Shown here in pieces: positions 1-62,984 of a DNA stretch of 62,984 nt; positions within the stretch are counted from its first letter, which is position 1; the number at the start of each line of letters is the position of its first letter. The translations under genes and the position numbers were made by a program. Origin of the DNA: Verrucomicrobiia bacterium. GTDB lineage: Bacteria; Verrucomicrobiota; Verrucomicrobiia; Limisphaerales; UBA11358. The DNA lies in the NCBI GenBank assembly GCA_035652955.1, contig DASRCU010000206.1, positions 1 through 62,984 on the forward strand. The letters are read 5' to 3'. The notes under the pieces were generated by a model. That model was not told where the DNA came from. It did not search any database and saw only the letters and a program-made list of their open reading frames with translations.

Positions 1-170
1 ATTATGCATTCAGATCCAGGATTGTCGCAGTTCCCACTTCTATCTTCGCCACATACAACTGTATCATTTGGGCCAAGAGCATTGCTTGCCATTGTTAATC
101 CTGACGCTGCAGCTAACAGCATAGCCGCCATTGGCAGTGACGATACTACATTCACTGTTGTTTTATTCAT
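1..170 (-). CDS. Partial CDS (5' end only, runs off window): small secreted Cys-patterned protein
   Basis: Not in the ORF track because it is truncated. The ATG at 170..168 lies 3 nt after the TGA of the 174..1826 gene and just downstream of a GAGGTGA Shine-Dalgarno-like motif. It translates to MNKTTVNVVSSLPMAAMLLAAASGLTMA/SNALGPNDTVVCGEDRSGNCDNPGSECI, a Sec-type signal peptide followed by C-x7-C-x6-C spacing. Confidence 0.45.
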   Translation of the reverse strand, partial: MNKTTVNVVSSLPMAAMLLAAASGLTMASNALGPNDTVVCGEDRSGNCDNPGSECI

Positions 171-173
171 CGT

Positions 174-1826
174 TCACCTCATTTTTGTTTTTTTGTGTTT
201 GTTCCACAGCACGGCCATCACCGGGATTAGTATGACAAATCCAAATAACAGCCACACCAAATTATTTCGTTTGTTCGGATAAAAAAACGCGTCAAATCTC
301 GGGCCATGCTTCAGGTAACGTGCTGCTTGAGACAGAAGAGTCGGATCATCTGCCGACTTCCAAGATTCGCCAGGATGAAGTGTATACTCTGCATACCGAT
401 AAATCCGAGTTTTATTGGCTTGGCGATAGCGAAAATCGAATACATGACTTTCCTGGCTCGCACTGGTTGGAAGCCAGTTGTGTCCCTGTGCCTTGAGCAG
501 GATGACATTGATCGCCTTCAATTTCCCGTAAAATAAAGGATGAGGAAAAGGAGGACGGCTCGCCGCGCCTGGGAACATATAATGTTGAATTTCGGATTCG
601 GCCGGAATTAAAATGTGATTGGTATGATACCACTGCGTGCATTTGAATTTGGTCTCCACCCAACCGTTGGGAATTGTCCTTAGAAAATTAAGGGTTGTTC
701 TTTCACGGTTGTAACCCCCTATTGAAGAGGGATAGACGAAATCGGAACGGAGGAGCGCCTGATCGTCGCTCAAATCGAGAGCATTATCACGCACCGTCGA
801 CAGACTTTCGATGAATTGGCCTTCTGACGGGGAAATAATCCACTTGTATAGGTATGCCCCCAAAGATACGCGCGGGTTCATCCATGGTATAGGCAATGCA
901 ATAATGCCGTTTGTGTCCGGTGCGATCATATCCGGCGAAAGACAGTATGTTAGCCACGGCAATGACATATCAAGGTAGTCGCCGGAATATGAACCCAGAT
1001 AGAATTGGGATGGTGATACTGTGACGATAGTAGAAGGTGAGGTGCCGCCTTTTTCCACGGTCTCCGAGGTATATGTTTCTATGCCATCGCACCAAATTTG
1101 ACCTACTTGACCGGTATTCAAGTTAGTGGCACAGACTTTCCAAGCGTTCCCACCCATAATGACAATGACAACAAAGGAGGCGTCCACGCGTCTCGAATCA
1201 TGATACGTTTTCCCGCTTTGAGGATTTTGAGCGGCAGCGTGATATTCGCCATAGACTTCAATGGTTGTGCTGCCCTCGCCGCTCGCATGGGTCGGTTGCA
1301 GGGACAGAGCCGCCGTCAAACTGATCCACAGTTTCAAAAGAGCACGCTGCCGCACGGCTCGGAGCGCAGAATAAAACCATGGGATGGTCGTGGAAATCAG
1401 ATACAACAGGGCGAGATTTGGGATGATTGTTTCTTCCCTTTTGCTGACATGGAGCAGTTTTCCCAACAACCCCAAGCAACCACAATGGGAGCCGCCGGTA
1501 AAATTGAAAGCCCAGCGGTAGAGCAACATTATCGTCACAAAGGTTAAAACAATAATATTGGTGAAATCCCGGCCGCAAAATCTGAAACAGGCTACCGCGG
1601 TTAATCCCTCGAGAAAGCCGGCTGCAAAATACAGATCGTTATTTGTGAAAAATGGGAAGACCGCATTGGGTAGTCCGCCTTCAAAGCCTGAAATTCTTAA
1701 AAAAGCAAAATGTGAGAACGCGAACAACAGCAGCAAGATCCCAGCAAAGACATGCAGTGAAGAAGGCAACCTGCGCGCCATGCCGTTCAGGTAGTCACCA
1801 ACGAAACGCTCGCTTTTCAACAACAT
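174..1826 (-). CDS. Membrane protein: N-terminal MauE/DoxX-like 4-TM domain with HCGCLG motif, ~370-aa orphan extracytoplasmic domain, C-terminal TM anchor
   Basis: 550-aa ORF. Four hydrophobic helices in the first ~150 aa are followed by GGSHCGCLG, which resembles the CGC(F/L)G hallmark of MauE/DoxX redox-associated membrane proteins. The C-terminal segment LVWLLFGFVILIPVMAVLW looks like a TM anchor. I recognise nothing in the middle domain. The region is visibly lower in GC than its neighbours. Confidence 0.6.
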   Translation of the reverse strand: MLLKSERFVGDYLNGMARRLPSSLHVFAGILLLLFAFSHFAFLRISGFEGGLPNAVFPFFTNNDLYFAAGFLEGLTAVACFRFCGRDFTNIIVLTFVTIMLLYRWAFNFTGGSHCGCLGLLGKLLHVSKREETIIPNLALLYLISTTIPWFYSALRAVRQRALLKLWISLTAALSLQPTHASGEGSTTIEVYGEYHAAAQNPQSGKTYHDSRRVDASFVVIVIMGGNAWKVCATNLNTGQVGQIWCDGIETYTSETVEKGGTSPSTIVTVSPSQFYLGSYSGDYLDMSLPWLTYCLSPDMIAPDTNGIIALPIPWMNPRVSLGAYLYKWIISPSEGQFIESLSTVRDNALDLSDDQALLRSDFVYPSSIGGYNRERTTLNFLRTIPNGWVETKFKCTQWYHTNHILIPAESEIQHYMFPGAASRPPFPHPLFYGKLKAINVILLKAQGHNWLPTSASQESHVFDFRYRQANKTRIYRYAEYTLHPGESWKSADDPTLLSQAARYLKHGPRFDAFFYPNKRNNLVWLLFGFVILIPVMAVLWNKHKKTKMR

Positions 1827-2205
1827 AATCCTTCACGTTGGTTTCTTCCCCTTGAATCAAGCAAGTTTCCTTCTACAGCCTTAAATAGAGCCTGCCACAC
1901 TCAAGAAGAAAGTGCAACAAGAAAAATTAATGAAAGTTATTCACTTTCGTTGGGGGGACATGAGACTTGCTGTTGGTGTGTTTAACCAGTTCTGAAATAT
2001 CGCCCGCGAAGAAGCATGGCGCGAAATCTGATCGGTTGCACGTTGCTGTCCATGCAGCGCCTTGGGGTGTCTCTGTTTAACCCGTTCAATTGTCCGGCCA
2101 TTCGCCGCTTTTGAATGCGGCGCCGTTGCTTTTTTAAAATGGTGAAGCGGCGTGGCTGCCCCCCGTCCGCTGAAAATGTCTGGAAAAGGGGAAGCCGATT
2201 CTCAT

Positions 2206-3780
2206 TCACTCCCACTCAATCGTCCCCGGCGGTTTGCTGGTGATGTCGAAGACGCAACGGTTGACGCCTTTGACTTCATTGATAATGCGCGAGGCGAGCT
2301 TTTCCAGCAGGTCGTAGGGCAGTTTCACCCAGTCGGCGGTCATGCCGTCCTGCGATTCCACGGCGCGGAGGGCGATGGTGTAATCGTAGGTGCGCTCGTC
2401 GCCCATTACGCCGACGCTGCGCACCGGCAGCAAGACGGCGAAGCTTTGCCAGATTTTGTAATACCAGCCGGAGGATTTCATTTCTTCGACGACGATGGCA
2501 TCGGCGTGGCGCAAAATTTCCAGACGTCGCGGCGTCACTTCGCCGAGGATGCGCACGGCCAGGCCGGGGCCGGGGAAGGGCTGACGGAAAACAATCTCCT
2601 TCGGCAGACCCAATTCGAGTCCGAGCTGGCGCACTTCGTCTTTGAACAGGCATTTGAGCGGCTCGACGAGTTGAAATTTCATTTTTCGGGGCAGGCCGCC
2701 GACGTTGTGGTGACTTTTGATGAGCGCGGCGGGGTTGCCGGCGATGGGCACCGACTCGATCACATCGGGGTACAGTGTGCCCTGGGCCAGGAATTTGTAT
2801 TTCGGATTTCGGAGTGGGGGTTTGGAATTTTTCCCGGCCAACTCGATCACGGCGTTTTCGAAGACGGAAATAAATTCCCGGCCGATGATTTTGCGTTTCC
2901 GTTCCGGATCGGTCACGCCGCGCAATTGGGACAGAAAACGTTTCGAGGCGTCCACGTATTTGAGGCGGATGCGGAAATGTTTTCCAAAGACGTTCTGGAC
3001 GGTTTCCGGCTCGCGGGCGCGGAGCAAACCGTTGTTGACGAAAATGCAGGTGAGCTGGTCGCCAATGGCTTTGTGCAGCAGGGCGGCGGCCACGCTGGAA
3101 TCCACGCCGCCGCTCAGACCCAGAATGACGTTTTCGGTTCCGACTTGTTGGCGAATTTCCTCGACGGCTTGATCCACGTAACGGCGCATCGTCCATTGCC
3201 TGCCACAGCCGCAAACCCCGTGGACGAAATTGGCGATGATGTCCCGTCCGCGCGGGGTGTGGGCGACTTCGGGATGAAATTGCAGGCCGAAGAATTTCCG
3301 CGGGCGATGTTCGATGGCGGCGAATTCGGAGTTTTCGGTGACGGCGACGGGTTTGAATCCCGGGGGGATTTGGGTGAGTTTGTCCCCGTGGGAATTCCAG
3401 ACTTGCAGTTGTCGGGGCAGACCGGCAAACAACGCGCAGGAGGGGTCCTCAACGGTGAGCGTGCCCTTGCCGTATTCGCGCCGGAGTCCTTTTTCGACTT
3501 TGCCGCCGAGGAATTCCGCCAGCAATTGCAGACCGTAGCAAATGCCGAGCACGGGAATGCCGAGCGAAAAGATGTTTTGATCCGGCAGCGGCGCATTCTT
3601 CGCATAAACCGAGGCCGGTCCGCCGGATAAAATGAGACCCTTCGGTTTGAGGGCGGCGATCTGCACCGCCGGCGTGTCGTAGCGGAGAATCTGCGAAAAC
3701 ACACGGCATTCGCGGACGCGGCGCGCGATGACTTGAGTGTATTGCGAGCCGAAATCGAGGATGACGATTTGTTCGTTCAT
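2206..3780 (-). CDS. guaA: GMP synthase (glutamine-hydrolysing)
   Basis: [24 protein letters not shown]... is a typical GuaA GATase N-terminus, followed by the ATP-PPase SGGVDSSV motif and the C-terminal ...GTIEWE. I trimmed the track ORF (to 3885) to the ATG at 3780..3778, which gives the canonical N-terminus. Confidence 0.97.
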
Positions 3781-3857
3781 GAAATCAAAACGGCGGCGCA
3801 CTCTTTGCCTGGGCGGGGCGGTTTTGGCGAGACAAAAATGAAGCCCCGCCACCGTGT

Positions 3858-3892
3858 GTGAAACGTGAACGCTCCGGTTGTTCACGTTTCAC
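3858..3892. repeat. Perfect 13-bp inverted repeat (GTGAAACGTGAAC-n9-GTTCACGTTTCAC) in the lipoprotein/guaA intergenic region
   Basis: Read directly: 3858..3870 is the exact reverse complement of 3880..3892. A second GC-rich stem (GGCGGGGC/GCCCCGCC) lies just guaA-proximal. No clear U-tract follows. Confidence 0.7.
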
Positions 3893-3940
3893 GCAGCCGG
3901 TGTCAGGCTCCGGTTTGGAAGGGACTGGCCCGTTGGCCGG

Positions 3941-4369
3941 TTATTGTCTGACCACCGAGATTTTACCGGCGTTGGGGTCGTAAACGATTTTGTAACCGTA
4001 CGGCGCTTGCGGCAGCTTGCCCAGATAATGCATGTCCACCATTTCCTGGAGGCTCTTGGGGTACCGGCCTTCAGCGGCGTTGAATTCCTGGATGGCGTGG
4101 TTGACGTAAGCCAGGTTGATCTGGTTTTCAGAATATTTCTCAGCCTGGACGACCACGCCGACGTAATCTGCCGGCGCGGTGAGCGGGTTGCCGCTGGCGT
4201 AATTGGGTGCCGGTGTGTGGGGCGCCGCGGCGTTGGTGACTGCCGGCGCCGCGTTGGTGACTGCCGGTGCGGCATTAGTGGAGGATGGCGGTGCCGGCGC
4301 AGATGTCTTTTGACTACAGCCGGCCAACACCAGGCCGGCCACGAGGGGAAGAACCAGTTTCGCTTTCAT
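3941..4369 (-). CDS. Small lipoprotein with Ala/Pro/Thr-rich linker
   Basis: MKAKLVLPLVAGLVLAGC is a signal peptide with a lipobox (LAGC). It is followed by tandem APAVTNA repeats and a ~90-aa C-terminal domain. Only the last 142 codons of track ORF 3941..5407 are used, because the remainder overlaps queE on the opposite strand. Confidence 0.75.
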   Translation of the reverse strand: MKAKLVLPLVAGLVLAGCSQKTSAPAPPSSTNAAPAVTNAAPAVTNAAAPHTPAPNYASGNPLTAPADYVGVVVQAEKYSENQINLAYVNHAIQEFNAAEGRYPKSLQEMVDMHYLGKLPQAPYGYKIVYDPNAGKISVVRQ

Positions 4370-4489
4370 ACTGCTAACATAATTCAATCGGCGGAAAATC
4401 CAAGCGGAACGTGCGCTGACAAAACTCGCTGCAGAGCGGCAACGTGAAAATGTTGTCGAATCCGCCATCTTTGCGTTTAACTTGGGAAG

Positions 4490-5233
4490 ATGGCCGATAC
4501 GCTGGTGGTCAACGAAATTTACTTGAGCCTGCAAGGGGAAAGCACCTGGGCAGGGTTGCCGTGCATTTTTATCCGCCTCACGGCCTGTGACCTGCGCTGC
4601 TCTTATTGCGATACCGCCTACGCCTTCGCTGAAGGCAAAAAAATGACGCTGGACGCCGTTCTGGCCGAGGTCCGGAAGCGGGCCGCGCCATTTGACGACC
4701 CGAAATCCGAAATTCACAATCCCAAGCTGCCGCTGGTGGAATTGACCGGCGGCGAGCCGCTGTTGCAAAAAAATTCGCTGCCCCTGATGCGTTTGCTGTG
4801 CGACGCGGGGTTCACCGTGTTGCTGGAAACCAGTGGTGCGCATGACCTTTCGGCGGTGGACCCGCGCGTGCGGCGCATCATGGACCTGAAATGTCCCGCC
4901 AGCGGCGAGGCAGCGCGCAATCGCTGGGAAAATCTGCGGCATTTGAAAGCCACCGACGAAATCAAGTTCGTCATCAGCACCGTGGAGGATTACGAATGGG
5001 CCAGGCAAAAAATCAGGGAATACCGCCTGGATTTGGTATGCCCTTTGCTGTTTTCCTGGGCGCATCCGCTGGCGCCGGAACAACGGCACCCGTCCTTGAA
5101 ACCGATGCCGCCGGGGCAAACGCCCATTTCGCGGCGCGAGCTGGCCGAACGCATCATCGCCGACGCGCTGCCGGTGCGGTTCCAGGTGCAGTTGCACAAA
5201 ATTATCTGGCCGCCGGAACAACGCGGAGTTTGA
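4490..5233 (+). CDS. queE: 7-carboxy-7-deazaguanine synthase (radical SAM)
   Basis: N-terminus LVVNEIYLSLQGESTWAGLPCIFIRLTACDLRCSYCDT carries the QueE-type CxxxCxxC radical-SAM cluster motif. The ~247-aa length is typical. Confidence 0.9.
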   Translation: MADTLVVNEIYLSLQGESTWAGLPCIFIRLTACDLRCSYCDTAYAFAEGKKMTLDAVLAEVRKRAAPFDDPKSEIHNPKLPLVELTGGEPLLQKNSLPLMRLLCDAGFTVLLETSGAHDLSAVDPRVRRIMDLKCPASGEAARNRWENLRHLKATDEIKFVISTVEDYEWARQKIREYRLDLVCPLLFSWAHPLAPEQRHPSLKPMPPGQTPISRRELAERIIADALPVRFQVQLHKIIWPPEQRGV

Positions 5234-5272
5234 CAGTAAGATGCGAACGGTGCCAGAAGACATTTGGGTCCA

Positions 5273-5324
5273 GGAAAATGGAACGCCGGCAAAACCGCGG
5301 TATTTCCATTTTCCGGCGGTTTTT
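5273..5324 (+). terminator. Candidate intrinsic terminator after queE
   Basis: GGAAAATGGAA (5273..5283) pairs with TTCCATTTTCC (5304..5314), and an inner CGCCGG/CCGGCG stem is possible. A T5 run follows at 5320..5324. It lies 40 nt after the queE stop. Confidence 0.4.
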
Positions 5325-5387
5325 GAAAAGGCCGGCGGCGAATGCCCGCGGAGGTGCGGCGCCGGGATTTGAATTGCAAATTGCTTT

Positions 5388-6695
5388 GTGTCCAAAACGA
5401 ACGCCATTCTGGAAATGCTGCGCGCCTATGAATCGCGCCAGGTGACCTTTCTGGCTGCGGACGATTCCTGGCCGATCGTGTGGGAGCGGGCCAAAGACGT
5501 GTTCGTCTGGGACGCTGACGGGAAGAAATACCTGGATTTGACCGCCGCCTTTGGCGTGGCCGCCGCCGGCCATGCCAACCCGAGCGTGGTCAAGGCCGGC
5601 CAGGCGCAACTGGCCCGTTTGCCGCACGCGCCGGGCGATTTTCATCCCCACGCGCGCAAGGCCGAGTTGGCGCGGGAGTTGAGTCGCGTCACCTTTGAAC
5701 AATGGAGCCAGAAAAGTGGCCGGACGATTTTCGGCAACTCCGGATTCGAAGCCGTGGAAGCGGCGCTCAAAACAGCCATTCTGGCTACCGGCAAACACGG
5801 CGTGGTGGTCTTCACCGGCGCGTATCACGGCCTGGGTTATGGCGCGCTGGTCACCACGCACCGCGATTTTTTCCGTAAACCGTTTTTGCCGCAGCTCCGG
5901 GAATTCGGCCATTTCGTTCCCTTCCCGGCGAGGTCTTCGGACCTGCCTGCCGTGGATTGGATGGTGCGCCGGCTTTTCCGCCGCGAATGGATCGGGGCCG
6001 TCCTCGTCGAGCCAATTCAGGCGCGGGGCGGCATCAACGTGCCCCCGCCGGAATTCCTGCCGCTGCTCCGCAAGTTGTGCGACGAACACGGCGCGCTGCT
6101 GATCCTGGACGAAATCTACACGGGCTTCGGACGCACGGGAAAAATGTTTGCCTGCGAGCATGCCGGCGTGACGCCCGACCTCATCTGCCTGGGCAAGGCG
6201 CTGACCGGCGGCTTCCCGCTCTCGGCCTGCGTGGGGCGTGCGGATATCATGGACGCCGCCTGGGCGCCCTCCAAAGGCGAGGCGTTGCACACCAGCACGT
6301 TTCTGGGCAACCCCGTCGGCTGCGCCATGGCGCTGGCCCAAATCGCGGAAATTGAAAAACTCAAACTGCCCGCCCGCGCCGCCGAGCTGGGGAAATTTCT
6401 GCTCCAGGAGTTGCAATCCCTCCAGGCCGAAAATTCCCATTTGAAATGCGAAGTGCAGGCGCGCGGCCTCGGCCTGATGGCCGGCGTGGAATTGCGCCGC
6501 ACCGATGGCACGCCCGCCACCGCCGAAGCCTTTGCCGCCGTCAGGAAGTTATTGCAACGCGGTTTCATTTTCCTGCCCGAAGGCGAATTCGGCAATGTCA
6601 TCAGCCTCACGCCACCGCTGACCATCACCAGGCCGCAACTGGCCAAAGCCGTGGCCGCGTTAAAGGAAACGCTGATGACCGACGACCTCCAGTAA
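5388..6695 (+). CDS. Class-III PLP-dependent aminotransferase (acetylornithine/GABA aminotransferase family)
   Basis: LILDEIYTGFGRTGKMFACEH...LGKALTGGFPLSA contains the class-III PLP-lysine region, and the ORF shows family-like similarity along its full length. The start (GTG 5388 or a downstream ATG) is uncertain. Confidence 0.88.
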   Translation: MSKTNAILEMLRAYESRQVTFLAADDSWPIVWERAKDVFVWDADGKKYLDLTAAFGVAAAGHANPSVVKAGQAQLARLPHAPGDFHPHARKAELARELSRVTFEQWSQKSGRTIFGNSGFEAVEAALKTAILATGKHGVVVFTGAYHGLGYGALVTTHRDFFRKPFLPQLREFGHFVPFPARSSDLPAVDWMVRRLFRREWIGAVLVEPIQARGGINVPPPEFLPLLRKLCDEHGALLILDEIYTGFGRTGKMFACEHAGVTPDLICLGKALTGGFPLSACVGRADIMDAAWAPSKGEALHTSTFLGNPVGCAMALAQIAEIEKLKLPARAAELGKFLLQELQSLQAENSHLKCEVQARGLGLMAGVELRRTDGTPATAEAFAAVRKLLQRGFIFLPEGEFGNVISLTPPLTITRPQLAKAVAALKETLMTDDLQ

Positions 6696-6954
6696 AACCA
6701 TTCCGACCGCGCCCAATGGCCGGGAACAGCCCTTTCCGAAATTCAAACCGTTTGCTCAACCCGAGCTTCCGAAGCAAAGCCACCGCCCGGCGGCCGCATT
6801 TTCTCATTGATTGCAAGCTTGGGAAGGTAGCAGCCGGACATCGGCTCCCGGAATTTGCCGGCAGCCGGGAAATCAAAGCAGCTCCCCGCATTTCTCATCG
6901 CCTCCGCTGATTGCTACCGGCCGTTGAGTTCGCCAAACGATTTCCGCCGGCAAA

Positions 6955-8169
6955 TCATTCGGGCATTTTCAACTTCAACTTGTCCGCCACCTGCGCCACG
7001 TCCTTATCGCCGCGACCGGAAAGGTTCACGAGGATGATTTGATCCTTGCTCATTTGAGGCGCGCGTTTCATCGCCTCGGCGACGGCGTGGGCGCTTTCCA
7101 GGGCCGGAATGATCCCTTCCAGCCGCGCCAGTTTCACGAAAGCCTCCAGCGCCTCTTTATCCGTGGCGTAAGTATATTCCACGCGCTTTTGATCGTGCAA
7201 CCAGGCGTGTTCCGGCCCCACGGCGGCGTAATCCAGCCCGGCGCTGATGCTGTGGGTGAGTTGAATCTGGCCAAACTTATCCTGCAAAAGGTAACTGCGC
7301 GTGCCCTGCAACACCCCCAATGACCCGCCGTGGAACCGCGCTGCATGTTGATTCGGCTTGATGCCCCGTCCACCTGCTTCCACGCCTACCATTTTCACGC
7401 TCGTCTCGTCGAGGAACGGATAGAACAAGCCCATGGCGTTGGAGCCGCCGCCGACGCAGGCGATGAGCAGGTCCGGCAGGCGCTTTTCCTTTTCCAAAAT
7501 CTGCGCGCGCGCTTCGTCGCCAATCACCCGCTGGAAATTCCGCACCATCACCGGATAGGGATGCGCGCCATAGACCGTGCCGAGGATGTAATGCGTCGTG
7601 CGGACGTTCGTCACCCAGTCGCGCATCGCCTCGTTAATGGCCTCCTTGAGCGTCTGCTGTCCGGCGTGGACGGGGACGACGTCCGCGCCGAGCATTTTCA
7701 TGCGATAGACGTTCAACTCCTGCCGCCGGCAATCCACCGCGCCCATGTAAATGACGCATTTCATCCCGAACATGGCGGCCACGGTGGCGGTGGCCACGCC
7801 ATGCTGACCCGCCCCAGTCTCGGCAATGACCCGCGTCTTGCCCATGCGCCGGGCCAGCAGAATTTGTCCCAGGCAGTTGTTGATCTTGTGCGCGCCGGTG
7901 TGCAGCAGGTCCTCGCGCTTGAGATAAATTTTCGCCCCGCCCTGTGCGCGGGTGAGGCGTTCAGCCGGGTAAAGCGGCGTAGGACGCCCGCAAAATTCCT
8001 TGAGGTAGCCGGAAAGTTCGCGCTGGAACTGCGGGTCGTGCTGGGCGCGGAAGTATTCGGCCTCCAGCTCCTGCAACGGGTGCATGAGCGTCTCGGGCAC
8101 GAACCGTCCGCCATAGGGGCCGAAATGCCCCCGCGCATCGGGCAGATTCTCCGCCGCAATCACACTCAT
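6955..8169 (-). CDS. trpB: Tryptophan synthase beta chain
   Basis: [23 protein letters not shown]...GRPTPLY...HTGAHKINN is canonical TrpB. I trimmed the track ORF to the ATG at 8169..8167 (MSVIAAENL...). No trpA is adjacent. Confidence 0.95.
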
Positions 8170-8253
8170 GCCGTCATTCTCACGCAAAAACGGGGGAGCG
8201 GAAAGAGAAATTTGACAGCCCGTTAAAAAAGTCTGTCGTGTGATCGAACCCGT

Positions 8254-8480
8254 TTGGGGATGAATCGTTCGATGAACCTGGCGTTGAACCTGGCGTTCGG
8301 CAAACGCAAATCCGAACAGGATGAACTGTTCATCCCCACAGCAAAAGCGGCCAGCAGCCACGGCCATCCGTTCTACGCCAGACTCAACCACGTATTAGCC
8401 GAAACCGGCTTTGATGAATTTGTCGAGAAGCTGTGCGCGCGGTATTACAAGGAAGGGGTCGGTCCGGAATTTCAGCCCCT
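8254..8480 (+). pseudogene. N-terminal fragment of an IS4/IS5-like (DUF772-type) transposase
   Basis: ...[47 protein letters not shown]... matches the conserved N-terminal region of this transposase class. It breaks off before the GRPS motif and runs into an IS3 fragment in the same reading frame. Confidence 0.5.
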
Positions 8481-8484
8481 TCCC

Positions 8485-8815
8485 ATTGGAGCGTTCCATC
8501 CACCCGTCGCGTCGCGGGCGCGCTACTGGCCGGTTAAAATAGCGCCCCGTATGAGTCGGCCCGCCAATTCCTACGGCCATGCCACGGCTGAATCCTTCAT
8601 GGCTACCCTTAGAACCAAATGCTTGGAATAAACATCCGCTTCGCGCACTGAAGCCAGATTAAATGTGTTCGATTACCTGGAAAACTTTTAGAACTCCAAG
8701 CGGCTCCACCGCGCCTTGGGCTACAAGTCACCTGTGGAATTTGAAAACCAGCTCGTTAAACGACAGCAACAAATCCGCCAAAAGCCCCATCCGCGCTTTC
8801 GAAGAAAGATCAACA
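8485..8815 (+). pseudogene. C-terminal fragment of an IS3-family transposase (OrfB/rve), with in-frame stops
   Basis: ...MSRPANSYGHATAESFMATLRTKCLE*...ARLNVFDYLENF*NSKRLHRALGYKSPVEFENQL reproduces the IS3 integrase-core tail (compare SR.GN.YDNA.AESFF.TLK.E ... VFDYIE.FYN.KRLHSALGY.SP.EFE). In-frame stops occur at 8629 (TAA) and 8689 (TAG). Confidence 0.7.
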
Positions 8816-9064
8816 GTGATCGGCGCCGATAAGAGCTTCAATGGCGTTCTGCCAGGTGCGGGGCTTCATGCCGTTGTCCGAACCGGCCAGATACGCCTTG
8901 GCGATTTGGAGATTCAGCACCGGCTGGCGCGTGGAATTGTTCTTGGCTTCGATGATCTGGCGCGCCTCGTCTTCGTTCGTGGTGCCCAGGCGGGTGCGTA
9001 TGCCAGTCGTGGTGTCCACGCAATATACAGGCAACCTCGAATGCCCCGACAGATTAAGCGACAA
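8810..9064 (-). pseudogene. N-terminal remnant of a tyrosine recombinase (phage-type integrase)
   Basis: The 84-aa ORF ...PVYCVDTTTGIRTRLGTTNEDEARQIIEAKNNSTRQPVLNLQIAKAYL...RTWQNAIEAL resembles the N-terminal arm/SAM-like region of island integrases. No catalytic domain follows, and the ORF abuts the IS3 fragment. The assignment rests on pattern recall only. Confidence 0.45.
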
Positions 9065-9250
9065 CGTGTTTTCATAATTTTCTCACGTAACCGCGAAGAT
9101 AAAATGAACTGACTCCGAACTGTTAGCGCGTAGCGGGCGAGTTACCCGGAGTTACGCTGGGTTCTTTCGGAGTTGGAAAACGGGTGTCCGCTTTGGCATC
9201 TGTTGCGGATCTCTCCGTCACCAAACCCTTGTAAATAAAGGCGTTTTATT

Positions 9251-9270
9251 TGGAGGTGGAGGTTGGAATC
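9251..9270. repeat. Partial copy of the 3' end of tRNA-Cys (att-like direct repeat)
   Basis: TGGAGGTGGAGGTTGGAATC (9251..9270) matches TGGAGGCGGAGGTCGGAATC (23429..23448) at 18 of 20 positions on the same strand. The latter is the 3' acceptor/T-arm end of the minus-strand tRNA-Cys. Confidence 0.65.
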
Positions 9271-9452
9271 TGGCTTCGACTCACACTACCTGTTGTATGA
9301 ATGCCATTTTTTATAGAGAACTAAATCGTAACCGGGAGTAACAGCAGGTGAACTTTTCGTAACAATCACTGGCAATTTCACCGGCAATTTTTCGCCGCTC
9401 TATTACCGCTCTTGCAGGTGCATCGTATCTGACTATGATTTGTTCCGCTGTC

Positions 9453-9530
9453 GGCGGGGGGCTAGCCAAGTGGTAAGGCAGGGCTCTGCAAAAGCCTCAT
9501 TCACCAGTTCGATTCTGGTCCCCGCCTCCA
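9453..9530 (+). tRNA. tRNA-Cys(GCA), structurally aberrant (possible pseudo-tRNA)
   Basis: Perfect 7-bp acceptor (GGCGGGG/CCCCGCC), anticodon stem GGGCT/AGCCT with loop CTGCAAA, T-arm ACCAG-TTCGATT-CTGGT and a 3' TCCA. However, 5 nt (GGCTA) rather than 2 lie between the acceptor and D stems. Confidence 0.7.
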
Positions 9531-9691
9531 TAATTGGTATCACCTGCTTACAGCAAGGCGGTTAGTTTTATTCGTTAATAAAATACCTGCTCAAGCGTAA
9601 CAAGAACCTACTATGGCCATTCAATTTTAAGAGGTTAGGTGTCCGCGAAGTCACAAAACAAGCACAGCGCAGTGAAAATTCCAGCAGCAAC

Positions 9692-10285
9692 TCAAGAGCC
9701 GTCCCAATCATCAGCCGCCTGAATAAAGTCCTCCATGGTGTTTGTGTTTCGATAAAATGCACGTTCCGATTTAGAGATCGAATGGAATCGAACCTGCCGC
9801 TCGCCGGCAACATGTCGAATAAAATTATGCAGCGAAGCATTAATATCAGCGGCCGCTTTTTGGACTGCCTCTCGAATTTCCACAGGATATATCGCGCACA
9901 ACGGCTCGAAATGTTCCGCGTTTCGCGGAACTACGGCAACGCCTGCATCGGCCATGGACCAGAGTTTTTCAAGATGCGCCACCGGCATTTGAGGCAAATC
10001 AACAGCCAACGCAAGCAAATGGGTTGTCTGAATTCTTTGAATCACCGCTGCCAAACCGCTCAACGGTCCGCGCGATGGCGGTTCATCCAAAACAACTTCG
10101 ATTTCCGGCGGACACCAAACAGGTTTAGTTCGCGCGGAAATCAAAATTTTCTGCGGCTGTAATTCACGCAGGGTTTTTAACTGTCGCAACCACAGCGGCT
10201 CACCGTTAATTTCGAGCGTTGCTTTGTCTCTGCCCATGCGACGCGATTCGCCGCCGACAAATAAAACTGCTGTCAGCGTTTTCAT
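9692..10285 (-). CDS. mobA: Molybdenum cofactor guanylyltransferase
   Basis: MKTLTAVLFVGGESRRMGRDKATLEINGEPL... is the MobA N-terminal LAGG.S.RMG.DK signature, and the ~197-aa length fits. The ATG at 10285 overlaps the upstream stop (ATGA). Confidence 0.9.
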   Translation of the reverse strand: MKTLTAVLFVGGESRRMGRDKATLEINGEPLWLRQLKTLRELQPQKILISARTKPVWCPPEIEVVLDEPPSRGPLSGLAAVIQRIQTTHLLALAVDLPQMPVAHLEKLWSMADAGVAVVPRNAEHFEPLCAIYPVEIREAVQKAAADINASLHNFIRHVAGERQVRFHSISKSERAFYRNTNTMEDFIQAADDWDGS

Positions 10286-10491
10286 TTTTCCAAGCGCAGT
10301 TTGCCATCGCTCAAAATCTGCGCACGCAAGCCGCCGCGATTTTGCAGGAAATGTTCCGCGCCTGGTGCAAATGCTTCGTTCATCCAATGACACGGCGCGC
10401 AATGCGCCGTGCCAAAAAAATTTCCCGGCGGCTCCCCGTGATGGCCGAAGTAATTGTGGCCGGGCGAAATATAGAGATGACAAACCTTCAC
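10282..10491 (-). pseudogene. MOSC-domain gene remnant (N- and C-terminal ends only, in frame)
   Basis: The 69-aa ORF starts MKVCHLYISPGHNYFGHHGEPPGN (N-terminus of a MOSC subfamily). It then jumps to FFGTAHCAPCHWMNEAFAPGAEHFLQNRGGLRAQILSDGKLRLE (the MOSC C-terminus with the conserved Cys and RGG..A.IL motif). About 80 residues of the barrel are missing. Confidence 0.5.
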
Positions 10492-10526
10492 GATTCAAAG
10501 ATGACATTTTTGTTTGCGAAGAAAAA

Positions 10527-12722
10527 TTATTTCTTCATCGGCTCCACGCGCACGGCGCAATATTTGTAATTCGGCTGGCGCGAGTGCGGGTCAAATTCGG
10601 CCCGCGTTAATTTATTGGCGATGCCATAGTGCATTGGAATGAAAACTTGTCCGGGCTGGACGCTTGCCGTTACAAATGCCGCGCATTCCACTTTTGCGCG
10701 CCGGGAAACAATCGCGACTTTTTTGTTCGGCTGAATTTTCAATCGCTTCGCATCCGCCGGATTGATTTCGACGTAGGCGTTCGCCGGATAAAGTTTGCGC
10801 AACACATCGGATTTTTCCGTGCGCGTGTTCGTATGCCATTGCGCGCTCGTGCCGCGGCCGGTCAAAAGCACGAATGGAAATTCCTCGTCAGTTTTTTCCG
10901 ATAATTTCCGCGGCGCCTCAAAAATAAATTTCGCCTTTCTGTCCGGCGTGAAAAACTTTCCATCGGCAAACAGTCGCCGCTCTTTTTCATTTTTCATTTT
11001 TTCCGGCAACGGCCATTGAATTCCGCCTTCCTCATCCAAATGCTTGTAATCGCGGATGCCCGTAATATCGCAGGGCTGACTGGCGCTCAATTTTTTCAAA
11101 ATTTGAAAAACAGCTTCCGGCGAATTCCATTCACGAAACATTTCGCCGCAACCCCATGCGTGCGCGACCAACTTGAAAATGTTGAAATCGCTCAACGCCT
11201 GCCCCGGAGCGCGACGAACTTTTTTCACGAGGCCGATGCGGCGTTCGGAATTGATGAGCGTGCCTTCCTTTTCGCCCCAGCCGGCGGCGGGCAAAAACAA
11301 ATGCGCTCGCTGCGCGGTTTCCGTCGTCGGATACAAATCCTGCACGACGAGAAATTCCAATTTGTCGGCGAGGCGATTAAAATTATTTTGGTCAATCCAC
11401 GAGTGCGAACTGTTCGTTGCCATAATCCACAATCCGCGAATTTCTCCATCGGCAATTCCTTGAACGATTTGGTCGTAAGCCCACGAATTTTTCGATGGAA
11501 TTTTTTCGACGGGGATTTTCAGAACTTCCGCAACTTTTGCGCGATGTTCCGCGTTCAGAAAATCACGCCCAAAAAGACTTGTGATATTTGCAAAAAGCCG
11601 CGAACCCATCGCGTTGCACTGGCCGGTGATGGAATTTGCACCCGTGCCGGGCTTGCCGATGTTTCCGGTCATCAAAGCCAAATTGATAATCGCCTGCGCC
11701 GTGCGCGTCGCTTCGTGACCCTGGTTTACGCCCATCGTCCACCAGAACGAAACCGCCTTGCCGCGATGGATTGTTTCGGCGAATTGCAAAATTTCGTCGG
11801 CGGACAAATTTGTTTCCGCCGCGACTTTCTCTAAAGTGAATTGTCGCGCGAAGTTCGCAAAATCACCAAAGCCGTTTGTGTTTCGTTCTATAAATTCGCC
11901 GTCAATCCAATTATTTTGAATCAGCAGATTTGCAATTCCGTAAAGCAAAATTAAATCCGATTTCGGTTTGAGTGCGACGTGTTGCGTTGCATTCATCGCC
12001 GTTTCCGTGCGGCGTGGATCCACGACGATGATTTGCGGATTCTTTTTGTTCCGCAATACGCGCTGCCACATAATCGGATGTGCGATGCACGGATTTGCGC
12101 CGACAAAAACTAAAACATCGCTCTCCTCAAAATCCGCATAAGTGAAAGGCGGCGCGTCAAAGCCAAAACTTTGCTTGTAAGCCGTGTGCGCGGTGGCCAT
12201 GCACTGCCGCGTGTTCGAGTCGCAATGCAGCGCGCCCATGCCAAATTTCCACAACGCACCGAGCAATGCCATTTCTTCCGTGCAAATTTGCCCGGTGCCG
12301 AGAAATGCGACGCTCTCGTTGCCATGTCGCGCCATGATGTCTTTGAATTTTCCGACGAATAATTTCATCGCCTCGTCCCACGTCGCAGGTTGAAATTTTC
12401 CCTTCTCATTACGGATTAATGGTGTCGTGCCGCGATCCGGCGCGGACAGCGGCGTCAACGCTTCCCAACCTTTTGGACATGCCATGCCGAGGTTAACCGG
12501 ATAATTTCCGTCCGCGCTCAAATTGATGGCTTCGCCGTTTTTCAAATGAATTTTCAAACCGCAGCCGGTCGAACAAAAGCCGCAGGTCATCGTCGTTGTT
12601 GCATCGGGTTTCAAACGGGCGGGAGTTTTGCCGAGACCGAACTTTCCCGGTTCAAGAACAAGTTCACTCGTCAGTGGGCCAGTCCATTCGCGCAAAACAG
12701 GTTTTGGGAATTTTAATTTCAC
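10527..12722 (-). CDS. nasA: Assimilatory-type (NasA/NarB-like) molybdopterin nitrate reductase catalytic subunit, no Tat signal
   Basis: N-terminal CGFCSTGCG...GMACPKG is the 4Fe-4S motif, and the MGD-family body ([32 protein letters not shown]) fits. Context is nrtABCD and mobA. The GTG start overlaps the upstream stop (GTGA). Confidence 0.88.
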
Positions 12723-14440
12723 GCGGTAATTCCTCCCGGCATCTTTCTGGCTGCGCCTGCGCGAAAGAAGACGTAGCGCGCGATAATTTCAGAAATCAAA
12801 GTCGTCAGTGCGAGTGCGCTTGTCCAAATAGCTGCCGTTCCAGCGATGTTGGCGATGGCGAGCAGGCAGAAAATTATCGAGGCGGCGAACAGGATCGTTT
12901 GCATGGAAGCGGTGCGCGGCAATAGTTCGCGGATCGCGCGGGCATTCAAATGAATCGGGCTGTTGAAATTTCCCAGTGCGCCGCGCAGTTCCATTTGTCG
13001 CCAGGCAAATAAAACCAGTTGTAAAACCAACACGACAATCAAAAACGGCTGGACGAAATTAAATTTGGCGAGCCATGCAAATATCGCGCCTGAAAATGTC
13101 GCACCAAGTAAAAATGTAGTTCCGAAAAATGCGCTAAACGAATGGCGCGGCGACCAGCATGCGCGCTTGGTGTCCACATAAACCATGCCGGAAATGAAAA
13201 CGCATCCGAGTCCGATGAATGCGGCAAAAATGGCCAGCGGCAATTGGAATTTTTCAACCGGTGAGAACACCGCGGGGATTTTTTGAAGCAACGATTCCAG
13301 TTTTGGAAATTTTTGAGAAAGAAACGGCAGCCACGCGAGCGCCGTCGCAGCGGCAGCAAATGGAGCAAAAAAATTGAAGGCAATGATTTCACGGCTCAAC
13401 CAACTCGTCCGCCAGCCGAGAAACGCGCGCCAGGCTTTTAACGGTTGCCCTAAATGCAGTGGTGCGGCCAGCAAACCGAAATTCAAAATCACAAACGCGG
13501 CGAGTTCCAAAATTTTTGTTTCAGGCGTTTGAGCAATTGCCGCCGCCAAAAACATTCCTGCGGCGGCTTGTGTGAATACGAGCATGAAAACAAGCGGCCA
13601 GTGCGGATTGTCCAATCGCGGCACGTCGCGGTCGGCGGAAAATATGGTTCCATTCAAATGCCGCTTTGAAAGGTAACGCGTCGTTGGCAGAGTAATTTTT
13701 GGATTCGGCGAATCGGGTAAAAATTTTGTAGCAGCCGATGTGAATCGGCTCTGACTGTTTTCAAAATGAGCGGACTCATGTTCGCTGCTACAGGAACTAT
13801 ATTGCGTCCTGATTTCATCCTGATTTACCAAAGTGATTTTAATCGCGCCGTTCGGACATGATTGCACGCACGCAGGCGCTTCGCCGACCGCGAGGCGGCT
13901 CATGCACATGTCGCACTTGCGGACGATGCCAAGCCTCTCGGAATACTTCGGCACTTCATACGGGCATTTCATCACGCAATACTGGCAGCCGATGCACTGG
14001 TCATCGAGATGCCGGACGATGCCGGTGGCCGGGTCTTTGTCGTAGGCTTTGACGGGACAACCGTTCAAACAGCCGGGGTCAACGCAATGATGGCATGCGC
14101 TCGTGATGGTTTGTTGAAATGATTTTTCATCCGCGATGCCGTGAAGCAATCCGACTTCGCGCCACGTTTCATTTTCGTCGAGGCCGTTGAGCGAATGGCA
14201 ACCGGCCACGCACGCTTTGCAGCCGGAACAAGCGTCGAGATTCACTTCGAACGCGTATTGCTCGCCGGGATTTGGCGAACGCGCGGGCATGAACGCGCGG
14301 TAAAATTTTTCGCCATTTGCATGGCCGTCGCGGTCGTGATGACGCGAAAATTTTTCGACGGCAGTAAGCGTGCGCTGCTCGGCGAGCAGTTCGTCAATCA
14401 ACGTGTGTGCGCTGTCCGAGGCGGCGAAGTCATTCATCAT
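12719..14440 (-). CDS. Fusion protein: DmsB/NrfC-like 4Fe-4S multicluster domain + DmsC/YnfH-type 8-TM membrane anchor
   Basis: The N-terminal half has [37 protein letters not shown] and CDMC...CVQSCP cluster motifs. The C-terminal half has ~8 hydrophobic helices of the DmsC type. No signal peptide. It is translationally coupled to nasA. Confidence 0.85.
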
Positions 14441-14633
14441 TTGTGAAAATGGCCTGCAACGTGTTCAGGTCATTGCGCACGGTGAATTTTTGAAACGATT
14501 CGCCCGACTGCCGGTGGCGCAAATAGTCTTCAACATTTTTTCCAGCGAGCAGACCGGGCATGTAACCGTTCAACCGCAAGCGTTGCTCGTGATTGAACGG
14601 CGCATTTGCCGGAATGAATGGCGCGAGTTGCAA
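14430..14633 (-). CDS. Small ORF (67 aa from TTG, or 43 aa from the internal ATG) wedged between the porin and FeS/DmsC genes
   Basis: It starts 4 nt after the porin stop, and its stop overlaps the FeS/DmsC start by 11 nt (ATGATGAATGA). It contains APFNHEQRLRLNGYMPGLLAG, reminiscent of the CysJ N-terminus and the NasA-CysJ linker, and GESFQKFTVRNDL...L. If it is not coding, the region is a 197-nt gap in an otherwise tight operon. Confidence 0.4.
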   Translation of the reverse strand: MQLAPFIPANAPFNHEQRLRLNGYMPGLLAGKNVEDYLRHRQSGESFQKFTVRNDLNTLQAIFTNDE

Positions 14634-14637
14634 TCGT

Positions 14638-16068
14638 TTAGAAATTGAATTCCACTTGCGCCCAGAATTTTTGGATGTCCACGCCGGACACAGTCAGCGA
14701 TGGCGCCGCCGCGTCCTGCCCCTGGTAGTAGGCGTATTTGACGAGCGCGGTCCAATACTTGCCAAATTTTCTGGACGCAACGACATCGAATTCCTGACCG
14801 TAACCGGCGTTGCCGAAGTCCGCGTCGTATTTATGAAATATGAAGCGCACCGGAATTTGCGCGGGCAAAGTGTATTGTGCGTAGGCATAAAAATCGCGTA
14901 AACCATTCGCGGGTGTGGAAAGAAAAACGTCATCCCAACCGTTGAATGCATGAAGCGTGGCCAGCGGCGTGCGGAACGAAGCGCGTCCGCCGCCTGCACC
15001 AGTGTTCGCGCCGCTGCCAAGGTCTTCGTAGCCCGCGCCGAACGCAAACGGTTTTATGCTCGCACCGGCTTCGAGGTTGTAATACTCCGTTCCATAACGA
15101 AGCAAACTGTCGGCGTAATCGGTCTGCCATGCGAATTCCGCGCGATAGTCGAGCGTGACCTTGTCGCTGACGGGCGCTTGTCCCGCAAAATAGCCGCCGT
15201 AAGTCGCGCAGGAATTGGCCGCGCCCGCCGCATTTTGCAAATCCAGCAAATAGGCATAGCCGACGAATCGTCCATATTTCCAGCCGGAATAGGAAATGTT
15301 GATCAAGTGCGAACGTGAATCAAAATCAGTATTCGCGGCGGGCAACCCCCCGACATTGCCAAAGACGCGATGAACGTCCCAGAGGTAGGCATAATACAAA
15401 TTGAGATGGTCAATCGGTTCGCTGCTCGCGCTCACGGCATCGTAGGTTTGCATATTCTGCCGCCAGCCGACGTCGCCGATGAAACGCTGGTTGTCGAGAT
15501 TGATTTGCTGTTCGCCGACTTTCGCCGAAATCCAATTCTCGTAGCTGTAACCCAGCCACGCTTGATCCAATCTTGTGATTGGCGGGTCGGCGACGACCGG
15601 CCGCGCGCCCTGGCCATTGGAACCCGCGGCGTTGTAATTGTGTTCCGGTCCGAGCACGGAGACATTCACGCCTTCGGCCATTGCCTGAAATCCGTAAAGC
15701 GGCGCGGTCGTGTAACCGACGCGCGTGCGAATCGTCGGCGCGTAAGAATCTTTTGTAATGGCGCCAACGCCTTCTTCATCCGCCTGCTCGTAACGCAAGC
15801 GGACATTGACATTCACCTTGCCTTTGGCGAGCGCACCAGGAATTTCCTTGTTGAAAAATTTACCAATTGGATTTGACGCCGGGGAATTGGTGGCGGACCC
15901 GGCGCTTGCGAGGGCAGCAACCCGGGGTGACGCGGGCGGCATCGGCGGTTGTGCCGTGCCCGCTGCCGCAAAGGGTTTTTGTTGCGCGAAGACGGATGCC
16001 GTGGCGGCAAGAACCAGCGCTCCACCGGTGAGAATTTTTTTTCGATTGTTGGTTTGGATTTTTTTCAT
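14638..16068 (-). CDS. Outer-membrane beta-barrel porin (alginate-export/OprP-like), putative nitrate/nitrite porin
   Basis: Signal peptide (ALVLAATASVFA/QQ), alternating beta-strand pattern rich in Y/G/N, and a C-terminal ...AQVEFNF with terminal Phe. It sits inside the nrt/nas operon. Confidence 0.7.
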   Translation of the reverse strand: MKKIQTNNRKKILTGGALVLAATASVFAQQKPFAAAGTAQPPMPPASPRVAALASAGSATNSPASNPIGKFFNKEIPGALAKGKVNVNVRLRYEQADEEGVGAITKDSYAPTIRTRVGYTTAPLYGFQAMAEGVNVSVLGPEHNYNAAGSNGQGARPVVADPPITRLDQAWLGYSYENWISAKVGEQQINLDNQRFIGDVGWRQNMQTYDAVSASSEPIDHLNLYYAYLWDVHRVFGNVGGLPAANTDFDSRSHLINISYSGWKYGRFVGYAYLLDLQNAAGAANSCATYGGYFAGQAPVSDKVTLDYRAEFAWQTDYADSLLRYGTEYYNLEAGASIKPFAFGAGYEDLGSGANTGAGGGRASFRTPLATLHAFNGWDDVFLSTPANGLRDFYAYAQYTLPAQIPVRFIFHKYDADFGNAGYGQEFDVVASRKFGKYWTALVKYAYYQGQDAAAPSLTVSGVDIQKFWAQVEFNF

Positions 16069-16095
16069 TTGTTTTCAGTTTTCAGGACAAATTTT

Positions 16096-16899
16096 TCAAG
16101 CGGCGTTTGCCAAATTTGATTTCCTGTGCGCGCGTTCTTCGAGAAACGTGATGAGATGTTCGCGGCAACGGTAGTATTCGGAATTTTCCAGCAACGCGGT
16201 GCGGTTGCGCGGACGCGGAAATGGAATTTGTAAAATATCACCGACTCCGGCGGCGGGGCCGTTGGTCATCATCACCACGCGGTCGGCGAGAAAAATGGCT
16301 TCATCCACGTCGTGTGTGACCATCAAGGCGGTGAGCTGTGTCCGGCTCCACACATCGAGCAATACCTGTTGAAGTTCGAGCCGCGTCAATGAATCGAGCA
16401 TTCCGAATGGCTCGTCGAGCAGCAGCATTTTTGGCGAGAGCGCAAACGCGCGAGCGATGCCGACGCGCTGGCGCATTCCTTGCGAAAGTTCCGCGGGTTT
16501 TTTGTTCATCGCGTCGCCGAGACCAACAACCGTCAAATAATATTCCGCAATCTGACGCCGCTCGGTTTTGCTCGCGGTGAAAAAAACCTGGTTGACGCCG
16601 AGCATCACATTGTCAAACGCTGACATCCACGGCAGCAAACAAGGCGATTGAAAAACCACACCACGATCAGGACCCGCGCCGTTCAGTTCTTTTCCAGCCA
16701 AAATAATTCCGCCGCCGGAAATTTCGTTTAGCCCCGCGAGCATGGAAAGTACGGTGCTTTTGCCGCAACCGGAATGGCCGATGAGCGCGACGAACTCGCC
16801 CTTTTTGACGCGCAAATTGAAATCCTGAACGATGACCGCCGGGCCTTTCGGCGTCGGATAAATTTTCGCAAGATTGTCTATGACGAGATATTCGCTCAT
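16096..16899 (-). CDS. nrtD: Nitrate/nitrite ABC transporter ATP-binding protein
   Basis: Walker [29 protein letters not shown], signature LSQGMRQRV and Walker B LLLDEPF. This matches the NrtD/CmpD family pattern. Confidence 0.9.
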
Positions 16900-17807
16900 G
16901 CGTCCGCCTCCACGCGCTTGATTTCGCGGCGGCGAACCGGCTTCGTGCGATCGCCGAACGTGGCACGCGGAATCGCAAGGTCATCCGGCTCGATGTCCGG
17001 CAAAATTAATTTTTTCGTAATCGCCGTTTGCCGCTGGCCTTTGGAATTCAGCAAGAATTCAATAATCTCGCGCCGCAATTGCTTGAAATGCGGGTCGTGA
17101 TTGATGCCTTTGCGGTCGCGCGGACGCGGAATTTCGATTTGAAACGACGGCCCCAAAGTCGCGTTCGGTCCGGCGGTCAGCGGAATAATTCTGTCGGCCA
17201 AATAAATTCCTTCGTCGGGATCGTTCGTAATCATCACGATGGTTTTTTTGTCTTCCAACCAAATGCGGGAAATTTCGTCCTGCAACGTCGCGCGCGTCAG
17301 CGCATCGAGCGCGGAAAGCGGTTCGTCCAGCAAAAGAATTTGCGGATCCATCGCCAGCGCACGCGCCACGGAAACGCGCTGCCTCATCCCGCCGGAAAGT
17401 TCGCGCGGTTTTTTGTCGCGCGCCGCAGTGAGATTGACCATCGCGATGTATTTTTCGACGTGCTGCTTTTTCTTTTCCGCCGACCAGTTCGGATTTACTG
17501 ATTCCACCGCGAGTAAAATGTTTTCAAAGACCGACAGCCACGGCAGCAGCGAATAATTTTGAAAAACAATTCCGCGGTCCGGACCGGGTTCAGTGATTTC
17601 CAAATCATTCAACGTAAGCATGCCGGAATCCGGTTTGATCAAACCGGCAATGAGCGAAATCAACGTCGTTTTGCCCGCGCCGGAAAAGCCCACGATGGCG
17701 ACGAATTCACCTTTTTCGACACCAAGGTTAATATCGCGCAAGACTTCCGTTCGGCTGCCGCTCGCGCCGTAACCTTTGCTAACGTTTTGAAGTCTGAGAA
17801 ATCCCAT
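16896..17807 (-). CDS. nrtC: Nitrate/nitrite ABC transporter ATP-binding protein
   Basis: Walker [38 protein letters not shown] and [11 protein letters not shown]. It overlaps nrtD by 4 nt and lacks the cyanobacterial C-terminal NrtA-like domain. Confidence 0.9.
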
Positions 17808-17809
17808 GG

Positions 17810-18829
17810 TCAGATGGCTTTGGCGTCGTAACTGACAAGTCGTTGAAGGAGCAGCATCAAACGGTCGAGCGCGAACCCGATGAAGCCGATGGTGAACACA
17901 GCGACCATGATTTGCGCGAGCGTGTCACTGCTGCCGTTTTGGAACATGTCCCAGATGAATTTTCCAAGACCGGGATTTTGCGCGAGCATTTCAGCGGCGA
18001 TCAAAACCATCCAACCCACGCCAAGAGAAAGTCGCAATCCGGTAAAGATGTAAGGCAACGCGGACGGCAAAATGATTTTCCAAATCTGTTTCCACCAGCC
18101 GAGCTTGAGCACGCGTGCGACGTTGAGATAATCCTTGTCAATCGAAGCGACGCCGAGCGCGGTGTTGATGAGCGTCGGCCAAAGCGAACACATCGCGACC
18201 GTGATGGCCGAACTCAAAAATGCTTTTTCAAACCACGGATGCGGTGGATTATAGAGCGCGCTGACCATGATCATCACAATGGGCAGCCACGCCAGCGGCG
18301 AAACCGGTTTGAAAATCTGAATGAACGGATTAACCGCGTTGAAAAACGGGCGGCTCAATCCGCAAATGATTCCGACCGGCACGGCAATCAATGAGCCGAT
18401 GAGAAACCCGGTGAACACAGTCTCCAGGCTCGTGCAAATCTGGTCGAAGTAAGTCGGCGGACCGGAGTATTTAATGTCAGGGAAAGTTTGTCCGGGATTT
18501 TTTGCGAGAAAATCCGCACGCCGCTTGGCGAGTTCCTGATAAAATTCCGTTTCCTTCTGGCGCTCGGCCCAGTGCGCATCCCACAAGACTCCAGCTTGTT
18601 TCCAAACGGCCATCGGGCCGGGAATTGAACCGAAGTTGACTTTGACGTGCGACGCGACCTGCGACCAGATGAAAAGAAAAATCGCGAAAGAAATTAAGGG
18701 TGCGCCAATCGCAGAAAAAATTTTCCGCAGCCTTTCATCCGTTTCGCGGTTCGTGCGGACAGGCGGTTTTTGAGGAATAGTCGGAGCCTTTTCCATGACT
18801 GCTTCAACGTTGGCAACAGCTTCGTTCAT
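17810..18829 (-). CDS. nrtB: Nitrate ABC transporter permease
   Basis: 339-aa polytopic protein with the NrtB/CmpB-type long N-terminal extension and a BPD-transporter core (...[17 protein letters not shown]...). Confidence 0.9.
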
Positions 18830-18838
18830 GAATTTGAT

Positions 18839-20224
18839 TTAATCTTTCAGCCCCACTTTGAATTGATTGAGATAATCATTCGGTTTGCGGCCATCGAATG
18901 TAATGCCGTCAATGAAATTGCTGTCCGGCGCTTTAAAGCCGTCGGTTTCCGGAACATCGGTGGATTTGATTTTGCCCTCGGCGATCAACGCCTTTGCCGC
19001 CTGCAAATAAATTTCCGGGCGATAAATTTTTTTTGCCGTTGCCGCATACCATTCATCCGGCTTGGCCTCGGCGATTTGTCCCCAGCGGCGCATTTGCGTG
19101 AGAAACCAGATGCAATCGCTGTAAAACGGATAGGTCGCGTCATAACGGAAGAACACATTGAAATCGGGCAATGAACGTTTGTCGCCTTTTTGATACTCGA
19201 ACGTGCCGGTCATGCTGTTGGCGATGACTTTTTCGTCTGCGCCGACGTATTGCGGCTGCGACAAAATCCGGCAGGCCTTGACGCGATTGTCGTGGCTGGC
19301 ATCGAGCCATTGGCCGGCGCGAATCAACGCCTTCACGACCGCAATAAGTGTCTGTGGATTTTTTCCGGCCCACTCTTCCGTGACGCCAAAAACTTTTTCG
19401 GGATTATTTTTCCAGATTTCGTAATCGGTGATGACCGGGACGCCGATGCCTTTGAAAACCGCCTGCTCGTTCCACGGCTCGCCGACGCAGTAACCGCAAA
19501 TGGTTCCCTGCGCGAGCGTCGCGGGCATTTGCGGCGGCGGCGTGACCGAGAGCAAAACGTCGGCGTTCGTCGTGCCGGTCGTGTCACCGTTGATGTAATA
19601 ACCGGGACTGATTCCGGCGGCGGCGAGCCAGTAACGTAAATAGTAATTGTGCGTGGAAACGGGGAACACCATTCCGAATTTCAGCGGCGTTCCGGCGTCC
19701 TTATTGCGTTTCACGATCAGGGCGAGCGCGGACGCGGAAATCGGATGGGGCGGTTGCGGCACGTTCAATTTCGGGTCGGCTTCCTGCATTTGTTTCCAGA
19801 GGTCGTTGGAAACGGTGATGCCGTTGCCGTTCAAATCCATGCTGAACGGTGTGATGACATTTGCCTTCGTGCCGATGCCGATGGTCGCGGCAATGGGCTG
19901 ACCGGCCAGCATGTGCGCGCCGTCCAATTCGCCGCTGATGACGCGGTCGAGTAAAATTTTCCAATTCGCCTGCGCTTCGAGCGAAACGTAAAGTCCTTCG
20001 TCATCGAAATAGCCGTTCTCCTTTGCGATGACCAGCGGCGCGCAATCGGTCAATTTAATGAAACCGAATTTGAGCACGGGTTTTTCCACGGTGACGCCCG
20101 CAGCGCGCAACGCCAGCGGATGCAACGCGCCAAGCGCCGCGCCTGCCAGCACGCCTTTGGCCGTGGTTTTGAGAAATTGCCGACGCGTCGTTTCGCGGAA
20201 ATTGGAACTTAATTTTGAATTCAT
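18839..20224 (-). CDS. nrtA: Nitrate ABC transporter substrate-binding protein with Tat signal
   Basis: Twin-arginine [10 protein letters not shown], then [22 protein letters not shown]...[15 protein letters not shown], which is typical of CmpA/NrtA. Confidence 0.9.
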
Positions 20225-20252
20225 TTCGGTAAAAATTTTTCAAATTGAACCA

Positions 20253-21107
20253 TCAGGCTTGAAGCAATTCTTCCGGCGAAGCAGCGGCGGTGGGCACAGC
20301 AATTGCCGCCGCGGATTTTTCTTTTTGAGGCGAATATGTCCAATAGAGAAAAAGTCCCGTGAAGAGAAATCCGCCGATGAGATTGCCGATGGTCACGGGA
20401 ATCTGATTCCAAATCCACCAACCGGCCAGCGACACTTTCGCGCCAAGCATCATGCCGGTCGGAATGACGAACATATTGACTACCGAGTGCTCAAAACCTT
20501 GCGCAAAGAACGTCAGAATCGGCAGCCACATGGCGACGATTTTGCCGACGGTGGATTGCGACGTCATCGCCATCACCAGGCCGAGGCAGACCATCCAATT
20601 ACACAAAATGCCTTTGACGATCACCGTAATCATGCCCGCTGTGCCGTGTGCGGCATAAGCGGTTGTCTTGGCTTCGGCAATGGCGACAATTTTGGCCGCG
20701 ATACCCGTTGGCGCTTCGCTGCCGCAACTCGTCAGTACCGCGTAAAGCAGCACGCCATAAATCAAACTGCCGATGAGATTGCCAACAAACACCCAAAATA
20801 AATTGGCGAAGACCCGTCGCCAGTTGTGGCGGCCAGCCACGCCCGCCAGCATCACCACGGCAAAGCTGCCGGTGACAAGTTCAAGGCCAAGCAGCACAAT
20901 CATCACGAAGCCGACGGGAAAAATCAGCGCGCCCACGAGCGGCACGCCGGTTTGCGCGGCGGCAGTGATGGCAAGGCTCGTGGCAAATCCCAGCAGCGCG
21001 CCGGACAAAATGCCGCGAATCAGCAGGTCTTTGATTGGCAGCCCGGCTTTGTTATCGCCGACGGCAAGCATGCTTTTCACAACTTCGAATGGTTTGATGT
21101 AGTCCAT
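20253..21107 (-). CDS. Formate/nitrite transporter (FNT) family channel, putative nitrite channel
   Basis: MDYIKPFEVV...LIRGILSGALLGFAT...FPVGFVMIVLLGLELVTGS... shows FocA/NirC-type motifs. I trimmed the track ORF to the ATG at 21107. Confidence 0.9.
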   Translation of the reverse strand: MDYIKPFEVVKSMLAVGDNKAGLPIKDLLIRGILSGALLGFATSLAITAAAQTGVPLVGALIFPVGFVMIVLLGLELVTGSFAVVMLAGVAGRHNWRRVFANLFWVFVGNLIGSLIYGVLLYAVLTSCGSEAPTGIAAKIVAIAEAKTTAYAAHGTAGMITVIVKGILCNWMVCLGLVMAMTSQSTVGKIVAMWLPILTFFAQGFEHSVVNMFVIPTGMMLGAKVSLAGWWIWNQIPVTIGNLIGGFLFTGLFLYWTYSPQKEKSAAAIAVPTAAASPEELLQA

Positions 21108-21131
21108 AGTTTTATTTGGTTGATGGTTTGC

Positions 21132-21208
21132 CTCACGCAACGGGCGCGAAGGACGCAAAGGAATTTTTATTTTCAAAACCTTTGCGGCCTTCGCGCTCTT
21201 TGCGTGAG
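21132..21208. promoter_or_regulatory. 77-nt near-perfect hairpin (30-nt arms, 17-nt A/T loop) 25 nt upstream of the FNT start
   Basis: Arm 21132..21161 against arm 21179..21208 gives 27 of 30 Watson-Crick pairs plus one G-U when folded. The loop is AATTTTTATTTTCAAAA. The NasS-like ORF stop lies inside the left arm. Confidence 0.6.
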
Positions 21209-21720
21209 ATTTCTTTCGCTTTGTTGAAAATGTCCGCGCGGAAAACTTTTTTACCGAGCGCGAAAGTTAAAGCGCTGGCGTCCTTGCAAAGTCCGCTGTC
21301 ACGCAAATGTTGAATGACCCACGCGGCTTTTTTGCCGTCCGGCTCGTTCGCGTCGTCGCGTGAAAAAATTGTAAAATCAGGCACGGTGCGTGTGAGGTCG
21401 TGACCGAAATCAAATTCGCCGCTCAAACCGCGGCGCAACGCCATTTCCGACGCGCCAACATATTCGCGCCGCGCCAGCGTGGCGGCAAAGGGCATTCCGG
21501 CGACGGCGTGCACGGCGTCCAATTCGCCGTAAATGACTTTGTCGCGAATCGTCGCCCAGCCGAGTTCGCGGTTCAAAACAACGTTGAGTCCGAATTTTTT
21601 GAACAGGCCAAGTTCCTGCGCCATCACCAGCGGCGCGCAGTCGGTCAGCGGCACGAAGCCGAGCCGCAATTTGTTGGATTGCGGACCTGAAGTTTTGGCA
21701 ATGGATATTTTTTTTATCAC
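21133..21720 (-). pseudogene. NasS/NrtA-like nitrate-binding protein gene with a large in-frame internal deletion
   Basis: Residues ~17-80 ([23 protein letters not shown]...GELDAVHAVAGMPFAATL) align with the start of the window's own NrtA. The sequence then continues directly with the C-terminal region (REYVGASEMALRRGLSGEFDF...VPDFTIFSRDDAN..., compare Nrt[22 protein letters not shown]...[13 protein letters not shown]). About 225 residues are missing and there is no signal peptide. Confidence 0.55.
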
Positions 21721-21821
21721 GCACGGCGAATTTCATCGCCGCGCCAAGATTAGCGGCGAACGTGCCATGTTAGATTTTTGGCGCGATGAATGCCCTGCGT
21801 AATGCGCATGGAAAAAATGAA

Positions 21822-22315
21822 GTGGATTCATACAGGAACACTCCGCTTGACAGCAGGCAGTTGCGCGCGTTTTGTGTTCTGGCGCGCACCGGCAGCTTTA
21901 CGCAGACCGCGTGAACTTCATTTGACCCAATCGGGCATCAGCCACTCGATGAAGGCGCGGGAACGCGACTTGAGCTGTCTGCTTTTGAACAGGTTGGGCA
22001 AAAAAGTGGTGCTGACACAGGCGGGCGAACGACTTTTGCAATCCGCGCAAAAATTTTGCGGGAAATGAACGGCCCGCGGAATTGCTCGGACATCTCGGCA
22101 AATGGGGAAAAGGCTGATTGCGTCCAGGCGCGAGCACGGCGGCCTGCCAGCACATCATTCCGCCGGTATTGCGTGAATTCAAAGAAAGCTTTCCCGAACA
22201 CGCCATCAGTATCGAGCCGAACGACACGCGCGGCGAGCGATTGAATTTGGCAGAAGAAACGTTCATCGGCTTGTGCGAGTTGGCAACCGGTTTGTTTCAG
22301 GGTTCAAAGTTGTAA
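21822..22315 (+). pseudogene. LysR-family transcriptional regulator pseudogene (frameshifts, nonsense codon, truncation)
   Basis: The HTH is readable only across frames: LDSRQLRAFCVLARTGSFTQTA | (shift) RELHLTQSGISHSMKARERDLSCLLLNRLGKKVVLTQAGERLLQSAQK | (shift) ILREMN | (shift) ELLGHLGKWGKG*(TGA)[38 protein letters not shown]. Similarity is then lost. The gene is divergent from the nas operon. Confidence 0.75.
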
Positions 22316-22659
22316 TCTCAATCATTCGTTTTAGCAGCCTGTCATGCCGCGGCAAGCGGCGGACTGGGGAGCGGATTATTTTCTAACATTTGACGAAGGA
22401 CAAAAGAAAATGGCGAAGGCAGTCGGTCTGACAGTAAAAAATTAATGCCTCCGCGTGAACCACCGTTCGATTTTATGACTCGCTGCGCATCGTCAAGGTA
22501 TTGCTCGCCCTGTTGTCCTCTGCACTCCACCTTGACTACGCTTGCGTCGCCAAAAAAACGGCGATTAAGGCTTCACGCGAAAGTGCGCGAAACGCTCCTT
22601 TGTGTGTCCCAATTGGTGCAACTTCAGGCGCAAAACACGCCATTATTTTGTGTGGTCAA

Positions 22660-23227
22660 TCATGAATTTCAGACGGGACGCTTACTCCCAAGGGTTTAGC
22701 CCATATTTCGTCTCGCTAATGACGATTTTGACGCTGGCTTGTCAATTCCGAGACGCCAATTTTGTCATCCGCAAGACGAATCGCTGATGGAAAACCGGAA
22801 CGGCCTGTGTGCCGCCTGGACCCTGCACAATCCGATCGCGCACAGCGAAGCGGCGGCGGCGCTGGCGCCAGTGGACGCTCATCAGGAACTGCATGAGGGT
22901 GTGAACTTCAAAACCCTCGGGGCCGACAAGGGCTATCACCAAAAAGGCTTTGTGCAAGGCTGCCGGGAGCGGGCGATTTCGCCGCATGTGGCGTGCAAAG
23001 AGAGAGTCAAGGTGGCCGGCCTAGACGGGCGCACCACCACGCAGCAGAGTGACCAGATGAGTTTGAAAATCCGCAAGCGGGTGGAGGAAATCTTTGGGTG
23101 GATCAAGACGGTGGGCGGATTTCTGCGGAGCCGGTATCGGGGCCTGGAGCGGACACAGGTCTGGGGCCACTTTGTGGCGGCTAATTACAATCTGTTGCGC
23201 GTGGCGCGATTGGGGGCTGCGGCATGA
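22660..23227 (+). pseudogene. C-terminal fragment of an IS5-family DDE transposase
   Basis: ...DDFDAGL...SLMENRNGL...TLGADKGYHQKGFVQGCRERAISPHVA...RKRVEEIFGWIKTVGGFLRSRYRGLERTQVWGHFVAANYNLLRVARL are conserved IS5-group motifs. The N-terminal half is absent and there is an in-frame stop near 22697. Confidence 0.75.
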
Positions 23228-23428
23228 GTCGCCACGGGAAACCGGGCCAACCCCCGGAGCGGGCGGGCGGCGGGTCACGCCGTGAACCAAAGCGCCGGTC
23301 AGCGGCCACGGTTGGGACAGCCGTTACCACAGTTCCCACGCTGAATTTTGAAAATTTCACACATGAAAAATGCCGGGCCGAAAAATCACCCGTTTTTCAA
23401 CAGCCTGGTAAAATATGGCTTAAAGGCC

Positions 23429-23503
23429 TGGAGGCGGAGGTCGGAATCGAACCGACGAATGGGGCTTTTGCAGAGCCCTGCCTTACCACTTGGCTACCCC
23501 GCC
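23429..23503 (-). tRNA. tRNA-Cys(GCA)
   Basis: The reverse complement GGCGGGG TA GCC AAGTGGTAA GGC A GGGCT CTGCAAA AGCCC CATTC GTCGG TTCGATT CCGAC CTCCGCC T CCA folds as a canonical 75-nt cloverleaf with a GCA anticodon. Confidence 0.92.
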
Positions 23504-23546
23504 GCAACGTTCCGGCAGTTTAGTTGAATTTGTTGCCCTGACAAGT

Positions 23547-23804
23547 TCAATCGGCAAGTAAAAATTCAAACGCCCTTCGCAGTTCCGGTTCGCCCGAGAC
23601 GTGCTTTGGGTTCACGGCGCAAATGGCTGCCTGCCGGTGGTGTGGCCATAAGGTCGGTGGCAGATTGCCCGGCAGGCCGACCATTTTACTGTGACGGCCA
23701 AAGTCCTCGGCAGCGCGTTGCGTCGCTCCACCTGCAAAGTGGTTATCCGCACGGCGCAACAACGCCGGGTTGGCGAAAATGGAGTTACCCGCGTCGTGCG
23801 GCAA
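23547..23804 (-). CDS. Hypothetical 85-aa ORF between rho and tRNA-Cys
   Basis: Open frame with GC-rich third positions similar to neighbouring genes, starting at TTG. I recognise no motif, and it may be non-coding. Confidence 0.2.
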   Translation of the reverse strand: MPHDAGNSIFANPALLRRADNHFAGGATQRAAEDFGRHSKMVGLPGNLPPTLWPHHRQAAICAVNPKHVSGEPELRRAFEFLLAD

Positions 23805-23840
23805 CGTTCCTTAGCCAAACAATTCGAAACCGTGGAAGCG

Positions 23841-25370
23841 TCAGTTGACGCCCATGCTCAGCAGAAACTCAATGTTACTTTTGGTTTTCTTGAGTTTGCC
23901 CAGCAGCAACTCTATGGCTTCGACGGGCGGTACACCGGTGAGGGCGCGGCGCAGGATGACGATGCGACTGTATTCGTCCGGGTGATAGAGCAGTTCTTCC
24001 TTGCGCGTGCCGGAGCGTTCGATGTTGATGGAGGGGAAGATGCGCCGGTCCACCAGCGCGCGGTCCAGGTGCACTTCCATGTTGCCGGTGCCTTTGAATT
24101 CCTCAAAGATGACTTCGTCCATGCGGCTGCCGGTATCCACCAGGGCGGTGGCCATGATGGTGAGCGAGCCGCCTTCCTCAATATTGCGCGCCGCGCCAAA
24201 AAAGCGTTTAGGCTTGTGCAACGCGTTCGCGTCCACGCCGCCGGACAGGATTTTGCCCGAGTGCGGCTGGATGGTGTTGTAGGCGCGGGCCAGGCGCGTG
24301 ATGGAATCCAGCAGGATGACCACGTCGCGTTTGTGTTCGACCATGCGGCGGGCTTTTTCAATGACCATTTCGGCCACCTGCACGTGCCGTTCGGGCGGCT
24401 CGTCGAAGGTGGAGGAGATGACTTCGGCGCCTTTGCAGGTGCGTTCCATGTCGGTGACTTCTTCGGGCCGCTCGTCAATGAGCAGGATAAACAGATAGGC
24501 CTCGGGATTGTTTTTGAGAATGGCGTTGGCGATTTTCTGCATGAGCACGGTTTTGCCGGTGCGGGGGGGCGCCACGATGAGGCCGCGCGTGCCTTTGCCG
24601 ATGGGGCAGACCAAATCCAGCACGCGGGTGTTCAACTCGTCCGGCGTGGTTTCGAGGATGAACCGCTTGTTGGGGAACAGCGGCGTCAGATTGTCAAAGT
24701 GTGTTTTTTCCTTGGCTTTCTCCGGGTCCTCGCCATCCACCGCCTCGACTTTGAGCAGGGCAAAAAATTTCTCTTTTTCCTTAGGGGGGCGGATCTGGCC
24801 GGCAACGATGTTGCCGGTTTGCAAATCGAAGCGGCGGATTTGCGAGGGGGAAACGTAGATGTCCTCCGGGCAAGGGAGGTAATTGAAGCTTTGCGAGCGC
24901 AAAAAGCCGAAGCCTTCGGGCAAAATTTCCAATACGCCCTCGGAAAAGAGCACGCCGGCGCGTTCGGCGTTTTTCTGGAGGAGGTGGAAGATGACTTCGT
25001 GCTTGCGCATCGTGCCAAAATTTTCCACTCCCAATTCCCGGGCCATCTGGTTGAGCTCGGTCATGCTCATGGCCTGGAGCTTGGCGATGTTCAGCGAGGC
25101 GGCAATTTTGTCGCGTTGCGGTCCGCGCGCCGCCGGGGCTTCTTCCTCGGCGGTTGGCTCGACGGGGGCCGAGGGCGGCTGCAAGGCTGTTGACGACGCC
25201 TCGGCGGGAAGGACCGCCGCGTCTTTCTGCGCGTCCGCGGCGGCAGCGGCCTTAACGCTGTCGAGGGTTAATTCGGCGGTTTCGGCGGCGGCGACGGGGG
25301 TCGGGTCCGGCGTTTTGGCCGCCGTTTTGGCGGTTTTCGTTTTTGTTTTTTTCGTTGAAACTCGCGGCAT
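23841..25370 (-). CDS. rho: Transcription termination factor Rho with ~90-aa disordered N-terminal extension
   Basis: [26 protein letters not shown] (N-terminal helix bundle), the CSD-like RNA-binding region GFGFLR, Walker A APPRTGKT, and [12 protein letters not shown]. It is preceded by a K/T/A/P-rich low-complexity region. Confidence 0.95.
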
Positions 25371-25594
25371 AAATCAAATGATTCCAACCGACTGGCGGGA
25401 TTCCGGCTGCCGCGCGGCGTTGGCCTGTCGCAACAGCCATCCGGAATTGGACGGCGGGCGACTGGAAAAGTTCAAAATGGATTCAGTCCATTCGGCGTTT
25501 GAAGCGCTGGTGCCTCAACACGGCAAGGGAAATATCGCAGTCAGTTCGCCGTTACCTTGGCGCATGGGGGCGGCATTGTCAAATTTCTTTTTGG

Positions 25595-26914
25595 TCAATC
25601 GCCCAGTGGTTTGACGGTGGAGCTTGCGGGGCTGACGGCCATTTGAAACGTGTGAGGGTCGTCGGGGTGCGCCGGATCGAATCCCCGGAAATCCTTCACG
25701 ATGAATTTCGCCAGCGGCAGGTTGTCCTCCCGAATGCCTTCGACGACGCATTGGGCCAGCTCGCAGGCGCCGTAATCGGTGTGATGTGTGCCGTCCACAA
25801 ACGCCAGATCCAGATTCGTGCCCAGGGCGCGGTAGAACCGCAGGCTCATGGCATTCAAATCAATCAACGAGACATGCTCCGCCTGAGCCACGCGGCGCAC
25901 GGCGTCGGGATAGCCCATGAGGGTGGGGGCGTTAACCCCGGCTTTGCGCTCCATGGAAGTGACCAGCACCGGGGTGCCGCCGAGTTTGCGCGTTTGTTCG
26001 ACGACTTTTTGCAGGTCGGCCTGGTAAATCTCCAAGGCGTCCGGACGCTTGTTTTTCATGTCGTTGTGGCCGAATTGCACGAACAAATAATCGCCCGGCT
26101 TCATCAGGCTGAAGACCTTGGCAAAGCGGCCCGCGGCCAGCGAGTCGGCAATGGTTTCGCCGGATTCCGCGTGATTGGCAATGGCGATGTCCGGCTGGAA
26201 AAAACGCGGCAGCATCTGGCCCCAACTGGCCCAGGGTTCATCCGGCTGATCGCACACGGTGGAGTCGCCGAGAATAAAGACCGTCGGCACCTTCACCGGC
26301 ACGATCTGCAGCGCGCAGAGCGACGGATGACGCCCGTTGAATTCCAGCGTCAGCTTGTCGTCCCACGCCCACCTCTCGTTGCTTCGCTCCCGCGGCTTCA
26401 AACGCACCTGGCCGTCGCCGCGAATTTTCGGCGTGCGAACGTTCACGATGAACGAGCGCGTCGTGAATTTTCCGGCGGGGGTGTGGATTTTTTCCAGCAT
26501 CAGCCGACGCAATTCCGCCTTGACGGTTACCGTGGATTCGCCGGCGAACGTCGCGGTGACCCGGTAATTTCCTTCCGGTTCCTTCACCGAGAAATAAAAT
26601 GGCCGGTCGCTGGTCACAAAATTCGTCCCGGCGATGATTTCCGCGCCCGGTTCAAAACCAAAGCCGGTCGTATCAGAATAAAAATGCGTCGTCGTCACCT
26701 GCCTCCAGCCGGGGCGGGGCGCGCCGAGGCCAAAATCGAATTTTTTTGCCGGCGCCGACGCCGCACAAAGCATTATCCCGCCGGCCAGGAACATCCCGCC
26801 AGCCAGCGCGCGGGCCACAGAATTTTTTACTCCCCTCTCAAGCCCCGAAGAACGCCGCGGGTATTGGCTGGACGCAAACGGCTCAGGCAGCGAAAAACCT
26901 TTGCAAAAAAACAT
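25595..26914 (-). CDS. SGNH/GDSL hydrolase, rhamnogalacturonan-acetylesterase-like (CE12-like) with N-terminal beta-sandwich-like domain
   Basis: VFILGDSTV (block I GDS), ...ESGETI..., FVQFGHNDM, and ...DGTHHTDYGA (block V D..H). I trimmed the start to the ATG at 26914, 14 nt below the upstream gene stop. A hydrophobic signal-like segment is present. Confidence 0.85.
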   Translation of the reverse strand: MFFCKGFSLPEPFASSQYPRRSSGLERGVKNSVARALAGGMFLAGGIMLCAASAPAKKFDFGLGAPRPGWRQVTTTHFYSDTTGFGFEPGAEIIAGTNFVTSDRPFYFSVKEPEGNYRVTATFAGESTVTVKAELRRLMLEKIHTPAGKFTTRSFIVNVRTPKIRGDGQVRLKPRERSNERWAWDDKLTLEFNGRHPSLCALQIVPVKVPTVFILGDSTVCDQPDEPWASWGQMLPRFFQPDIAIANHAESGETIADSLAAGRFAKVFSLMKPGDYLFVQFGHNDMKNKRPDALEIYQADLQKVVEQTRKLGGTPVLVTSMERKAGVNAPTLMGYPDAVRRVAQAEHVSLIDLNAMSLRFYRALGTNLDLAFVDGTHHTDYGACELAQCVVEGIREDNLPLAKFIVKDFRGFDPAHPDDPHTFQMAVSPASSTVKPLGD

Positions 26915-26928
26915 GACGGGCCGCCAGT

Positions 26929-28344
26929 CTATTGGCTCTGCGGAACCAGTTCGTAATGCGTGGGGCGCGGCCGGGCGGCGGCGTACTGTTCGTCGGCCAG
27001 ACTTTCCTCCTGCTTTTTCAACGCCGCCAACAGGGCCTCGGTGGCCTGTTGCACAGCCGGATCCGGGTCGGCGGCCAGTTTCAATTGAATGCCGCGCCAG
27101 GCAAAAAAGCGCCACTGCACCTGTTGCCAGACCAGGTGCAGCACGTGATAGCTCTGTTCCAACATGGGCGTGCGGTATTGGGCCAGATTCACGCCCTCGG
27201 CAAGTTGTTGGGCGCTGAATTCGCCGACGGACTGGCCGTTGATTTTCAGTTGATAATTTCCCGTGGCCAGGCCCGTCACTTGCAGCGGTTCCTGGTCGAG
27301 GGCCGGATAGAAACCGGAATCGTTCACAATCATTTGGGCGGCGGCGTTGGTGTAATCCCAGCGCGGCGCCGGCGCCGGCCAGAACAGCGAGGTGCCCGTG
27401 CCTTCCGAGGGCGGAAATTGCGGCCAATCCTCGTGCAGTGCCAGAATCGGGAAGGGCAGAGCGCGGTCGTCTTGCGTCCAGGACAGAACGCCGTTCGCGG
27501 TTTTGATCTCGCTCACTTCGGTGTTGTCCGACCGCACCGCTTCGTTTTTCGCCACGTCAATGTTCACCGCCGTGACTGTCGCCGGTGCGTTCCAGGACTG
27601 AAGAATCCCTTGTGCCATCACCAGTTGACCGGCCGCCGAGGGATGCACGCGGTCGGGAATCACTTCGTGGGCCAGAGTCGGATTTTCCGCCTGCATTTTT
27701 TTCATCACGTCCACCAGCGGCGTGTTGAGGTCCACGCACGACAGATGATGCTCCGCCGCCAGTTGACGGACAAACGCGCTGTAACGCTCCAGCACTCCGT
27801 TGTAACCGCCCGGAAAATTCGGCGCCTTTGTCACGTCATCGTACGGCGAGGGTTCGATCAACACCAGCCGCACACCGGGCAAATGCTCTTGTAGCGACTG
27901 GACGAGGTGCTCGTAGCCGTTGGTGTAGGCGGCGAAAATTTTTTCGTCGAACGGACGATATTGCGCGTCGTTCATGCCCAGCATGATGGTCACCACGTTC
28001 GGCTTAAACGGAAACACATCGCGTTCCAGCCGCAGATCAATGGGGCCGGCCCAGCCGCCGGAGACCTTGTCGCCCCCCACACCGGAATTTACAAACTCCA
28101 CGTGCAGATGGGGAAAGCGCGTGCGGACGAACGTCTGGACGTCCACGCCGTAAAAACGCTGTTCGGTGATGCTGTCGCCGTAAAAACAAACCCGGTCGCC
28201 GTCCTTGAGAAAAAACGGCGCGCCACCGGCGTCGTCCGCTTGGACCGGCCTGCTTCCCAGCCACAAGCCGGGCACGATGGCGCAGAGCAAAAAGGGAATC
28301 TTCAGGCACAGGACGGATTTGGGGGTTCGAGCAATGTTATTCAT
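26929..28344 (-). CDS. Secreted SGNH/GDSL-family hydrolase with C-terminal accessory domain
   Basis: Signal peptide, CFYGDSITEQ (GDS block), NSGVGGD, IMLGMNDA and IPDRVHPS (D..H) motifs. Confidence 0.85.
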   Translation of the reverse strand: MNNIARTPKSVLCLKIPFLLCAIVPGLWLGSRPVQADDAGGAPFFLKDGDRVCFYGDSITEQRFYGVDVQTFVRTRFPHLHVEFVNSGVGGDKVSGGWAGPIDLRLERDVFPFKPNVVTIMLGMNDAQYRPFDEKIFAAYTNGYEHLVQSLQEHLPGVRLVLIEPSPYDDVTKAPNFPGGYNGVLERYSAFVRQLAAEHHLSCVDLNTPLVDVMKKMQAENPTLAHEVIPDRVHPSAAGQLVMAQGILQSWNAPATVTAVNIDVAKNEAVRSDNTEVSEIKTANGVLSWTQDDRALPFPILALHEDWPQFPPSEGTGTSLFWPAPAPRWDYTNAAAQMIVNDSGFYPALDQEPLQVTGLATGNYQLKINGQSVGEFSAQQLAEGVNLAQYRTPMLEQSYHVLHLVWQQVQWRFFAWRGIQLKLAADPDPAVQQATEALLAALKKQEESLADEQYAAARPRPTHYELVPQSQ

Positions 28345-28374
28345 GGGTGCCCACAGACTGAATTTTCCTTGGCC

Positions 28375-29092
28375 TCAAGTCAAATCTAAAACTAAGAGGT
28401 TCCAGAAATTCGATGACTTGCGGAGCCTTGATGGTGCCGACGAACAGCCGAAAGTAGAAGTTCCAGATCGTAATGCCCCCATCGCCGAGAGGCGCTTCCA
28501 GTTCAACAAATATTGCAACACGGGAGTTTGGCCTCGCGGAACCCACGTGCAACCCGGTGCGGCCGCTCGCTCAAGCCGCTTTCGTCCCACGAACACTATC
28601 GTTCGGTGCTGCTGGAACACTTTTTTTATTTCCGGCCAGCGCACCTGTTTCCACCGTTGGATGGCTGGCTCGTCCCGTTGGGTGGCCCGCCCCACCGGTC
28701 GCTGGCAACTCCAGCCCAGGAAACATAAAATGCGCCCCACCTGTCCCGGATGAAACTTCTGCCCGGTCTGTCTTTCAATCCGATCGGCCACACGCCAGGC
28801 CGTCCTCAGCGAGGTGCCATATCCCAGCGCCTCCGGACCCTCTTTCAAACCTTCGCGCAGTTGTTCCACTTGGCCGACTTGCAGACGCGCCTTGCGTCCG
28901 GCGCGCCGTTTTGCAAAGCGCCCTGGTGCCTTGTTGTTTCCAGGCTTGATGCTACCGGCTAACCGATTGGCAATGCACACCCCTCATCGGGCCACTTCGC
29001 CTGGTGGACGCCCGGTCAAAGAGTCTGGCAGCTTTGAGCCGCCGCCGTTCCAATTCATCAAAATCGTGCTCGACGTCTTTGGGATGACCCAT
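28375..29092 (-). pseudogene. IS630-family transposase pseudogene (multiple frameshifts, 3' truncated)
   Basis: Across shifting frames I read the HTH part (ELERRRLKAARLF...), ...GYGTSLRTAWRVADRIERQTGQKFHPGQVGRILCFLGWSCQRP, RWKQVRWPEIKK, IVFV|DESGLSERPHRV|..TWVPRGQTPVLQY, and FYFRLFVGTIKAPQVIEFLEPL. The DDE C-terminal part is missing. Confidence 0.75.
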
Positions 29093-29411
29093 GTCGGAAA
29101 ATTACCAAACGGAATCGACGTTGCCACTTTAATATTATGCGATCGCCAGTAAGTTCAACCGGGAGCCTTCCAAGATTCTTGGACAGAAAATCCTGTGGCT
29201 TTACCACCGACAAAGCTCCAGAAATCGTGCTCATTCATGTGTTGGGCAAGTTACTCGAGCCGGAAGTCATCCATGAATTCTTTTAAAGAACCCGAGAAAT
29301 TGACACGGTCTGTCACCTTGCGATGAATAACATTGATCAAAGTGGACCTGGTCTTCAATGAGGAGCGCGGGTGGCACAAGCACCCGTGCTCCAACTTTCA
29401 ATTAGTCTCCC

Positions 29412-31391
29412 TTAAGGCGCCAAAATGGCCCGGTAATATCGTGGCCCTGTAGAAATTGGAGTTGGATCAAATACCAAATACGGTGAGGTGGGCAATGATG
29501 GGATGTCTTCCAACAATATCCACGTCGGCGAGCTGAGTGATGTGGTGTATTGAACCTGATAATGCCCGCCCACTGTCCCGGACACGAGAATGCCAGGGTT
29601 CAACTGGATGGCCACTGTAGGGGCAACAGCGATGACAACATTCGCAACCGCACTGGTGATCGAGCCGAAGGAGTTGGAAACTATCACCGAGTAAGCCCCA
29701 TCATTTTCGGCGGTGACGTTGGTCAGAACCAACGTTGAAGAGTTAGCGCCGCTGATTGCAACCCCATTCAGATACCACTGATAACTCAAAGGAAGGCTAC
29801 CTCCTGCGGTAACACTCAGAGTAACCGTGCTGCCAGGCGGAAAAGTGCCGCCCCGGGGCTGGTGACTGGGATTGGAGATGGCTGGCTTACCGGAGACAGA
29901 AACTTCTAATGTTGGCCCTACGTAGTGGGGATAGGGACTCGCATCATTCTGGCCAGGGAGTGTACCTGGGCCGCCGCCGCCAGGACCATAAAAGAATCTA
30001 GAATTTCCATTAACAATTGCTCCATTTCCTGTGTTGGTTGTCACGCCCAGTGGTGCACTGGCATAGTCACCACCATACTGCGCCACCGCATACAAGCCAG
30101 GCTCCAAGTTTATGGAATTCGTCGGAGCCGCCAAAAAGAGATATGCGCTGGCACCCGTTGCGGTTCCCGTGCTGCCGCTGGGAAAAGTAACGGTCCCTAA
30201 AACCACCTGCGCCGCTGCATCCCATAATTGGACGGTCACCGTACTGCTATTCGTACCTTGATCGGGTGAGACAAACCCCAGTTGAGATACGGATACTGAA
30301 GTGCCTTTCGAAACGGAAAAGTAATTCGCGATGCCAGGGGCATAACTTCCCACATGATCGTAACCACTCATAGTTGATGGGTCATACAGCAGGAATGGAC
30401 TCGGGGGTGCTACTATTAGTGCCGCGTCCGCGCTGTAGGTAAACTCGTTGGCAGCATTGCTTACGACCACCCGATAATTCCCTGCATCCGCGGCCGATGC
30501 ACCAGTGATTGAGTAAGAGGCTGAATTTGCCCCGGAAATGCTGTTCGTATCATTGAACAACCATTGATAAGTGAGTGGGCCCGGAGGGTTATTTGTCGCC
30601 GTGACCGTGAATGTCGCATTACCACCTTCGGCAACGGTCTGGCTTTGTGGTTGAGTGGTGATAACCGGCGCCGGGAGAGGGGTATAAGTGATCGTCATAC
30701 CGGATAGCTCGGCGCGCAGTGTGCCAGGATACTCATCATTGCAGATTGTGAACGAAAAACTGTCACCGCTCAAGGTGAGGTTGGTTGTTACAGAGGCAAT
30801 CGATGTGCCGTTTGAAGCAACATTCACAGGAGTGTCAAAGTTCAGAGTTGTAGTGCCGTTAAAGATGGCTGGTTGAAATGTGTAAGCAGGGCCGCTGCCG
30901 TCGATTGCCGCCATTAATTTGACAGAGTAGTTGGTGGCGGTTAATGTACTCATACCACTGACGGTTACGGTAATTGGTCCGCCGCACAGGCTGTCGTTTT
31001 GCATAGCGTACAGGCACCCGGAAAACACTTGGTTCTCGCCCGCGCTGAAACCTGAAAAAATTGCGCGTGACTCCCATAATCCTCCTCCAGTAGACCATGT
31101 TATAGTGAGAATGCCTCCACTGGGAGGAGCCACAACCTCTGTTCCGCTTGTGGTAAAAAAGCTGGTCCAATTTGCGGTTGGCACACCGAAGGCGCCGCCG
31201 GGATCAGTAATCGGCACGCCGGTGACAACCCATTGTATACCTATACTGGCAGTTTGAGCGTTGGTTTGCCCAACGCTCCAAACTAACAACGCTAGGAGCG
31301 CAAGTGCAATCGCCGGTTTAAGTGCCCCAATTCCTGACTTTCTTGTATTACACCGCCGGGGAGTGCAGATGATTAATTTGTTTGTTTTCAT
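29412..31391 (-). CDS. Secreted protein with two Ig-like (I-set-like) domains and a conserved C-terminal sorting-like domain
   Basis: Signal peptide (ALALLALLVWSVGQTNA). Two repeats have the pattern P.I...P.....V..G...T..V.A.G..PL.YQW..N...I.GA.S....L......D.G.Y.V.V.N. The region is lower in GC. Confidence 0.8.
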   Translation of the reverse strand: MKTNKLIICTPRRCNTRKSGIGALKPAIALALLALLVWSVGQTNAQTASIGIQWVVTGVPITDPGGAFGVPTANWTSFFTTSGTEVVAPPSGGILTITWSTGGGLWESRAIFSGFSAGENQVFSGCLYAMQNDSLCGGPITVTVSGMSTLTATNYSVKLMAAIDGSGPAYTFQPAIFNGTTTLNFDTPVNVASNGTSIASVTTNLTLSGDSFSFTICNDEYPGTLRAELSGMTITYTPLPAPVITTQPQSQTVAEGGNATFTVTATNNPPGPLTYQWLFNDTNSISGANSASYSITGASAADAGNYRVVVSNAANEFTYSADAALIVAPPSPFLLYDPSTMSGYDHVGSYAPGIANYFSVSKGTSVSVSQLGFVSPDQGTNSSTVTVQLWDAAAQVVLGTVTFPSGSTGTATGASAYLFLAAPTNSINLEPGLYAVAQYGGDYASAPLGVTTNTGNGAIVNGNSRFFYGPGGGGPGTLPGQNDASPYPHYVGPTLEVSVSGKPAISNPSHQPRGGTFPPGSTVTLSVTAGGSLPLSYQWYLNGVAISGANSSTLVLTNVTAENDGAYSVIVSNSFGSITSAVANVVIAVAPTVAIQLNPGILVSGTVGGHYQVQYTTSLSSPTWILLEDIPSLPTSPYLVFDPTPISTGPRYYRAILAP

Positions 31392-31482
31392 GGTTGGTCT
31401 TTTGTTGTTGGTTGGCAGTTTATTTTACGAAACCTGTGCACGGCTCTTTTGAACGGATGATTCGAGAGGGCGTCAGAGAATA

Positions 31483-31930
31483 GTGCGAACGATAATCAAT
31501 GCACACATCGGATTGCTGGACTGCCTGCAGATCGCCACCCCGATCAACAAGTTTCTGGAACGCCTGGCTCGGACCTTGGATGGACAGCCGGTGGAAAAGG
31601 CGTTGCAGTTGATGTATCCGCCGACGACGGGGCGTCCGCGGTGCGCACCCCTGGCGCTCTTCAAAATGAGTTTGCTCCAGCACTGCTATGGTCTGTCCGA
31701 TTCGCAGTGCGAGGAGTTGATCAGCGACCGTTTGAGATAGCATCGCTTTGTCGGCTTGGGCTTGCAGGACGCCGGGCCGGATGAAACGACGCAAGTGCGC
31801 TTCCACCACCTGCTGGGAGAAGACGGTCTGCACGAAAAGCTGCTGAGGTTGGTCAACCGGCAACTGCAAATCAATGGTTTGATTTTGTGGGAATGCACAC
31901 TGGTGGATACGACGTGATGGCAACCGTCTG
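31483..31930 (+). pseudogene. N-terminal fragment of an IS5-family transposase (DUF772 region) with in-frame stops
   Basis: ...TTGRPRCAPLALFKMSLLQHCYGLSDSQCEELISDRLR*HRFVGLGLQDAGPDETT...EDGLHEKLLRLVNRQLQINGLILWECTLVDTT* resembles GRP.YPPLALFKMLLLQ.WYGLSD...EE...DRLSFRRF.GL. The DDE half is absent. Confidence 0.75.
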
Positions 31931-32106
31931 CCGCCGGACGAAAATACCCGGCGATGAACGACCAAAGCGGCTACTATTTCAGTGTGGTAAAACTTTTTCA
32001 CATTGAAAATCGTCGGTGACATTAAAACGAGCAAATCAAACAGTCCTTTTTCAGAGGTCTTTTTATGTGAATTTATTGCTTGTATTTAATTGTCAGTCTA
32101 TGGGCT

Positions 32107-32862
32107 CTACCAGTCCCATCCGTCGCTGCTGTGGTCCACCCACCAGTCCGTTTCTTTGGGATCCCCCTTAAAATAGTTCACGGATCCATCCGGATGAACG
32201 ACATTCATGCCATTGTTGTGAGGCATGTACTTGGAGTAGTGGTATGGAATTTCAAAAACCAAAACAGCCTTGCTGGGTTGACGAACAGATGACCCTGGCC
32301 GATTGCTAATAGGAGGCAGACCGTATTGGCTTGTTTTCGGATTCCAATACATGTGATTCCAAACGTAGGTTACCCCCCGGTTGTTATAAAAAAAGTTACC
32401 AGCGGCAAAGGCGAAATCAGCAGTTCCTGACGGCACAGCGGGAGCAATTTGCAAACTGGAGGGGCAGGCCCAAAGTGCTGGCTTTGGGCGATAACTCGTA
32501 ATAGCTTCACCGTTAGTTGGGTTATTAACATTGGTGCCCAAGTAGGGTTGAAAGAGGTCTTGCATCCAAAGTTGCTTGGGATTGCCCAACCCTCCTAATG
32601 CATAGCTGTCCCCCCATGCAGCGCCCCAGTTGTGACAATAAGCAAAGTGATCGCGATAATCGTTTTGATATAGCGTGGAGGCAAGGCCGATTTGCCGTTC
32701 GTTATTGATACAGTACGTCTGTTGAGCGCGTCGTTTTGCCGCCGCCAATGCTGGCAGCAAAATAGCCGCCAAAATAGCAATAATGGCTATAACCACGAGT
32801 AATTCAATCAGGGTGAAAGAGGAATCAAAAACGGCTTTCTCTTTATCGCGTGAATTGCACAT
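32107..32862 (-). CDS. Prepilin-type N-terminal cleavage/methylation domain protein, DUF1559 'H-X9-DG' family
   Basis: [24 protein letters not shown] is a class-III signal/pseudopilin helix. [12 protein letters not shown] near the C-terminus fits H-X9-DG exactly. Confidence 0.9.
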
Positions 32863-33191
32863 AACGCTTTATATTTAAGCTTCTTTGATGTTTCTAGTGG
32901 CTATTCTCCATTTTGCTCCTGCGGAACCGGGACACACAGTTCATTATGGGCTGCGCTCCGCCAACTTTGACGCGCCACCAGCCGGCTCGGTTTCCAGTGT
33001 GCCGGCAATACTTCAAAGCGTGTATTCATCAATCTTCACGGGCTTATGATACACCTATCATCCACCCGTCGTATTCATCGCCCTTGCAACCCTTCGCGGC
33101 TTGGGCCGATCGAATTGTCTGCCACCAGCCAGTCAAACAGCTCTCCGTAAACTCTTCGGAATGCTTTTACTCGTTATAAACGTCGAAGTTT

Positions 33192-34070
33192 TTGCTTGAC
33201 CATAATTCGTTTTCTAAAGAGAATGAATGGCGTTTTTGGGAAAAAACATGTATTTTTTGGTTGGTGCTGCTCGATGAGATCAAACCGCGGATCGTATTCG
33301 GGACTTCTTGGGGAAGTCCGTTGGGACGGGTCGTTCTTGCGGGTTTGCTCAGACATCACACCGGTGTACCAGAGCGACCCTTGCGCAAACTGGGTAATTA
33401 CGCGCTGGTTTATCTTTTGAACGGAAAGGGTTATTTCCAAGACGCCCGAGGGTTGCGCCGGACGCTGTTACCGGGTGATTTCTGGTTCCTTTTCCCTGAT
33501 GTTCCCCACTGGTATGGCCCTGGCAAAGGCAGCTATTGGGATGAGCTTTATATCGTTTTTACTGGTCCGCTCTTTGACCTTTGGCGCAGTAAAGGACTGC
33601 TGGATCCTGCAGCACCTATCCTGCATCTGGAGCCAGTGGATTATTGGTTGCGACGGATAGAAGAAGTCATTGTCGCAAAAGCTGATCCACTGCAACAAAT
33701 ATGCTCTCTACAGCTCTTGTTCGCTGAAGTTCTACAGGCGTCGGGCGGGACCTCCAAACCAGAGTGGGTGGCACGGGCACTCACGTTGCTGCAGGATGGC
33801 GTGGAACCGCTGGAGAAAGTTGCCCGAATGTCGGGCATGTCTTATGATACTTTTCGGAAACGCTTTGCCTCAGCAACCGGAGTTTCTCCGGGGCGATATC
33901 GAAGGATGAAACTCATTGACAAGGCTTGTGCGCTGATGATCAGCGGGCTGACCAACAAGGAAATCGCTGAGCGCCTGGCTATTTGCGATGAATTCCATTT
34001 TTCTCGGCAATTCAAGAAGATTATGGGTCTTACGACTGCTCAATTTCGGCTAAAAATGCCCAAGAGGTGA
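33192..34070 (+). CDS. AraC-family transcriptional regulator (cupin-like sensor + HTH)
   Basis: C-terminal ...ARMSGMSYDTFRKRFASATGVSPGRYRRMKLIDKACALM...LTNKEIAERLAICDEFHFSRQFKKIMGLTTAQFR is a double AraC HTH. The start codon is uncertain: TTG at 33192 in the track, with no early in-frame ATG. Confidence 0.85.
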   Translation: MLDHNSFSKENEWRFWEKTCIFWLVLLDEIKPRIVFGTSWGSPLGRVVLAGLLRHHTGVPERPLRKLGNYALVYLLNGKGYFQDARGLRRTLLPGDFWFLFPDVPHWYGPGKGSYWDELYIVFTGPLFDLWRSKGLLDPAAPILHLEPVDYWLRRIEEVIVAKADPLQQICSLQLLFAEVLQASGGTSKPEWVARALTLLQDGVEPLEKVARMSGMSYDTFRKRFASATGVSPGRYRRMKLIDKACALMISGLTNKEIAERLAICDEFHFSRQFKKIMGLTTAQFRLKMPKR

Positions 34071-34536
34071 GAGCGTCGGTTTCTGACAGCCAATCTTCTC
34101 TCAGACATTACATTTTGCAAATCCTTATTACCCAAAATGCACATGTGTTTTCCCAAAGCAGTCATGTTATTTCCACCTGGCCCTGCTTATCGTCGGCGAC
34201 GATATGATTTTTCGGTCATTGATTATCAGGTCATTTTTCCGCACCCGACTGGGAACGGCAGGTGACTACAATTCGGTCTGCATTGTAAGGGGTCAAAAGC
34301 ACTCAAGAAGAACGGGTGTTCCCGTTCAATGTCTGGCGAGGAGACCTCCTCAGCGGGACAGGGTGCGTTTGTCAAAAATAGCGGTAGCGGCTACCGGAAT
34401 CGTGGTACCATTCGTCGGTTCCGGAGGTTCGAACAACCATGGGTATTTGAACGAAAGAAGACGGCCGCTGCATATCGGTGTTACGCCAAACGAACGCTTC
34501 TTTCGGCGATCCCAGGTCACCTTTGGCCGCATTGTC

Positions 34537-37503
34537 ATGATCCTCCTGCAACTGGGAATTGTGACACCTTTTTTGCTGCAGGCAGAAATTTCAAGCCACG
34601 GTTCGAATCCCTCGGCCATCATCCAAAACCATCGCATCCGCCTTGTTTATCATCTGGAAAACGGCCGGTTCGATTTCATTGAGGTCCCCACAGGTAAGAT
34701 GGCCATCCAAGCCGCCCACAGTGAAGTTGGCGAATGGTCCTCCTCCGCTTCCGATTGCCAACGAACTGCCAAAATATCCTGGGTAACAAACGAGTTGGGC
34801 ACGGGCCAACGACTCACAGTAAATTGCGTTCGACCAGATGGACCGACTCTCATTACAGAATTCACGATTTATAACGAGAGCTCCTTTGTGGTTCTGCGGC
34901 AAGGCTTGAAAAACACCCTTTCTTCTGCAGTGCGCGTCAAGCAATTTTATCCCTTGAAAGAAGGGATTGTTTTCCCCGGTGAAACATGGACGGACATTCG
35001 CTCTCTGAACGGTGATTCAGCCTCCGCACAGACTCAGGTCACACATGATCAGTTCCGCAGCAGTGCCAATAATCTGCTACTCACTTTCAAACAGGCGGGC
35101 CAACGCAGGTCATTGGTGCTGGGCGGGCTAAAAACTGCTGATTTCACTAAATGGGTGCAAACCACACCACCTGGCGGACATGATCCGCGGTGGTTAACGC
35201 TGGCCCGGCTGTTGCCCGGCGCGAAGCTGGTTAGCTATCTCGACTGCGGGCCGCACGGCCAAAGCCAATCAGATTCCGGCCCGGTAATTAAGGTAGGCAG
35301 CGGACAATCCTTCACGTTTCCAGCGGAATCGGGCGACTCTTGTTATAGCACCGTTTTGTTTGGAGACCGGGAAATTTCTTTCGACATCGCGGGCTTGAAC
35401 CCAGATAAAGATTATGCCATCGGTTTTTCCTGGTGGGACTATGATGCCAACGGCCGGACTGAATCGGTAATCGCTGTCGGCAGTGACCACCAGCCTCATG
35501 TTTTGTTTGCGAAACGCACCTTGCCGCAATTTTCCGGCAGAAAGCAACCGCCCGCCGAATTGGCAGCCTTATTACCTTCGTCCAGTTATACCGATGGTAC
35601 CACGCAAATCCGCTTTCTGAACGATGCGCGCGTTTCCAACGCCGTCGCCAGCGAAATCTGGCTGTGGGAGCTAGGAACCAACACGACTATTCCATCCGAA
35701 TGGGCCGAAGGCCGGCCAGTGACCAAAGATCAGTCGCCGGACGAACGGAATATTCCGGTGGTTGCCGCGCTGGAAGGCAGCGATCCGATTGGCCGGCTTG
35801 TGGATGCCGGCTCGACTTATTTGCCCAAAGACAGTTTCTATGTGGATTGCGGAACGCCGGATCCGTTTAGCGCGTTGGAAAAATACGGACGGCGACTGGC
35901 GCGGGCCACTCATGCCCACCCACACTTTTATGACTTCCCGACGGTTTGCGCGTGGTATGTTGGAGTCTGGCATACACCCGGCGCGCAAAACCATCCGGAA
36001 AAATCGAAATATCGCATCAACACCACCACCGGCCTGGTCGAGGAGATGGACTATGCGCGCGCCAGCGGCTTTCTGCGCTACTCGCGCGTCGCGGGAAGGC
36101 TGGTGCCGGATACTTATGAACCACTGAATCCGCAGGGCTGGTGGAATGATGCTCATTGGCGGCAATTCGGGTATTACGTCGCACCCTATGACACGAGCCG
36201 GAAATTTGGCCGGGCCATGCATGAGCGTGGCGGGCTGGCTTTCATCTATATTCAACCTACTTGCCTTTGGTCCGGCTCCCGCATATCAAGGGATTTCCGT
36301 GAACAACACACGGACTGGCTCTGCAGTAAAGATGTTCACCGGACGCTGGATTATACGAACCCTCGTACGCAACAATACCTTCGTAAGACCTTCGGCGCCT
36401 TGCGCGGCAACATTGACGGGCTAATGGTGGATTACTGTGACGACCTCTGGGTTTCGGAAGCGAGCAAAGGCGGGTTTTACGATCCACACGCGAGCGGCGC
36501 GTCTTTCTACCGGACCTTTTTCAAGCTCATAAAAAACGGGCTGGGCACAAATTCATGGTTGCACGAGCGCAATCTGAATCAGCCGGATAACGACCTGACT
36601 TTGGGTATTGTGGATTCTCAACGCATCTCGTGGGACACGGACAAAATCACTCCGGACATGGTTTCGCGCGGCGGTCTGCGTTGGTATAAAAACCGGGTGG
36701 TGTTGAACTATGACATGGATTCAAAGGATCTGTATAGCTCATGGAAAGTGCCCGGCTTTAATGGTTCGGATGAAGATGGCCGCCGCATGATGTTGACCAT
36801 GACCGCTATCGCCGGCAGCCGCCTGATTATCGCCAATTCATTTCGCGATTTATCGCCGGAAGTGTTGCACGATTTGTCAATGGCGTTTCCTTATTACAGT
36901 GAACGCCGGAGCGCGCGACCGGTGGACGCCTTTGTTCGTGATGGCTGGCCGCAAGTTTATGATCTCGTGATAAATCCCAATTGGCATCAGGTCGTGCTTT
37001 ACAACAATGCCTTGCCTACAAAGAAAGCGCATTTCTCCGTTCCATTAAGTGGAGATTCGGTGGATGGCGCGCTTGGCTTGGACCCTCAAAAGGAGTATTA
37101 CGTCTATGATTTTTGGAACGATCATTTCGTGGGCCGGATCAAAGGCTCGGGCACATTAAATCAAACTTTGCGACCAGGCGAAGCGCGGATGCTTTCCATT
37201 CACGCCGTCGAACCTCACCCGCAATTTATTTCAACCAGCCGTCACATCCTGCAAGGTTATGAGGACATGGCTCGTCTGCCAGTCTGGAATGCAAGGAAAA
37301 ATACTCTGAGCGGTGCTTCCAAAGTCATTGGTGGCGAAACGTATGAAATCGTGATTGCGCTGAACGGATTTCAGGCGGTCAAAGCGTCCGCCCCAAACGC
37401 CAGGATTCGCGTCGAGCCCCATCCGGATAACAAAAATCTTACGTCGTTGAAAATAGACGCGCTGGAAGATCTCACAGTGCCATGGAATCTGGTGTGTAAC
37501 TAA
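34537..37503 (+). CDS. Large secreted glycoside-hydrolase-like protein (clan GH-D / GH36-like TIM barrel with flanking beta-sandwiches), family unassigned
   Basis: I trimmed the start to the ATG at 34537 (MILLQLGIVTPFLLQAEIS, signal-like). The central region reads like a (beta/alpha)8 GH-D barrel: FPTVCAWYVG...GLVEEMDYARASGF...FGRAMHERGGLAFIYIQP...HTDWL...LDYTNPRTQQYL...IDGLMVDYCDD. The C-terminal YYVYDFWNDHFVG...LRPGEARMLSIH looks like a GH27/36-type beta-sandwich. The start is uncertain. Confidence 0.7.
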   Translation: MILLQLGIVTPFLLQAEISSHGSNPSAIIQNHRIRLVYHLENGRFDFIEVPTGKMAIQAAHSEVGEWSSSASDCQRTAKISWVTNELGTGQRLTVNCVRPDGPTLITEFTIYNESSFVVLRQGLKNTLSSAVRVKQFYPLKEGIVFPGETWTDIRSLNGDSASAQTQVTHDQFRSSANNLLLTFKQAGQRRSLVLGGLKTADFTKWVQTTPPGGHDPRWLTLARLLPGAKLVSYLDCGPHGQSQSDSGPVIKVGSGQSFTFPAESGDSCYSTVLFGDREISFDIAGLNPDKDYAIGFSWWDYDANGRTESVIAVGSDHQPHVLFAKRTLPQFSGRKQPPAELAALLPSSSYTDGTTQIRFLNDARVSNAVASEIWLWELGTNTTIPSEWAEGRPVTKDQSPDERNIPVVAALEGSDPIGRLVDAGSTYLPKDSFYVDCGTPDPFSALEKYGRRLARATHAHPHFYDFPTVCAWYVGVWHTPGAQNHPEKSKYRINTTTGLVEEMDYARASGFLRYSRVAGRLVPDTYEPLNPQGWWNDAHWRQFGYYVAPYDTSRKFGRAMHERGGLAFIYIQPTCLWSGSRISRDFREQHTDWLCSKDVHRTLDYTNPRTQQYLRKTFGALRGNIDGLMVDYCDDLWVSEASKGGFYDPHASGASFYRTFFKLIKNGLGTNSWLHERNLNQPDNDLTLGIVDSQRISWDTDKITPDMVSRGGLRWYKNRVVLNYDMDSKDLYSSWKVPGFNGSDEDGRRMMLTMTAIAGSRLIIANSFRDLSPEVLHDLSMAFPYYSERRSARPVDAFVRDGWPQVYDLVINPNWHQVVLYNNALPTKKAHFSVPLSGDSVDGALGLDPQKEYYVYDFWNDHFVGRIKGSGTLNQTLRPGEARMLSIHAVEPHPQFISTSRHILQGYEDMARLPVWNARKNTLSGASKVIGGETYEIVIALNGFQAVKASAPNARIRVEPHPDNKNLTSLKIDALEDLTVPWNLVCN

Positions 37504-37511
37504 CGCGAATA

Positions 37512-39224
37512 ATGCCACACATTCATCTTCAAACAGTTGATTACGCGATTCTAGTCAGTTATCTAGCCTTTGTGCTGGGCGTTGGCTGGGCATTGCGCAA
37601 ATCGGTCAACACCGGCGAAGATTTTTTCCTCTCGGGCCGGCGCATTCCCACGTGGACCGCGGGACTGGCTTTCCTCTCGGCTAACCTTGGCGCGCAGGAA
37701 GTCATCGGTATGGGAGCAAGCGGCGCCAAATACGGCATGTTGACCTGCCACTTTTACTGGCTGCCGGCGGTCACAGCGATGGTGTTTCTCGGCGTGTTCA
37801 TGATGCCATTCTATTACGGCTCCAAAGCGCGTTCCGTTCCTGAATATCTGAAGTTGCGGTTTGATGAGAAAACCCGCGGACTGAACGCCTTTACCTTTGC
37901 CACCATGACGATATTTTCATCGGGTATTTCCATGTTTGCGCTGGCAACACTGATGGAGTTGATGTTGGGTTGGAATTTTCACCTGTGCATCTGGCTGTCG
38001 GCGACCATTGTTTTGGTTTACATTTTTCTGGGCGGATTGACTTCTGCGATCTACAATGAAGTACTGCAATTTTTCCTCATCATCATGGGATTCATTCCGT
38101 TATCATATCTCGGCCTCAAAAGCATGGGCGGATGGGAAGGACTGAAACACAAGATAAGCGAAGTTGCCATCGGGGAGGGTTTTGCTTCCAATACTTTGAC
38201 TTCGCTTTGGACACCGCTTAAAGCGCCGTCCGATAACCCAATGGGAGTGGAATGGGCGGGCATGTTAATGGGATTGGGTTTTGTGCTGGCCTGCGGTTAT
38301 TGGTGTACGGATTTTTTGGTCGTGCAACGTGCAATGGCCGCCAGGTCCATGTCCGCCGCACGGCGGGCTCCCCTGATTGCCACGATTCCCAAAATGCTTT
38401 TCCCACTGCTGGTAATACTACCGGGCATGGTGGCCATTAGCTTGAACCATTCACTGCCAGGAGGTTTTTTGCCAAAGACCGCCAATGGTTCTCTCGATTA
38501 CAACTTGGCCACGCCGCTAATGCTGGTGCATTTTTACCCAAACGGTTTGTTGGGACTGGGACTAACTGCCCTTCTTGCGTCGTTTATGTCCGGCATGGCA
38601 GGCAATGTCACTGCTTTTAATACCGTTTGGACTTATGACATATATCAAAGTTACATCCGTCCGAACCAATCGGATCATCATTACCTGCGCGTGGGATACA
38701 TCGCAACCGTGGGCGGAATTTTATTGAGCATCGCGGCGGCATATGCGGCGGCCAAGTTCAACAACATCATGGATTTGTTGCAATTGGTTTTCGCTTTCGT
38801 CAACGCGCCGCTGTTCGCGACTTTTTTATTAGGCATGTTTTGGAAACGCACGACCGGCCACGCCGCATTTTTCGGTCTGCTGGCCGGCACGCTCGCCGCG
38901 ATGATTCATCATGGTCTGACGATTCCGCTGGGGGCAACCACGTGGCTTAAAGGCGGCTGGCTCGGCTATGTACTGCATACTTATCGCAGCGAAATGGCAC
39001 AAAGTTTTTGGACGGCTATCTGGGCGTGGTCAACCTGCTTTGTGACCACGATCATTATTTCGCTGCTGACCCAGCAGCGTAAAACCGACGACGAACTGCG
39101 CGGACTGGTTTATTCGCTGACGCCCAAACAGGTTGATCCTGAAAAACGATGGTGGCTGCGTCCCGGCACGCTCGGAGTGATTTTGGTGGCGGCAGTCGTC
39201 GTGCTGAACATTATCTTCTGGTAA
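37512..39224 (+). CDS. Sodium:solute symporter (SSS/SGLT family)
   Basis: DYAILVSYLAFVLGVGWALRK...EDFFLSGRRIPTWTAGLAFLSANLGAQEVIGMGASGAKYG is the canonical SSS N-terminus, with ~13-14 TM segments. Confidence 0.92.
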   Translation: MPHIHLQTVDYAILVSYLAFVLGVGWALRKSVNTGEDFFLSGRRIPTWTAGLAFLSANLGAQEVIGMGASGAKYGMLTCHFYWLPAVTAMVFLGVFMMPFYYGSKARSVPEYLKLRFDEKTRGLNAFTFATMTIFSSGISMFALATLMELMLGWNFHLCIWLSATIVLVYIFLGGLTSAIYNEVLQFFLIIMGFIPLSYLGLKSMGGWEGLKHKISEVAIGEGFASNTLTSLWTPLKAPSDNPMGVEWAGMLMGLGFVLACGYWCTDFLVVQRAMAARSMSAARRAPLIATIPKMLFPLLVILPGMVAISLNHSLPGGFLPKTANGSLDYNLATPLMLVHFYPNGLLGLGLTALLASFMSGMAGNVTAFNTVWTYDIYQSYIRPNQSDHHYLRVGYIATVGGILLSIAAAYAAAKFNNIMDLLQLVFAFVNAPLFATFLLGMFWKRTTGHAAFFGLLAGTLAAMIHHGLTIPLGATTWLKGGWLGYVLHTYRSEMAQSFWTAIWAWSTCFVTTIIISLLTQQRKTDDELRGLVYSLTPKQVDPEKRWWLRPGTLGVILVAAVVVLNIIFW

Positions 39225-39231
39225 TGCAAAG

Positions 39232-40398
39232 ATGAAAATTATCAACGTCAAAACGTTTCTGGTCGAAGGCCTGAAATACAACTGGACCTTGATTAAAATT
39301 GAAACTGACGCCGGCGTTCACGGATGGGGCGAGGCGACGAACTGGCCGGGTTCGCCGATCATCGAAGCTGCTTGCCAATATGTCGGGAGCTATCTCATCG
39401 GCCAAGACGCGCGACGGGTGGATTTTCTTTGGACAAAAATCTATCGCGACCTGAGCTGGCTCGGTCAAGCCGGACCGCTATTGTCTGCCATCAGCGCCGT
39501 GGACATCGCGCTCTGGGACATCAAAGGCAAAACCATGAACAGGCCGGTCTATGAACTACTCGGCGGCGCGTATCGAAAAAAAATTTTGCTCTACGCAAAT
39601 TATTGGTTCACAGGCGGCAGCCATTCGCCTGCCGATTATGCACGGCAGGCCAGGGAAACCGTAGCGAAGGGTTTCACGGCGTTGAAATTCGATCCGTTTG
39701 CTCATGTGAACTACGTTTACGGAACGGACTTGAGTGACAATAATTCATTGACGGAAAAGCAAAAGCAGCATGCGCTGGATTTGGTCGCAGCGGTGGCGGA
39801 GGCGGTTGGTCCCCAAGTGGCTCTGGCCATTGAGACGCATGCGTTCCTCAACGGCCCGACGGCAGTGGAAATGGCACACCGGCTCGCAAAACTCAATTTC
39901 AATTGCCTGTGGTATGAAGAGCCCGCGCTGCCCGAATTTCCTGCTGAGATCGCAGACATTCGACGACGGATCCCGCTGCCGGTCTGCGTCGGTGAACGGT
40001 TACACAGCCGATTCATGTTGCGAGCAGTTTTGGAACAGCATGCCGCCGACATCGTGATGCCGGACATTACGCGCTGTGGCGGCATCAGCGAGATGCGCAA
40101 GATGGCGAACCTCGCCGAGACGTTCAACGTGCTCGTCGCGCCGCACAATCCTAACGGCCCGATTTCCACCATTGCCTCTGCGCACACGATGGCGACGGTG
40201 CCGAATTTTTGCCGGCAGGAGTTCATGGTCAACGATGTGGCCTGGCGTGACACTTGCCTCTCGCAGCCGTTGCCGGTTGAAAATGGATTCTTCATTCTGC
40301 CTGAACGGCCCGGCCTGGGCTTCGAAATCAACGAGGCGGAACTGTTGAAACATCCTGGAATCCGCGTTCCACCGGCGGACCGTATCTTTTACGTATGA
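39232..40398 (+). CDS. Enolase-superfamily sugar-acid dehydratase (galactonate dehydratase-like, MR/MLE family)
   Basis: MKIINVKTFLV...LIKIETDAGVHGWGEAT...AISAVDIALWDIKGKTMNRPVYELLGG resembles the DgoD-type N-terminal capping domain. A barrel with acidic metal ligands (ALKFDPF, AIETH, WYEEP) follows. Confidence 0.9.
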   Translation: MKIINVKTFLVEGLKYNWTLIKIETDAGVHGWGEATNWPGSPIIEAACQYVGSYLIGQDARRVDFLWTKIYRDLSWLGQAGPLLSAISAVDIALWDIKGKTMNRPVYELLGGAYRKKILLYANYWFTGGSHSPADYARQARETVAKGFTALKFDPFAHVNYVYGTDLSDNNSLTEKQKQHALDLVAAVAEAVGPQVALAIETHAFLNGPTAVEMAHRLAKLNFNCLWYEEPALPEFPAEIADIRRRIPLPVCVGERLHSRFMLRAVLEQHAADIVMPDITRCGGISEMRKMANLAETFNVLVAPHNPNGPISTIASAHTMATVPNFCRQEFMVNDVAWRDTCLSQPLPVENGFFILPERPGLGFEINEAELLKHPGIRVPPADRIFYV

Positions 40399-41099
40399 CC
40401 AAGCCTATAAAAAAACTTTGGCGTGATGACGAGGAGTTGTTCCGGCTTGCGCGGCTTGAATTGTTTACTGCGGTCGTTGGAGACATCATGGACAAGCTGG
40501 GGTATTTGCGACAATTCCTGCCGCCGCAGATCAAGCCCTTGCGCGACGACATGGTGGTTCTCGGCCGTGCAATGACTGTTTTGGAAGCAGATGTTTTGGA
40601 CAGCCAGTCCACGGGCCGGAATCCGGCTTTGAAAAAACCCTTCGGGCTGATGCTGGAAGCGTTGGACGATTTGAAACGGAACGAAGTTTACATCTGTTCT
40701 GGTCCGTCGCCAACGTATGCACTGTGGGGCGAGCTGATGTGCACGCGCGCCGCCAAACTCGGCGCCACCGGCGCGGTTGTAAACGGCTATTTGCGGGACA
40801 CGCGCGGCATTCTCAAAATGAATTTCCCCAGTTTTTCGTGGGGCAGCTACGCGCGGGATCAGGCTCCACGCGGTAAGGTCATTGATTTTCGCGTGCCCCT
40901 GCAAATCGGCGACGTGCTGGTAAATTCCGGCGACATCGTGTTCGGCGATATTGACGGGGTGTGCGTGGTGCCACGCGCAATTGAATGCGAAGTTTTCAGC
41001 AAATCATTGGAAAAAGCGCGCAGCGAAAGGACTGTGAAAAAGGCGTTGGAGCGTGGTCTAACCGCCTGCGAAGCTTTTGATAGATACGGCATTTTATGA
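40395..41099 (+). CDS. RraA/HMG-aldolase (class II, dimethylmenaquinone methyltransferase-fold) family protein
   Basis: ...VVGDIMDKLG...LWGELMCTRAAKLGATGAVVNGYLRDTRGI...FPSFSWG...IVFGDIDGVCVVPR are RraA-like family motifs. Its start overlaps the dehydratase stop (ATGA). Confidence 0.85.
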   Translation: MTKPIKKLWRDDEELFRLARLELFTAVVGDIMDKLGYLRQFLPPQIKPLRDDMVVLGRAMTVLEADVLDSQSTGRNPALKKPFGLMLEALDDLKRNEVYICSGPSPTYALWGELMCTRAAKLGATGAVVNGYLRDTRGILKMNFPSFSWGSYARDQAPRGKVIDFRVPLQIGDVLVNSGDIVFGDIDGVCVVPRAIECEVFSKSLEKARSERTVKKALERGLTACEAFDRYGIL

Positions 41100-41135
41100 A
41101 TAACTCAGTCTCCAAATTAAAGTAAGGGAGTTTCT

Positions 41136-41915
41136 ATGTTAAACATAGATTTGAGCGGAAAAAAGGCGCTGGTCAGCGGCGTTTGCCGGGGCATTGGCTT
41201 AGGCATTGCACGCCAGCTCGCACGGGCTGGCTGCGACGTTGCGGGCTGCGGCTTGAGCAAGGCTAATCAACCAGGCCCCCGCGCCTTTTTAAAGGCCGTG
41301 GCGTCTGAAAACCACCGTGGCGTTTATCAAGCTGTGGATATTACTTTGAAACACGGTCCGCAACAATGGGTTGATCAAGCCTCACGGGCCATCGGCGGGG
41401 TGGATATTTTAGTTTCAAACGCCGGGCGTAATTTTTTCTCAGGCGTCGAAAATTGTGATGATAAAACCTGGAAAAAATGTATTGACCTGAACCTGACAGC
41501 ACACCTGTGGCTGGCCAAGGCAGCCAGACCCTATCTACTAAAATCAGCGCAACCGGTCATCATCATAATCACTTCAAATCATGCGTGGCGAACCATTGCC
41601 GGCTGTTTTCCTTACAACGTCGCCAAAGCGGGACTGGTGGCGATGGTGCAGTCACTTGCTATCGAATTCGGGCCGCGTATCCGCACAGTGGGCATCGCGC
41701 CCGGCTTTATTGACACGCCTAGCAATGACGAATGGTTTAAATCCTTTCCTGACCCCGCGGCAGAACGGGCACGGGCGGAGCAAAAGCATCCCGTGCATCG
41801 CCTGGGAACGGTGGATGAAATCGGCGCTTTATGCGCCTTTTTGGCTAGTAACCACGCGGCCTTTATCTCTGGCACAACTTTGCTGGTAGATGGCGGCGTA
41901 GGTGCACTGATGTGA
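41136..41915 (+). CDS. Short-chain dehydrogenase/reductase (SDR)
   Basis: GKKALVSGVCRGIGLGIA (TGxxxGIG-type Rossmann motif), NAG, and Y..AKAG (YxxxK catalytic motif PYNVAKAG). Confidence 0.9.
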   Translation: MLNIDLSGKKALVSGVCRGIGLGIARQLARAGCDVAGCGLSKANQPGPRAFLKAVASENHRGVYQAVDITLKHGPQQWVDQASRAIGGVDILVSNAGRNFFSGVENCDDKTWKKCIDLNLTAHLWLAKAARPYLLKSAQPVIIIITSNHAWRTIAGCFPYNVAKAGLVAMVQSLAIEFGPRIRTVGIAPGFIDTPSNDEWFKSFPDPAAERARAEQKHPVHRLGTVDEIGALCAFLASNHAAFISGTTLLVDGGVGALM

Positions 41916-42004
41916 AAGCGTTCTGCTCATAGCTGATTTCTAAATATGACTTAAATCATGTCAGGCCAAAGATGCCGATGACTGAGCAACCAAAGAAATG
42001 ACCT

Positions 42005-42883
42005 ATGCAGGCTAATGCCGAACTGGTTCTCGATGCCAGAGCGACGTTGGGTGAATGCCCCGTTTGGGACGCCCGCCGGGAAAAACTTTACTGGGTGGAT
42101 ATTCTTGAAAGAAAACTTCATGAGTTTGATGTTTCGACCGGGCGTGATCGCGCATTCAACACCGGACAATTCATTGGCAGTCTGGCAATCCGTAAAAAAG
42201 GTGGATTGGTTCTCGGCCTGCATCACGGTTTCGGATTTTTTAATTTACGAACGCAAAAAATTCAACCAATTTGTGAGCCAGAAGCCTTGCGTCCTGACAA
42301 TCGGTTCAACGATGGAAAATGCGATCCTGCCGGACGTTTCTGGGCTGGTTCCATGGATTGTGATGCTCGACCTCGGCAAGGGAGCCTTTTCTGTCTGGAC
42401 ACCAACCACAACGTCCGGAGAGTCTTGCGAAATCTCTCTATCCCCAACGGCATCACTTGGAGTCAGGATGGAGAGATAATGTTCTTCATAGATTCCGCTT
42501 TTCCCATTGTGTGGGCTTTCGATTACGATCCGGCCTCCGGCCGTATCTCCCGTCGACGACCAGTTATTCGAATTTCTTCCCGTGAAGGGGTGCCGGATGG
42601 GATGACGATTGACGCTGAAGGCATGCTCTGGGTGGCGTTGTGGGGCGGCGGCTGTATTACACAATGGAATCCAAAAAATGGGAATCTGCTTCGGAAGATC
42701 CCGCTGCCTGTTTCGCTGGTTTCTTCCTGCACCTTTGGCGGGCCGGGTTTGAGGGATTTGTATGTTACTTCAGCCCGGATGTCCCTGAAGCCATCGGCCT
42801 TGAGTCGCGAACCACTGGCAGGCGGTATCTTTCGCTTACAGCCCGGTGTCTCAGGAATTCCTGATTATTTTTTTGGCGGCTAG
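42005..42883 (+). CDS. SMP-30/gluconolactonase/LRE-family sugar lactonase
   Basis: LGECPVWDARREKLYWVDI...RFNDGKCDPAGRFWAGSM...PNGITWS...PDGMTIDAEGMLWVALWGG are typical six-bladed propeller lactonase motifs. Confidence 0.9.
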   Translation: MQANAELVLDARATLGECPVWDARREKLYWVDILERKLHEFDVSTGRDRAFNTGQFIGSLAIRKKGGLVLGLHHGFGFFNLRTQKIQPICEPEALRPDNRFNDGKCDPAGRFWAGSMDCDARPRQGSLFCLDTNHNVRRVLRNLSIPNGITWSQDGEIMFFIDSAFPIVWAFDYDPASGRISRRRPVIRISSREGVPDGMTIDAEGMLWVALWGGGCITQWNPKNGNLLRKIPLPVSLVSSCTFGGPGLRDLYVTSARMSLKPSALSREPLAGGIFRLQPGVSGIPDYFFGG

Positions 42884-42920
42884 GAACGCCGGGCTGGAAA
42901 GCGTGACATTTCGCAGGTAA

Positions 42921-43425
42921 GAGCGTGTCTGAAAATGCCTGACCTGGACGACGGATGACCAGGGCGGGGAGCCAATTATGGTGGGATGACTGGCAACCTT
43001 TATCCGACCGACTTGACCGACCCGGAATGGGAATACCTTCAACCCCTGCTTCCGTCTCTGGATCCGCGACGGCAGTTGGGCGGCCTCAACGAAGTGTGGC
43101 GCCGGGAAGTCCGCGCTGCCGCGGGAAAGCGCGCTCAACCGATGGCGCCCATTCTCGACAGTCAAACGGTTGGCGCCGCCGCTCATTGCCAGACTGGCTC
43201 GCTCCCAGTCCAGGTTGTGCCGCGAAATCCGCCGTCGCTTTGTTGTCCTGACCAAACGGCGGATCATCGAGCGCACGTTCGGTTGGTTGATGAAACATCG
43301 CCGACTGGTGCGCCACTGCGAAGTCAAACCCGAAGACGCCGAGGCTTGGATTTACCTCGCGCTTATCGCGCATCATGCTCCGCAGGATCGTTTAATCTTA
43401 TGTCAAGCATTTTTCAGACACGCTC
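42921..43425 (+). mobile_element. 505-bp internally deleted IS5-family (IS427-group-like) element with intact terminal inverted repeats
   Basis: The TIRs are GAGCGTGTCTGAAAATGC (42921..42938) and GCATTTTTCAGACACGCTC (43407..43425), reverse complements except for one extra T. Only transposase scraps lie inside: LYPTDLTDPEWEYLQPLLPS, ILDSQTV, and in another frame FVVLTKRRIIERTFGWLMKHRRLVRHCE. Confidence 0.8.
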
Positions 43426-43803
43426 TGAGAATGGCCAGCAAATTCCCGCCGTCATCTACGAACCGCACCACGCTCACCGGGTTGGTGCTGAAGCCGCTTC
43501 CGTTCCATTGATGCACCGCCTTGCGAATGCGCCGGCCAGTCATACGCCAAATCCAGTTTCAACCGGTTGGTGTTGGCCATCCCCATGACGTTCGTCATAT
43601 TCATGGAAATGAGCCGATTCTCGTTTCCCCGGCCAGGCGCGACCGGGAGGGTCCAGTCCAGCCCCGGACAAAACGCCCAAATGCCGCGAAAGAATTTTCA
43701 TCCGCGTGAGGCGTTGCCGCTGCTGCGAGTGTGCCGGTTTTGGCGCGATGCCGGGCGATGATTTCGGAGAGGACGCAGCTTGTGCGGGGGCGGGGCGGGG
43801 TTT

Positions 43804-44496
43804 ATGCTGGACGCCATGAGTGATTCCGCTTCGTTCATCCGGGAGGATCCGTGGCGCATTTTTCGCATCATGGCCGAGTTTGTGGATTCGTTCCAGACGT
43901 TGTCTCAAGTGGGGCCAGCGGTGACGATCTTCGGTTCGGCGCGGGTCAAGCCCGATGACAAGTATTATCGTGCGGCGATGGCGATTGCCAAGGGGCTGGC
44001 GCAACATAACCTGGCCGTCATTACCGGCGGCGGGCCGGGCATCATGGAGGCAGCCAACAAAGGAGCGGCGCTGGGGGGCGGAAAATCGGTGGGGCTGAAT
44101 ATCGAATTGCCCCAGGAACAAAAAGGCAACCGCTACGCGAACATTCCGCTGCACTTCCATTATTTCTTCGCGCGCAAGGTGTGTTTCGTGAAATACAGCC
44201 TGGGTTTCGTTTACATGCCGGGCGGTTTCGGCACGCTGGACGAATTTTTTGAAGTCATGACGCTGGTGCAGACCGAGCGTATCCCGCAATTCCCGCTGAT
44301 TCTCTTCGGCAAAAGCCATTGGAAGGGGCTGGTGCAGTGGATGAAAACCGAACTGGCCGGGCGCAAGCAGTACATTGCGCCGCGCGACCTGGAACTGTTC
44401 AGAATGACGGACGAACCGGACGAAGCAATTCGCATCATTCTGGATTACGAACGCCACGTGGGAGCGCCCAGCGCCATGCCCAAAGCGTTCGCGTAG
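43804..44496 (+). CDS. LOG-family / TIGR00730 Rossmann-fold nucleotide-binding protein (nucleoside 5'-monophosphate phosphoribohydrolase-like)
   Basis: VTIFGSAR...ITGGGPGIMEAANKGA...GLNIELPQEQ...MPGGFGTLDEFFE are the PGGxGTxxE and GGGxGxM LOG signatures. I chose the ATG at 43804. Confidence 0.88.
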   Translation: MLDAMSDSASFIREDPWRIFRIMAEFVDSFQTLSQVGPAVTIFGSARVKPDDKYYRAAMAIAKGLAQHNLAVITGGGPGIMEAANKGAALGGGKSVGLNIELPQEQKGNRYANIPLHFHYFFARKVCFVKYSLGFVYMPGGFGTLDEFFEVMTLVQTERIPQFPLILFGKSHWKGLVQWMKTELAGRKQYIAPRDLELFRMTDEPDEAIRIILDYERHVGAPSAMPKAFA

Positions 44497-44531
44497 TCTC
44501 TCGAATCGCTTGACCGGCCCGGTGAAGGACC

Positions 44532-46034
44532 ATGCGCCCGTTGATTCAGGAAATTCAAACTCCGCATACGCCCGAGACGCTCGTCGAACAACTGCAGCAC
44601 GGGGAGGAGCGGGGGCGGCAGGTCGTTTTGTTGCGCACGGGGTCGTTCGATTCGCCTTCGGCGCGGTATTCGTTCGTGGCCGCCAATCCGTTTCTGATTT
44701 TCCGCTCCTTCGGTTCGCGCTGCGAGATCATGCCCGGCGCCTCGTCCCGCACCCCGGACGTGCATTTTGGCAATCCGTGGCAGGTGCTCGACGCGCTGTT
44801 GGCGCGTTGCGAGGTGTGGGATGAAATGGACCTGCCGTTTCCGGTGGGGGGCGCCTTGGGTTATTGGGGTTACGATCTGAAAAATTTTCTGGAACCGAAG
44901 CTGCCGCGCCGCGCGCTCCACGACCTGGAACTGCCCGATTGTCACGTGGGCTTTTATCCCAGCCTGATGGTGTTCGACCATGCGCTGGGGAAGGTGTTTG
45001 GGGTGGCCACCGGCTTGAACGCCGACGGTTCGCGCAGCGAGAAAACGGCGCGCGAACAGTTGGAATTCTGGACGAACGCGGCCAGCCGTTTCTCCGCTCC
45101 GGCGCGGCCCGGTGCGCCGTTTCCTCCGTCGGCGGCCCGGTTGGGCCGCGCCCCGGTGCGGTCAAATTTTTCCCGCGCCGGTTTTCTGGACGCCGTCAAG
45201 CGGGCGCAACAATACATCCGCACCGGCCACATTTATCAGGTCAACCTCTCGCATCGGCTGACGGTAGAGGCGGGGATGGCCGGTTGGGAATTTTTCCAAA
45301 GGCTCCATGCCGTTTCGCCGGCGCCCTTCGCAGCGTTTTTTGACTGCGGCGATTTTCAACTCGCCTCGTCTTCGCCCGAACTGTTTCTGCGTTTAAGCGG
45401 GGCGCACCTGGTTACGCGGCCCATCAAAGGCACGCGCCCGCGGGGCGCCGATCCGACGCGCGATGCGCAACTGGCTTACGAATTGCAGACCAGCGCCAAG
45501 GAACTGGCCGAACTGGTGATGATCACCGATTTGTTGCGCAATGACCTGGGCAAATTCTGTGAATTCGGTTCGGTGCAGACGCCGGAAATTGCCCGGTTGG
45601 AAAAATTTGCGGCGGTGCAGCATCTGGTTTCCACCGTCGAAGGCCGCCTCCGTCCAGGCGTCACCCACCTGGCGGCGCTGGCGGCCTGTTTCCCCGGCGG
45701 CAGCGTGACCGGCGCACCCAAATTCCGCGCCATGGAGATTATTGATGAACTGGAACCGGTGGCGCGCGGGCCGTATTGCGGTGCCCACGGCTACCTGGGT
45801 TTCAACCGCGAAAGCCAGTTGAGCATCACGATTCGTACCGCGGTGTGTACGCGGGAAAAAATTCACTTCCACGTCGGCGCCGGCATCGTGGCCGACTCGC
45901 AGCCGGAGGCGGAGTATCAAGAAACGCTCGACAAAGCCGCCGGCTTTCTGGCGGCGCTCGCACCGGGGCCGGCGCAGCCGGCAGCCTCCGCCAGGGAACG
46001 CTTTGAGGTCGTCAAAGAACCGGATTTCCCATGA
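44532..46034 (+). CDS. pabB: Aminodeoxychorismate synthase component I (chorismate-binding enzyme)
   Basis: ...GHIYQVNLSHRL..., FPGGSVTGAPKFRAMEIIDELEPVARGPYCGAHGYLGFN...SITIRT are the chorismate-utilising TrpE/PabB core. It is followed by a PabC-like gene. Confidence 0.85.
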   Translation: MRPLIQEIQTPHTPETLVEQLQHGEERGRQVVLLRTGSFDSPSARYSFVAANPFLIFRSFGSRCEIMPGASSRTPDVHFGNPWQVLDALLARCEVWDEMDLPFPVGGALGYWGYDLKNFLEPKLPRRALHDLELPDCHVGFYPSLMVFDHALGKVFGVATGLNADGSRSEKTAREQLEFWTNAASRFSAPARPGAPFPPSAARLGRAPVRSNFSRAGFLDAVKRAQQYIRTGHIYQVNLSHRLTVEAGMAGWEFFQRLHAVSPAPFAAFFDCGDFQLASSSPELFLRLSGAHLVTRPIKGTRPRGADPTRDAQLAYELQTSAKELAELVMITDLLRNDLGKFCEFGSVQTPEIARLEKFAAVQHLVSTVEGRLRPGVTHLAALAACFPGGSVTGAPKFRAMEIIDELEPVARGPYCGAHGYLGFNRESQLSITIRTAVCTREKIHFHVGAGIVADSQPEAEYQETLDKAAGFLAALAPGPAQPAASARERFEVVKEPDFP

Positions 46035-46130
46035 CCGCGGGGCGCTTCGACTGCGTCTTGCGGAACTTGAGAAAAATTTCCGCGGAGGCGATGGACAGAG
46101 TGATGGGAAAACGGCCCAATCGCAACATCA

Positions 46131-46964
46131 ATGAAAATCGTTTTTCTGAACGGACAATTTTTGCCCGAGGCACAGGCGGCGGTTTCCGTGCACGACCGCG
46201 GCTTTTTGCTGGGCGACGGCCTGTTTGAAACAATCCGTATTGTTCGGGGCAAACCGTTCCGGCTGGCTCAGCATTGGGAACGGCTGGCGCGCGGCGCGGA
46301 ATTTCTGAAAATTCCCCTCCCGCTGACAGCGACGGAGCTGGAGCAATTCGTTCGGCAACTGATCGAGCAAAATCAAATGGCGGACGCCATTTTGCGGCTG
46401 ACGCTCACCCGCGGTGCGGGCGGTCGCGGTTACACCCCGCCCGCCGGCAGCCCGCCCACGCTGGTGATGGCTTTGTATGACCGCCCGGCCCCCCCGCCGA
46501 GGGCCTGGCATTTGGTCACTGCTTCCTTTCGGGTTTCCGCCGCCGACCCGCTGGCGGCCTTCAAGACGACCAGCAAGATCGGGCACGTGATGGCACGCGC
46601 CGAGGCCGTCGGCCAGGGGGCCGATGACGCCTTGCTGCTGAACACTCACGGCGAAGTGGCGGAGACGGCCGGCGGCAATTTGTTCTGGGTGGAGGCCGAC
46701 CGGCCTGGCACCGCGCCGGCCGGACGCGGCCTTTTGCCTGGCATCACGCGCGCCGTGGTTCTGGAAATCTGCCGCGCGCTGGGCCGGCCGGTCAACGAAC
46801 GGATCATTCCACCGCAGGCGCTGGCGCAGGCCAGCGGATTATTTGTTACGCAGAGCGCCCTGGGTATTGTGCCGGTGGCCACCCTGGATGGCCGGCCGGT
46901 AGAGCCGTCGCCGCTGGTGGAGGAAATTGCCCGCGCCTACGCCGAACTGTTGAGCCGGTCTTAG
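46131..46964 (+). CDS. pabC: Aminodeoxychorismate lyase / class-IV aminotransferase fold
   Basis: MKIVFLNGQFLPEAQAAVSVHDRGFLLGDGLFETIRI... is a typical class-IV PLP enzyme N-terminus. ...GNLFWV...PGITR... follows, and the gene is adjacent to pabB. Confidence 0.8.
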   Translation: MKIVFLNGQFLPEAQAAVSVHDRGFLLGDGLFETIRIVRGKPFRLAQHWERLARGAEFLKIPLPLTATELEQFVRQLIEQNQMADAILRLTLTRGAGGRGYTPPAGSPPTLVMALYDRPAPPPRAWHLVTASFRVSAADPLAAFKTTSKIGHVMARAEAVGQGADDALLLNTHGEVAETAGGNLFWVEADRPGTAPAGRGLLPGITRAVVLEICRALGRPVNERIIPPQALAQASGLFVTQSALGIVPVATLDGRPVEPSPLVEEIARAYAELLSRS

Positions 46965-47068
46965 TTTATTTTTGCGGATGTTTTCCATCAGGCCGGCTCA
47001 AATCGTTCTTCGCCGGCTTGAAAGCTTTGTCGCCGGCGATAGGTTGCCTTGGAGAACCATGAACGACT

Positions 47069-47764
47069 ATGTCAAGCTTGAATGTTGAACGTTGCCCTTC
47101 CTTCATCAGCAGCCAATTCGCACCGGGTGGCGAACGGCCGGCGTCGGCCGGCGTCCGCCGCGCGGTGACCATTTCGCGCCAGGCCGGTTGCGGGGCACTG
47201 GCCGTTGCCGAAAAACTGGCCGCGTATCTGCAGGCGCGCACACCCCGAGATTCCCAGCCGTGGACAATCTTTGATCGCAATTTGATGGACAGGATTCTGG
47301 AAGAACACGGTCTGCCGGCGTATCTGGCCCGGTTTCTGCCTGAAGATCGCGTTTCTGAAATCGAGGACCTGGTGGCCGAGCTGCTGGGCGCTCATCCCCC
47401 GCAATCGGAGGTGGTGCAACATTCGGTTGAAACCATCCTGCGGCTGGCGGCCATGGGCAATGTGATTCTCATTGGTCGCGGCAGCAATTTCATTACGGCC
47501 CGGCTGCCGCGGGTGTTTCATGTCCGTCTGGTGGCCCCATTCGAACGGCGCGTGGCTCATTGCTGCGAAGCCTACGGCATGACCGAGGCCGAGGCGCGTG
47601 CCTTCTGCCGGCGCGAGGACGCCGGACGTGAACGCTACGTGCGAAAATATTTCAACGCCGACATCGCCGACCCGCTGAATTACCACATGATCATCAACAC
47701 CGGCCAGATCAGCTACGACGACGCGGCCCAAATCATCGGCGACACCGTGCTGAAAATGAATTGA
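47069..47764 (+). CDS. Cytidylate-kinase-like family protein (AAA/P-loop-like)
   Basis: VTISRQAGCGALAVAEKLA...ILIGRGSNFI...HVRLVAPFERRVAH...MTEAEARAFCRREDAGRERYVRKYFNADIADPLNYHMIINT matches the conserved pattern of the cytidylate kinase-like family. Confidence 0.8.
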   Translation: MSSLNVERCPSFISSQFAPGGERPASAGVRRAVTISRQAGCGALAVAEKLAAYLQARTPRDSQPWTIFDRNLMDRILEEHGLPAYLARFLPEDRVSEIEDLVAELLGAHPPQSEVVQHSVETILRLAAMGNVILIGRGSNFITARLPRVFHVRLVAPFERRVAHCCEAYGMTEAEARAFCRREDAGRERYVRKYFNADIADPLNYHMIINTGQISYDDAAQIIGDTVLKMN

Positions 47765-47880
47765 ACCGTTCCGAACCGCCGCCTCCTCATCCTCGTTTTC
47801 TGCGAGGATGAAGGCGGGGAGGGGCAGGAAGCAGACGACTGGGAACTTGAAACTTTTCTCTCAACCCCGAAACTCACGGT

Positions 47881-48957
47881 GTGCCCCGGCGTACCTCATC
47901 TCCCTACCGGCTGCCCGGCGCGCGCCGCGCCAAACGCAGCCGAATCCTGTTCGGCCTGATGGCTTTGGCCGTGGCCGCCGTGGTCATCGGCTGCTGGTGG
48001 CTGCGGGCGCCCCGGAAAAAGACTCCTCCGCCCCAACCCGCCGCGGTTCAACCGCAGCCGTCGCCGCCGGCCGTCGTCCTCCCCTCGCCGCCGGTTTTTC
48101 CGCGTCCGGTGCGCGACGTACTGGAGGCGCAAATCGCGCTGGCCCGACGGGTTATTTCGCCGGGAGTGATTGACGGCGTACTCGGCTCACAGACGCGTCG
48201 GGCCATCGCCGTTTTTCAGCAACTGGAGCATTTGCCGCCCACCGGAAGGCTCGACGACGCCACGCGCGAAGCCTTGACGCTGGAGGCACCGATCCTGACA
48301 AATTGTGTCGTCACGGCGGACGATCTGGCGCAGTTGCAACCGTTGGGGCGGACGTGGCTGGCCAAGTCCCAGCAAAGCGCGTTGGCTTACGAAACCGAGC
48401 TGGAACTGCTCGCCGAAAAAAGCCACGCGCACCCGCTGTTGATTCAGAAGCTGAATCCGGGCGTGGACTGGACTCACATTACCGCCGGCACCGTTTTGCA
48501 AATTCCGGACGTGAATTATCCGCCGCCGACCAATCCGGCGGCGTGGGTGGTTATTCACCTGTCGGAGAAATTTCTGGAGGCGTTTGATGAGCAGAGCAAT
48601 CTGCTGGCGCATTTTCCGTGCAGCATTGCCGCCAGGGTCGAAAAGCGCCCGGTCGGCGAACTGCACGTCACGGTCGTCGTGTCCCATCCCAATTACACCG
48701 TGGACCCGGCATTGTTTCCCGAATCAGCCGAGTTGCAGGCGTTGGGCCACAAATTGATTCTGCCGCCCGGTCCGAACAATCCGGTTGGCATCGCCTGGAT
48801 CGGTCTGGATCGCCCCGGTTACGGCATCCATGGCACTCCGAACCCGGAGCTGGTGGGTCGCACCGAGTCCCACGGCTGTTTTCGCCTGGCCAACTGGGAC
48901 GCGGCCTATTTGTTGCAACTGGCCTGGGTTGGCATGCCTGTTTGGGTCGAGCCGTGA
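47881..48957 (+). CDS. L,D-transpeptidase (YkuD) with peptidoglycan-binding domain
   Basis: N-terminal TM anchor. IDGVLGSQTRRAIAVFQQLEHLPPTGRLD is PG_binding_1-like. ...GIHGTPNPELVGRTESHGCFRLANWD carries the catalytic HGC of YkuD. Confidence 0.85.
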   Translation: MPRRTSSPYRLPGARRAKRSRILFGLMALAVAAVVIGCWWLRAPRKKTPPPQPAAVQPQPSPPAVVLPSPPVFPRPVRDVLEAQIALARRVISPGVIDGVLGSQTRRAIAVFQQLEHLPPTGRLDDATREALTLEAPILTNCVVTADDLAQLQPLGRTWLAKSQQSALAYETELELLAEKSHAHPLLIQKLNPGVDWTHITAGTVLQIPDVNYPPPTNPAAWVVIHLSEKFLEAFDEQSNLLAHFPCSIAARVEKRPVGELHVTVVVSHPNYTVDPALFPESAELQALGHKLILPPGPNNPVGIAWIGLDRPGYGIHGTPNPELVGRTESHGCFRLANWDAAYLLQLAWVGMPVWVEP

Positions 48958-49014
48958 GCGGTTACAAAAACGGCGTCAGATTATCATTGCCTGTGGACGG
49001 CTTTGCGCCAAGCT

Positions 49015-49644
49015 ATGAAGGAACTTAACGAAAGAAAAATTATGATTCCCGCGCTTATCATTCTTGGCGTGCTCGTTCTGGTGGTGATCATCGTTCTGGC
49101 CTTCGTGGCCGGTGGCTACAACCAACTGGTCACGCTGCGCAACCGCTACAAAAACGCCTACGCGCAGATTGACGTCCAACTCAAACGCCGCTACGACCTG
49201 ATCCCCAACCTGGTGGAGGTCGCCAAAGGCTACCTCAAACACGAGCGCGAAACCCTGGAAGCGGTCACCCAGGCACGCAACCTCGCCTACGCCGCCTCGC
49301 AGGCGGCCGCCGCCAATCCGGGCGACGCCAACGCGATGAAAAATCTTGTCTCCGCCGAAACCGGCCTGGCCGGCACGTTGAGCCGCCTGATGATGGTTTC
49401 CGAGGCGTATCCCGACCTCAAGGCCAACCAGAACATGATGCAACTCACCGAGGAACTGACCTCGACGGAAAACAAAATCTCCTTCGCGCGCCAGGCATAC
49501 AACGACGCCGTGATGACCTACAACACCCGCCGGGAAGTTTTCCCGTCCAACCTGATCGCCGGCCTGTTCAACTTCGGTCCTGCCGAGCTGTTCGTCATTG
49601 AAAAGCCCGAGGAAAAACAGGCGCCGAAAGTCAGTTTCTCGTGA
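49015..49644 (+). CDS. lemA: LemA family protein
   Basis: N-terminal TM, then GGYNQLVTLRNRYKNAYAQIDVQLKRRYDLIPNLVEVAKGY..HERETLEAVTQAR and ...ENKISFARQAYNDAVMTYN are LemA hallmarks. I chose the ATG at 49015. Confidence 0.9.
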   Translation: MKELNERKIMIPALIILGVLVLVVIIVLAFVAGGYNQLVTLRNRYKNAYAQIDVQLKRRYDLIPNLVEVAKGYLKHERETLEAVTQARNLAYAASQAAAANPGDANAMKNLVSAETGLAGTLSRLMMVSEAYPDLKANQNMMQLTEELTSTENKISFARQAYNDAVMTYNTRREVFPSNLIAGLFNFGPAELFVIEKPEEKQAPKVSFS

Positions 49645-49854
49645 TGGCCGATGGACCGTTGGCCAACAATGCCCCGGCAACGCGCCTGGTGTCGGCCCCA
49701 TCCGCGTCCGGCGGGGAGAGATCGCGAATCCGAAAGGATTTCCTTGCGGCGTTCTCCATCGCGGCGCCAGACGGCCGGGCAACCAGCGGCCGTTTTCCCT
49801 GCCGGGCGTGAAACGGCGTCGCGTGGCGGAGCCAAGGCTCATTGACGATTGGCC

Positions 49855-51798
49855 ATGGACTTTTTCGAGCAACAGGCCCGGGCGCATCGCAAGACCAAGT
49901 GGCTTATTGTGTATTTTTCCCTGGCGGTGGCGCTCATCATTGCGGCGATTTATTTCATCGTGCTGCTCGGCGGTCTTTATGTCGGGGCGCAGCGCCATCC
50001 CGGCGCGGGGCCGCCGGTATTCTGGGATTCGCGGCTTTTTCTCTGGACGGCGCTCGCCACACTGGCGGTGATTTTGGGCGGCTGCACTTACAAAATTCAG
50101 GAACTGGCCGAAGGCGGCAGTGTCGTGGCCGAATCGCTCGGCGGACGGCGCGTGGCTGCCAACACCACCGATCCCGACGAACGCAAACTGCTCAACGTCG
50201 TCGAAGAAATGGCCATTGCCTCCGGAGTGCCCATGCCGCAGGTCTATGTGCTGGACGATGAAGCCGGCATCAATGCCTTTGCCGCCGGCCATACGTCCAG
50301 CGACGCCGTCGTGGCGGTCACGCACGGCGCCCTGAAGCTGCTCACACGCGACGAATTGCAGGGGGTTATCGGCCACGAATTCAGCCACATCCTCAACGGC
50401 GACATGCGGCTCAACCTGCGGCTCATGGGGATTCTCTTTGGCATTCTTTGCATTGCCACGATCGGCCGCATTTTCATGCGCGCGCGCGGGCGCAACGCCG
50501 CCGCGCCGGTTTTCTTTGGCCTGCTGCTGATGGGCGTCGGTTCCATCGGCGTTTTTTTCGGGCGCCTCATCCAGGCCGCCGTCAGCCGGCAACGCGAATT
50601 TCTGGCCGACGCCTCGTCCGTGCAGTTCACGCGCAATCCGCTGGGGCTTTCCGGCGCGCTCCAGAAAATCGGCGGCTACGGATTCGGCTCGTGGCTGACC
50701 AGTGAGCACGCGCCCGACGCCGGTCACTTGTTTTTCAGCAACGGCACCCCCCGCCCGCTCTTCCGCCTGATGTCCACTCATCCGCCGCTGGAGGAAAGGA
50801 TTCGTGCCATTGACCCCACCTGGGATGGCACCTTTCGGCGCGTGGACGCCAAAGCCATTCAAGCTGAAGAAGCCCGGCGCGTGCGGGAACAGCCCCGCCC
50901 CGTTTTTGCCGACGGCAAGATGATCGTTTTGGGCGGCCTGATGGCGCAACAAACCGAGGCGGTGAAAAAATACGCGTTGCCGGCCATCGGCAACGCCACG
51001 CCGCTCCATCTGCGCTACGCCGAGAAATTGCGCAACGCCCTGCCGGACAACATCCGCGCCGCGGCGCGCGAACCGCTGGCCGCCGCCGCCCTGATCCTGG
51101 CGCTGGTTTTGAGCCGCGACGAAAATCAACGCGCACGGCAAATCGCCGGAATCCAAACGCAATTTTCCCCGGAAGTCGCCGCCCAAACCGCCGCCCTGTT
51201 CCCTGACGTTTCCGCCGTCGCCGCACGCGCCCGCCTGCCGATCCTCAATCTCGCCCTCGGCGCGCTGAAGCAATTGACGCCGGCGCAATACGCGCAGTTT
51301 TCCCAGACCCTGGACGCGCTGATCCGCGCCGACGGCAAAATTGAATTGTTCGAATTTGTCCTGCAAAAAATCGTGACGCGGCATGTGGACGCGCAGTTTC
51401 GCGGTGCGCGCCGGGCGGTCATCCAATTTTACTCCGTTAAACCGCTCGTCCCCGATTGCGCGGTGTTGCTTTCCGCGCTGGCGAACCTGGGCAGCGCAGA
51501 CACCGCCCAGGCGCAAAAGGCCTTCGCCGCCGGCGCGCCGTATTTGCGTTCCCCCGACGATTCCTCCCTGGAATGGCGGCCGCGCGAGCAATGCGACGTG
51601 AACGCCATTGACGCCGCGCTCCATCGCCTCGCCCAGGCTGCGCCGCAGATCAAAAAAAATCTGCTCGAAGCCTGCATCCATACCATCGGCGCCGACGGCC
51701 TGATTCAGGAAAGTGAAGCCGAATTGCTGCGCGCCATTGCCGATACCCTCGATTGCCCGATACCGCCGTTCGTGGCGGAGGATTCTCCGTCTGAATAA
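49855..51798 (+). CDS. M48-family zinc metallopeptidase (HtpX-like) with long C-terminal TerB-like extension
   Basis: TM helices, HEFSHILNGD (HExxH), ...STHPPLEERI (M48 C-terminal motif), then ~330 aa ending in ...ESEAELLRAIADTLDCPIPPF (TerB/DjlA-like). I chose the ATG at 49855. Confidence 0.88.
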   Translation: MDFFEQQARAHRKTKWLIVYFSLAVALIIAAIYFIVLLGGLYVGAQRHPGAGPPVFWDSRLFLWTALATLAVILGGCTYKIQELAEGGSVVAESLGGRRVAANTTDPDERKLLNVVEEMAIASGVPMPQVYVLDDEAGINAFAAGHTSSDAVVAVTHGALKLLTRDELQGVIGHEFSHILNGDMRLNLRLMGILFGILCIATIGRIFMRARGRNAAAPVFFGLLLMGVGSIGVFFGRLIQAAVSRQREFLADASSVQFTRNPLGLSGALQKIGGYGFGSWLTSEHAPDAGHLFFSNGTPRPLFRLMSTHPPLEERIRAIDPTWDGTFRRVDAKAIQAEEARRVREQPRPVFADGKMIVLGGLMAQQTEAVKKYALPAIGNATPLHLRYAEKLRNALPDNIRAAAREPLAAAALILALVLSRDENQRARQIAGIQTQFSPEVAAQTAALFPDVSAVAARARLPILNLALGALKQLTPAQYAQFSQTLDALIRADGKIELFEFVLQKIVTRHVDAQFRGARRAVIQFYSVKPLVPDCAVLLSALANLGSADTAQAQKAFAAGAPYLRSPDDSSLEWRPREQCDVNAIDAALHRLAQAAPQIKKNLLEACIHTIGADGLIQESEAELLRAIADTLDCPIPPFVAEDSPSE

Positions 51799-51920
51799 AA
51801 CGCGACGCCATCGCTCCGCGTTGCAAGGCCCCGGTGGTTTTGAGGGCAGAGGGGATTTGCGGCGCGTGACGGGCGTTGGACGGTGAGGCGACGCTGCTTT
51901 TCGGCCGGCCAACACGCCGC

Positions 51921-54395
51921 TCATTCCCGCACCGTCGCCTGCAACTTCGTTTTGAAGGCTTCCACAACCTGCGCGTGCGCGGCATTGACTTCGGCGTCGG
52001 TCAACGTCCGTTCCGGCGAGCGATAAATGAAGGCATAGGCCAGGCTCTTTTGTCCTGCCGGAATGGCCGGGCCGCGAAAGACATCGAACAACTCGACCCG
52101 CTCCAGATGAGCCGGCTTTGTTTGCCGGACAATTTGCAAAACGGTTTCGTGGGTAACGTTTTCGGGCAGCAGCATGGCCACGTCGCGGCGGATGGCCGGG
52201 AATTGCGGCAGCGGTTTGAACGACTTGGCCGGATTTCGCCGCACCAGCAGTTGGTCGAGATTCAATTCCGCCAGAAACACCGCTTCGCGCAAATCATATT
52301 TTCGTGCCAGCGCCGGATGCAACTGGCCCAGTTCGCCCAGCGGCACCTTGCCGCCCAGGGCCAGGGTGGCCGATTCCACAAACCATTCGGATTTCTCCTG
52401 GCAGCGCGCAAAGCTCACGCCGCGAACACCGAAGTGTTCCAGGAATTCCTCGACGATACCCTTGAGGTCAAAAACATCGAACCGCGCCTCGCGCTCGGCG
52501 CCGCTCCAGAAAATTGGCGCGCGCCGGCCGGTGAGCGCAATGGCCAGGCGACGCTCTTCCCGCGCGGCGCCGTTTTGCCAACTGAAGACGCGCCCGATTT
52601 CAAACAACGCCACATCGGCATTCCGGCGGCTGACGTTGTGCCGCAGGGAATGAATCAGTCCTGGCAGCAGGCTTGGACGCAGCGCGTCCATGTCGCTGCT
52701 CAGCGGATTGGCCAGCGCCATGACCGCTTTGGGGTTCGAAGGGCGGATTTCGGCTTTGGCAATCAGGGTTTGTCCCTGGGCTTCGTTCAAACCCAGGGCC
52801 GTCAGAAAGTTTCGCGCCTCGGAAAGCTGATCGTAAATGGCGTCGAATTCATTGAAGCCGATCGCCCCGCGCGGAGGTGTGGCGGGGATTTTGTCCACGC
52901 CGTGCAGCCGGGCGATTTCTTCGATCAAATCCACTTCGCGTTTCAAATCCGGGCGCCAGGTGGGGATTTGGAACGTGGCTGGTTCCGGCGGTCCGCCGGC
53001 ATCCACCGGGCGCGCCTTGCGGCGCAGCGGTTTCAATCCGAGCTGTCCCAGATAAAACTCGCATTCTTCCGGCTTCAATTCGATGCCGAGCAACTCGGCG
53101 ACCTTGTGATGGCGCAACGTGATTTGTTTTGGCTCGGCCGGTTGAGGGTAGATGTCCACGACACCGGCCGCCAGTTGACCGCCGGCGGTTTGCAGGATTA
53201 ACTGCGCCGCCCGGCGGCTGGCCCAATCGCAGATGCCGATGTCGGCGCCGCGCTCGAAGCGGTAGCTGGATTCGCTGCGCAGGCCGAGCGCCTTGCTGGT
53301 GCGGCGGATGTTGGTCGGAGAGAAATACGCGCTTTCGATGAGCACGTCGCTGGTCCGGTCGTGGATTTCGGTATTGGCGCCGCCCATGATGCCGGCCAGC
53401 GCGATGCCTTTTTGCGCGTCGGCAATCAACAACATGTCACCGGTGAGGGTGCGTTCAACGCCGTCCAGGGTGATAAATGTTTCGCCCTCGCGGGCGCGGC
53501 GGACGACAATGGTCGGCGGGCCATCGGCGCCCGGGGCCAGGAGGTGAAAATCGAAGGCGTGAAGCGGCTGGCCGCACTCCAGCATCACGTAATTCGTCAC
53601 GTCCACCACGTTGTTGATGCTGCGCAGGCCGACCTTTTCCAGCGTCGCGCGCAGCCAGTCCGGGCTGGGCCCGATTTTCACGCCTTTGACGACGCGGGCG
53701 GTGTAACGCGGGCAAAGCCCGGCATCCTCAATTTTCACGGCCACCAATCCGGCGATGGTTTCTTCCGATTCCGAGAGCTTGATTTCCGGAAGTTTAAGCG
53801 GCTGGCCGGTGGCGGCGGCCAGTTCCCGCGCGATGCCAATGACACCGTTCCAATCCGGCCGGTTGGGGGTGATCTCCAAATCCAATACCACGTCGCTGCC
53901 GGGACGGCCGAGGAATTCGGCGAAGGGCTGGCCGACGGGGGCGTCTGGCGGCAGAATCAAAAGGCCGTCTTCGTTTTTCAACCCGATTTTTTCCGGTTCC
54001 AGACCCAGTTCCTGCGCCGAGCACATCATGCCCTGGCTGGTGATGCCGAAGACTTTCCGTTCTCTGATGACGAATGGCTCCTTCTGACCGGGCTTGGGCG
54101 GCAACGCGAAGTTGGGCAGAATGAGCGGCACCTTGTCGCCGGGTTTGTGGTTCTGCGCGCCGCAAATGATGGTGCGCTCCCGCTGGCCGTCGTTCACCTT
54201 GCACACCGTCAATTTGTCCGACCCGGGCACTTTTTCCACGGACAAAATCTGCGCGACGACGATGCCGTCGAATTCGCCGGCCACGGGGTGAATCCCTTCG
54301 ACCTCCAGACCGAGCAGGGTGAGGCGCTCGGCCAGTTCGGCCGGCGACCCGTCAAAATCCACGTATTGTTTGAGCCAGCGAAGCGTGATCTTCAT
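51921..54395 (-). CDS. pheT: Phenylalanine--tRNA ligase beta subunit
   Basis: MKITLRWLKQYVDFDGSPAELAERLTLLGLEVEG... is the canonical PheT start. The tRNA-binding, B3/4, B5 and FDX-ACB regions are recognisable. I trimmed to the ATG at 54395. No pheS is adjacent. Confidence 0.95.
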   Translation of the reverse strand: MKITLRWLKQYVDFDGSPAELAERLTLLGLEVEGIHPVAGEFDGIVVAQILSVEKVPGSDKLTVCKVNDGQRERTIICGAQNHKPGDKVPLILPNFALPPKPGQKEPFVIRERKVFGITSQGMMCSAQELGLEPEKIGLKNEDGLLILPPDAPVGQPFAEFLGRPGSDVVLDLEITPNRPDWNGVIGIARELAAATGQPLKLPEIKLSESEETIAGLVAVKIEDAGLCPRYTARVVKGVKIGPSPDWLRATLEKVGLRSINNVVDVTNYVMLECGQPLHAFDFHLLAPGADGPPTIVVRRAREGETFITLDGVERTLTGDMLLIADAQKGIALAGIMGGANTEIHDRTSDVLIESAYFSPTNIRRTSKALGLRSESSYRFERGADIGICDWASRRAAQLILQTAGGQLAAGVVDIYPQPAEPKQITLRHHKVAELLGIELKPEECEFYLGQLGLKPLRRKARPVDAGGPPEPATFQIPTWRPDLKREVDLIEEIARLHGVDKIPATPPRGAIGFNEFDAIYDQLSEARNFLTALGLNEAQGQTLIAKAEIRPSNPKAVMALANPLSSDMDALRPSLLPGLIHSLRHNVSRRNADVALFEIGRVFSWQNGAAREERRLAIALTGRRAPIFWSGAEREARFDVFDLKGIVEEFLEHFGVRGVSFARCQEKSEWFVESATLALGGKVPLGELGQLHPALARKYDLREAVFLAELNLDQLLVRRNPAKSFKPLPQFPAIRRDVAMLLPENVTHETVLQIVRQTKPAHLERVELFDVFRGPAIPAGQKSLAYAFIYRSPERTLTDAEVNAAHAQVVEAFKTKLQATVRE

Positions 54396-54662
54396 TTGAC
54401 GGCGCTGAAATACCAAATCCCGCCGTTAAATCCAGCCGGAACGTAAAATGAACTCAGCCACGGCCAACGGCATCGGCTCATGGCCGCGGTCGGGAAAGGT
54501 TCCTGTTTCCGCCGGTTTCCGAAATACTTTCCCGCCGGTTGACGCCGCAGCAATGGTTTTGCGGAAGATGCAATGGACCGGCCGGCGTGGCGGAGTTCAC
54601 ATTTTTCTCCGCGTCTGCAAAATTGTTTCGTTTCGGGCGGCTTTCGTGGTTAAATCCTTCGC

Positions 54663-55472
54663 GTGAAAATTCTCTTTATCGGCGACATTGTGGGGCGGCC
54701 GGGCCGCCAGGCGGTCCGGACGTTGTTGCCGGTCATTTGTGAGCGGGAGAACGTGGATTTTGTTGTCGCCAACGGCGAAAATTCGGCCGGTGGCAGCGGC
54801 ATCACCCCGGCCACCGCCGCCGAAATTTTCTCCGCCGGCGTGGATGTCATCACCAGCGGCGATCATTTGTGGGATCAGAAGGAAGTCGCGGAACTGCTCG
54901 CCGGCGAAAAGCGTTTTCTCCGCCCGTTGAATTATCCCGCGGAAGTGCCCGGACAAGGCAGCGGGATTTTTCAAACGCGCCGCGCCGCCACCGGAACGGA
55001 GGGGCTGGTTGCCGTTTTGAATCTCCAGGGTCGCACCTTCATGCCTCCCCTGGAAAACCCCTTCACCCGCGCGTTCGAGGAAGTCAAAGCACTGCGCCAG
55101 CGGACAAAAATCATTTTTGTGGATTTTCACGCCGAGGCGACTTCGGAAAAAATCGCGCTGGGACGCTTTCTGGACGGACAGGTGAGCGCCGTGGTGGGCA
55201 CGCACACGCACGTGCAGACGGCCGACGAGCAGATTTTTCCCGGCGGCACGGCCTATTTGAGCGATGCCGGGTTCACCGGGCCGCAGGAGAGCATCCTAGG
55301 CCGCGACATCGCACCGGTTATCCGGCGGTTTCTCACCGGCATGCCGCAACGCTTTGAGGTGGCCCAGGAACGCGTCGTTTTGCACGGCGCGCTGGTTGAA
55401 ATTGACGCCGCCACTGGCCGGGCCATCGGCATTCGGCGCGTGGCGGAAACGCTTTGTCCTTCCGGCGCCTGA
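54663..55472 (+). CDS. YmdB-like metallophosphoesterase (TIGR00282 family, 2',3'-cyclic-nucleotide phosphodiesterase)
   Basis: MKILFIGDIVGRPGR...DFVVANGENSAGGSGIT...VITSGDHLWD...GTHTHVQTAD are YmdB family motifs. It starts with GTG. Confidence 0.88.
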   Translation: MKILFIGDIVGRPGRQAVRTLLPVICERENVDFVVANGENSAGGSGITPATAAEIFSAGVDVITSGDHLWDQKEVAELLAGEKRFLRPLNYPAEVPGQGSGIFQTRRAATGTEGLVAVLNLQGRTFMPPLENPFTRAFEEVKALRQRTKIIFVDFHAEATSEKIALGRFLDGQVSAVVGTHTHVQTADEQIFPGGTAYLSDAGFTGPQESILGRDIAPVIRRFLTGMPQRFEVAQERVVLHGALVEIDAATGRAIGIRRVAETLCPSGA

Positions 55473-55473
55473 C

Positions 55474-56592
55474 ATGAAACAAATGATCGGCCTTGGCCTG
55501 CTGCTGTTCGCCGCGACCGGTGTGTTGCCCGGCGCCGTGACCGGTTTCACTCCCTTTGCGCCGGAAGGGGACACGTTTATTCACGACCCCTCCACCATCG
55601 TCCAGGACGGCGCGTGCTATTACGTTTTTGGCACCGGACCGGGCATCCGCTCCAAGTCGTCGTCCGATTTGCGGCACTGGACGAACGGTCCGGCGGTGTT
55701 TCGCCCCCTGCCGGCGTGGACTTTCCGGACGGTGCCCGGCTTTCGCGGTTATTGCTGGGCGCCGGACGTCCTCCGCGTGGGCAGAAAATTTCTGCTTTAC
55801 TACGCCGTCTCCACCTGGGGCAAACAAGTTTCCGCCATCGGCCTGGCCACCAATCCCACGCTCGACCCTTCGGCCAAAAATTATCATTGGACGGATTGCG
55901 GGCCGGTGCTCGTTTCGACCAACGGCAGCCCCTTCAACGCGATTGATCCCAGCGTGTTTCAGGACGACGACGGCACCTTGTGGCTGGCCTTCGGCTCTTA
56001 TTGGCGCGGGATTTATCTCACGGAGCTGAATCCTCAGACCGGCCAGCGCCTGACCGCCGATTCGCCCCTGTATCCGCTGGCGTGGAATGATTCCATTGAA
56101 GCCGCCTGCCTGACGCGGCACGGAAAATACTATTACCTGTTTGTCAACTGGGGCCAATGCTGCCGGGGCACCAACAGCACCTACGAAATTCGCGTGGGCC
56201 GCGCCGAAAAAATCACCGGACCGTATCTGGATCGCGATGGTAAAAATATGCTTGACGGCGGCGGCACGCCGTTTTTGCAGAGCCACGGGCGATTCATCGG
56301 CCCCGGTCACCTCGGCATCATTCACGGCCATACGCCTGACGGCGCCACGTGGTTCAGTTTTCATTATTACGACGCCGACACGGCCGGCCGGCCGCGGCTG
56401 GCGCTGGGGCGGATAGACTGGTCGAGCGGCTGGCCAGTGCCCGTGAACGCCGGAATCAGTTCCGCCGGCGCAGCGACGAACAACCGGCGGCTGGTCCGCC
56501 CGGACGAATTCAACGTCAACGGCCCGTCGAACCCGGCCCACCGGACTCTCGAGGACGGCTTTACGCCCAACCAGGAGCGGGAGCGGCATTAG
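55474..56592 (+). CDS. Secreted GH43-family glycoside hydrolase (endo-arabinanase-like)
   Basis: Signal peptide MKQMIGLGLLLFAATGVLPGA. HDPSTIVQDGACYYVFGTG, WAPDV...YYAVS, AIDPSVF.DDDGTLWLAFGSYW and IEAA...HGKYYYLFVNWG fit the five-bladed propeller of GH43. I trimmed to the ATG at 55474. Confidence 0.88.
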   Translation: MKQMIGLGLLLFAATGVLPGAVTGFTPFAPEGDTFIHDPSTIVQDGACYYVFGTGPGIRSKSSSDLRHWTNGPAVFRPLPAWTFRTVPGFRGYCWAPDVLRVGRKFLLYYAVSTWGKQVSAIGLATNPTLDPSAKNYHWTDCGPVLVSTNGSPFNAIDPSVFQDDDGTLWLAFGSYWRGIYLTELNPQTGQRLTADSPLYPLAWNDSIEAACLTRHGKYYYLFVNWGQCCRGTNSTYEIRVGRAEKITGPYLDRDGKNMLDGGGTPFLQSHGRFIGPGHLGIIHGHTPDGATWFSFHYYDADTAGRPRLALGRIDWSSGWPVPVNAGISSAGAATNNRRLVRPDEFNVNGPSNPAHRTLEDGFTPNQERERH

Positions 56593-56679
56593 CCGCAAAA
56601 GGGGGCGCTCTTCGCGGCGCGAAACGCTCCCATCCCCTGCGCGCTTTCCTTTTGGCAGGGCCGGATTATTCTCCGCGCC

Positions 56680-57990
56680 GTGCTGACGACATTGCGGAAG
56701 GCCGAGTACGCCGAGCTGATGGTTCTGTTTTTCATCCAGGCGGCGGCGATGGCCGTCTGGTTTGTGCCGCTGGGGCCGATTCTGGAAGCGCATCGTCTGG
56801 GCGCCATTCAACCGTTTGCCTTCGCGGCCACCGCCGTGGCTGCCTTCGTCTCGCCGCTGTTGTTCGGCGCGATGGCCGACCGGCATACGCCGCCGGCGAC
56901 GGTGCTGCGCGGGCTGGCCTGGTCCACGGCGGTGATGATGGTGCTCATTGCCACGGCGATGCAGCGCGCCTGGAACCCCTGGCTGATTCTGGCCTTGATC
57001 CAGGTTTTTTCACTGACCTACGCGCCGATGTTCAGCATTTCCACGGCGCTGGTCTTCGCGCGACTGGCGGACGCCCGGCAGGAATTCGGCCCGATTCGCT
57101 CGCTGGCCACCGCCGGTTGGATGGCCGGCGCGATGCTCGTGAGCCTGTTGAATCTGGATCGTTCGGCGCTGGACATTTATTTCGGCGCCGCGTTGTGGCT
57201 GTTGGTGGGCGCCTTCACATTCTTTCTGCCGCCGCTGGAAATTCCCGCCGCCGCCGGACATCTCTCGTGGCGCGAACGGTTCGGTTTGGACGCGTTGACG
57301 CTGCTCAAGCACCGCGATACGCGCGTGGTTTTTATCACCACCACACTGTTTAACATTCCGCTCTGCGCCTTTTTTCCCTACGCGCCGGTGCAACTGCACG
57401 ACCTGGGTTTTGTGCACACCAGTGCATGGATGAGCCTGGCGCAATCCAGCGAACTGGTGGCCATGTTCGGCCTGGCGACGCTGCTGTCGCGCTGGCGGTT
57501 GAAATGGATTTTCACCTGCGGGCTGGCTTTTGGCGTGGCCCGGTTTACCTTGAGCGCGTGGAACACGCCGGTCTCGCACCTGCTGGGCATTTCTCTGCAC
57601 GGCGCTTCGTTTGTGCTGGTCTTCATCACCGCTCAGATTTATCTGGCCCAGCGAATTGATCCGGCGTGGCGGACGCGCGCCCAGGCGCTGCTGACGCTGA
57701 TGAACAGTGGCGTGGGCAATCTCCTCGGTTACCTGGGCACAGGCTGGTGGTTCGCGGCCTGCACCGGGCCGGGAGGCGAGGCGTGGCCACGGTTCTGGGG
57801 CGGCCTGGCGGCGGCCGTGGCGGCAGTGATGTTTTATTTTTTGACTTACCGCGGACGCGGCGGTGGCAAAGCAAGACCCTTGGAAATGCCCGCCGCGCCG
57901 GCTTCTGCCAACCTTGACAAAACTCCGTTGCCCCGGGAGACGAGAACCGCCCTTTCTGAAAACGCCAGCCCCGGCGGCCTTTCGCCGTAA
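56680..57990 (+). CDS. MFS transporter (nucleoside:H+ symporter-like subfamily)
   Basis: 12 predicted hydrophobic segments. The N-terminal pattern ...FFIQAAAMAVWFVPLGPIL...FGAMADR resembles the Nuc_H_symport/MFS type. It starts with GTG. Confidence 0.8.
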   Translation: MLTTLRKAEYAELMVLFFIQAAAMAVWFVPLGPILEAHRLGAIQPFAFAATAVAAFVSPLLFGAMADRHTPPATVLRGLAWSTAVMMVLIATAMQRAWNPWLILALIQVFSLTYAPMFSISTALVFARLADARQEFGPIRSLATAGWMAGAMLVSLLNLDRSALDIYFGAALWLLVGAFTFFLPPLEIPAAAGHLSWRERFGLDALTLLKHRDTRVVFITTTLFNIPLCAFFPYAPVQLHDLGFVHTSAWMSLAQSSELVAMFGLATLLSRWRLKWIFTCGLAFGVARFTLSAWNTPVSHLLGISLHGASFVLVFITAQIYLAQRIDPAWRTRAQALLTLMNSGVGNLLGYLGTGWWFAACTGPGGEAWPRFWGGLAAAVAAVMFYFLTYRGRGGGKARPLEMPAAPASANLDKTPLPRETRTALSENASPGGLSP

Positions 57991-58069
57991 TTTATTTTCT
58001 GCGCCGCCTGCTGCGGATGGCGTCCTCCGACCTTCCGGTTTTCAGCGATCTGGAACCGTTGGCGCCTTT

Positions 58070-58363
58070 TCAGGCGGCGATGGATTTCTCCTGCTCGCTG
58101 TGGGGCAGCGGTTCGACGTTGTGAGGTTGGATGTCCGGGCCGGGATGCGAACGGCCGGCGTGTTGCTCCGCATCAAACGCCGCCACTTCCCGATCCAGCA
58201 TCCAACAAATCAAAAATAAGCCGTAAAAAATGGCGGCCAGGGGGAACGTCAGATAAAGACCAGGTACCCGGCTCGCGTCCACGACGCCGCTCAAAAACAA
58301 TGCCGCTGCCGCCGTGTTCAGGATCAGCAGAGCCAACATGGTTTTTGTCAGACGACTCATCAT
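58070..58363 (-). CDS. Small two-TM membrane protein, hypothetical
   Basis: MMSRLTKTMLALLILNTAAAALFLSG...LYLTFPLAAIFYGLFLICWML gives two clear hydrophobic helices. I trimmed track ORF 58070..58549 to the ATG pair at 58363/58360. Confidence 0.4.
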   Translation of the reverse strand: MMSRLTKTMLALLILNTAAAALFLSGVVDASRVPGLYLTFPLAAIFYGLFLICWMLDREVAAFDAEQHAGRSHPGPDIQPHNVEPLPHSEQEKSIAA

Positions 58364-58550
58364 ACACACCTCGAGTATTCGACCGGTTTGAGCCGCGGAG
58401 GCGTTCAAATTGAACGGCGACCGCTGCGGTCCGGCCGGTTGCCTCCGGTTTCCCGACGACCAAAGGCCAGTCACTGAAACGCCTCTGAATGCGCCCATTT
58501 CCGGGGGCGTGTTTGACAAATGGCGCCGGAAATGATTTACTTCCGACATT

Positions 58551-58705
58551 GCCGCCTAAATCCGGCTTCCTTCCTGAGGCCGGATGCGGGGGAACCAATT
58601 CCGCGGTGTGAGCCGCGGTGGGGCGAAAGAAACCGTTGCCGGTTTCCAGGCCACTTTCAAGGCCCAGCCCGTCAGCTAACCCCGTCGGCGTTTGGAAGGG
58701 CGGGC
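58551..58705 (+). promoter_or_regulatory. c-di-AMP riboswitch (ydaO/kimA class) in the kdp leader
   Basis: Conserved blocks are readable in the expected order: closing stem GCCGCC...GGGCGGGC, CCUAAAUCC, GCGGGGGAACCA (58586..58597), GGUGGGGCGAAAG, and CCCGUCAGCUAACCCCGUCGGCG (58668..58690). From memory, B. subtilis ydaO has GAGCGGGGGACCCA and CCGUCAGCUAACCUCGUAAGCG. Confidence 0.75.
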
Positions 58706-58798
58706 TTCAAATCGCCAATGCGATGTTCGAGTTCACCCACGAATCGAGACGGCGGTTACCGCGCGGCGCCGTGGCCGCGCCGCTGTCGCTGAGACGTT

Positions 58799-58882
58799 AT
58801 GTCCGATGTCATCTACCTGGCGTTGATGATTTTTATTTTTGCCGCGTTCATGCTGTATGTTCGCGGGTGCGAAAAACTTTGA
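58799..58882 (+). CDS. 27-codon hydrophobic micro-ORF, KdpF-like paralogue or leader peptide
   Basis: Not in the ORF track. ATG at 58799 to TGA at 58880: MSDVIYLALMIFIFAAFMLYVRGCEKL. It has the same length as kdpF and the same ..EK(L/F) end. Confidence 0.4.
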   Translation: MSDVIYLALMIFIFAAFMLYVRGCEKL

Positions 58883-58963
58883 GCGAGCCGGCCACCAGGA
58901 AACGCGCCAACCGGCCGAAACCAGAAATCCGTTTTCGCGGCCGGCGAGATTGAAAATTCTGCC

Positions 58964-59047
58964 ATGGAAAATGTCGTTCTGGAAATCCTCTCCGTCGCGT
59001 TGTGCGGCTATCTGATTTGGGCGATGCTCAAACCGGAAAAATTTTGA
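58964..59047 (+). CDS. kdpF: K+-transporting ATPase subunit F
   Basis: Not in the ORF track. MENVVLEILSVALCGYLIWAMLKPEKF has one TM helix ending in the KdpF consensus YL..A(L/M)L.PE.F. It lies upstream of kdpA. Confidence 0.75.
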   Translation: MENVVLEILSVALCGYLIWAMLKPEKF

Positions 59048-59209
59048 TGCCGCGCATGGACAGGGAATTTTTATCCACACCGCTTTTCAAAGTGGTGGCG
59101 GCCGGCGCCAAGCCGCATCCCGGCAGCTCCAGTTTTTCTTCGCCCGCTCCGGCGGTGAAAGCGATGGAAGTAGGGGCGAGTGGGTCGTCGCCTGCCTGAC
59201 CGGGTTTTT

Positions 59210-60925
59210 ATGAACGCCCATTCCTGGATTGAACTGGCGGTATTTGTCGCGGTGCTGGCGCTGTTGACCAAACCGCTGGGGCTGCATCTGCACCGGGTGC
59301 TCGACGCCAACGGCAAAACGTGTCTGGACATCCTGCTTCGTCCTTTGGAAAGACTGACCTATCGCGTTTTGCGGATTGATCCGGCGCAGGAACACGATTG
59401 GAAGCAATACGCCTTTGCGCTGCTGGAATTCAGTCTGATCGGTTGCCTGTTCACCTACGCGATCCTGCGGCTGCAGGAATATCTGCCGCTCAATCCCCGG
59501 CGGTTTCCCGGTCTGCCGCCGGCCCTGGCGTTCAACACCGCCGTCAGTTTTACCACCAACACCGACTGGCAAAGCTACAGCGGCGAATCCACCCTGTCCT
59601 GCTTCTCGCAGATGGTCGCTCTCACCAGTCAGAACTTTTTCTCTGCCGCGGCCGGTATCGCCGTGGCTGCCGCCCTGGTGCGCGGCATCGCGCGGCGCTC
59701 GGCTGCCACGGTGGGAAACTTCTGGGTGGATGTCACGCGCATCACGTATTATCTGTTGCTGCCGGTCAGCCTCGTTTTCGCGATTTTTCTGGTTTCCCAG
59801 GGCGTGATTGACAATTTCCGGCCGTACACCGTGGCTCAAACGATTGACGGTGCGGCCACCCAGATCATCGCGCAAGGTCCGATGGCCTCACAAGTTGCCA
59901 TCAAATTGCTCGGCACCAACGGCGGCGGTTACACCAACGCCAACGCCGCCCACCCGTTTGAGAACCCGACGCCGTTCTCGAATTTCTTCCAAATGCTCGC
60001 GATTCTCGCCATCAGCAGCGGCCTGACTTATCACCTGGGCCGCGAAACCAAAAATCACCGACACGGCTGGGCCATCTGGTCGGCCATGCTGGCGATGTTT
60101 CTCTGCGGCGTGCTCGTCTGCGCGTGGGCGGAAGCCAAAGGCAATCCGATTCACCAGCGTCTGGGCGTGGCCGCCACGGACGGTAACATGGAAGGCAAGG
60201 AGGTTCGCTTCGGCATTTTCGATTCTGCGCTGTTCGCCACGGTGACGACCGACGCCTCCTGCGGCGCGGTCAATTCCCTGCACGATTCCTTCACGCCGCT
60301 GGGCGGACTGGTGCCGCTGTTTAATATGCAGACCGGTGAGGTGATCTTCGGCGGCGTCGGCGCCGGACTTTACGGCATGCTGATTTTCGTCGTTCTGGCC
60401 GTGTTCATTGCCGGGCTGATGGTTGGGCGCACGCCGGAATATCTTGGCAAAAAAATCGAAGCCTACGACGTGAAAATGGCGCTGCTGGCCTTTGTCATCG
60501 TGGCCTTTTCCATCCTGGGCTTCACCGCCTGCGCCTGCGTCAGCAGACAGGCCGTCTCCAGCCTGGGCAACGCCGGCCCGCACGGTCTGAGCGAAATGCT
60601 TTACGCCTTCAGTTCCGGCGCGGGCAACAACGGCAGCGCCTTTGCCGGTCTGAACGCAAACAACGCCTGGTGGAACACGATGCTCGGTCTGGACATGCTG
60701 CTGGGCCGGTTTGGCATGATGGTGCCGTTGCTGGCGCTGGCCGGTTCGCTCGCCCGGAAAAAAACTGTGCCGGCGGGCGCCGGGACTTTTCCCGTGAGTG
60801 GATTGACGTTTGTTATTTTGCTGGTGGGGACGGTGGTGCTCGTCGGTGCGCTGACGTTTTTGCCTGCGCTGGCCCTGGGCCCCGTCGTGGAGCATTTCCT
60901 GATGCAGCAGGGAAGCCTGTATTGA
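59210..60925 (+). CDS. kdpA: K+-transporting ATPase subunit A
   Basis: [24 protein letters not shown]... and selectivity-filter-like repeats ([22 protein letters not shown]) match KdpA. I trimmed to the ATG at 59210. Confidence 0.95.
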
Positions 60926-60926
60926 T

Positions 60927-62942
60927 ATGACCCACAAGCCTGTTTCCATTTTTGACCGGAGCATTCTGTGGCCGGCCGCCGGCCAGGCGTTTCTCAAATT
61001 GAATCCGCGCCATCTGATCCGGAATCCCGTCATGTTTGTCACCTTCGCGGGCGCGATCTTCAGCACAGTGGAGATTTTCCGATCGCCCGGCCGGGTCTTG
61101 TTCGTCGTGCAGATCGCCCTCTGGCTCTGGTTCACGGTTTTGTTTGCCAACTTTGCCGAAGCGGTCGCCGAGGGCCGGGGCAAGGCTCAAGCCCGTTCGT
61201 TGCGTGCCACGCGCACCCGCACCAGCGCCAACAGGATTGGGGAGGATGGAAAAATGGAAACGGTGGACGCCGCGTCGCTGCGCAGAGGCGACGTGGTGCT
61301 GGTGCGCGCCAACGAAGTCATCCCCGCCGACGGCGAAATCATCGCCGGCGCGGCGACGGTGGATGAATCAGCCATCACCGGCGAATCGGCGCCGGTCATC
61401 CGCGAAGCCGGCGGCGACCGCAGCGCCGTGACCGGCGGCACCCGCGTGCTCTCGGACGAAATCCGGGTCCGCATTACCGCCAATCCCGGCGAAGGTTTTC
61501 TGGACCGCATGATTGCGCTGGTGGAAGGCGCCCGCCGCCAGAAAACACCCAACGAAATTGCGCTGACCATCCTGCTCTCGGCGCTGACGGCGGTTTTTCT
61601 GCTGGCGGTGGTGACCTTGAAACCGCTGGGCCTTTATTCCGGCGTGAATTTTGCCGATCCGGTTTTAATGGCGCTGCTGGTTTGTCTGATCCCGACGACC
61701 ATCGGCGGTTTGTTGAGCGCCATCGGCATCGCCGGCATGGACCGGCTCTTGCAAAAAAATGTTCTGGCCCTGAGCGGGCGCGCTGTCGAAGCCGCGGGTG
61801 ACGTGGACGTGCTGCTTTTGGACAAAACCGGCACCATTACCCTGGGCAACCGCCAGGCCACCGCGTTCTGGCCCGCGCCCGGCGTGAATGAAAAAGAACT
61901 GGCCGACGCCGCTCAATTGGCGTCGCTCGCCGACGAAACCCCCGAAGGCCGCAGCATCGTGGTGCTCGCCAAAAATTTCGGCATCCGCGCGCGCACCATT
62001 CACGAACTGCCCGCCGCGCAGTTTGTTCCCTTCACCGCCCAGACGCGCATGAGCGGCGTGGACCTGGCGGACAAACACATCCGCAAAGGCGCGGCCGAAT
62101 CCATCCGCCGGTTCGTCGGCGGAACCCTGCCGCCGGAAGTGGAAAAAATGGTCGAAACCGTTTCCCTGGCCGGCGGCACGCCGCTGGTGGTGGCGGAAAA
62201 CCAGCGCGTGCTGGGCGTCGTTCAGTTGAAGGACATCGTCAAAGGGGGATTGCCCGACCGCTTCCAGCGTTTTCGCGCCATGGGCGTGCGGACGGTCATG
62301 ATTACCGGCGACAATCAACTGACCGCCGCGGCCATCGCCAGGGAAGCCGGCGTGGACGATTTTCTTGCCGAGGCCAAACCCGAAGACAAACTCGCCCTCA
62401 TCCGCCGCGAACAGGAAGGCGGCCGACTCGTGGCCATGATCGGTGACGGCACCAACGACGCACCCGCCCTCGCTCAAGCCGACGTGGGCGTGGCCATGAA
62501 CACCGGCACACAAGCAGCCAAAGAAGCCGGCAACATGGTGGACCTCGACAGCAATCCGACGAAGCTGCTGGAAATTATCGAGATTGGAAAACAACTGTTG
62601 ATCACGCGCGGCGCGCTGACCACCTTCAGCCTCGCCAACGACATCGGGAAATACTTCGCCATCCTTCCCGCCATGCTCACGGTCCCGTTCCCGGTTATCG
62701 CTCCGCTGAACATCATGCGCCTGCACAGTCCCGACAGCGCGATCCTCAGTGCCGTGATCTTCAACGCGCTCATAATCATCGCGCTGATTCCCCTGGCTCT
62801 GCGCGGCGTGCAATTTCGTCCCCTCGGCGCGACCCAGATTTTGCGCCGCAATCTGCTCATTTACGGCCTGGGCGGCCTGCTGGCGCCCTTCGTGGGCATC
62901 AAAATCATTGACCTCCTGGTCACCCGTCTGCACCTGGCGTGA
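60927..62942 (+). CDS. kdpB: K+-transporting ATPase subunit B (P-type ATPase)
   Basis: [15 protein letters not shown] (phosphorylation site), MITGDN and [16 protein letters not shown] are P-type ATPase signatures, and the KdpB N-terminus is ...[14 protein letters not shown]. It starts 2 nt after the kdpA stop. Confidence 0.97.
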
Positions 62943-62944
62943 AA

Positions 62945-62984
62945 ATGAAAACCCTCTGGACCGAACTGGGCCGCGCGCTCGCGG
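62945..62984 (+). CDS. kdpC: K+-transporting ATPase subunit C, 5' end only (runs off window)
   Basis: The ATG at 62945 lies 2 nt after the kdpB stop and translates to MKTLWTELGRALA.... The call rests on position in the operon and is too short for motif support. Confidence 0.55.
   Translation, partial: MKTLWTELGRALA

Follow-up and report, generated by a model that had tools for sequence, protein, structure and literature searches.

A probable fossil integrative island at tRNA-Cys carrying nitrate uptake and reductase genes in a Verrucomicrobiia genome

Classical tRNA-linked genomic islands, integrated by P4-like or lambda-like tyrosine integrases, combine an intact tRNA gene, a distal direct repeat of its 3′ end, deviant GC content and decay driven by insertion sequences (IS). 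The tycheposons of Prochlorococcus are tyrosine-recombinase elements at tRNA genes, with partial tRNAs on both sides, whose cargo serves nutrient uptake and includes a nitrate-assimilation cluster (Hackl et al., bioRxiv 10.1101/2020.12.28.424599). For streptococci, CIME/ICE tandem accretion is reviewed in PMC5704250: an att-flanked element that has no recombination genes is found beside an integrase-encoding element that shares its core.

We analyzed a 62,984-nt stretch of a Verrucomicrobiia bacterium (the window; contig DASRCU010000206.1, GCA_035652955.1). The source assembly, denoted G000, is a 3.27-Mb MAG of 323 contigs. C81, C102, C158 and C214 are contigs of G000, G-numbers denote relatives' genomes (their contigs carry the genome as prefix) and L182 is a metagenome contig of ∼55% GC. 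We read positions 9271–23428, with a probability of about 70%, as a fossil integrative genomic island (E2) at the 3′ end of tRNA-Cys, younger than an island beyond the distal repeat (E1) and derived from a lower-GC donor of the same genus. The initial annotation had described this region as a mobile nitrate-assimilation island; its att core, tandem elements, integrase remnant, IS5 fragment and foreign composition are borne out here, whereas a "whole" cluster, an empty trpB–rho site and a foreign nasA are not.

The native tRNA-Cys(GCA) gene lies at 23429–23503 on the minus strand (ARAGORN; Rfam tRNA model 63.7 bits, all pairs standard). It is 95–99% identical to the tRNA-Cys of genus members and is preceded by a genus-conserved promoter box, TTGAACTTG. 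The final 20 nt of the gene (23429–23448, minus strand) constitute the proximal att core, and the distal copy, TGGAGGTGGAGGTTGGAATC at 9251–9270 on the same strand, matches nucleotides 56–75 of the tRNA at 18/20 positions. The segment is thus bounded, as tRNA-targeted islands are, by an intact tRNA and, at the opposite end, by a direct repeat of the 3′ part of that tRNA. The two mismatches count against the island reading; both are CpG to CpA changes when read in the tRNA sense. With up to three mismatches allowed, these are the only matches to the core in the window (0.01 expected from dinucleotide shuffles), and no third site, as would be seen for a 20-mer recurring at many unrelated positions, occurs on either strand of the whole assembly. 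By our own count, the chance expectation for a match with at most two mismatches in the window is ∼2e−4, in agreement with the earlier estimate of order 1e−4.

Beyond the distal core, the sequence from 9270 down to ∼8800 is colinear with the junction found in relatives, where the tRNA-Cys 3′ end is followed by ∼225 nt and a tyrosine integrase gene. DNA identity to the tRNA-Cys/integrase junctions of G011, G018, G016 and G015:C31 is 75–85%. In the alignment, homology to the relatives' tRNA-Cys begins exactly at the core (tRNA position 56, in the T-loop). The integrase match lies 226 nt from the tRNA end at E1, compared with 224 nt in G011. This segment (8825–9250, minus strand) holds the integrase-side arm of E1 and the initial ∼85 codons of a tyrosine integrase gene (coding part 8825–9081), which share 80–85% amino acid identity with relatives' integrases; the full-length relatives carry the Pfam Phage_integrase domain. 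The int remnant noticed initially just past the distal repeat is therefore real and is assigned to the older element. Adjoining the breakpoint of this integrase is the C-terminal remnant of an IS3-type transposase (8536–8752, plus strand; Pfam rve_3, 2.3e−9, and rve_2 in an X-masked translation), which contains two in-frame stops.

On the E2 side, the core abuts a conserved distal arm of ∼115 nt (9271–9385) with the blocks CACTACCTGTTGTA and GTGAACTTTTGGTAACAATCACTGGCAATTTCAC, in which no structured-RNA signal was found. Homologues of this arm lie beside the same core in G245:C27, where the arm–core–integrase order is identical to that in G000, and in G015:C11; the arm is also kept next to a degenerate or absent core in G016:C102 and G236:C61. 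Past the arm, the cargo is different in G015, G016 and G236. Given a left junction that is colinear with those of relatives and breaks at the core, and an arm that is conserved as well, the core at 9251–9270 is, judged from sequence comparison, a real att scar left by site-specific integration at tRNA-Cys, as first proposed. It marks the boundary between E2 and E1, and the core, arm and E1 junction homologies support the tandem arrangement of two elements. Homology to the arms of other genomes ends at ∼9385, short of a second, inverted tRNA-Cys(GCA) at 9456–9530 on the plus strand (ARAGORN; Rfam 48.4 bits). This copy is degenerate, with non-standard pairs 3:70 and 7:66 in the Rfam alignment that correspond either to two acceptor-stem mispairs or to a 3-nt insertion after the acceptor stem. 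It is 87% identical to the native tRNA-Cys and has no match above 88% among 200 genomes of the order; a single integration leaves its presence within E2 unexplained.

In at least nine genus members tRNA-Cys leads directly into an integrase, and this arrangement appears to be the pre-insertion state. Downstream of the tRNA, G014 and G003 lack an integrase, and extra partial copies of its 3′ end occur in G013, G015, G016, G017 and G022. None of the relatives has nas genes or the same cargo at tRNA-Cys, so that the island is absent from the corresponding site; the nas cluster of G014 lies elsewhere, with no tRNA nearby. The empty site joining trpB to rho that the initial annotation envisaged is not present in the relatives, a consequence of poor synteny within the genus, which also makes the outer flanks non-comparable, and of a relocated tRNA-Cys in G000. 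There the gene is away from its genus-typical place: the C81-like upstream flank has been lost, rho is its neighbor in G000 only, and C81, which bears the genus-typical upstream flank, continues for 21 kb with no tRNA-Cys on it. The locus has thus undergone other rearrangements as well.

Pfam and tblastn searches confirmed the gene content listed earlier for the island, from mobA to the LysR remnant and the IS5-type fragment. On the minus strand we identified an intact FNT (formate/nitrite transporter) channel (20253–21176; Form_Nir_trans, 7.7e−68), 71% identical to its G014 orthologue, followed by the four intact genes of an ABC nitrate transporter (16096–20224): nrtA (18839–20224), nrtB (17810–18829), nrtC (16896–17807) and nrtD (16096–16899). 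Their products match NMT1_2, BPD_transp_1 and, twice, ABC_tran, with amino acid identities of 77–87% to G014 and 85–94% to L182. An outer-membrane porin-like protein (14638–16068, minus strand), whose Alginate_exp match of 24.7 bits is weak and just under the cut-off, is kept at the same position in the nas clusters of G014, G007, G018 and L182. Next on this strand are a fused 4Fe-4S dicluster/DmsC-like membrane anchor (12719–14440; Fer4_11 and DmsC), 62% identical to that of G014, and nasA (10527–12722; Molybdop_Fe4S4, Molybdopterin and Molydop_binding), the molybdopterin assimilatory nitrate reductase gene and the sole nasA in the G000 assembly (single match). We denote this nasA as type A: it is 82% identical to nasA of G014, 72–73% to those of G020 and G025, and ∼35% to nasA of type B, which six other genus members carry. 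The last cargo gene, a divergent mobA-like NTP transferase (9692–10279, minus strand; NTP_transf_3, 2.3e−30), is 33–43% identical to the mobA of C214, G014 and G003.

Three further genes are pseudogenes. The LysR-type regulator (21744–22300, plus strand; HTH_1 on a 92-aa piece) is frameshifted and lacks an internal stretch of about aa 150–277, and tblastn with the intact LysR proteins of G014, G003 and C214 recovers it in 3–4 pieces in different frames. A NasS-like (NMT1_2) gene (21136–21720, minus strand) matches profile positions 2–74 only, having lost ∼175 aa internally, and is of the G014 type, its C-terminal piece being 80.5% identical to G014 NasS versus 53.5% to the intact G000 NasS on C214. 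Between nasA and mobA, a MOSC-domain remnant (10288–10527, minus strand) was detected by tblastn with the MOSC proteins of C214, G014 and G003 as two pieces, aa ∼7–42 and ∼125–199. The window encodes no NIR_SIR protein (nitrite reductase); G000 has two NIR_SIR genes, one on C214 and the other on C102. A native-GC locus on C214/C158 encodes nirA (NIR_SIR), a CysJ-like flavoprotein, intact NasS, LysR, MOSC and mobA, without nasA or nrt genes. The island thus holds uptake and nasA, rather than the whole nitrate-assimilation cluster ascribed to it: nitrite reductase is absent, NasS and LysR are pseudogenes, and intact copies reside on C214/C158. Annotators can judge the organism's nitrate pathway only genome-wide and not from the island cluster alone.

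The composition of the island deviates in GC, tetranucleotides and GC3, as the initial annotation had suggested from the lower GC between the repeats. GC content is 53.1% across 9271–23428, 59.9% and 59.5% in the flanks (2001–8400 and 23504–29000), and 60.0 ± 1.9% in 14-kb windows of the genome, which places the island in the lowest 0.7%. The whole 14.2 kb is uniformly low, with no native-GC stretch within. Its tetranucleotide distance of 0.278 (genome, 0.109 ± 0.034) exceeds that of every 14-kb window tested. All nine island genes fall below the genome mean GC3 of 0.705 ± 0.062 (range 0.48–0.675, with mobA at the minimum), whereas the native nas genes on C214/C158 have GC3 values of 0.63–0.71. 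The island values about equal those of the orthologues in G014 (∼54% GC); for rho, GC3 differs by 0.11 between G000 and G014. Elsewhere, nas clusters share the GC of their hosts (G014 ∼54%, G020 ∼65%, G025 ∼68%). Island proteins are also closer to G014 than sampled background genes (median identity 79% vs 63%, p = 0.0035), a difference to which stronger conservation of these proteins could contribute and whose background set includes some non-orthologous best hits. Type-A nasA is patchy, being found in one of 18 other genus genomes. As its closest relative (82%) belongs to the same genus, nasA is not phylogenetically foreign, and any transfer would have been within the genus.

The place next to the tRNA where an integrase would be expected is occupied, as noted at the outset, by a truncated IS5-family element (22782–23411, plus strand; DDE_Tnp_1, profile positions 68–200 only), which ends 17 nt from the tRNA-Cys 3′ end. 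What remains is the C-terminal ∼40% of the transposase (ORF 22739–23227) and the terminal non-coding end: DNA homologues in genus members span ∼22782 to ∼23411, and the relatives' full-length transposases (370–380 aa) match through aa 223–377 alone. These full-length proteins do not match the transposase scraps at 8254–8800, and neither this element nor the other mobile-element remnants have further copies in the G000 assembly. The IS5-family remnant stands at the right end only, unlike the paired ends of a composite transposon. Pfam and tblastn with genus integrases revealed no integrase, excisionase or other mobility gene within 9271–23428, so that E2 contains no integrase of its own, beside the tRNA or elsewhere. 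With the IS5-family remnant in its place, this lack is probably secondary. G000 encodes no intact integrase of the tRNA-Cys family, and E2 is therefore expected to have lost the capacity for excision.

Besides the two core mismatches, several observations count against the island reading: mobility genes are missing between the repeats, no relative with this cargo at tRNA-Cys was found, the tRNA-Cys of G000 is out of its usual place, the inverted tRNA copy is left unexplained, and the assembly is a fragmented MAG. Other origins can be considered for this arrangement. The core, the 9271–9385 arm and perhaps the plus-strand tRNA-Cys could be an integrative backbone to which the nas genes were added separately, by homologous recombination with congener DNA or by IS events, in which case the island as a unit never delivered nitrate assimilation. 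Such a composite would fit the wholly different cargo adjoining the same arm in other genomes, the end of arm homology before the second tRNA, the IS remnants at both ends and the mosaic nature of the nas clusters in the genus, with nrt nearest to L182 (a type-B cluster), nasA and FeS/DmsC nearest to G014, and mobA near neither. We nevertheless judge it unlikely: GC is low throughout the 14.2 kb, the nas genes alone are not flanked by repeats or IS ends, and variable cargo is normal for island families. We regard it as highly improbable that the nas cluster has been here since the ancestor of the genus, with gene-specific constraints accounting for the low GC and debris of a neighboring integrase element unrelated to nas accounting for the 20-mer. 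The nearest nasA relatives, from the same genus and then the same order and phylum, and the presence of some nas cluster in at least 8 of 19 genus genomes would agree with vertical descent, but nas genes share host GC everywhere else, including the native copies in G000, no relative has nas genes beside tRNA-Cys, rho or trpB, and the cluster is enclosed precisely by the tRNA and the core, which form the two halves of a single att duplication.

An artefact would be a different matter. In a MAG of 323 contigs, two co-occurring congeners could have been joined through the 75-nt, highly conserved tRNA-Cys, possibly also through mobile-element scraps on the left, so that the island is not beside rho or not in G000 at all. 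The alternation of 60% and 52–53% GC blocks along the contig, the match of island GC to lower-GC congeners and the rho–tRNA-Cys adjacency peculiar to G000 are compatible with such a chimera. We consider it very unlikely, as C81 argues that tRNA-Cys has truly relocated rather than been mis-joined, the 20-nt core at the left junction, with its two mismatches, is too short for a graph chimera, and the mobile-element remnants are single-copy. Even a join at the tRNA would leave the core, the island, the tRNA 3′ end and the 60%-GC left flank intact in one genome.

Under the island reading, an element of the genus-wide type in which tRNA-Cys is followed by an integrase (E1) would already have been at the site when E2 integrated into the native tRNA-Cys at its 3′ end, through site-specific recombination by a tyrosine recombinase across the ∼20-nt core. 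Its arrival would have displaced the E1 core copy and integrase 14 kb from the tRNA, a case of tandem accretion. The donor was presumably a same-genus member of lower GC (∼54–55%), and E2, which may have had its own integrase or used that of E1, would have brought in FNT, nrtABCD, the porin, FeS/DmsC, nasA, MOSC and mobA together with the NasS and LysR regulators. Both elements were probably immobilised later. An IS5-family element would have inserted 17 nt from the tRNA and then lost its inner half in a deletion that may also have removed the E2 integrase, and an IS3-type insertion may have truncated that of E1. The redundant NasS, LysR and MOSC of E2 would then have decayed, and the transport and reductase genes, which stayed intact, may now complement the native C214/C158 locus. 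A broader scenario, which we put forward tentatively and hold to be doubtful, is that the genus hosts integrase-less or integrase-sharing cargo islands, defined only by the tRNA-Cys core and the 115-nt arm and moved in trans by a resident tRNA-Cys integrase in a CIME-like manner. In G000, one such island would have replaced the uptake/reductase half of the native nas operon and the host would have kept the nitrite-reductase/regulator half, leading to complementary decay, with the island cargo run by host NasS and LysR.

The transfer is of an ordinary kind, and G000 documents it unusually well. From Verrucomicrobiota, it would provide a clear example in which a tRNA-targeted island carried a nutrient-acquisition module from one congener to another, with all earlier stages still visible in relatives (tRNA-Cys without integrase, single islands and tandem arrays). 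The aftermath can be seen as well: mobility genes and redundant regulators decay, and the retained cargo works with genes encoded elsewhere.

E2 resembles classical tRNA-linked islands in its tRNA and repeat, deviant GC and IS decay, with the integrase beside the tRNA in the elements of genus relatives, and differs from them in that its own integrase was lost or never present and its cargo is metabolic rather than for virulence or symbiosis. Like a CIME, it is att-flanked, without integrase and in tandem with an integrase-type element; in contrast to CIME/ICE pairs, the neighboring E1 integrase is truncated to ∼85 codons, so that mobilisation of E2 in trans is now impossible, conjugation genes are absent, and the lack of an integrase in E2 is probably secondary. 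The closest analogue appears to be the nitrate-assimilation tycheposons of Prochlorococcus, with which E2 shares a position at a tRNA gene, a partial tRNA copy and nitrate cargo. In contrast to them, it is found in a Verrucomicrobiota host, its cargo is partial, without nitrite reductase, and neither an integrase nor a replication module survives in it; searches of the island ORFs found no domain of an integrase, helicase or primase. We therefore do not class E2 as a tycheposon, although it seems to work like one, which would mean that the "plug-in cassette" mode of nitrate assimilation described for Prochlorococcus extends beyond marine cyanobacteria.

The assembly (3.27 Mb in 323 contigs, of which the window is an entire one, C206) was compared with genomes of its genus, 18 at first and about 60 later, designated here by G numbers, with C and L numbers for contigs and loci. 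ARAGORN places two tRNA-Cys(GCA) genes in the window, at 23429-23503 on the minus strand and at 9456-9530 on the plus strand. The plus-strand 20-mer 23429-23448 is the reverse complement of nucleotides 56-75 of the minus-strand gene and covers half of the T-loop, the 3′ strands of the T-stem and acceptor stem, U73 and the CCA. As the initial annotation had proposed, this 20-mer (the core) is found again at 9251-9270 with two differences. At up to three mismatches these are the only two matches in the window (0.01 expected from shuffles), and a search of both strands of the whole assembly returns the same two only. The genes between the repeats are those originally listed: the second tRNA-Cys, mobA, a MOSC remnant, nasA, FeS/DmsC, a porin, nrtDCBA, an FNT channel, and NasS-like and LysR remnants.

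Genus relatives carry, about 110-225 nt past the tRNA-Cys gene, an ORF for a 370-380 aa tyrosine recombinase (Pfam Phage_integrase; G011, G018, G016, G012, G002, G013, G010, G004 and G008); no integrase lies downstream of this tRNA gene in G014 or G003. On the minus strand, the window from 9270 to about 8800 is colinear with the junction region of G011, G018, G016 and G015 (contig C31) at 75-85% DNA identity, which confirms the integrase remnant reported beyond the distal repeat, and the spacing from the tRNA end to the protein match is 226 nt in the window and 224 nt in G011. Homology to the tRNA starts exactly at position 56 in the alignment, and the window sequence upstream of it is unrelated. 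The distal repeat is the core of a genuine att junction, beyond which lies an older island (E1). The break point of the E1 integrase directly adjoins an IS3-type transposase remnant (rve_3/rve_2) with two in-frame stops, and we infer that an IS3-type insertion cut the integrase short. The assembly holds no further remnants of this integrase family. A third tRNA-Cys piece at 8779-8802 (19/24) was judged to be chance, as by our estimate chance alone gives about 0.5 matches of a 12-mer to some part of the tRNA in this window.

Homologues of the arm on the island side of this junction (9271-9385) are 71-78% identical to it and share invariant blocks. They directly adjoin the same core in G245 (contig C27) and G015 (C11), accompany a degenerate core in G016 (C102) and occur in G236 (C61) where the core is absent. 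Candidate arm-bearing contigs would show the arm sequence GTAACAATCACTGGCAATTTCAC at most 150 nt from GATTCCGACCTCCGCCTCCA. The order in G245 (arm, core, integrase) is identical to that of the window, and the cargo past the arm varies by genome: a PAS histidine kinase, a group II intron reverse transcriptase with a phosphodiesterase, or OmpA/TPR/Usp genes. No integrase of another family was seen in the partial interiors of the four arm-bearing elements (G015, G016, G236 and G245). A search of 200 genomes from the order with 9271-9690 gave matches to its tRNA part alone, at no more than 88% identity, and the assembly contains no additional copies of the arm or of the IS remnants. The arm as a structured RNA was rejected on the results of RNAalifold (−6.7 kcal/mol, no covariation) and Rfam, where the only match is the tRNA.

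Extra partial copies of the tRNA-Cys 3′ end occur in G013 (n = 3), G015 (n = 3), G016, G017 and G022. Together with the arm/core junctions, these copies make the tRNA-Cys gene a repeatedly used integration hot spot of the genus, with tandem arrays. Contig C5 of G017 (L062, 8946-19249) shows the same integrase-core junction (core 10096-10115) and, 2.7 kb past it, an array of 15 tRNA genes that differ in specificity, a divergent tRNA-Cys among them; the att site may thus have received a tRNA-array element as well. The integrase downstream of tRNA-Cys on contig C3 of G004 (L050, 10178-15512) is split into two frames, with two more C-terminal integrase fragments 3 and 4.5 kb farther, and the locus looks like another decayed tandem array.

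At the proximal end, the minus-strand tRNA-Cys is the native gene: it shares 95-99% identity with its counterparts in relatives and reaches 63.7 bits, every pair being standard. A promoter-like box, TTGAACTTG, conserved genus-wide, precedes it. The box reads more fully (GAAAC)TTGAACTTG ... AATT-TA, about 45 nt upstream of the tRNA (window 23504-23560; L048-L056, L065), and is kept in another family as well as across the genus. Only 17 nt from the tRNA 3′ end lies the end of an IS5-family element, whose homologues (G003, G227, G220) reach window position ~23411. The element has lost its inner part: homology begins at ~22782 in all comparators, and full-length transposases align to it with aa 223-377 only. 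Thus half an IS fills the site that the integrase occupies in related islands, as the first reading of this IS5 fragment had it, and the integrase of the younger, nitrate-gene island (E2, 9271-23428) was probably lost through a deletion beside the element. The fragments at ~8254-8450 (a transposase N-terminal part) and 22782-23411 were also considered as one split IS, which was rejected since full-length transposases match the right fragment only.

The second tRNA-Cys, on the plus strand, is degenerate (48.4 bits, pairs 3:70 and 7:66 broken) and 87% identical to the native gene. No match to it above 88% was found in 200 genomes of the order, and its 3′ end has no direct repeat at up to 4-5 mismatches. 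By eye, the region 9380-9530 offers it a σ70-like promoter of its own (TTGCAG, 16 nt, TATGAT).

Comparison of the trpB-rho region with about 15 relatives did not yield an empty site, as synteny is too poor: in them, the 18 kb downstream of rho contain no left-flank gene of the window, and none of these relatives has a tRNA-Cys within 1.5 kb of rho. Most relatives, among them one that belongs to another family, carry upstream of tRNA-Cys a homologue of the gene block C81:8580-11349 of our assembly. Contig C81 continues for 21 kb without a tRNA-Cys, and rho adjoins tRNA-Cys in this assembly only, which indicates that the tRNA gene, its promoter and the islands were relocated together; the gene has been relocated in G018 and G012 too. 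As the assembly is a MAG, a contig chimera joined at tRNA-Cys could also produce so singular a neighbourhood, but this is unlikely, since C81 truly lacks the tRNA gene, the left junction is only a mismatched 20-mer and the island structure would in any case survive in one genome.

The lower GC and deviant composition anticipated between the repeats are borne out. The 14,158-bp segment has 53.1% GC between flanks of 59.9% and 59.5%, in a genome of 60.0% (SD 3% among 1-kb windows). Across 14-kb windows of the assembly (n = 453; 60.0 ± 1.9%), 0.7% are as low, all on C206, and the tetranucleotide distance of E2 to the genome (0.278 vs 0.109 ± 0.034) is above that of every window tested. The nine intact island genes have GC3 values of 0.48-0.675; 1017 long ORFs of the assembly have 0.705 ± 0.062. 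Island GC3 nearly equals that of the orthologues in G014 (nrtA 0.675/0.677, porin 0.631/0.620, FNT 0.640/0.623); rho differs between the two genomes (0.771 in our assembly, 0.664 in G014). Nas clusters elsewhere fit the GC of their hosts (G014 ~54%, G020 ~65%, G025 ~68%).

Two other low-GC stretches occur in the window. One, at 29000-43000 (52.2%), equals the nas island in GC and tetranucleotide deviation and encodes an Ig-domain protein, a prepilin-type protein, an AraC regulator, a 1099-aa protein without a family, an SSF symporter, an enolase-superfamily enzyme, an RraA-like aldolase, an SDR and an SMP-30 lactonase. The left edge of this block is marked by an IS630-like HTH_33/HTH_32 remnant (28375-28980), and neither a tRNA nor an att repeat was detected for the block. 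The other, at 1-2000 (46.8%), contains a minus-strand ORF (174-1826) of 550 aa that has a GC3 of 0.517 and belongs to no Pfam family.

The closest public relatives of nasA and nrtA are Verrucomicrobiota MAGs. A syntenic cluster occurs in G014, a member of the genus, and consists of nirA, a cysJ-like gene, nasA, FeS/DmsC, porin, nrtDCBA, FNT, and intact NasS and LysR; its surroundings are unrelated, and no tRNA is close by. Island proteins are 62-87% identical to those of G014 (median 79% vs 63% for sampled background genes, which include some non-orthologous best hits; Mann-Whitney p = 0.0035). The closest nrtABCD and porin (75-94% aa and 81% DNA identity) are on the metagenome contig L182 (55% GC), which continues as a type-B nas cluster and stops short of both island borders. 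An intact island copy was not found in metagenomes, L182 being the best match (81% DNA identity from nrtA to the porin). The type-B cluster is present in six other genus members, and its nasA is only ~35% identical to the island type. The nearest relatives of the island nasA are in the genus, and the next, in other Verrucomicrobiota, reach at most 72%. Any transfer therefore took place between members of the genus, and at a coarse scale no incongruence would be expected of a nasA tree. The nas clusters of the genus are module mosaics (L156-L161, L182, L046/L047): the two nasA types are paired with closely related nrt and porin modules, and cysJ and nirA precede nasA in some genomes and follow it in others.

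The claim that the island carries the whole nitrate-assimilation cluster does not hold: the window contains no nitrite reductase, and the NasS, LysR and MOSC genes of the island are pseudogenes. NasS has an internal deletion of ~175 aa, its C-terminal part being 80.5% identical to G014 and 53.5% to the copy on contig C214; LysR has frameshifts and a deletion; and MOSC is left as two short pieces (10288-10527). The NIR_SIR genes of the assembly are on C214 and C102. The former is probably the nitrite reductase, because a NasS-like gene adjoins it, and the latter is likely a sulfite reductase. C214 carries LysR, MOSC, mobA, the NasS-like gene and a nirA cut off by the end of the contig, and C158 begins with a CysJ-like flavoprotein. 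These nitrate genes have native GC (GC3 0.63-0.71) and include neither nasA nor nrt genes, and the single nasA of the assembly is the island copy; island and native locus are complementary. Relative to the type-B cluster the native locus (C214:17952-24148 and C158:2-1810, which may abut) is rearranged, with LysR, a divergent MOSC, mobA, NasS, nirA and possibly cysJ, and its nirA and cysJ-like genes share only 45-53% identity with their counterparts in all other nas clusters of the genus.

That E2 is a real fossil genomic island, of an ordinary kind, is well supported. Its structure resembles classical tRNA-linked islands and CIME/ICE accretion (PMC5704250). We do not file E2 as a tycheposon, since no integrase or replication module survives, but its architecture and cargo match the tycheposons of Prochlorococcus (bioRxiv 10.1101/2020.12.28.424599), which combine tRNA att sites, partial tRNAs, tandem stacking and fragmented integrases with nitrate-assimilation cargo.

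Follow-up and report, generated by a model that had tools for sequence, protein, structure and literature searches.

Which partner delivers electrons to the nitrate reductase encoded at this locus? The textbook bacterial nitrate reductases are Nar, Nap and Nas, of which Nas is soluble and is fed by ferredoxin/flavodoxin or by NAD(P)H. In the window (the whole 62,984-nt stretch of DNA analysed here, referred to below as 63 kb), a Nas-type gene directly follows a gene for a fused iron-sulfur and membrane-anchor protein. The original prediction had described these as two reading frames joined by a GTGA overlap, with nrtABCD and mobA as neighbours. We indeed found both frames, and the neighbours were recovered on the same strand by Pfam and NCBIfam matches.

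9692-10507, minus strand: MobA-like molybdenum cofactor guanylyltransferase, bis-PGD synthesis (Pfam NTP_transf_3; NCBIfam MobA models below cut-off)
10527-12722, minus strand: nasA, Nas-type Mo-bisPGD nitrate reductase catalytic subunit gene (731 aa, GTG start)
12719-14440, minus strand: DmsB-DmsC fusion gene, four-cluster FeS domain plus 8-TM quinol anchor (573 aa, ATG start; from the ORF, its translation, Pfam Fer4_11 and DmsC, and homologues)
12719-12737, minus strand: translational-coupling junction, a GGGAGGA Shine-Dalgarno sequence plus the GTGA start/stop overlap
14638-16068, minus strand: outer-membrane porin of the Alginate_exp family, common to related nitrate operons
16096-20224, minus strand: nrtD, nrtC, nrtB and nrtA-like nitrate ABC transporter genes (TIGR01184, ntrB and NMT1_2 matches)
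20253-21176, minus strand: formate/nitrite transporter (FNT) family channel, the first gene of the cluster (Pfam Form_Nir_trans, E 8e-68)

The pair lies within a same-strand operon running FNT-nrtABCD-porin-...-mobA, in which the ABC transporter consists of two NrtC/D ATPases (both exceeding the TIGR01184 cut-off), an NrtB permease and an NMT1_2/NrtA-like binding protein. The GTG start of nasA overlaps the TGA stop of the fusion gene (GCGTGAAA; GTGA, 12719-12722), and the Shine-Dalgarno sequence (12731-12737) is located 8 nt upstream of that start, within the terminal part of the fusion gene. No NarJ is encoded at the locus.

The Mo subunit contains the Pfam domains Molybdop_Fe4S4 (E 2e-9), Molybdopterin (E 1e-59) and Molydop_binding (E 1e-28) and is of the short form, which lacks the 2Fe-2S domain at the C terminus. 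Three of its features were mapped.

12477-12584, minus strand: FS0 [4Fe-4S] binding motif, C47, C50, C54 and C82 (Cys positions; Pfam Molybdop_Fe4S4)
12201-12203, minus strand: codon of the predicted Mo ligand, Cys174, within NTRQC-M-ATA (aligned to D. desulfuricans NapA Cys140)
12591-12722, minus strand: non-Tat, clade-specific NasA N-terminal extension, residues 1-44, with the motif LRxWxGPLTxxLVxxPGxFGLGxxPARLKPD

Two expectations for this protein were borne out. Cysteines 47, 50, 54 and 82 form the C-x2-C-x3-C-x27-C arrangement of a NasA-type subunit, and no twin-arginine signal is apparent, as NasA of the window has neither an RR motif nor a hydrophobic N-terminal stretch. An S/T-RRxFL Tat motif was likewise not found in this NasA or in 43 orthologues. 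The N-terminal extension is kept in 40+ orthologues and is not present in the unpartnered Nas homologues of Klebsiella, Ensifer and Cetobacterium, and the RxCM Mo-ligand motif is kept family-wide (12/12 sampled orthologues).

The closest solved structure to the Mo subunit is D. desulfuricans NapA (2NAP, E 4e-100), and in a neighbour-joining tree the subunit groups with Nas/Nap as a separate clade; together with the RxCM motif, this placed it with nitrate reductases rather than with formate dehydrogenases. Its identity to proteobacterial Nas is only 32-35%. An origin from the DmsA/Psr/Ttr/Arr/NarG lineages was rejected, the best matches being to Nas/Nap/Fdh; the dmsA_ynfE model reached 137 bits against a cut-off of 778, and the match to TIGR03479 (type II DMSO reductase family alpha subunit) was weak.

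It could be argued that the subunit acts on formate or another oxyanion, so that the module would pass electrons from its substrate to quinone, as SoeABC and FqoABC do. Indeed, it falls below every NCBIfam equivalog cut-off, including those of NasA_Halo (NF041323, 467 vs 1000 bits) and NasC (NF047855, 431 vs 1100), its top score is to the broad Fdh-alpha model (495 bits, vs 467 for NasA_Halo), and SoeABC, the only described N-side complex of the NrfD type, runs towards quinone (PMC8076601). However, the ligand motif is Cys-Met of the Nas/Nap type, unlike the Sec/Cys-His of FdhF (RVCH, with U written as C), the identity is 32-35% to nitrate reductases annotated beside nirB/nirD vs 28.7% to FdhF, and co-location with nitrate transporters and nitrite reductases is invariant, so that another substrate is very improbable. 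Nitrate is the favoured substrate because the NTRQC-M motif matches Nas/Nap, the subunit matches NapA, nrtABCD and an FNT gene are adjacent, and nirA or nirBD is found in relatives.

The partner protein was predicted to fuse a four-cluster ferredoxin domain to an 8-TM DmsC anchor over 573 aa, and its Fer4_11 and DmsC matches, 16 cysteines and eight helices agree with this. A database search with the fusion returned an identical entry (P0001) alongside thousands of homologues, and the protein divides as follows.

14261-14440, minus strand: family-specific N-terminal region, residues 1-60, no signal peptide (conserved in the family alignment; low-confidence predicted helices)
13826-14260, minus strand: residues 61-205, a DmsB/FdnH-like ferredoxin domain for four [4Fe-4S] clusters, all 16 Cys invariant (Cys positions; alignment)
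13592-13825, minus strand: linker of variable length running up to TM1, residues 206-283, in which the motifs FLPDSPxPxITLPTTR and RLDxxHWPL are conserved (alignment)
12767-13591, minus strand: DmsC/NrfD-type haem-free 8-TM anchor, residues 284-558 (hydropathy, AF2, Pfam, HMM, Foldseek)
13388-13456, minus strand: predicted quinol-site loop, TM2-TM3, with H329 and E351 (HMM alignment; nearly all positions invariant)

In the iron-sulfur half, Fer4_11 covers residues 113-202, and the four ferredoxin-type groups of cysteines (71/74/77/81, 116/119/124/128, 149/152/155/159 and 176/179/191/195) are invariant at all 16 positions of the family alignment. PDB sequence matches of this domain are FdnH (1kqf_B, E 4e-22), PsrB and NarH (E 1e-12), the best NCBIfam match of the fusion is DMSO_dmsB (124 bits, below the 214 cut-off), and the AF2 model is poor here, with pLDDT <50 across most of residues 72-195. 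The N-terminal region (residues 1-60) may contact NasA.

The membrane half is DmsC/NrfD-like by three approaches. Pfam DmsC (PF04976) matches residues 279-559 and spans profile positions 6-273 of 275 (E 1e-14; 55 bits vs a cut-off of 22.3), E. coli DmsC is matched end to end by an HMM of the family (residues 7-275, E 7e-14), and Foldseek matched the anchor to PsrC (TM 0.62) and ActC (0.49). Eight hydrophobic helices were counted, seven by hydropathy scan plus one at ~538-558, with AF2 pLDDT of 80-94 in the anchor helices. E. coli DmsC residues His65 and Glu87, which are needed for menaquinol oxidation and binding (PMC8076601), align with H329 and E351 of the fusion, both invariant in the family alignment.

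On which side of the membrane does the iron-sulfur domain lie? TM1 begins only at residue 284, so that the fusion has no signal peptide, and no Tat or Sec signal was found on either the fusion or NasA. The loops of the fusion homologues carry a mean of 15.8 K+R on the side of the iron-sulfur domain vs 2.8 on the opposite side, and the excess was on the iron-sulfur side in 117/117 homologues; the bias of E. coli DmsC (3 vs 6) is opposite to that of the fusion family. This very strong positive-inside bias of Lys+Arg supports a cytoplasmic position for the quinol site of the fusion, its two termini and its iron-sulfur domain, the last of which had been anticipated for a protein without a signal peptide.

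We further surveyed the gene neighbourhood in relatives. The nasA gene was directly downstream of the fusion gene in 69 of 71 genome loci. Among 77 related loci, at least 50 have the two genes overlapping by 4 nt or 1 nt or separated by 1 nt. The order fusion-then-nasA never varies, while the cysJ/nirA module is placed before or after the pair and in either internal order. The pair persists where the fusions are only 33-34% identical, and it is conserved in the nitrate-assimilation operons of Verrucomicrobiota, with some Planctomycetota and Bacteroidota carrying it as well. An exception is the complete genome of Luteolibacter sp. Populi (L075), where no nasA adjoins the fusion gene. That synteny and translational coupling are kept, even among distant relatives, suggests that the fusion and NasA are dedicated partners.

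The original prediction further held that no canonical electron-donating partner is encoded here. This was correct for the 63-kb window, in which tblastn and Pfam searches of the other ORFs revealed no NirB/NasB/CysJ-like or NirA-like gene, but it does not extend to the family, since most relatives carry a CysJ-like or NirBD gene in the operon. NasA might thus be reduced by a soluble donor (NADPH via the CysJ-like protein, NADH via NirB, or ferredoxin/flavodoxin), with the fusion as an accessory that tethers NasA at the membrane beside the transporter or shunts surplus electrons to or from the quinone pool. The mycobacterial NasN fusion and the systems of Klebsiella and Paracoccus offer analogies for a conceivable reduction of NasA by CysJ-like or NirBD proteins. 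A gene for a CysJ-like NADPH diflavin reductase is present in 54 of 80 related loci, and NirBD takes the place of CysJ/NirA at one distant locus (L090). The short-type NasA is also close in size to ferredoxin-dependent NarB and NasC-type enzymes (PMC7331816), and, as the search for donor genes covered the 63-kb window, small ferredoxin or flavodoxin genes may lie elsewhere in the genome. However, the CysJ-like gene always accompanies nirA, not nasA, and where it is missing, in this window and in several full-length loci (L055, L062, L024, L074 and L056), the fusion is kept. A tether would need neither the 16 invariant cluster cysteines nor the invariant quinol-site loop, and translational coupling implies stoichiometric co-assembly of the fusion and NasA. 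A soluble donor with an accessory fusion is therefore unlikely.

It is likely instead that the gene pair specifies an assimilatory nitrate reductase that is bound to the membrane, faces the cytoplasm and is fed by the quinol pool. We infer complex formation, the direction of electron flow, the type of quinol and the physiology of this enzyme as follows. The two polypeptides would form one enzyme of three modules. Quinol, probably menaquinol, would be oxidised at the DmsC-type site (TM2-TM3 loop, H329/E351) on the cytoplasmic face, and electrons would pass through the four [4Fe-4S] clusters of the DmsB-like domain to FS0 and on to the Mo-bisPGD centre with its Cys174 ligand, where nitrate brought in by NrtABCD would be reduced. 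The nitrite formed would then go to a separate nitrite reductase, which in relatives would be NirA with the CysJ-like protein, or NirBD. By such routing through the quinone pool, the upstream dehydrogenases would conserve energy, and ferredoxin or NAD(P)H would not be needed at the nitrate step.

The reductase step itself is probably non-electrogenic, because haem b is absent and protons would be released from quinol and consumed in nitrate reduction on one and the same face of the membrane; with no haem b and a cytoplasmic quinol site, no redox loop of the Nar type is expected. We consider it doubtful that the inverted NrfD/DmsC module is energy-converting, releasing or translocating protons to the periplasm via the half-channels proposed for NrfD-like proteins, for which the ~0.5 V drop from menaquinol to nitrate would be the driving force. 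If it were so, nitrate assimilation would add directly to the proton motive force in Verrucomicrobiota and some Planctomycetota and Bacteroidota, and bacterial nitrate reductases would gain a fourth bioenergetic class, one in which the line between assimilation and respiration is blurred.

The same quinol-to-nitrate enzyme could also be mainly dissimilatory or redox-balancing, a cytoplasmic haem-free Nar analogue whose nitrite is exported via FNT. No nitrite reductase gene was found anywhere in the 63-kb window and the operon includes an FNT channel; moreover, quinol-linked enzymes are typical of respiration, and the upstream dehydrogenases would conserve energy. However, the window is only part of the genome and a nitrite reductase may sit elsewhere, the ATP-consuming, high-affinity NrtABCD importer points to assimilation, and assimilatory sirohaem nitrite reductases are linked almost universally in relatives, a nirA-like gene being present in 62 of 80 related loci. 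A mainly dissimilatory role is quite improbable.

The original prediction regarded this architecture as not yet biochemically characterised, and we found no description of a quinol-linked Nas with a DmsB-DmsC fusion in the searchable literature. Two reviews generalise the opposite of such a pairing, and Wells et al. 2020 (PMC7331816) state that canonical four-cluster and anchor subunits do not accompany any enzyme of the Nas/Nap/Aio/Fdh clade. The pairing points to an undescribed way to power nitrate assimilation from the respiratory quinone pool. If this is true, it would contradict that published claim and add a new class of electron donor for Nas, and the inverted NrfD/DmsC anchor would be the second example after SoeABC. 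The whole phylum Verrucomicrobiota, which is abundant in soils, lakes and oceans, and some Planctomycetota and Bacteroidota would use a membrane-bound, quinol-driven Nas, tying the redox state of the respiratory chain to nitrogen assimilation. Metagenome annotations such as 'nasA', 'DmsC/YnfH family anchor' and 'formate dehydrogenase iron-sulfur subunit' would have to be read differently.

How does this enzyme relate to known systems? Like Nas (NasA/NasC/NarB), it has a cytoplasmic three-domain subunit with FS0, a Cys-Met motif and no Tat signal, in an operon with a nitrate transporter, Moco genes and, in relatives, a nitrite reductase. Unlike Nas, whose partners are a soluble flavoprotein, a Rieske protein or ferredoxin, its partner is the membrane-integral DmsB-DmsC fusion, and its NasA has the ~44-aa N-terminal extension and falls below the NCBIfam Nas cut-offs. 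Nap with NapGH offers the closest structure, the monomeric D. desulfuricans NapA, and also links to quinol through a four-cluster and a membrane protein; however, the present enzyme has no Tat signal and no NapB, NapC or NapD, NapH is not of the DmsC family, and the orientation is opposite.

DmsABC and other CISM enzymes (PsrABC, TtrABC, ArrABC) share the combination of Mo-bisPGD, four [4Fe-4S] clusters and a haem-free 8-TM NrfD/DmsC anchor, and DmsABC has the same quinol-site His/Glu and the same placement of the iron-sulfur module on the side of the anchor termini and Q site. In contrast to the Tat-exported CISM dimer on the P side, the assembly here is predicted to be flipped to the cytoplasmic side without Tat, its B and C modules are fused, and its catalytic subunit belongs to the Nas/Nap/Fdh clade, not to DmsA/Psr. 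Among described complexes of the NrfD type, SoeABC of Allochromatium vinosum and Aquifex aeolicus alone has been proposed to face the N side on an inverted anchor, and its SoeC has His65/Glu87 and 8 TM helices (PMC8076601). By description, it likewise places Mo and iron-sulfur modules on the N side of an inverted DmsC-like anchor, and it is set apart by separate SoeB and SoeC proteins, another catalytic subunit and a function in sulfur oxidation vs nitrate assimilation. In Soe, electrons run from the substrate to quinone; in the present enzyme they should run from quinol to nitrate.

NarGHI, which serves assimilation in mycobacteria, also passes electrons from quinol to nitrate at a cytoplasmic active site through a four-cluster subunit, NarH being homologous to the iron-sulfur domain. 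The present Mo subunit is Nas-like with 731 aa vs ~1200 aa for NarG, and there is no NarI dihaem cytochrome b. The description of the enzyme as functionally Nar-like is overstated in view of the missing haem b and the cytoplasmic quinol site. Because it has no haem b, the fusion-NasA enzyme resembles an inverted DmsABC, or SoeABC in reverse, more than it resembles Nar.

The nitrate genes of the window lie in a single tightly packed cluster on the minus strand, at 9.7-21.2 kb:

20253-21176, minus strand, FNT channel
18839-20224, minus strand, NrtA-like binding protein
17810-18829, minus strand, NrtB permease
16896-17807 and 16096-16899, minus strand, two NrtC/D ATPases, both passing the TIGR01184 cut-off
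14638-16068, minus strand, Alginate_exp-like porin
12719-14440, minus strand, 573-aa fusion protein
10527-12722, minus strand, 731-aa molybdoenzyme
9692-10507, minus strand, MobA-like guanylyltransferase

The GTG start codon of the molybdoenzyme overlaps the TGA stop of the fusion gene, and a GGGAGGA Shine-Dalgarno sequence lies 8 nt 5' of it. The two proteins agree with the original prediction, that of a possible quinol-linked assimilatory nitrate reductase, in their cysteine spacing, in their domains and in having no signal peptide. Rfam, promoter and terminator scans of the operon revealed nothing informative on its regulation.

The cluster is bracketed by two non-identical, inverted tRNA-Cys(GCA) genes, at 9456-9530 (+) and 23429-23503 (-). 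The ~14 kb between them has a GC content of 0.50-0.56, compared with ~0.60 in the flanks, and contains a DDE transposase fragment (22739-23227), so this segment may be an acquired island. A 195-aa ORF at 21133-21720 (-) aligns with no more than the first 73 positions of the NMT1_2/NrtA profile, and the 66 nt at 21479-21544 share 73% identity with positions 19884-19949 of nrtA; this ORF looks like what is left of a second nrtA gene in tandem, which is intact in two related loci (L019 and L069). Elsewhere in the window, a c-di-AMP (ydaO/yuaA) riboswitch at 58543-58705 (+) scored 66 bits, above the Rfam gathering score; it directly adjoins an opposite-strand ORF (58070-58549, -) and lies upstream of another at 59180-60925 (+). 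For four large ORFs, Pfam gave no match at E<=0.001; three were also checked at E<=0.01:

34204-37503, plus strand, 1099 aa
48976-51924, minus strand, 982 aa
3941-5407, minus strand, 488 aa
174-1826, minus strand, 550 aa

The molybdoenzyme contains the three Nas/Nap/Fdh-type domains and lacks a C-terminal 2Fe-2S domain. Among solved structures it is closest to the monomeric D. desulfuricans NapA (E 4e-100), and the Mo-ligand Cys of the two align. It is 32-35% identical to plasmid-borne nitrate reductases annotated beside nirB/nirD, 30.8% to one proteobacterial NapA and 28.7% to FdhF. The ligand motif NTRQC-M-ATA is kept in all sampled orthologues and matches the R-x-C-M of Klebsiella Nas, Ensifer Nas and NapA, whereas FdhF has R-V-U-H. 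Since the protein reached no NCBIfam equivalog cut-off, we regard it as Nas-like but outside the curated NasA and NasC families. Its top NCBIfam score was to Fdh-alpha, which raised the possibility of a formate dehydrogenase; this was rejected on the ligand motif, the identities and the gene context. More generally, the motif and the context argue against any reading in which the Mo subunit acts on a substrate other than nitrate.

In a neighbour-joining tree, the molybdoenzyme family formed its own clade inside Nas/Nap, the nearest outsider being a Cetobacterium enzyme with 44% identity. This outsider (L082, Cetobacterium somerae plasmid, 5986-8998) has neither the N-terminal extension nor a fusion partner, and adjoins an SLAC1/TehA-type anion channel and Moco genes. 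The clade-specific extension of ~40 residues (LRxWxGPLTxxLVxxPGxFGLGxxPARLKPD) occupies the place of the Tat signal of periplasmic enzymes, whereas the Klebsiella, Ensifer and Cetobacterium homologues begin 7-9 residues before the first Cys. In NarG, an N-terminal tail docks on NarH; by analogy, we infer that the extension may help to dock the Mo subunit on the FeS domain of the fusion.

The fusion protein carries sixteen Cys in four ferredoxin-type groups (residues 61-205), all of them invariant in a 15-sequence alignment (55-77% identity), and the nearest solved homologues of this FeS domain are FdnH, PsrB, ArrB and NarH. Residues 284-558 comprise eight hydrophobic helices and match the Pfam DmsC profile almost end to end. 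An HMM of the fusion family aligned E. coli DmsC residues 7-275 (E 7e-14), placing H329 and E351 of the fusion, within a nearly fully invariant loop (23 residues, not shown), opposite DmsC His65 and Glu87, the two residues at which mutations block or impair the oxidation of menaquinol by DmsABC (Calisto and Pereira 2021, PMC8076601). The AF2 model built from the 15-sequence alignment was confident in the membrane domain only, and the best structural matches of that domain were the quinone-binding subunits PsrC (TM 0.62) and ActC.

Neither the fusion nor the molybdoenzyme has a Tat or Sec signal, and no Tat motif was found in either protein family. On the FeS-domain side of the anchor lie the TM2-3, TM4-5 and TM6-7 loops and the C-terminus, which carried a mean of 15.8 Lys+Arg in 117 homologues, compared with 2.8 on the opposite side; the bias had this direction in 117/117. 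E. coli DmsC showed the reverse with the same boundaries (3 vs 6). The missing signals and the Lys+Arg bias therefore place the FeS domain, the N- and C-termini and the predicted quinol site in the cytoplasm. A periplasmic orientation by Tat hitch-hiking was also considered, and was rejected on the missing Tat motif and the strong positive-inside bias.

Fusion homologues numbered in the thousands among the matches listed, the closest of these coming from MAGs of Limisphaerales and other Verrucomicrobiota, and at least 570 fusion loci were confirmed in species-representative genomes. The best 80 of these were nearly all verrucomicrobial, with one from Kapaibacterium and one from Pirellulaceae. 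Cultured carriers include Verrucomicrobium sp. BvORR034 (L033) and strains of Prosthecobacter, Rubritalea, Chthoniobacter and Pedosphaera. A nasA orthologue lies directly downstream on the same strand in 69 of the 71 loci having downstream sequence, and in at least 50 of 77 junctions the two genes overlap by 4 nt or 1 nt or are 1 nt apart. The pair was never split or reordered in the loci compared, while cysJ and nirA can stand on either side of it, with the two genes in either order. A search of 1.84 billion representatives using just the membrane domain yielded 634 clusters at E<=1e-10, in which full-length matches were fusions; the short DmsC-like matches checked were contig-edge fragments, giving no evidence for split versions. 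The arrangement extends to fusions sharing just 33-34% identity over the membrane domain, whose genes also stand ahead of an overlapping Mo subunit gene in clusters for nitrate assimilation; one such distant cluster has NirB-NirD in place of NirA/CysJ.

The only two exceptions among the 71 loci, with a fusion but no adjacent nasA, are L075 (Luteolibacter sp. Populi, complete genome, 7866-9515), where the fusion gene follows nirA and is followed by subtilase genes, and L040, where it also follows nirA. The verrucomicrobial locus L057 has two nasA-like genes (9963-11927 and 12933-15053) downstream of one fusion gene.

Among the best 80 of the at least 570 loci, 62 encode a NirA-like sirohaem nitrite reductase and 54 a CysJ-like flavodoxin-FAD-NADPH reductase; most also carry NrtABCD or an MFS transporter, plus a porin. 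The original prediction had found no canonical donor encoded, which holds within the 63-kb window but not for most relatives, where the operon includes this diflavin reductase, linked to nirA and not to nasA. In a rival reading, a soluble donor would reduce NasA, with the fusion as an accessory; this is disfavoured by the invariant cofactor and Q-site residues in the fusion and by loci without cysJ.

The CysJ-like gene adjoins the NirA-like gene in about 52 loci (for example L042:4420-6180 and L074:6171-7940), suggesting a CysJI-style NADPH nitrite reductase. The Alginate_exp-family outer-membrane porin, conserved in 31 of these best 80 (for example L063:3005-4513), presumably admits nitrate as an anion-selective pore. 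In loci with an MFS nitrate transporter, either instead of NrtABCD or alongside it, the transporter gene is followed by a fused PP2C phosphatase/Ser-Thr kinase gene (for example L032:2834-4531, adjoining the MFS gene; compare L050:1213-2418), which may encode a post-translational regulator of nitrate uptake.

Taken together, the best explanation is that the fusion and the molybdoenzyme form a predicted cytoplasm-facing quinol:nitrate oxidoreductase for assimilation. The H329/E351 site would oxidise quinol, from which electrons would pass through the four [4Fe-4S] clusters to FS0, the N-terminal [4Fe-4S] cluster of the Mo subunit, and on to Mo-bisPGD. By established redox potentials, electron transfer from menaquinol to nitrate is strongly exergonic. 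Because there is no haem b and both half-reactions are cytoplasmic, the step should be non-electrogenic, as in DmsABC, so that the earlier description of the enzyme as Nar-like is only partly apt; steps upstream of the quinone pool would still conserve energy. A use mainly in dissimilation or redox balancing is conceivable in this case, since the window encodes an FNT channel but no nitrite reductase, the CysJ-like/NirA-like module being absent from all of its 63 kb. Two features count against such a use: the ABC importer, and the linkage of the family as a whole to assimilatory nitrite reductases.

A full-text literature search found no description of a Nas enzyme with a DmsB/DmsC partner, and database names of the fusion are generic ('DmsC/YnfH family molybdoenzyme membrane anchor subunit' or 'formate dehydrogenase iron-sulfur subunit'). 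Papers describing the genomes of verrucomicrobial methanotrophs list NasA/NasC and NirB only. According to Wells et al. 2020 (PMC7331816), no member of the Nas/Nap/Aio/Fdh clade associates with canonical four-cluster or anchor subunits, and the 2021 survey of NrfD-like complexes (PMC8076601) names SoeABC as the sole N-side complex and has no nitrate reductase among its entries. For an inverted NrfD-type anchor only one precedent has been described, the SoeC subunit of the sulfite:quinone oxidoreductase SoeABC (PMC8076601). Compared with DmsABC, the fusion keeps the same geometry of FeS module and anchor, with the whole unit mirrored across the membrane; we predict a widespread, unrecognised enzyme in which Nas catalytic chemistry is joined to a flipped, fused Dms-type electron-input module.
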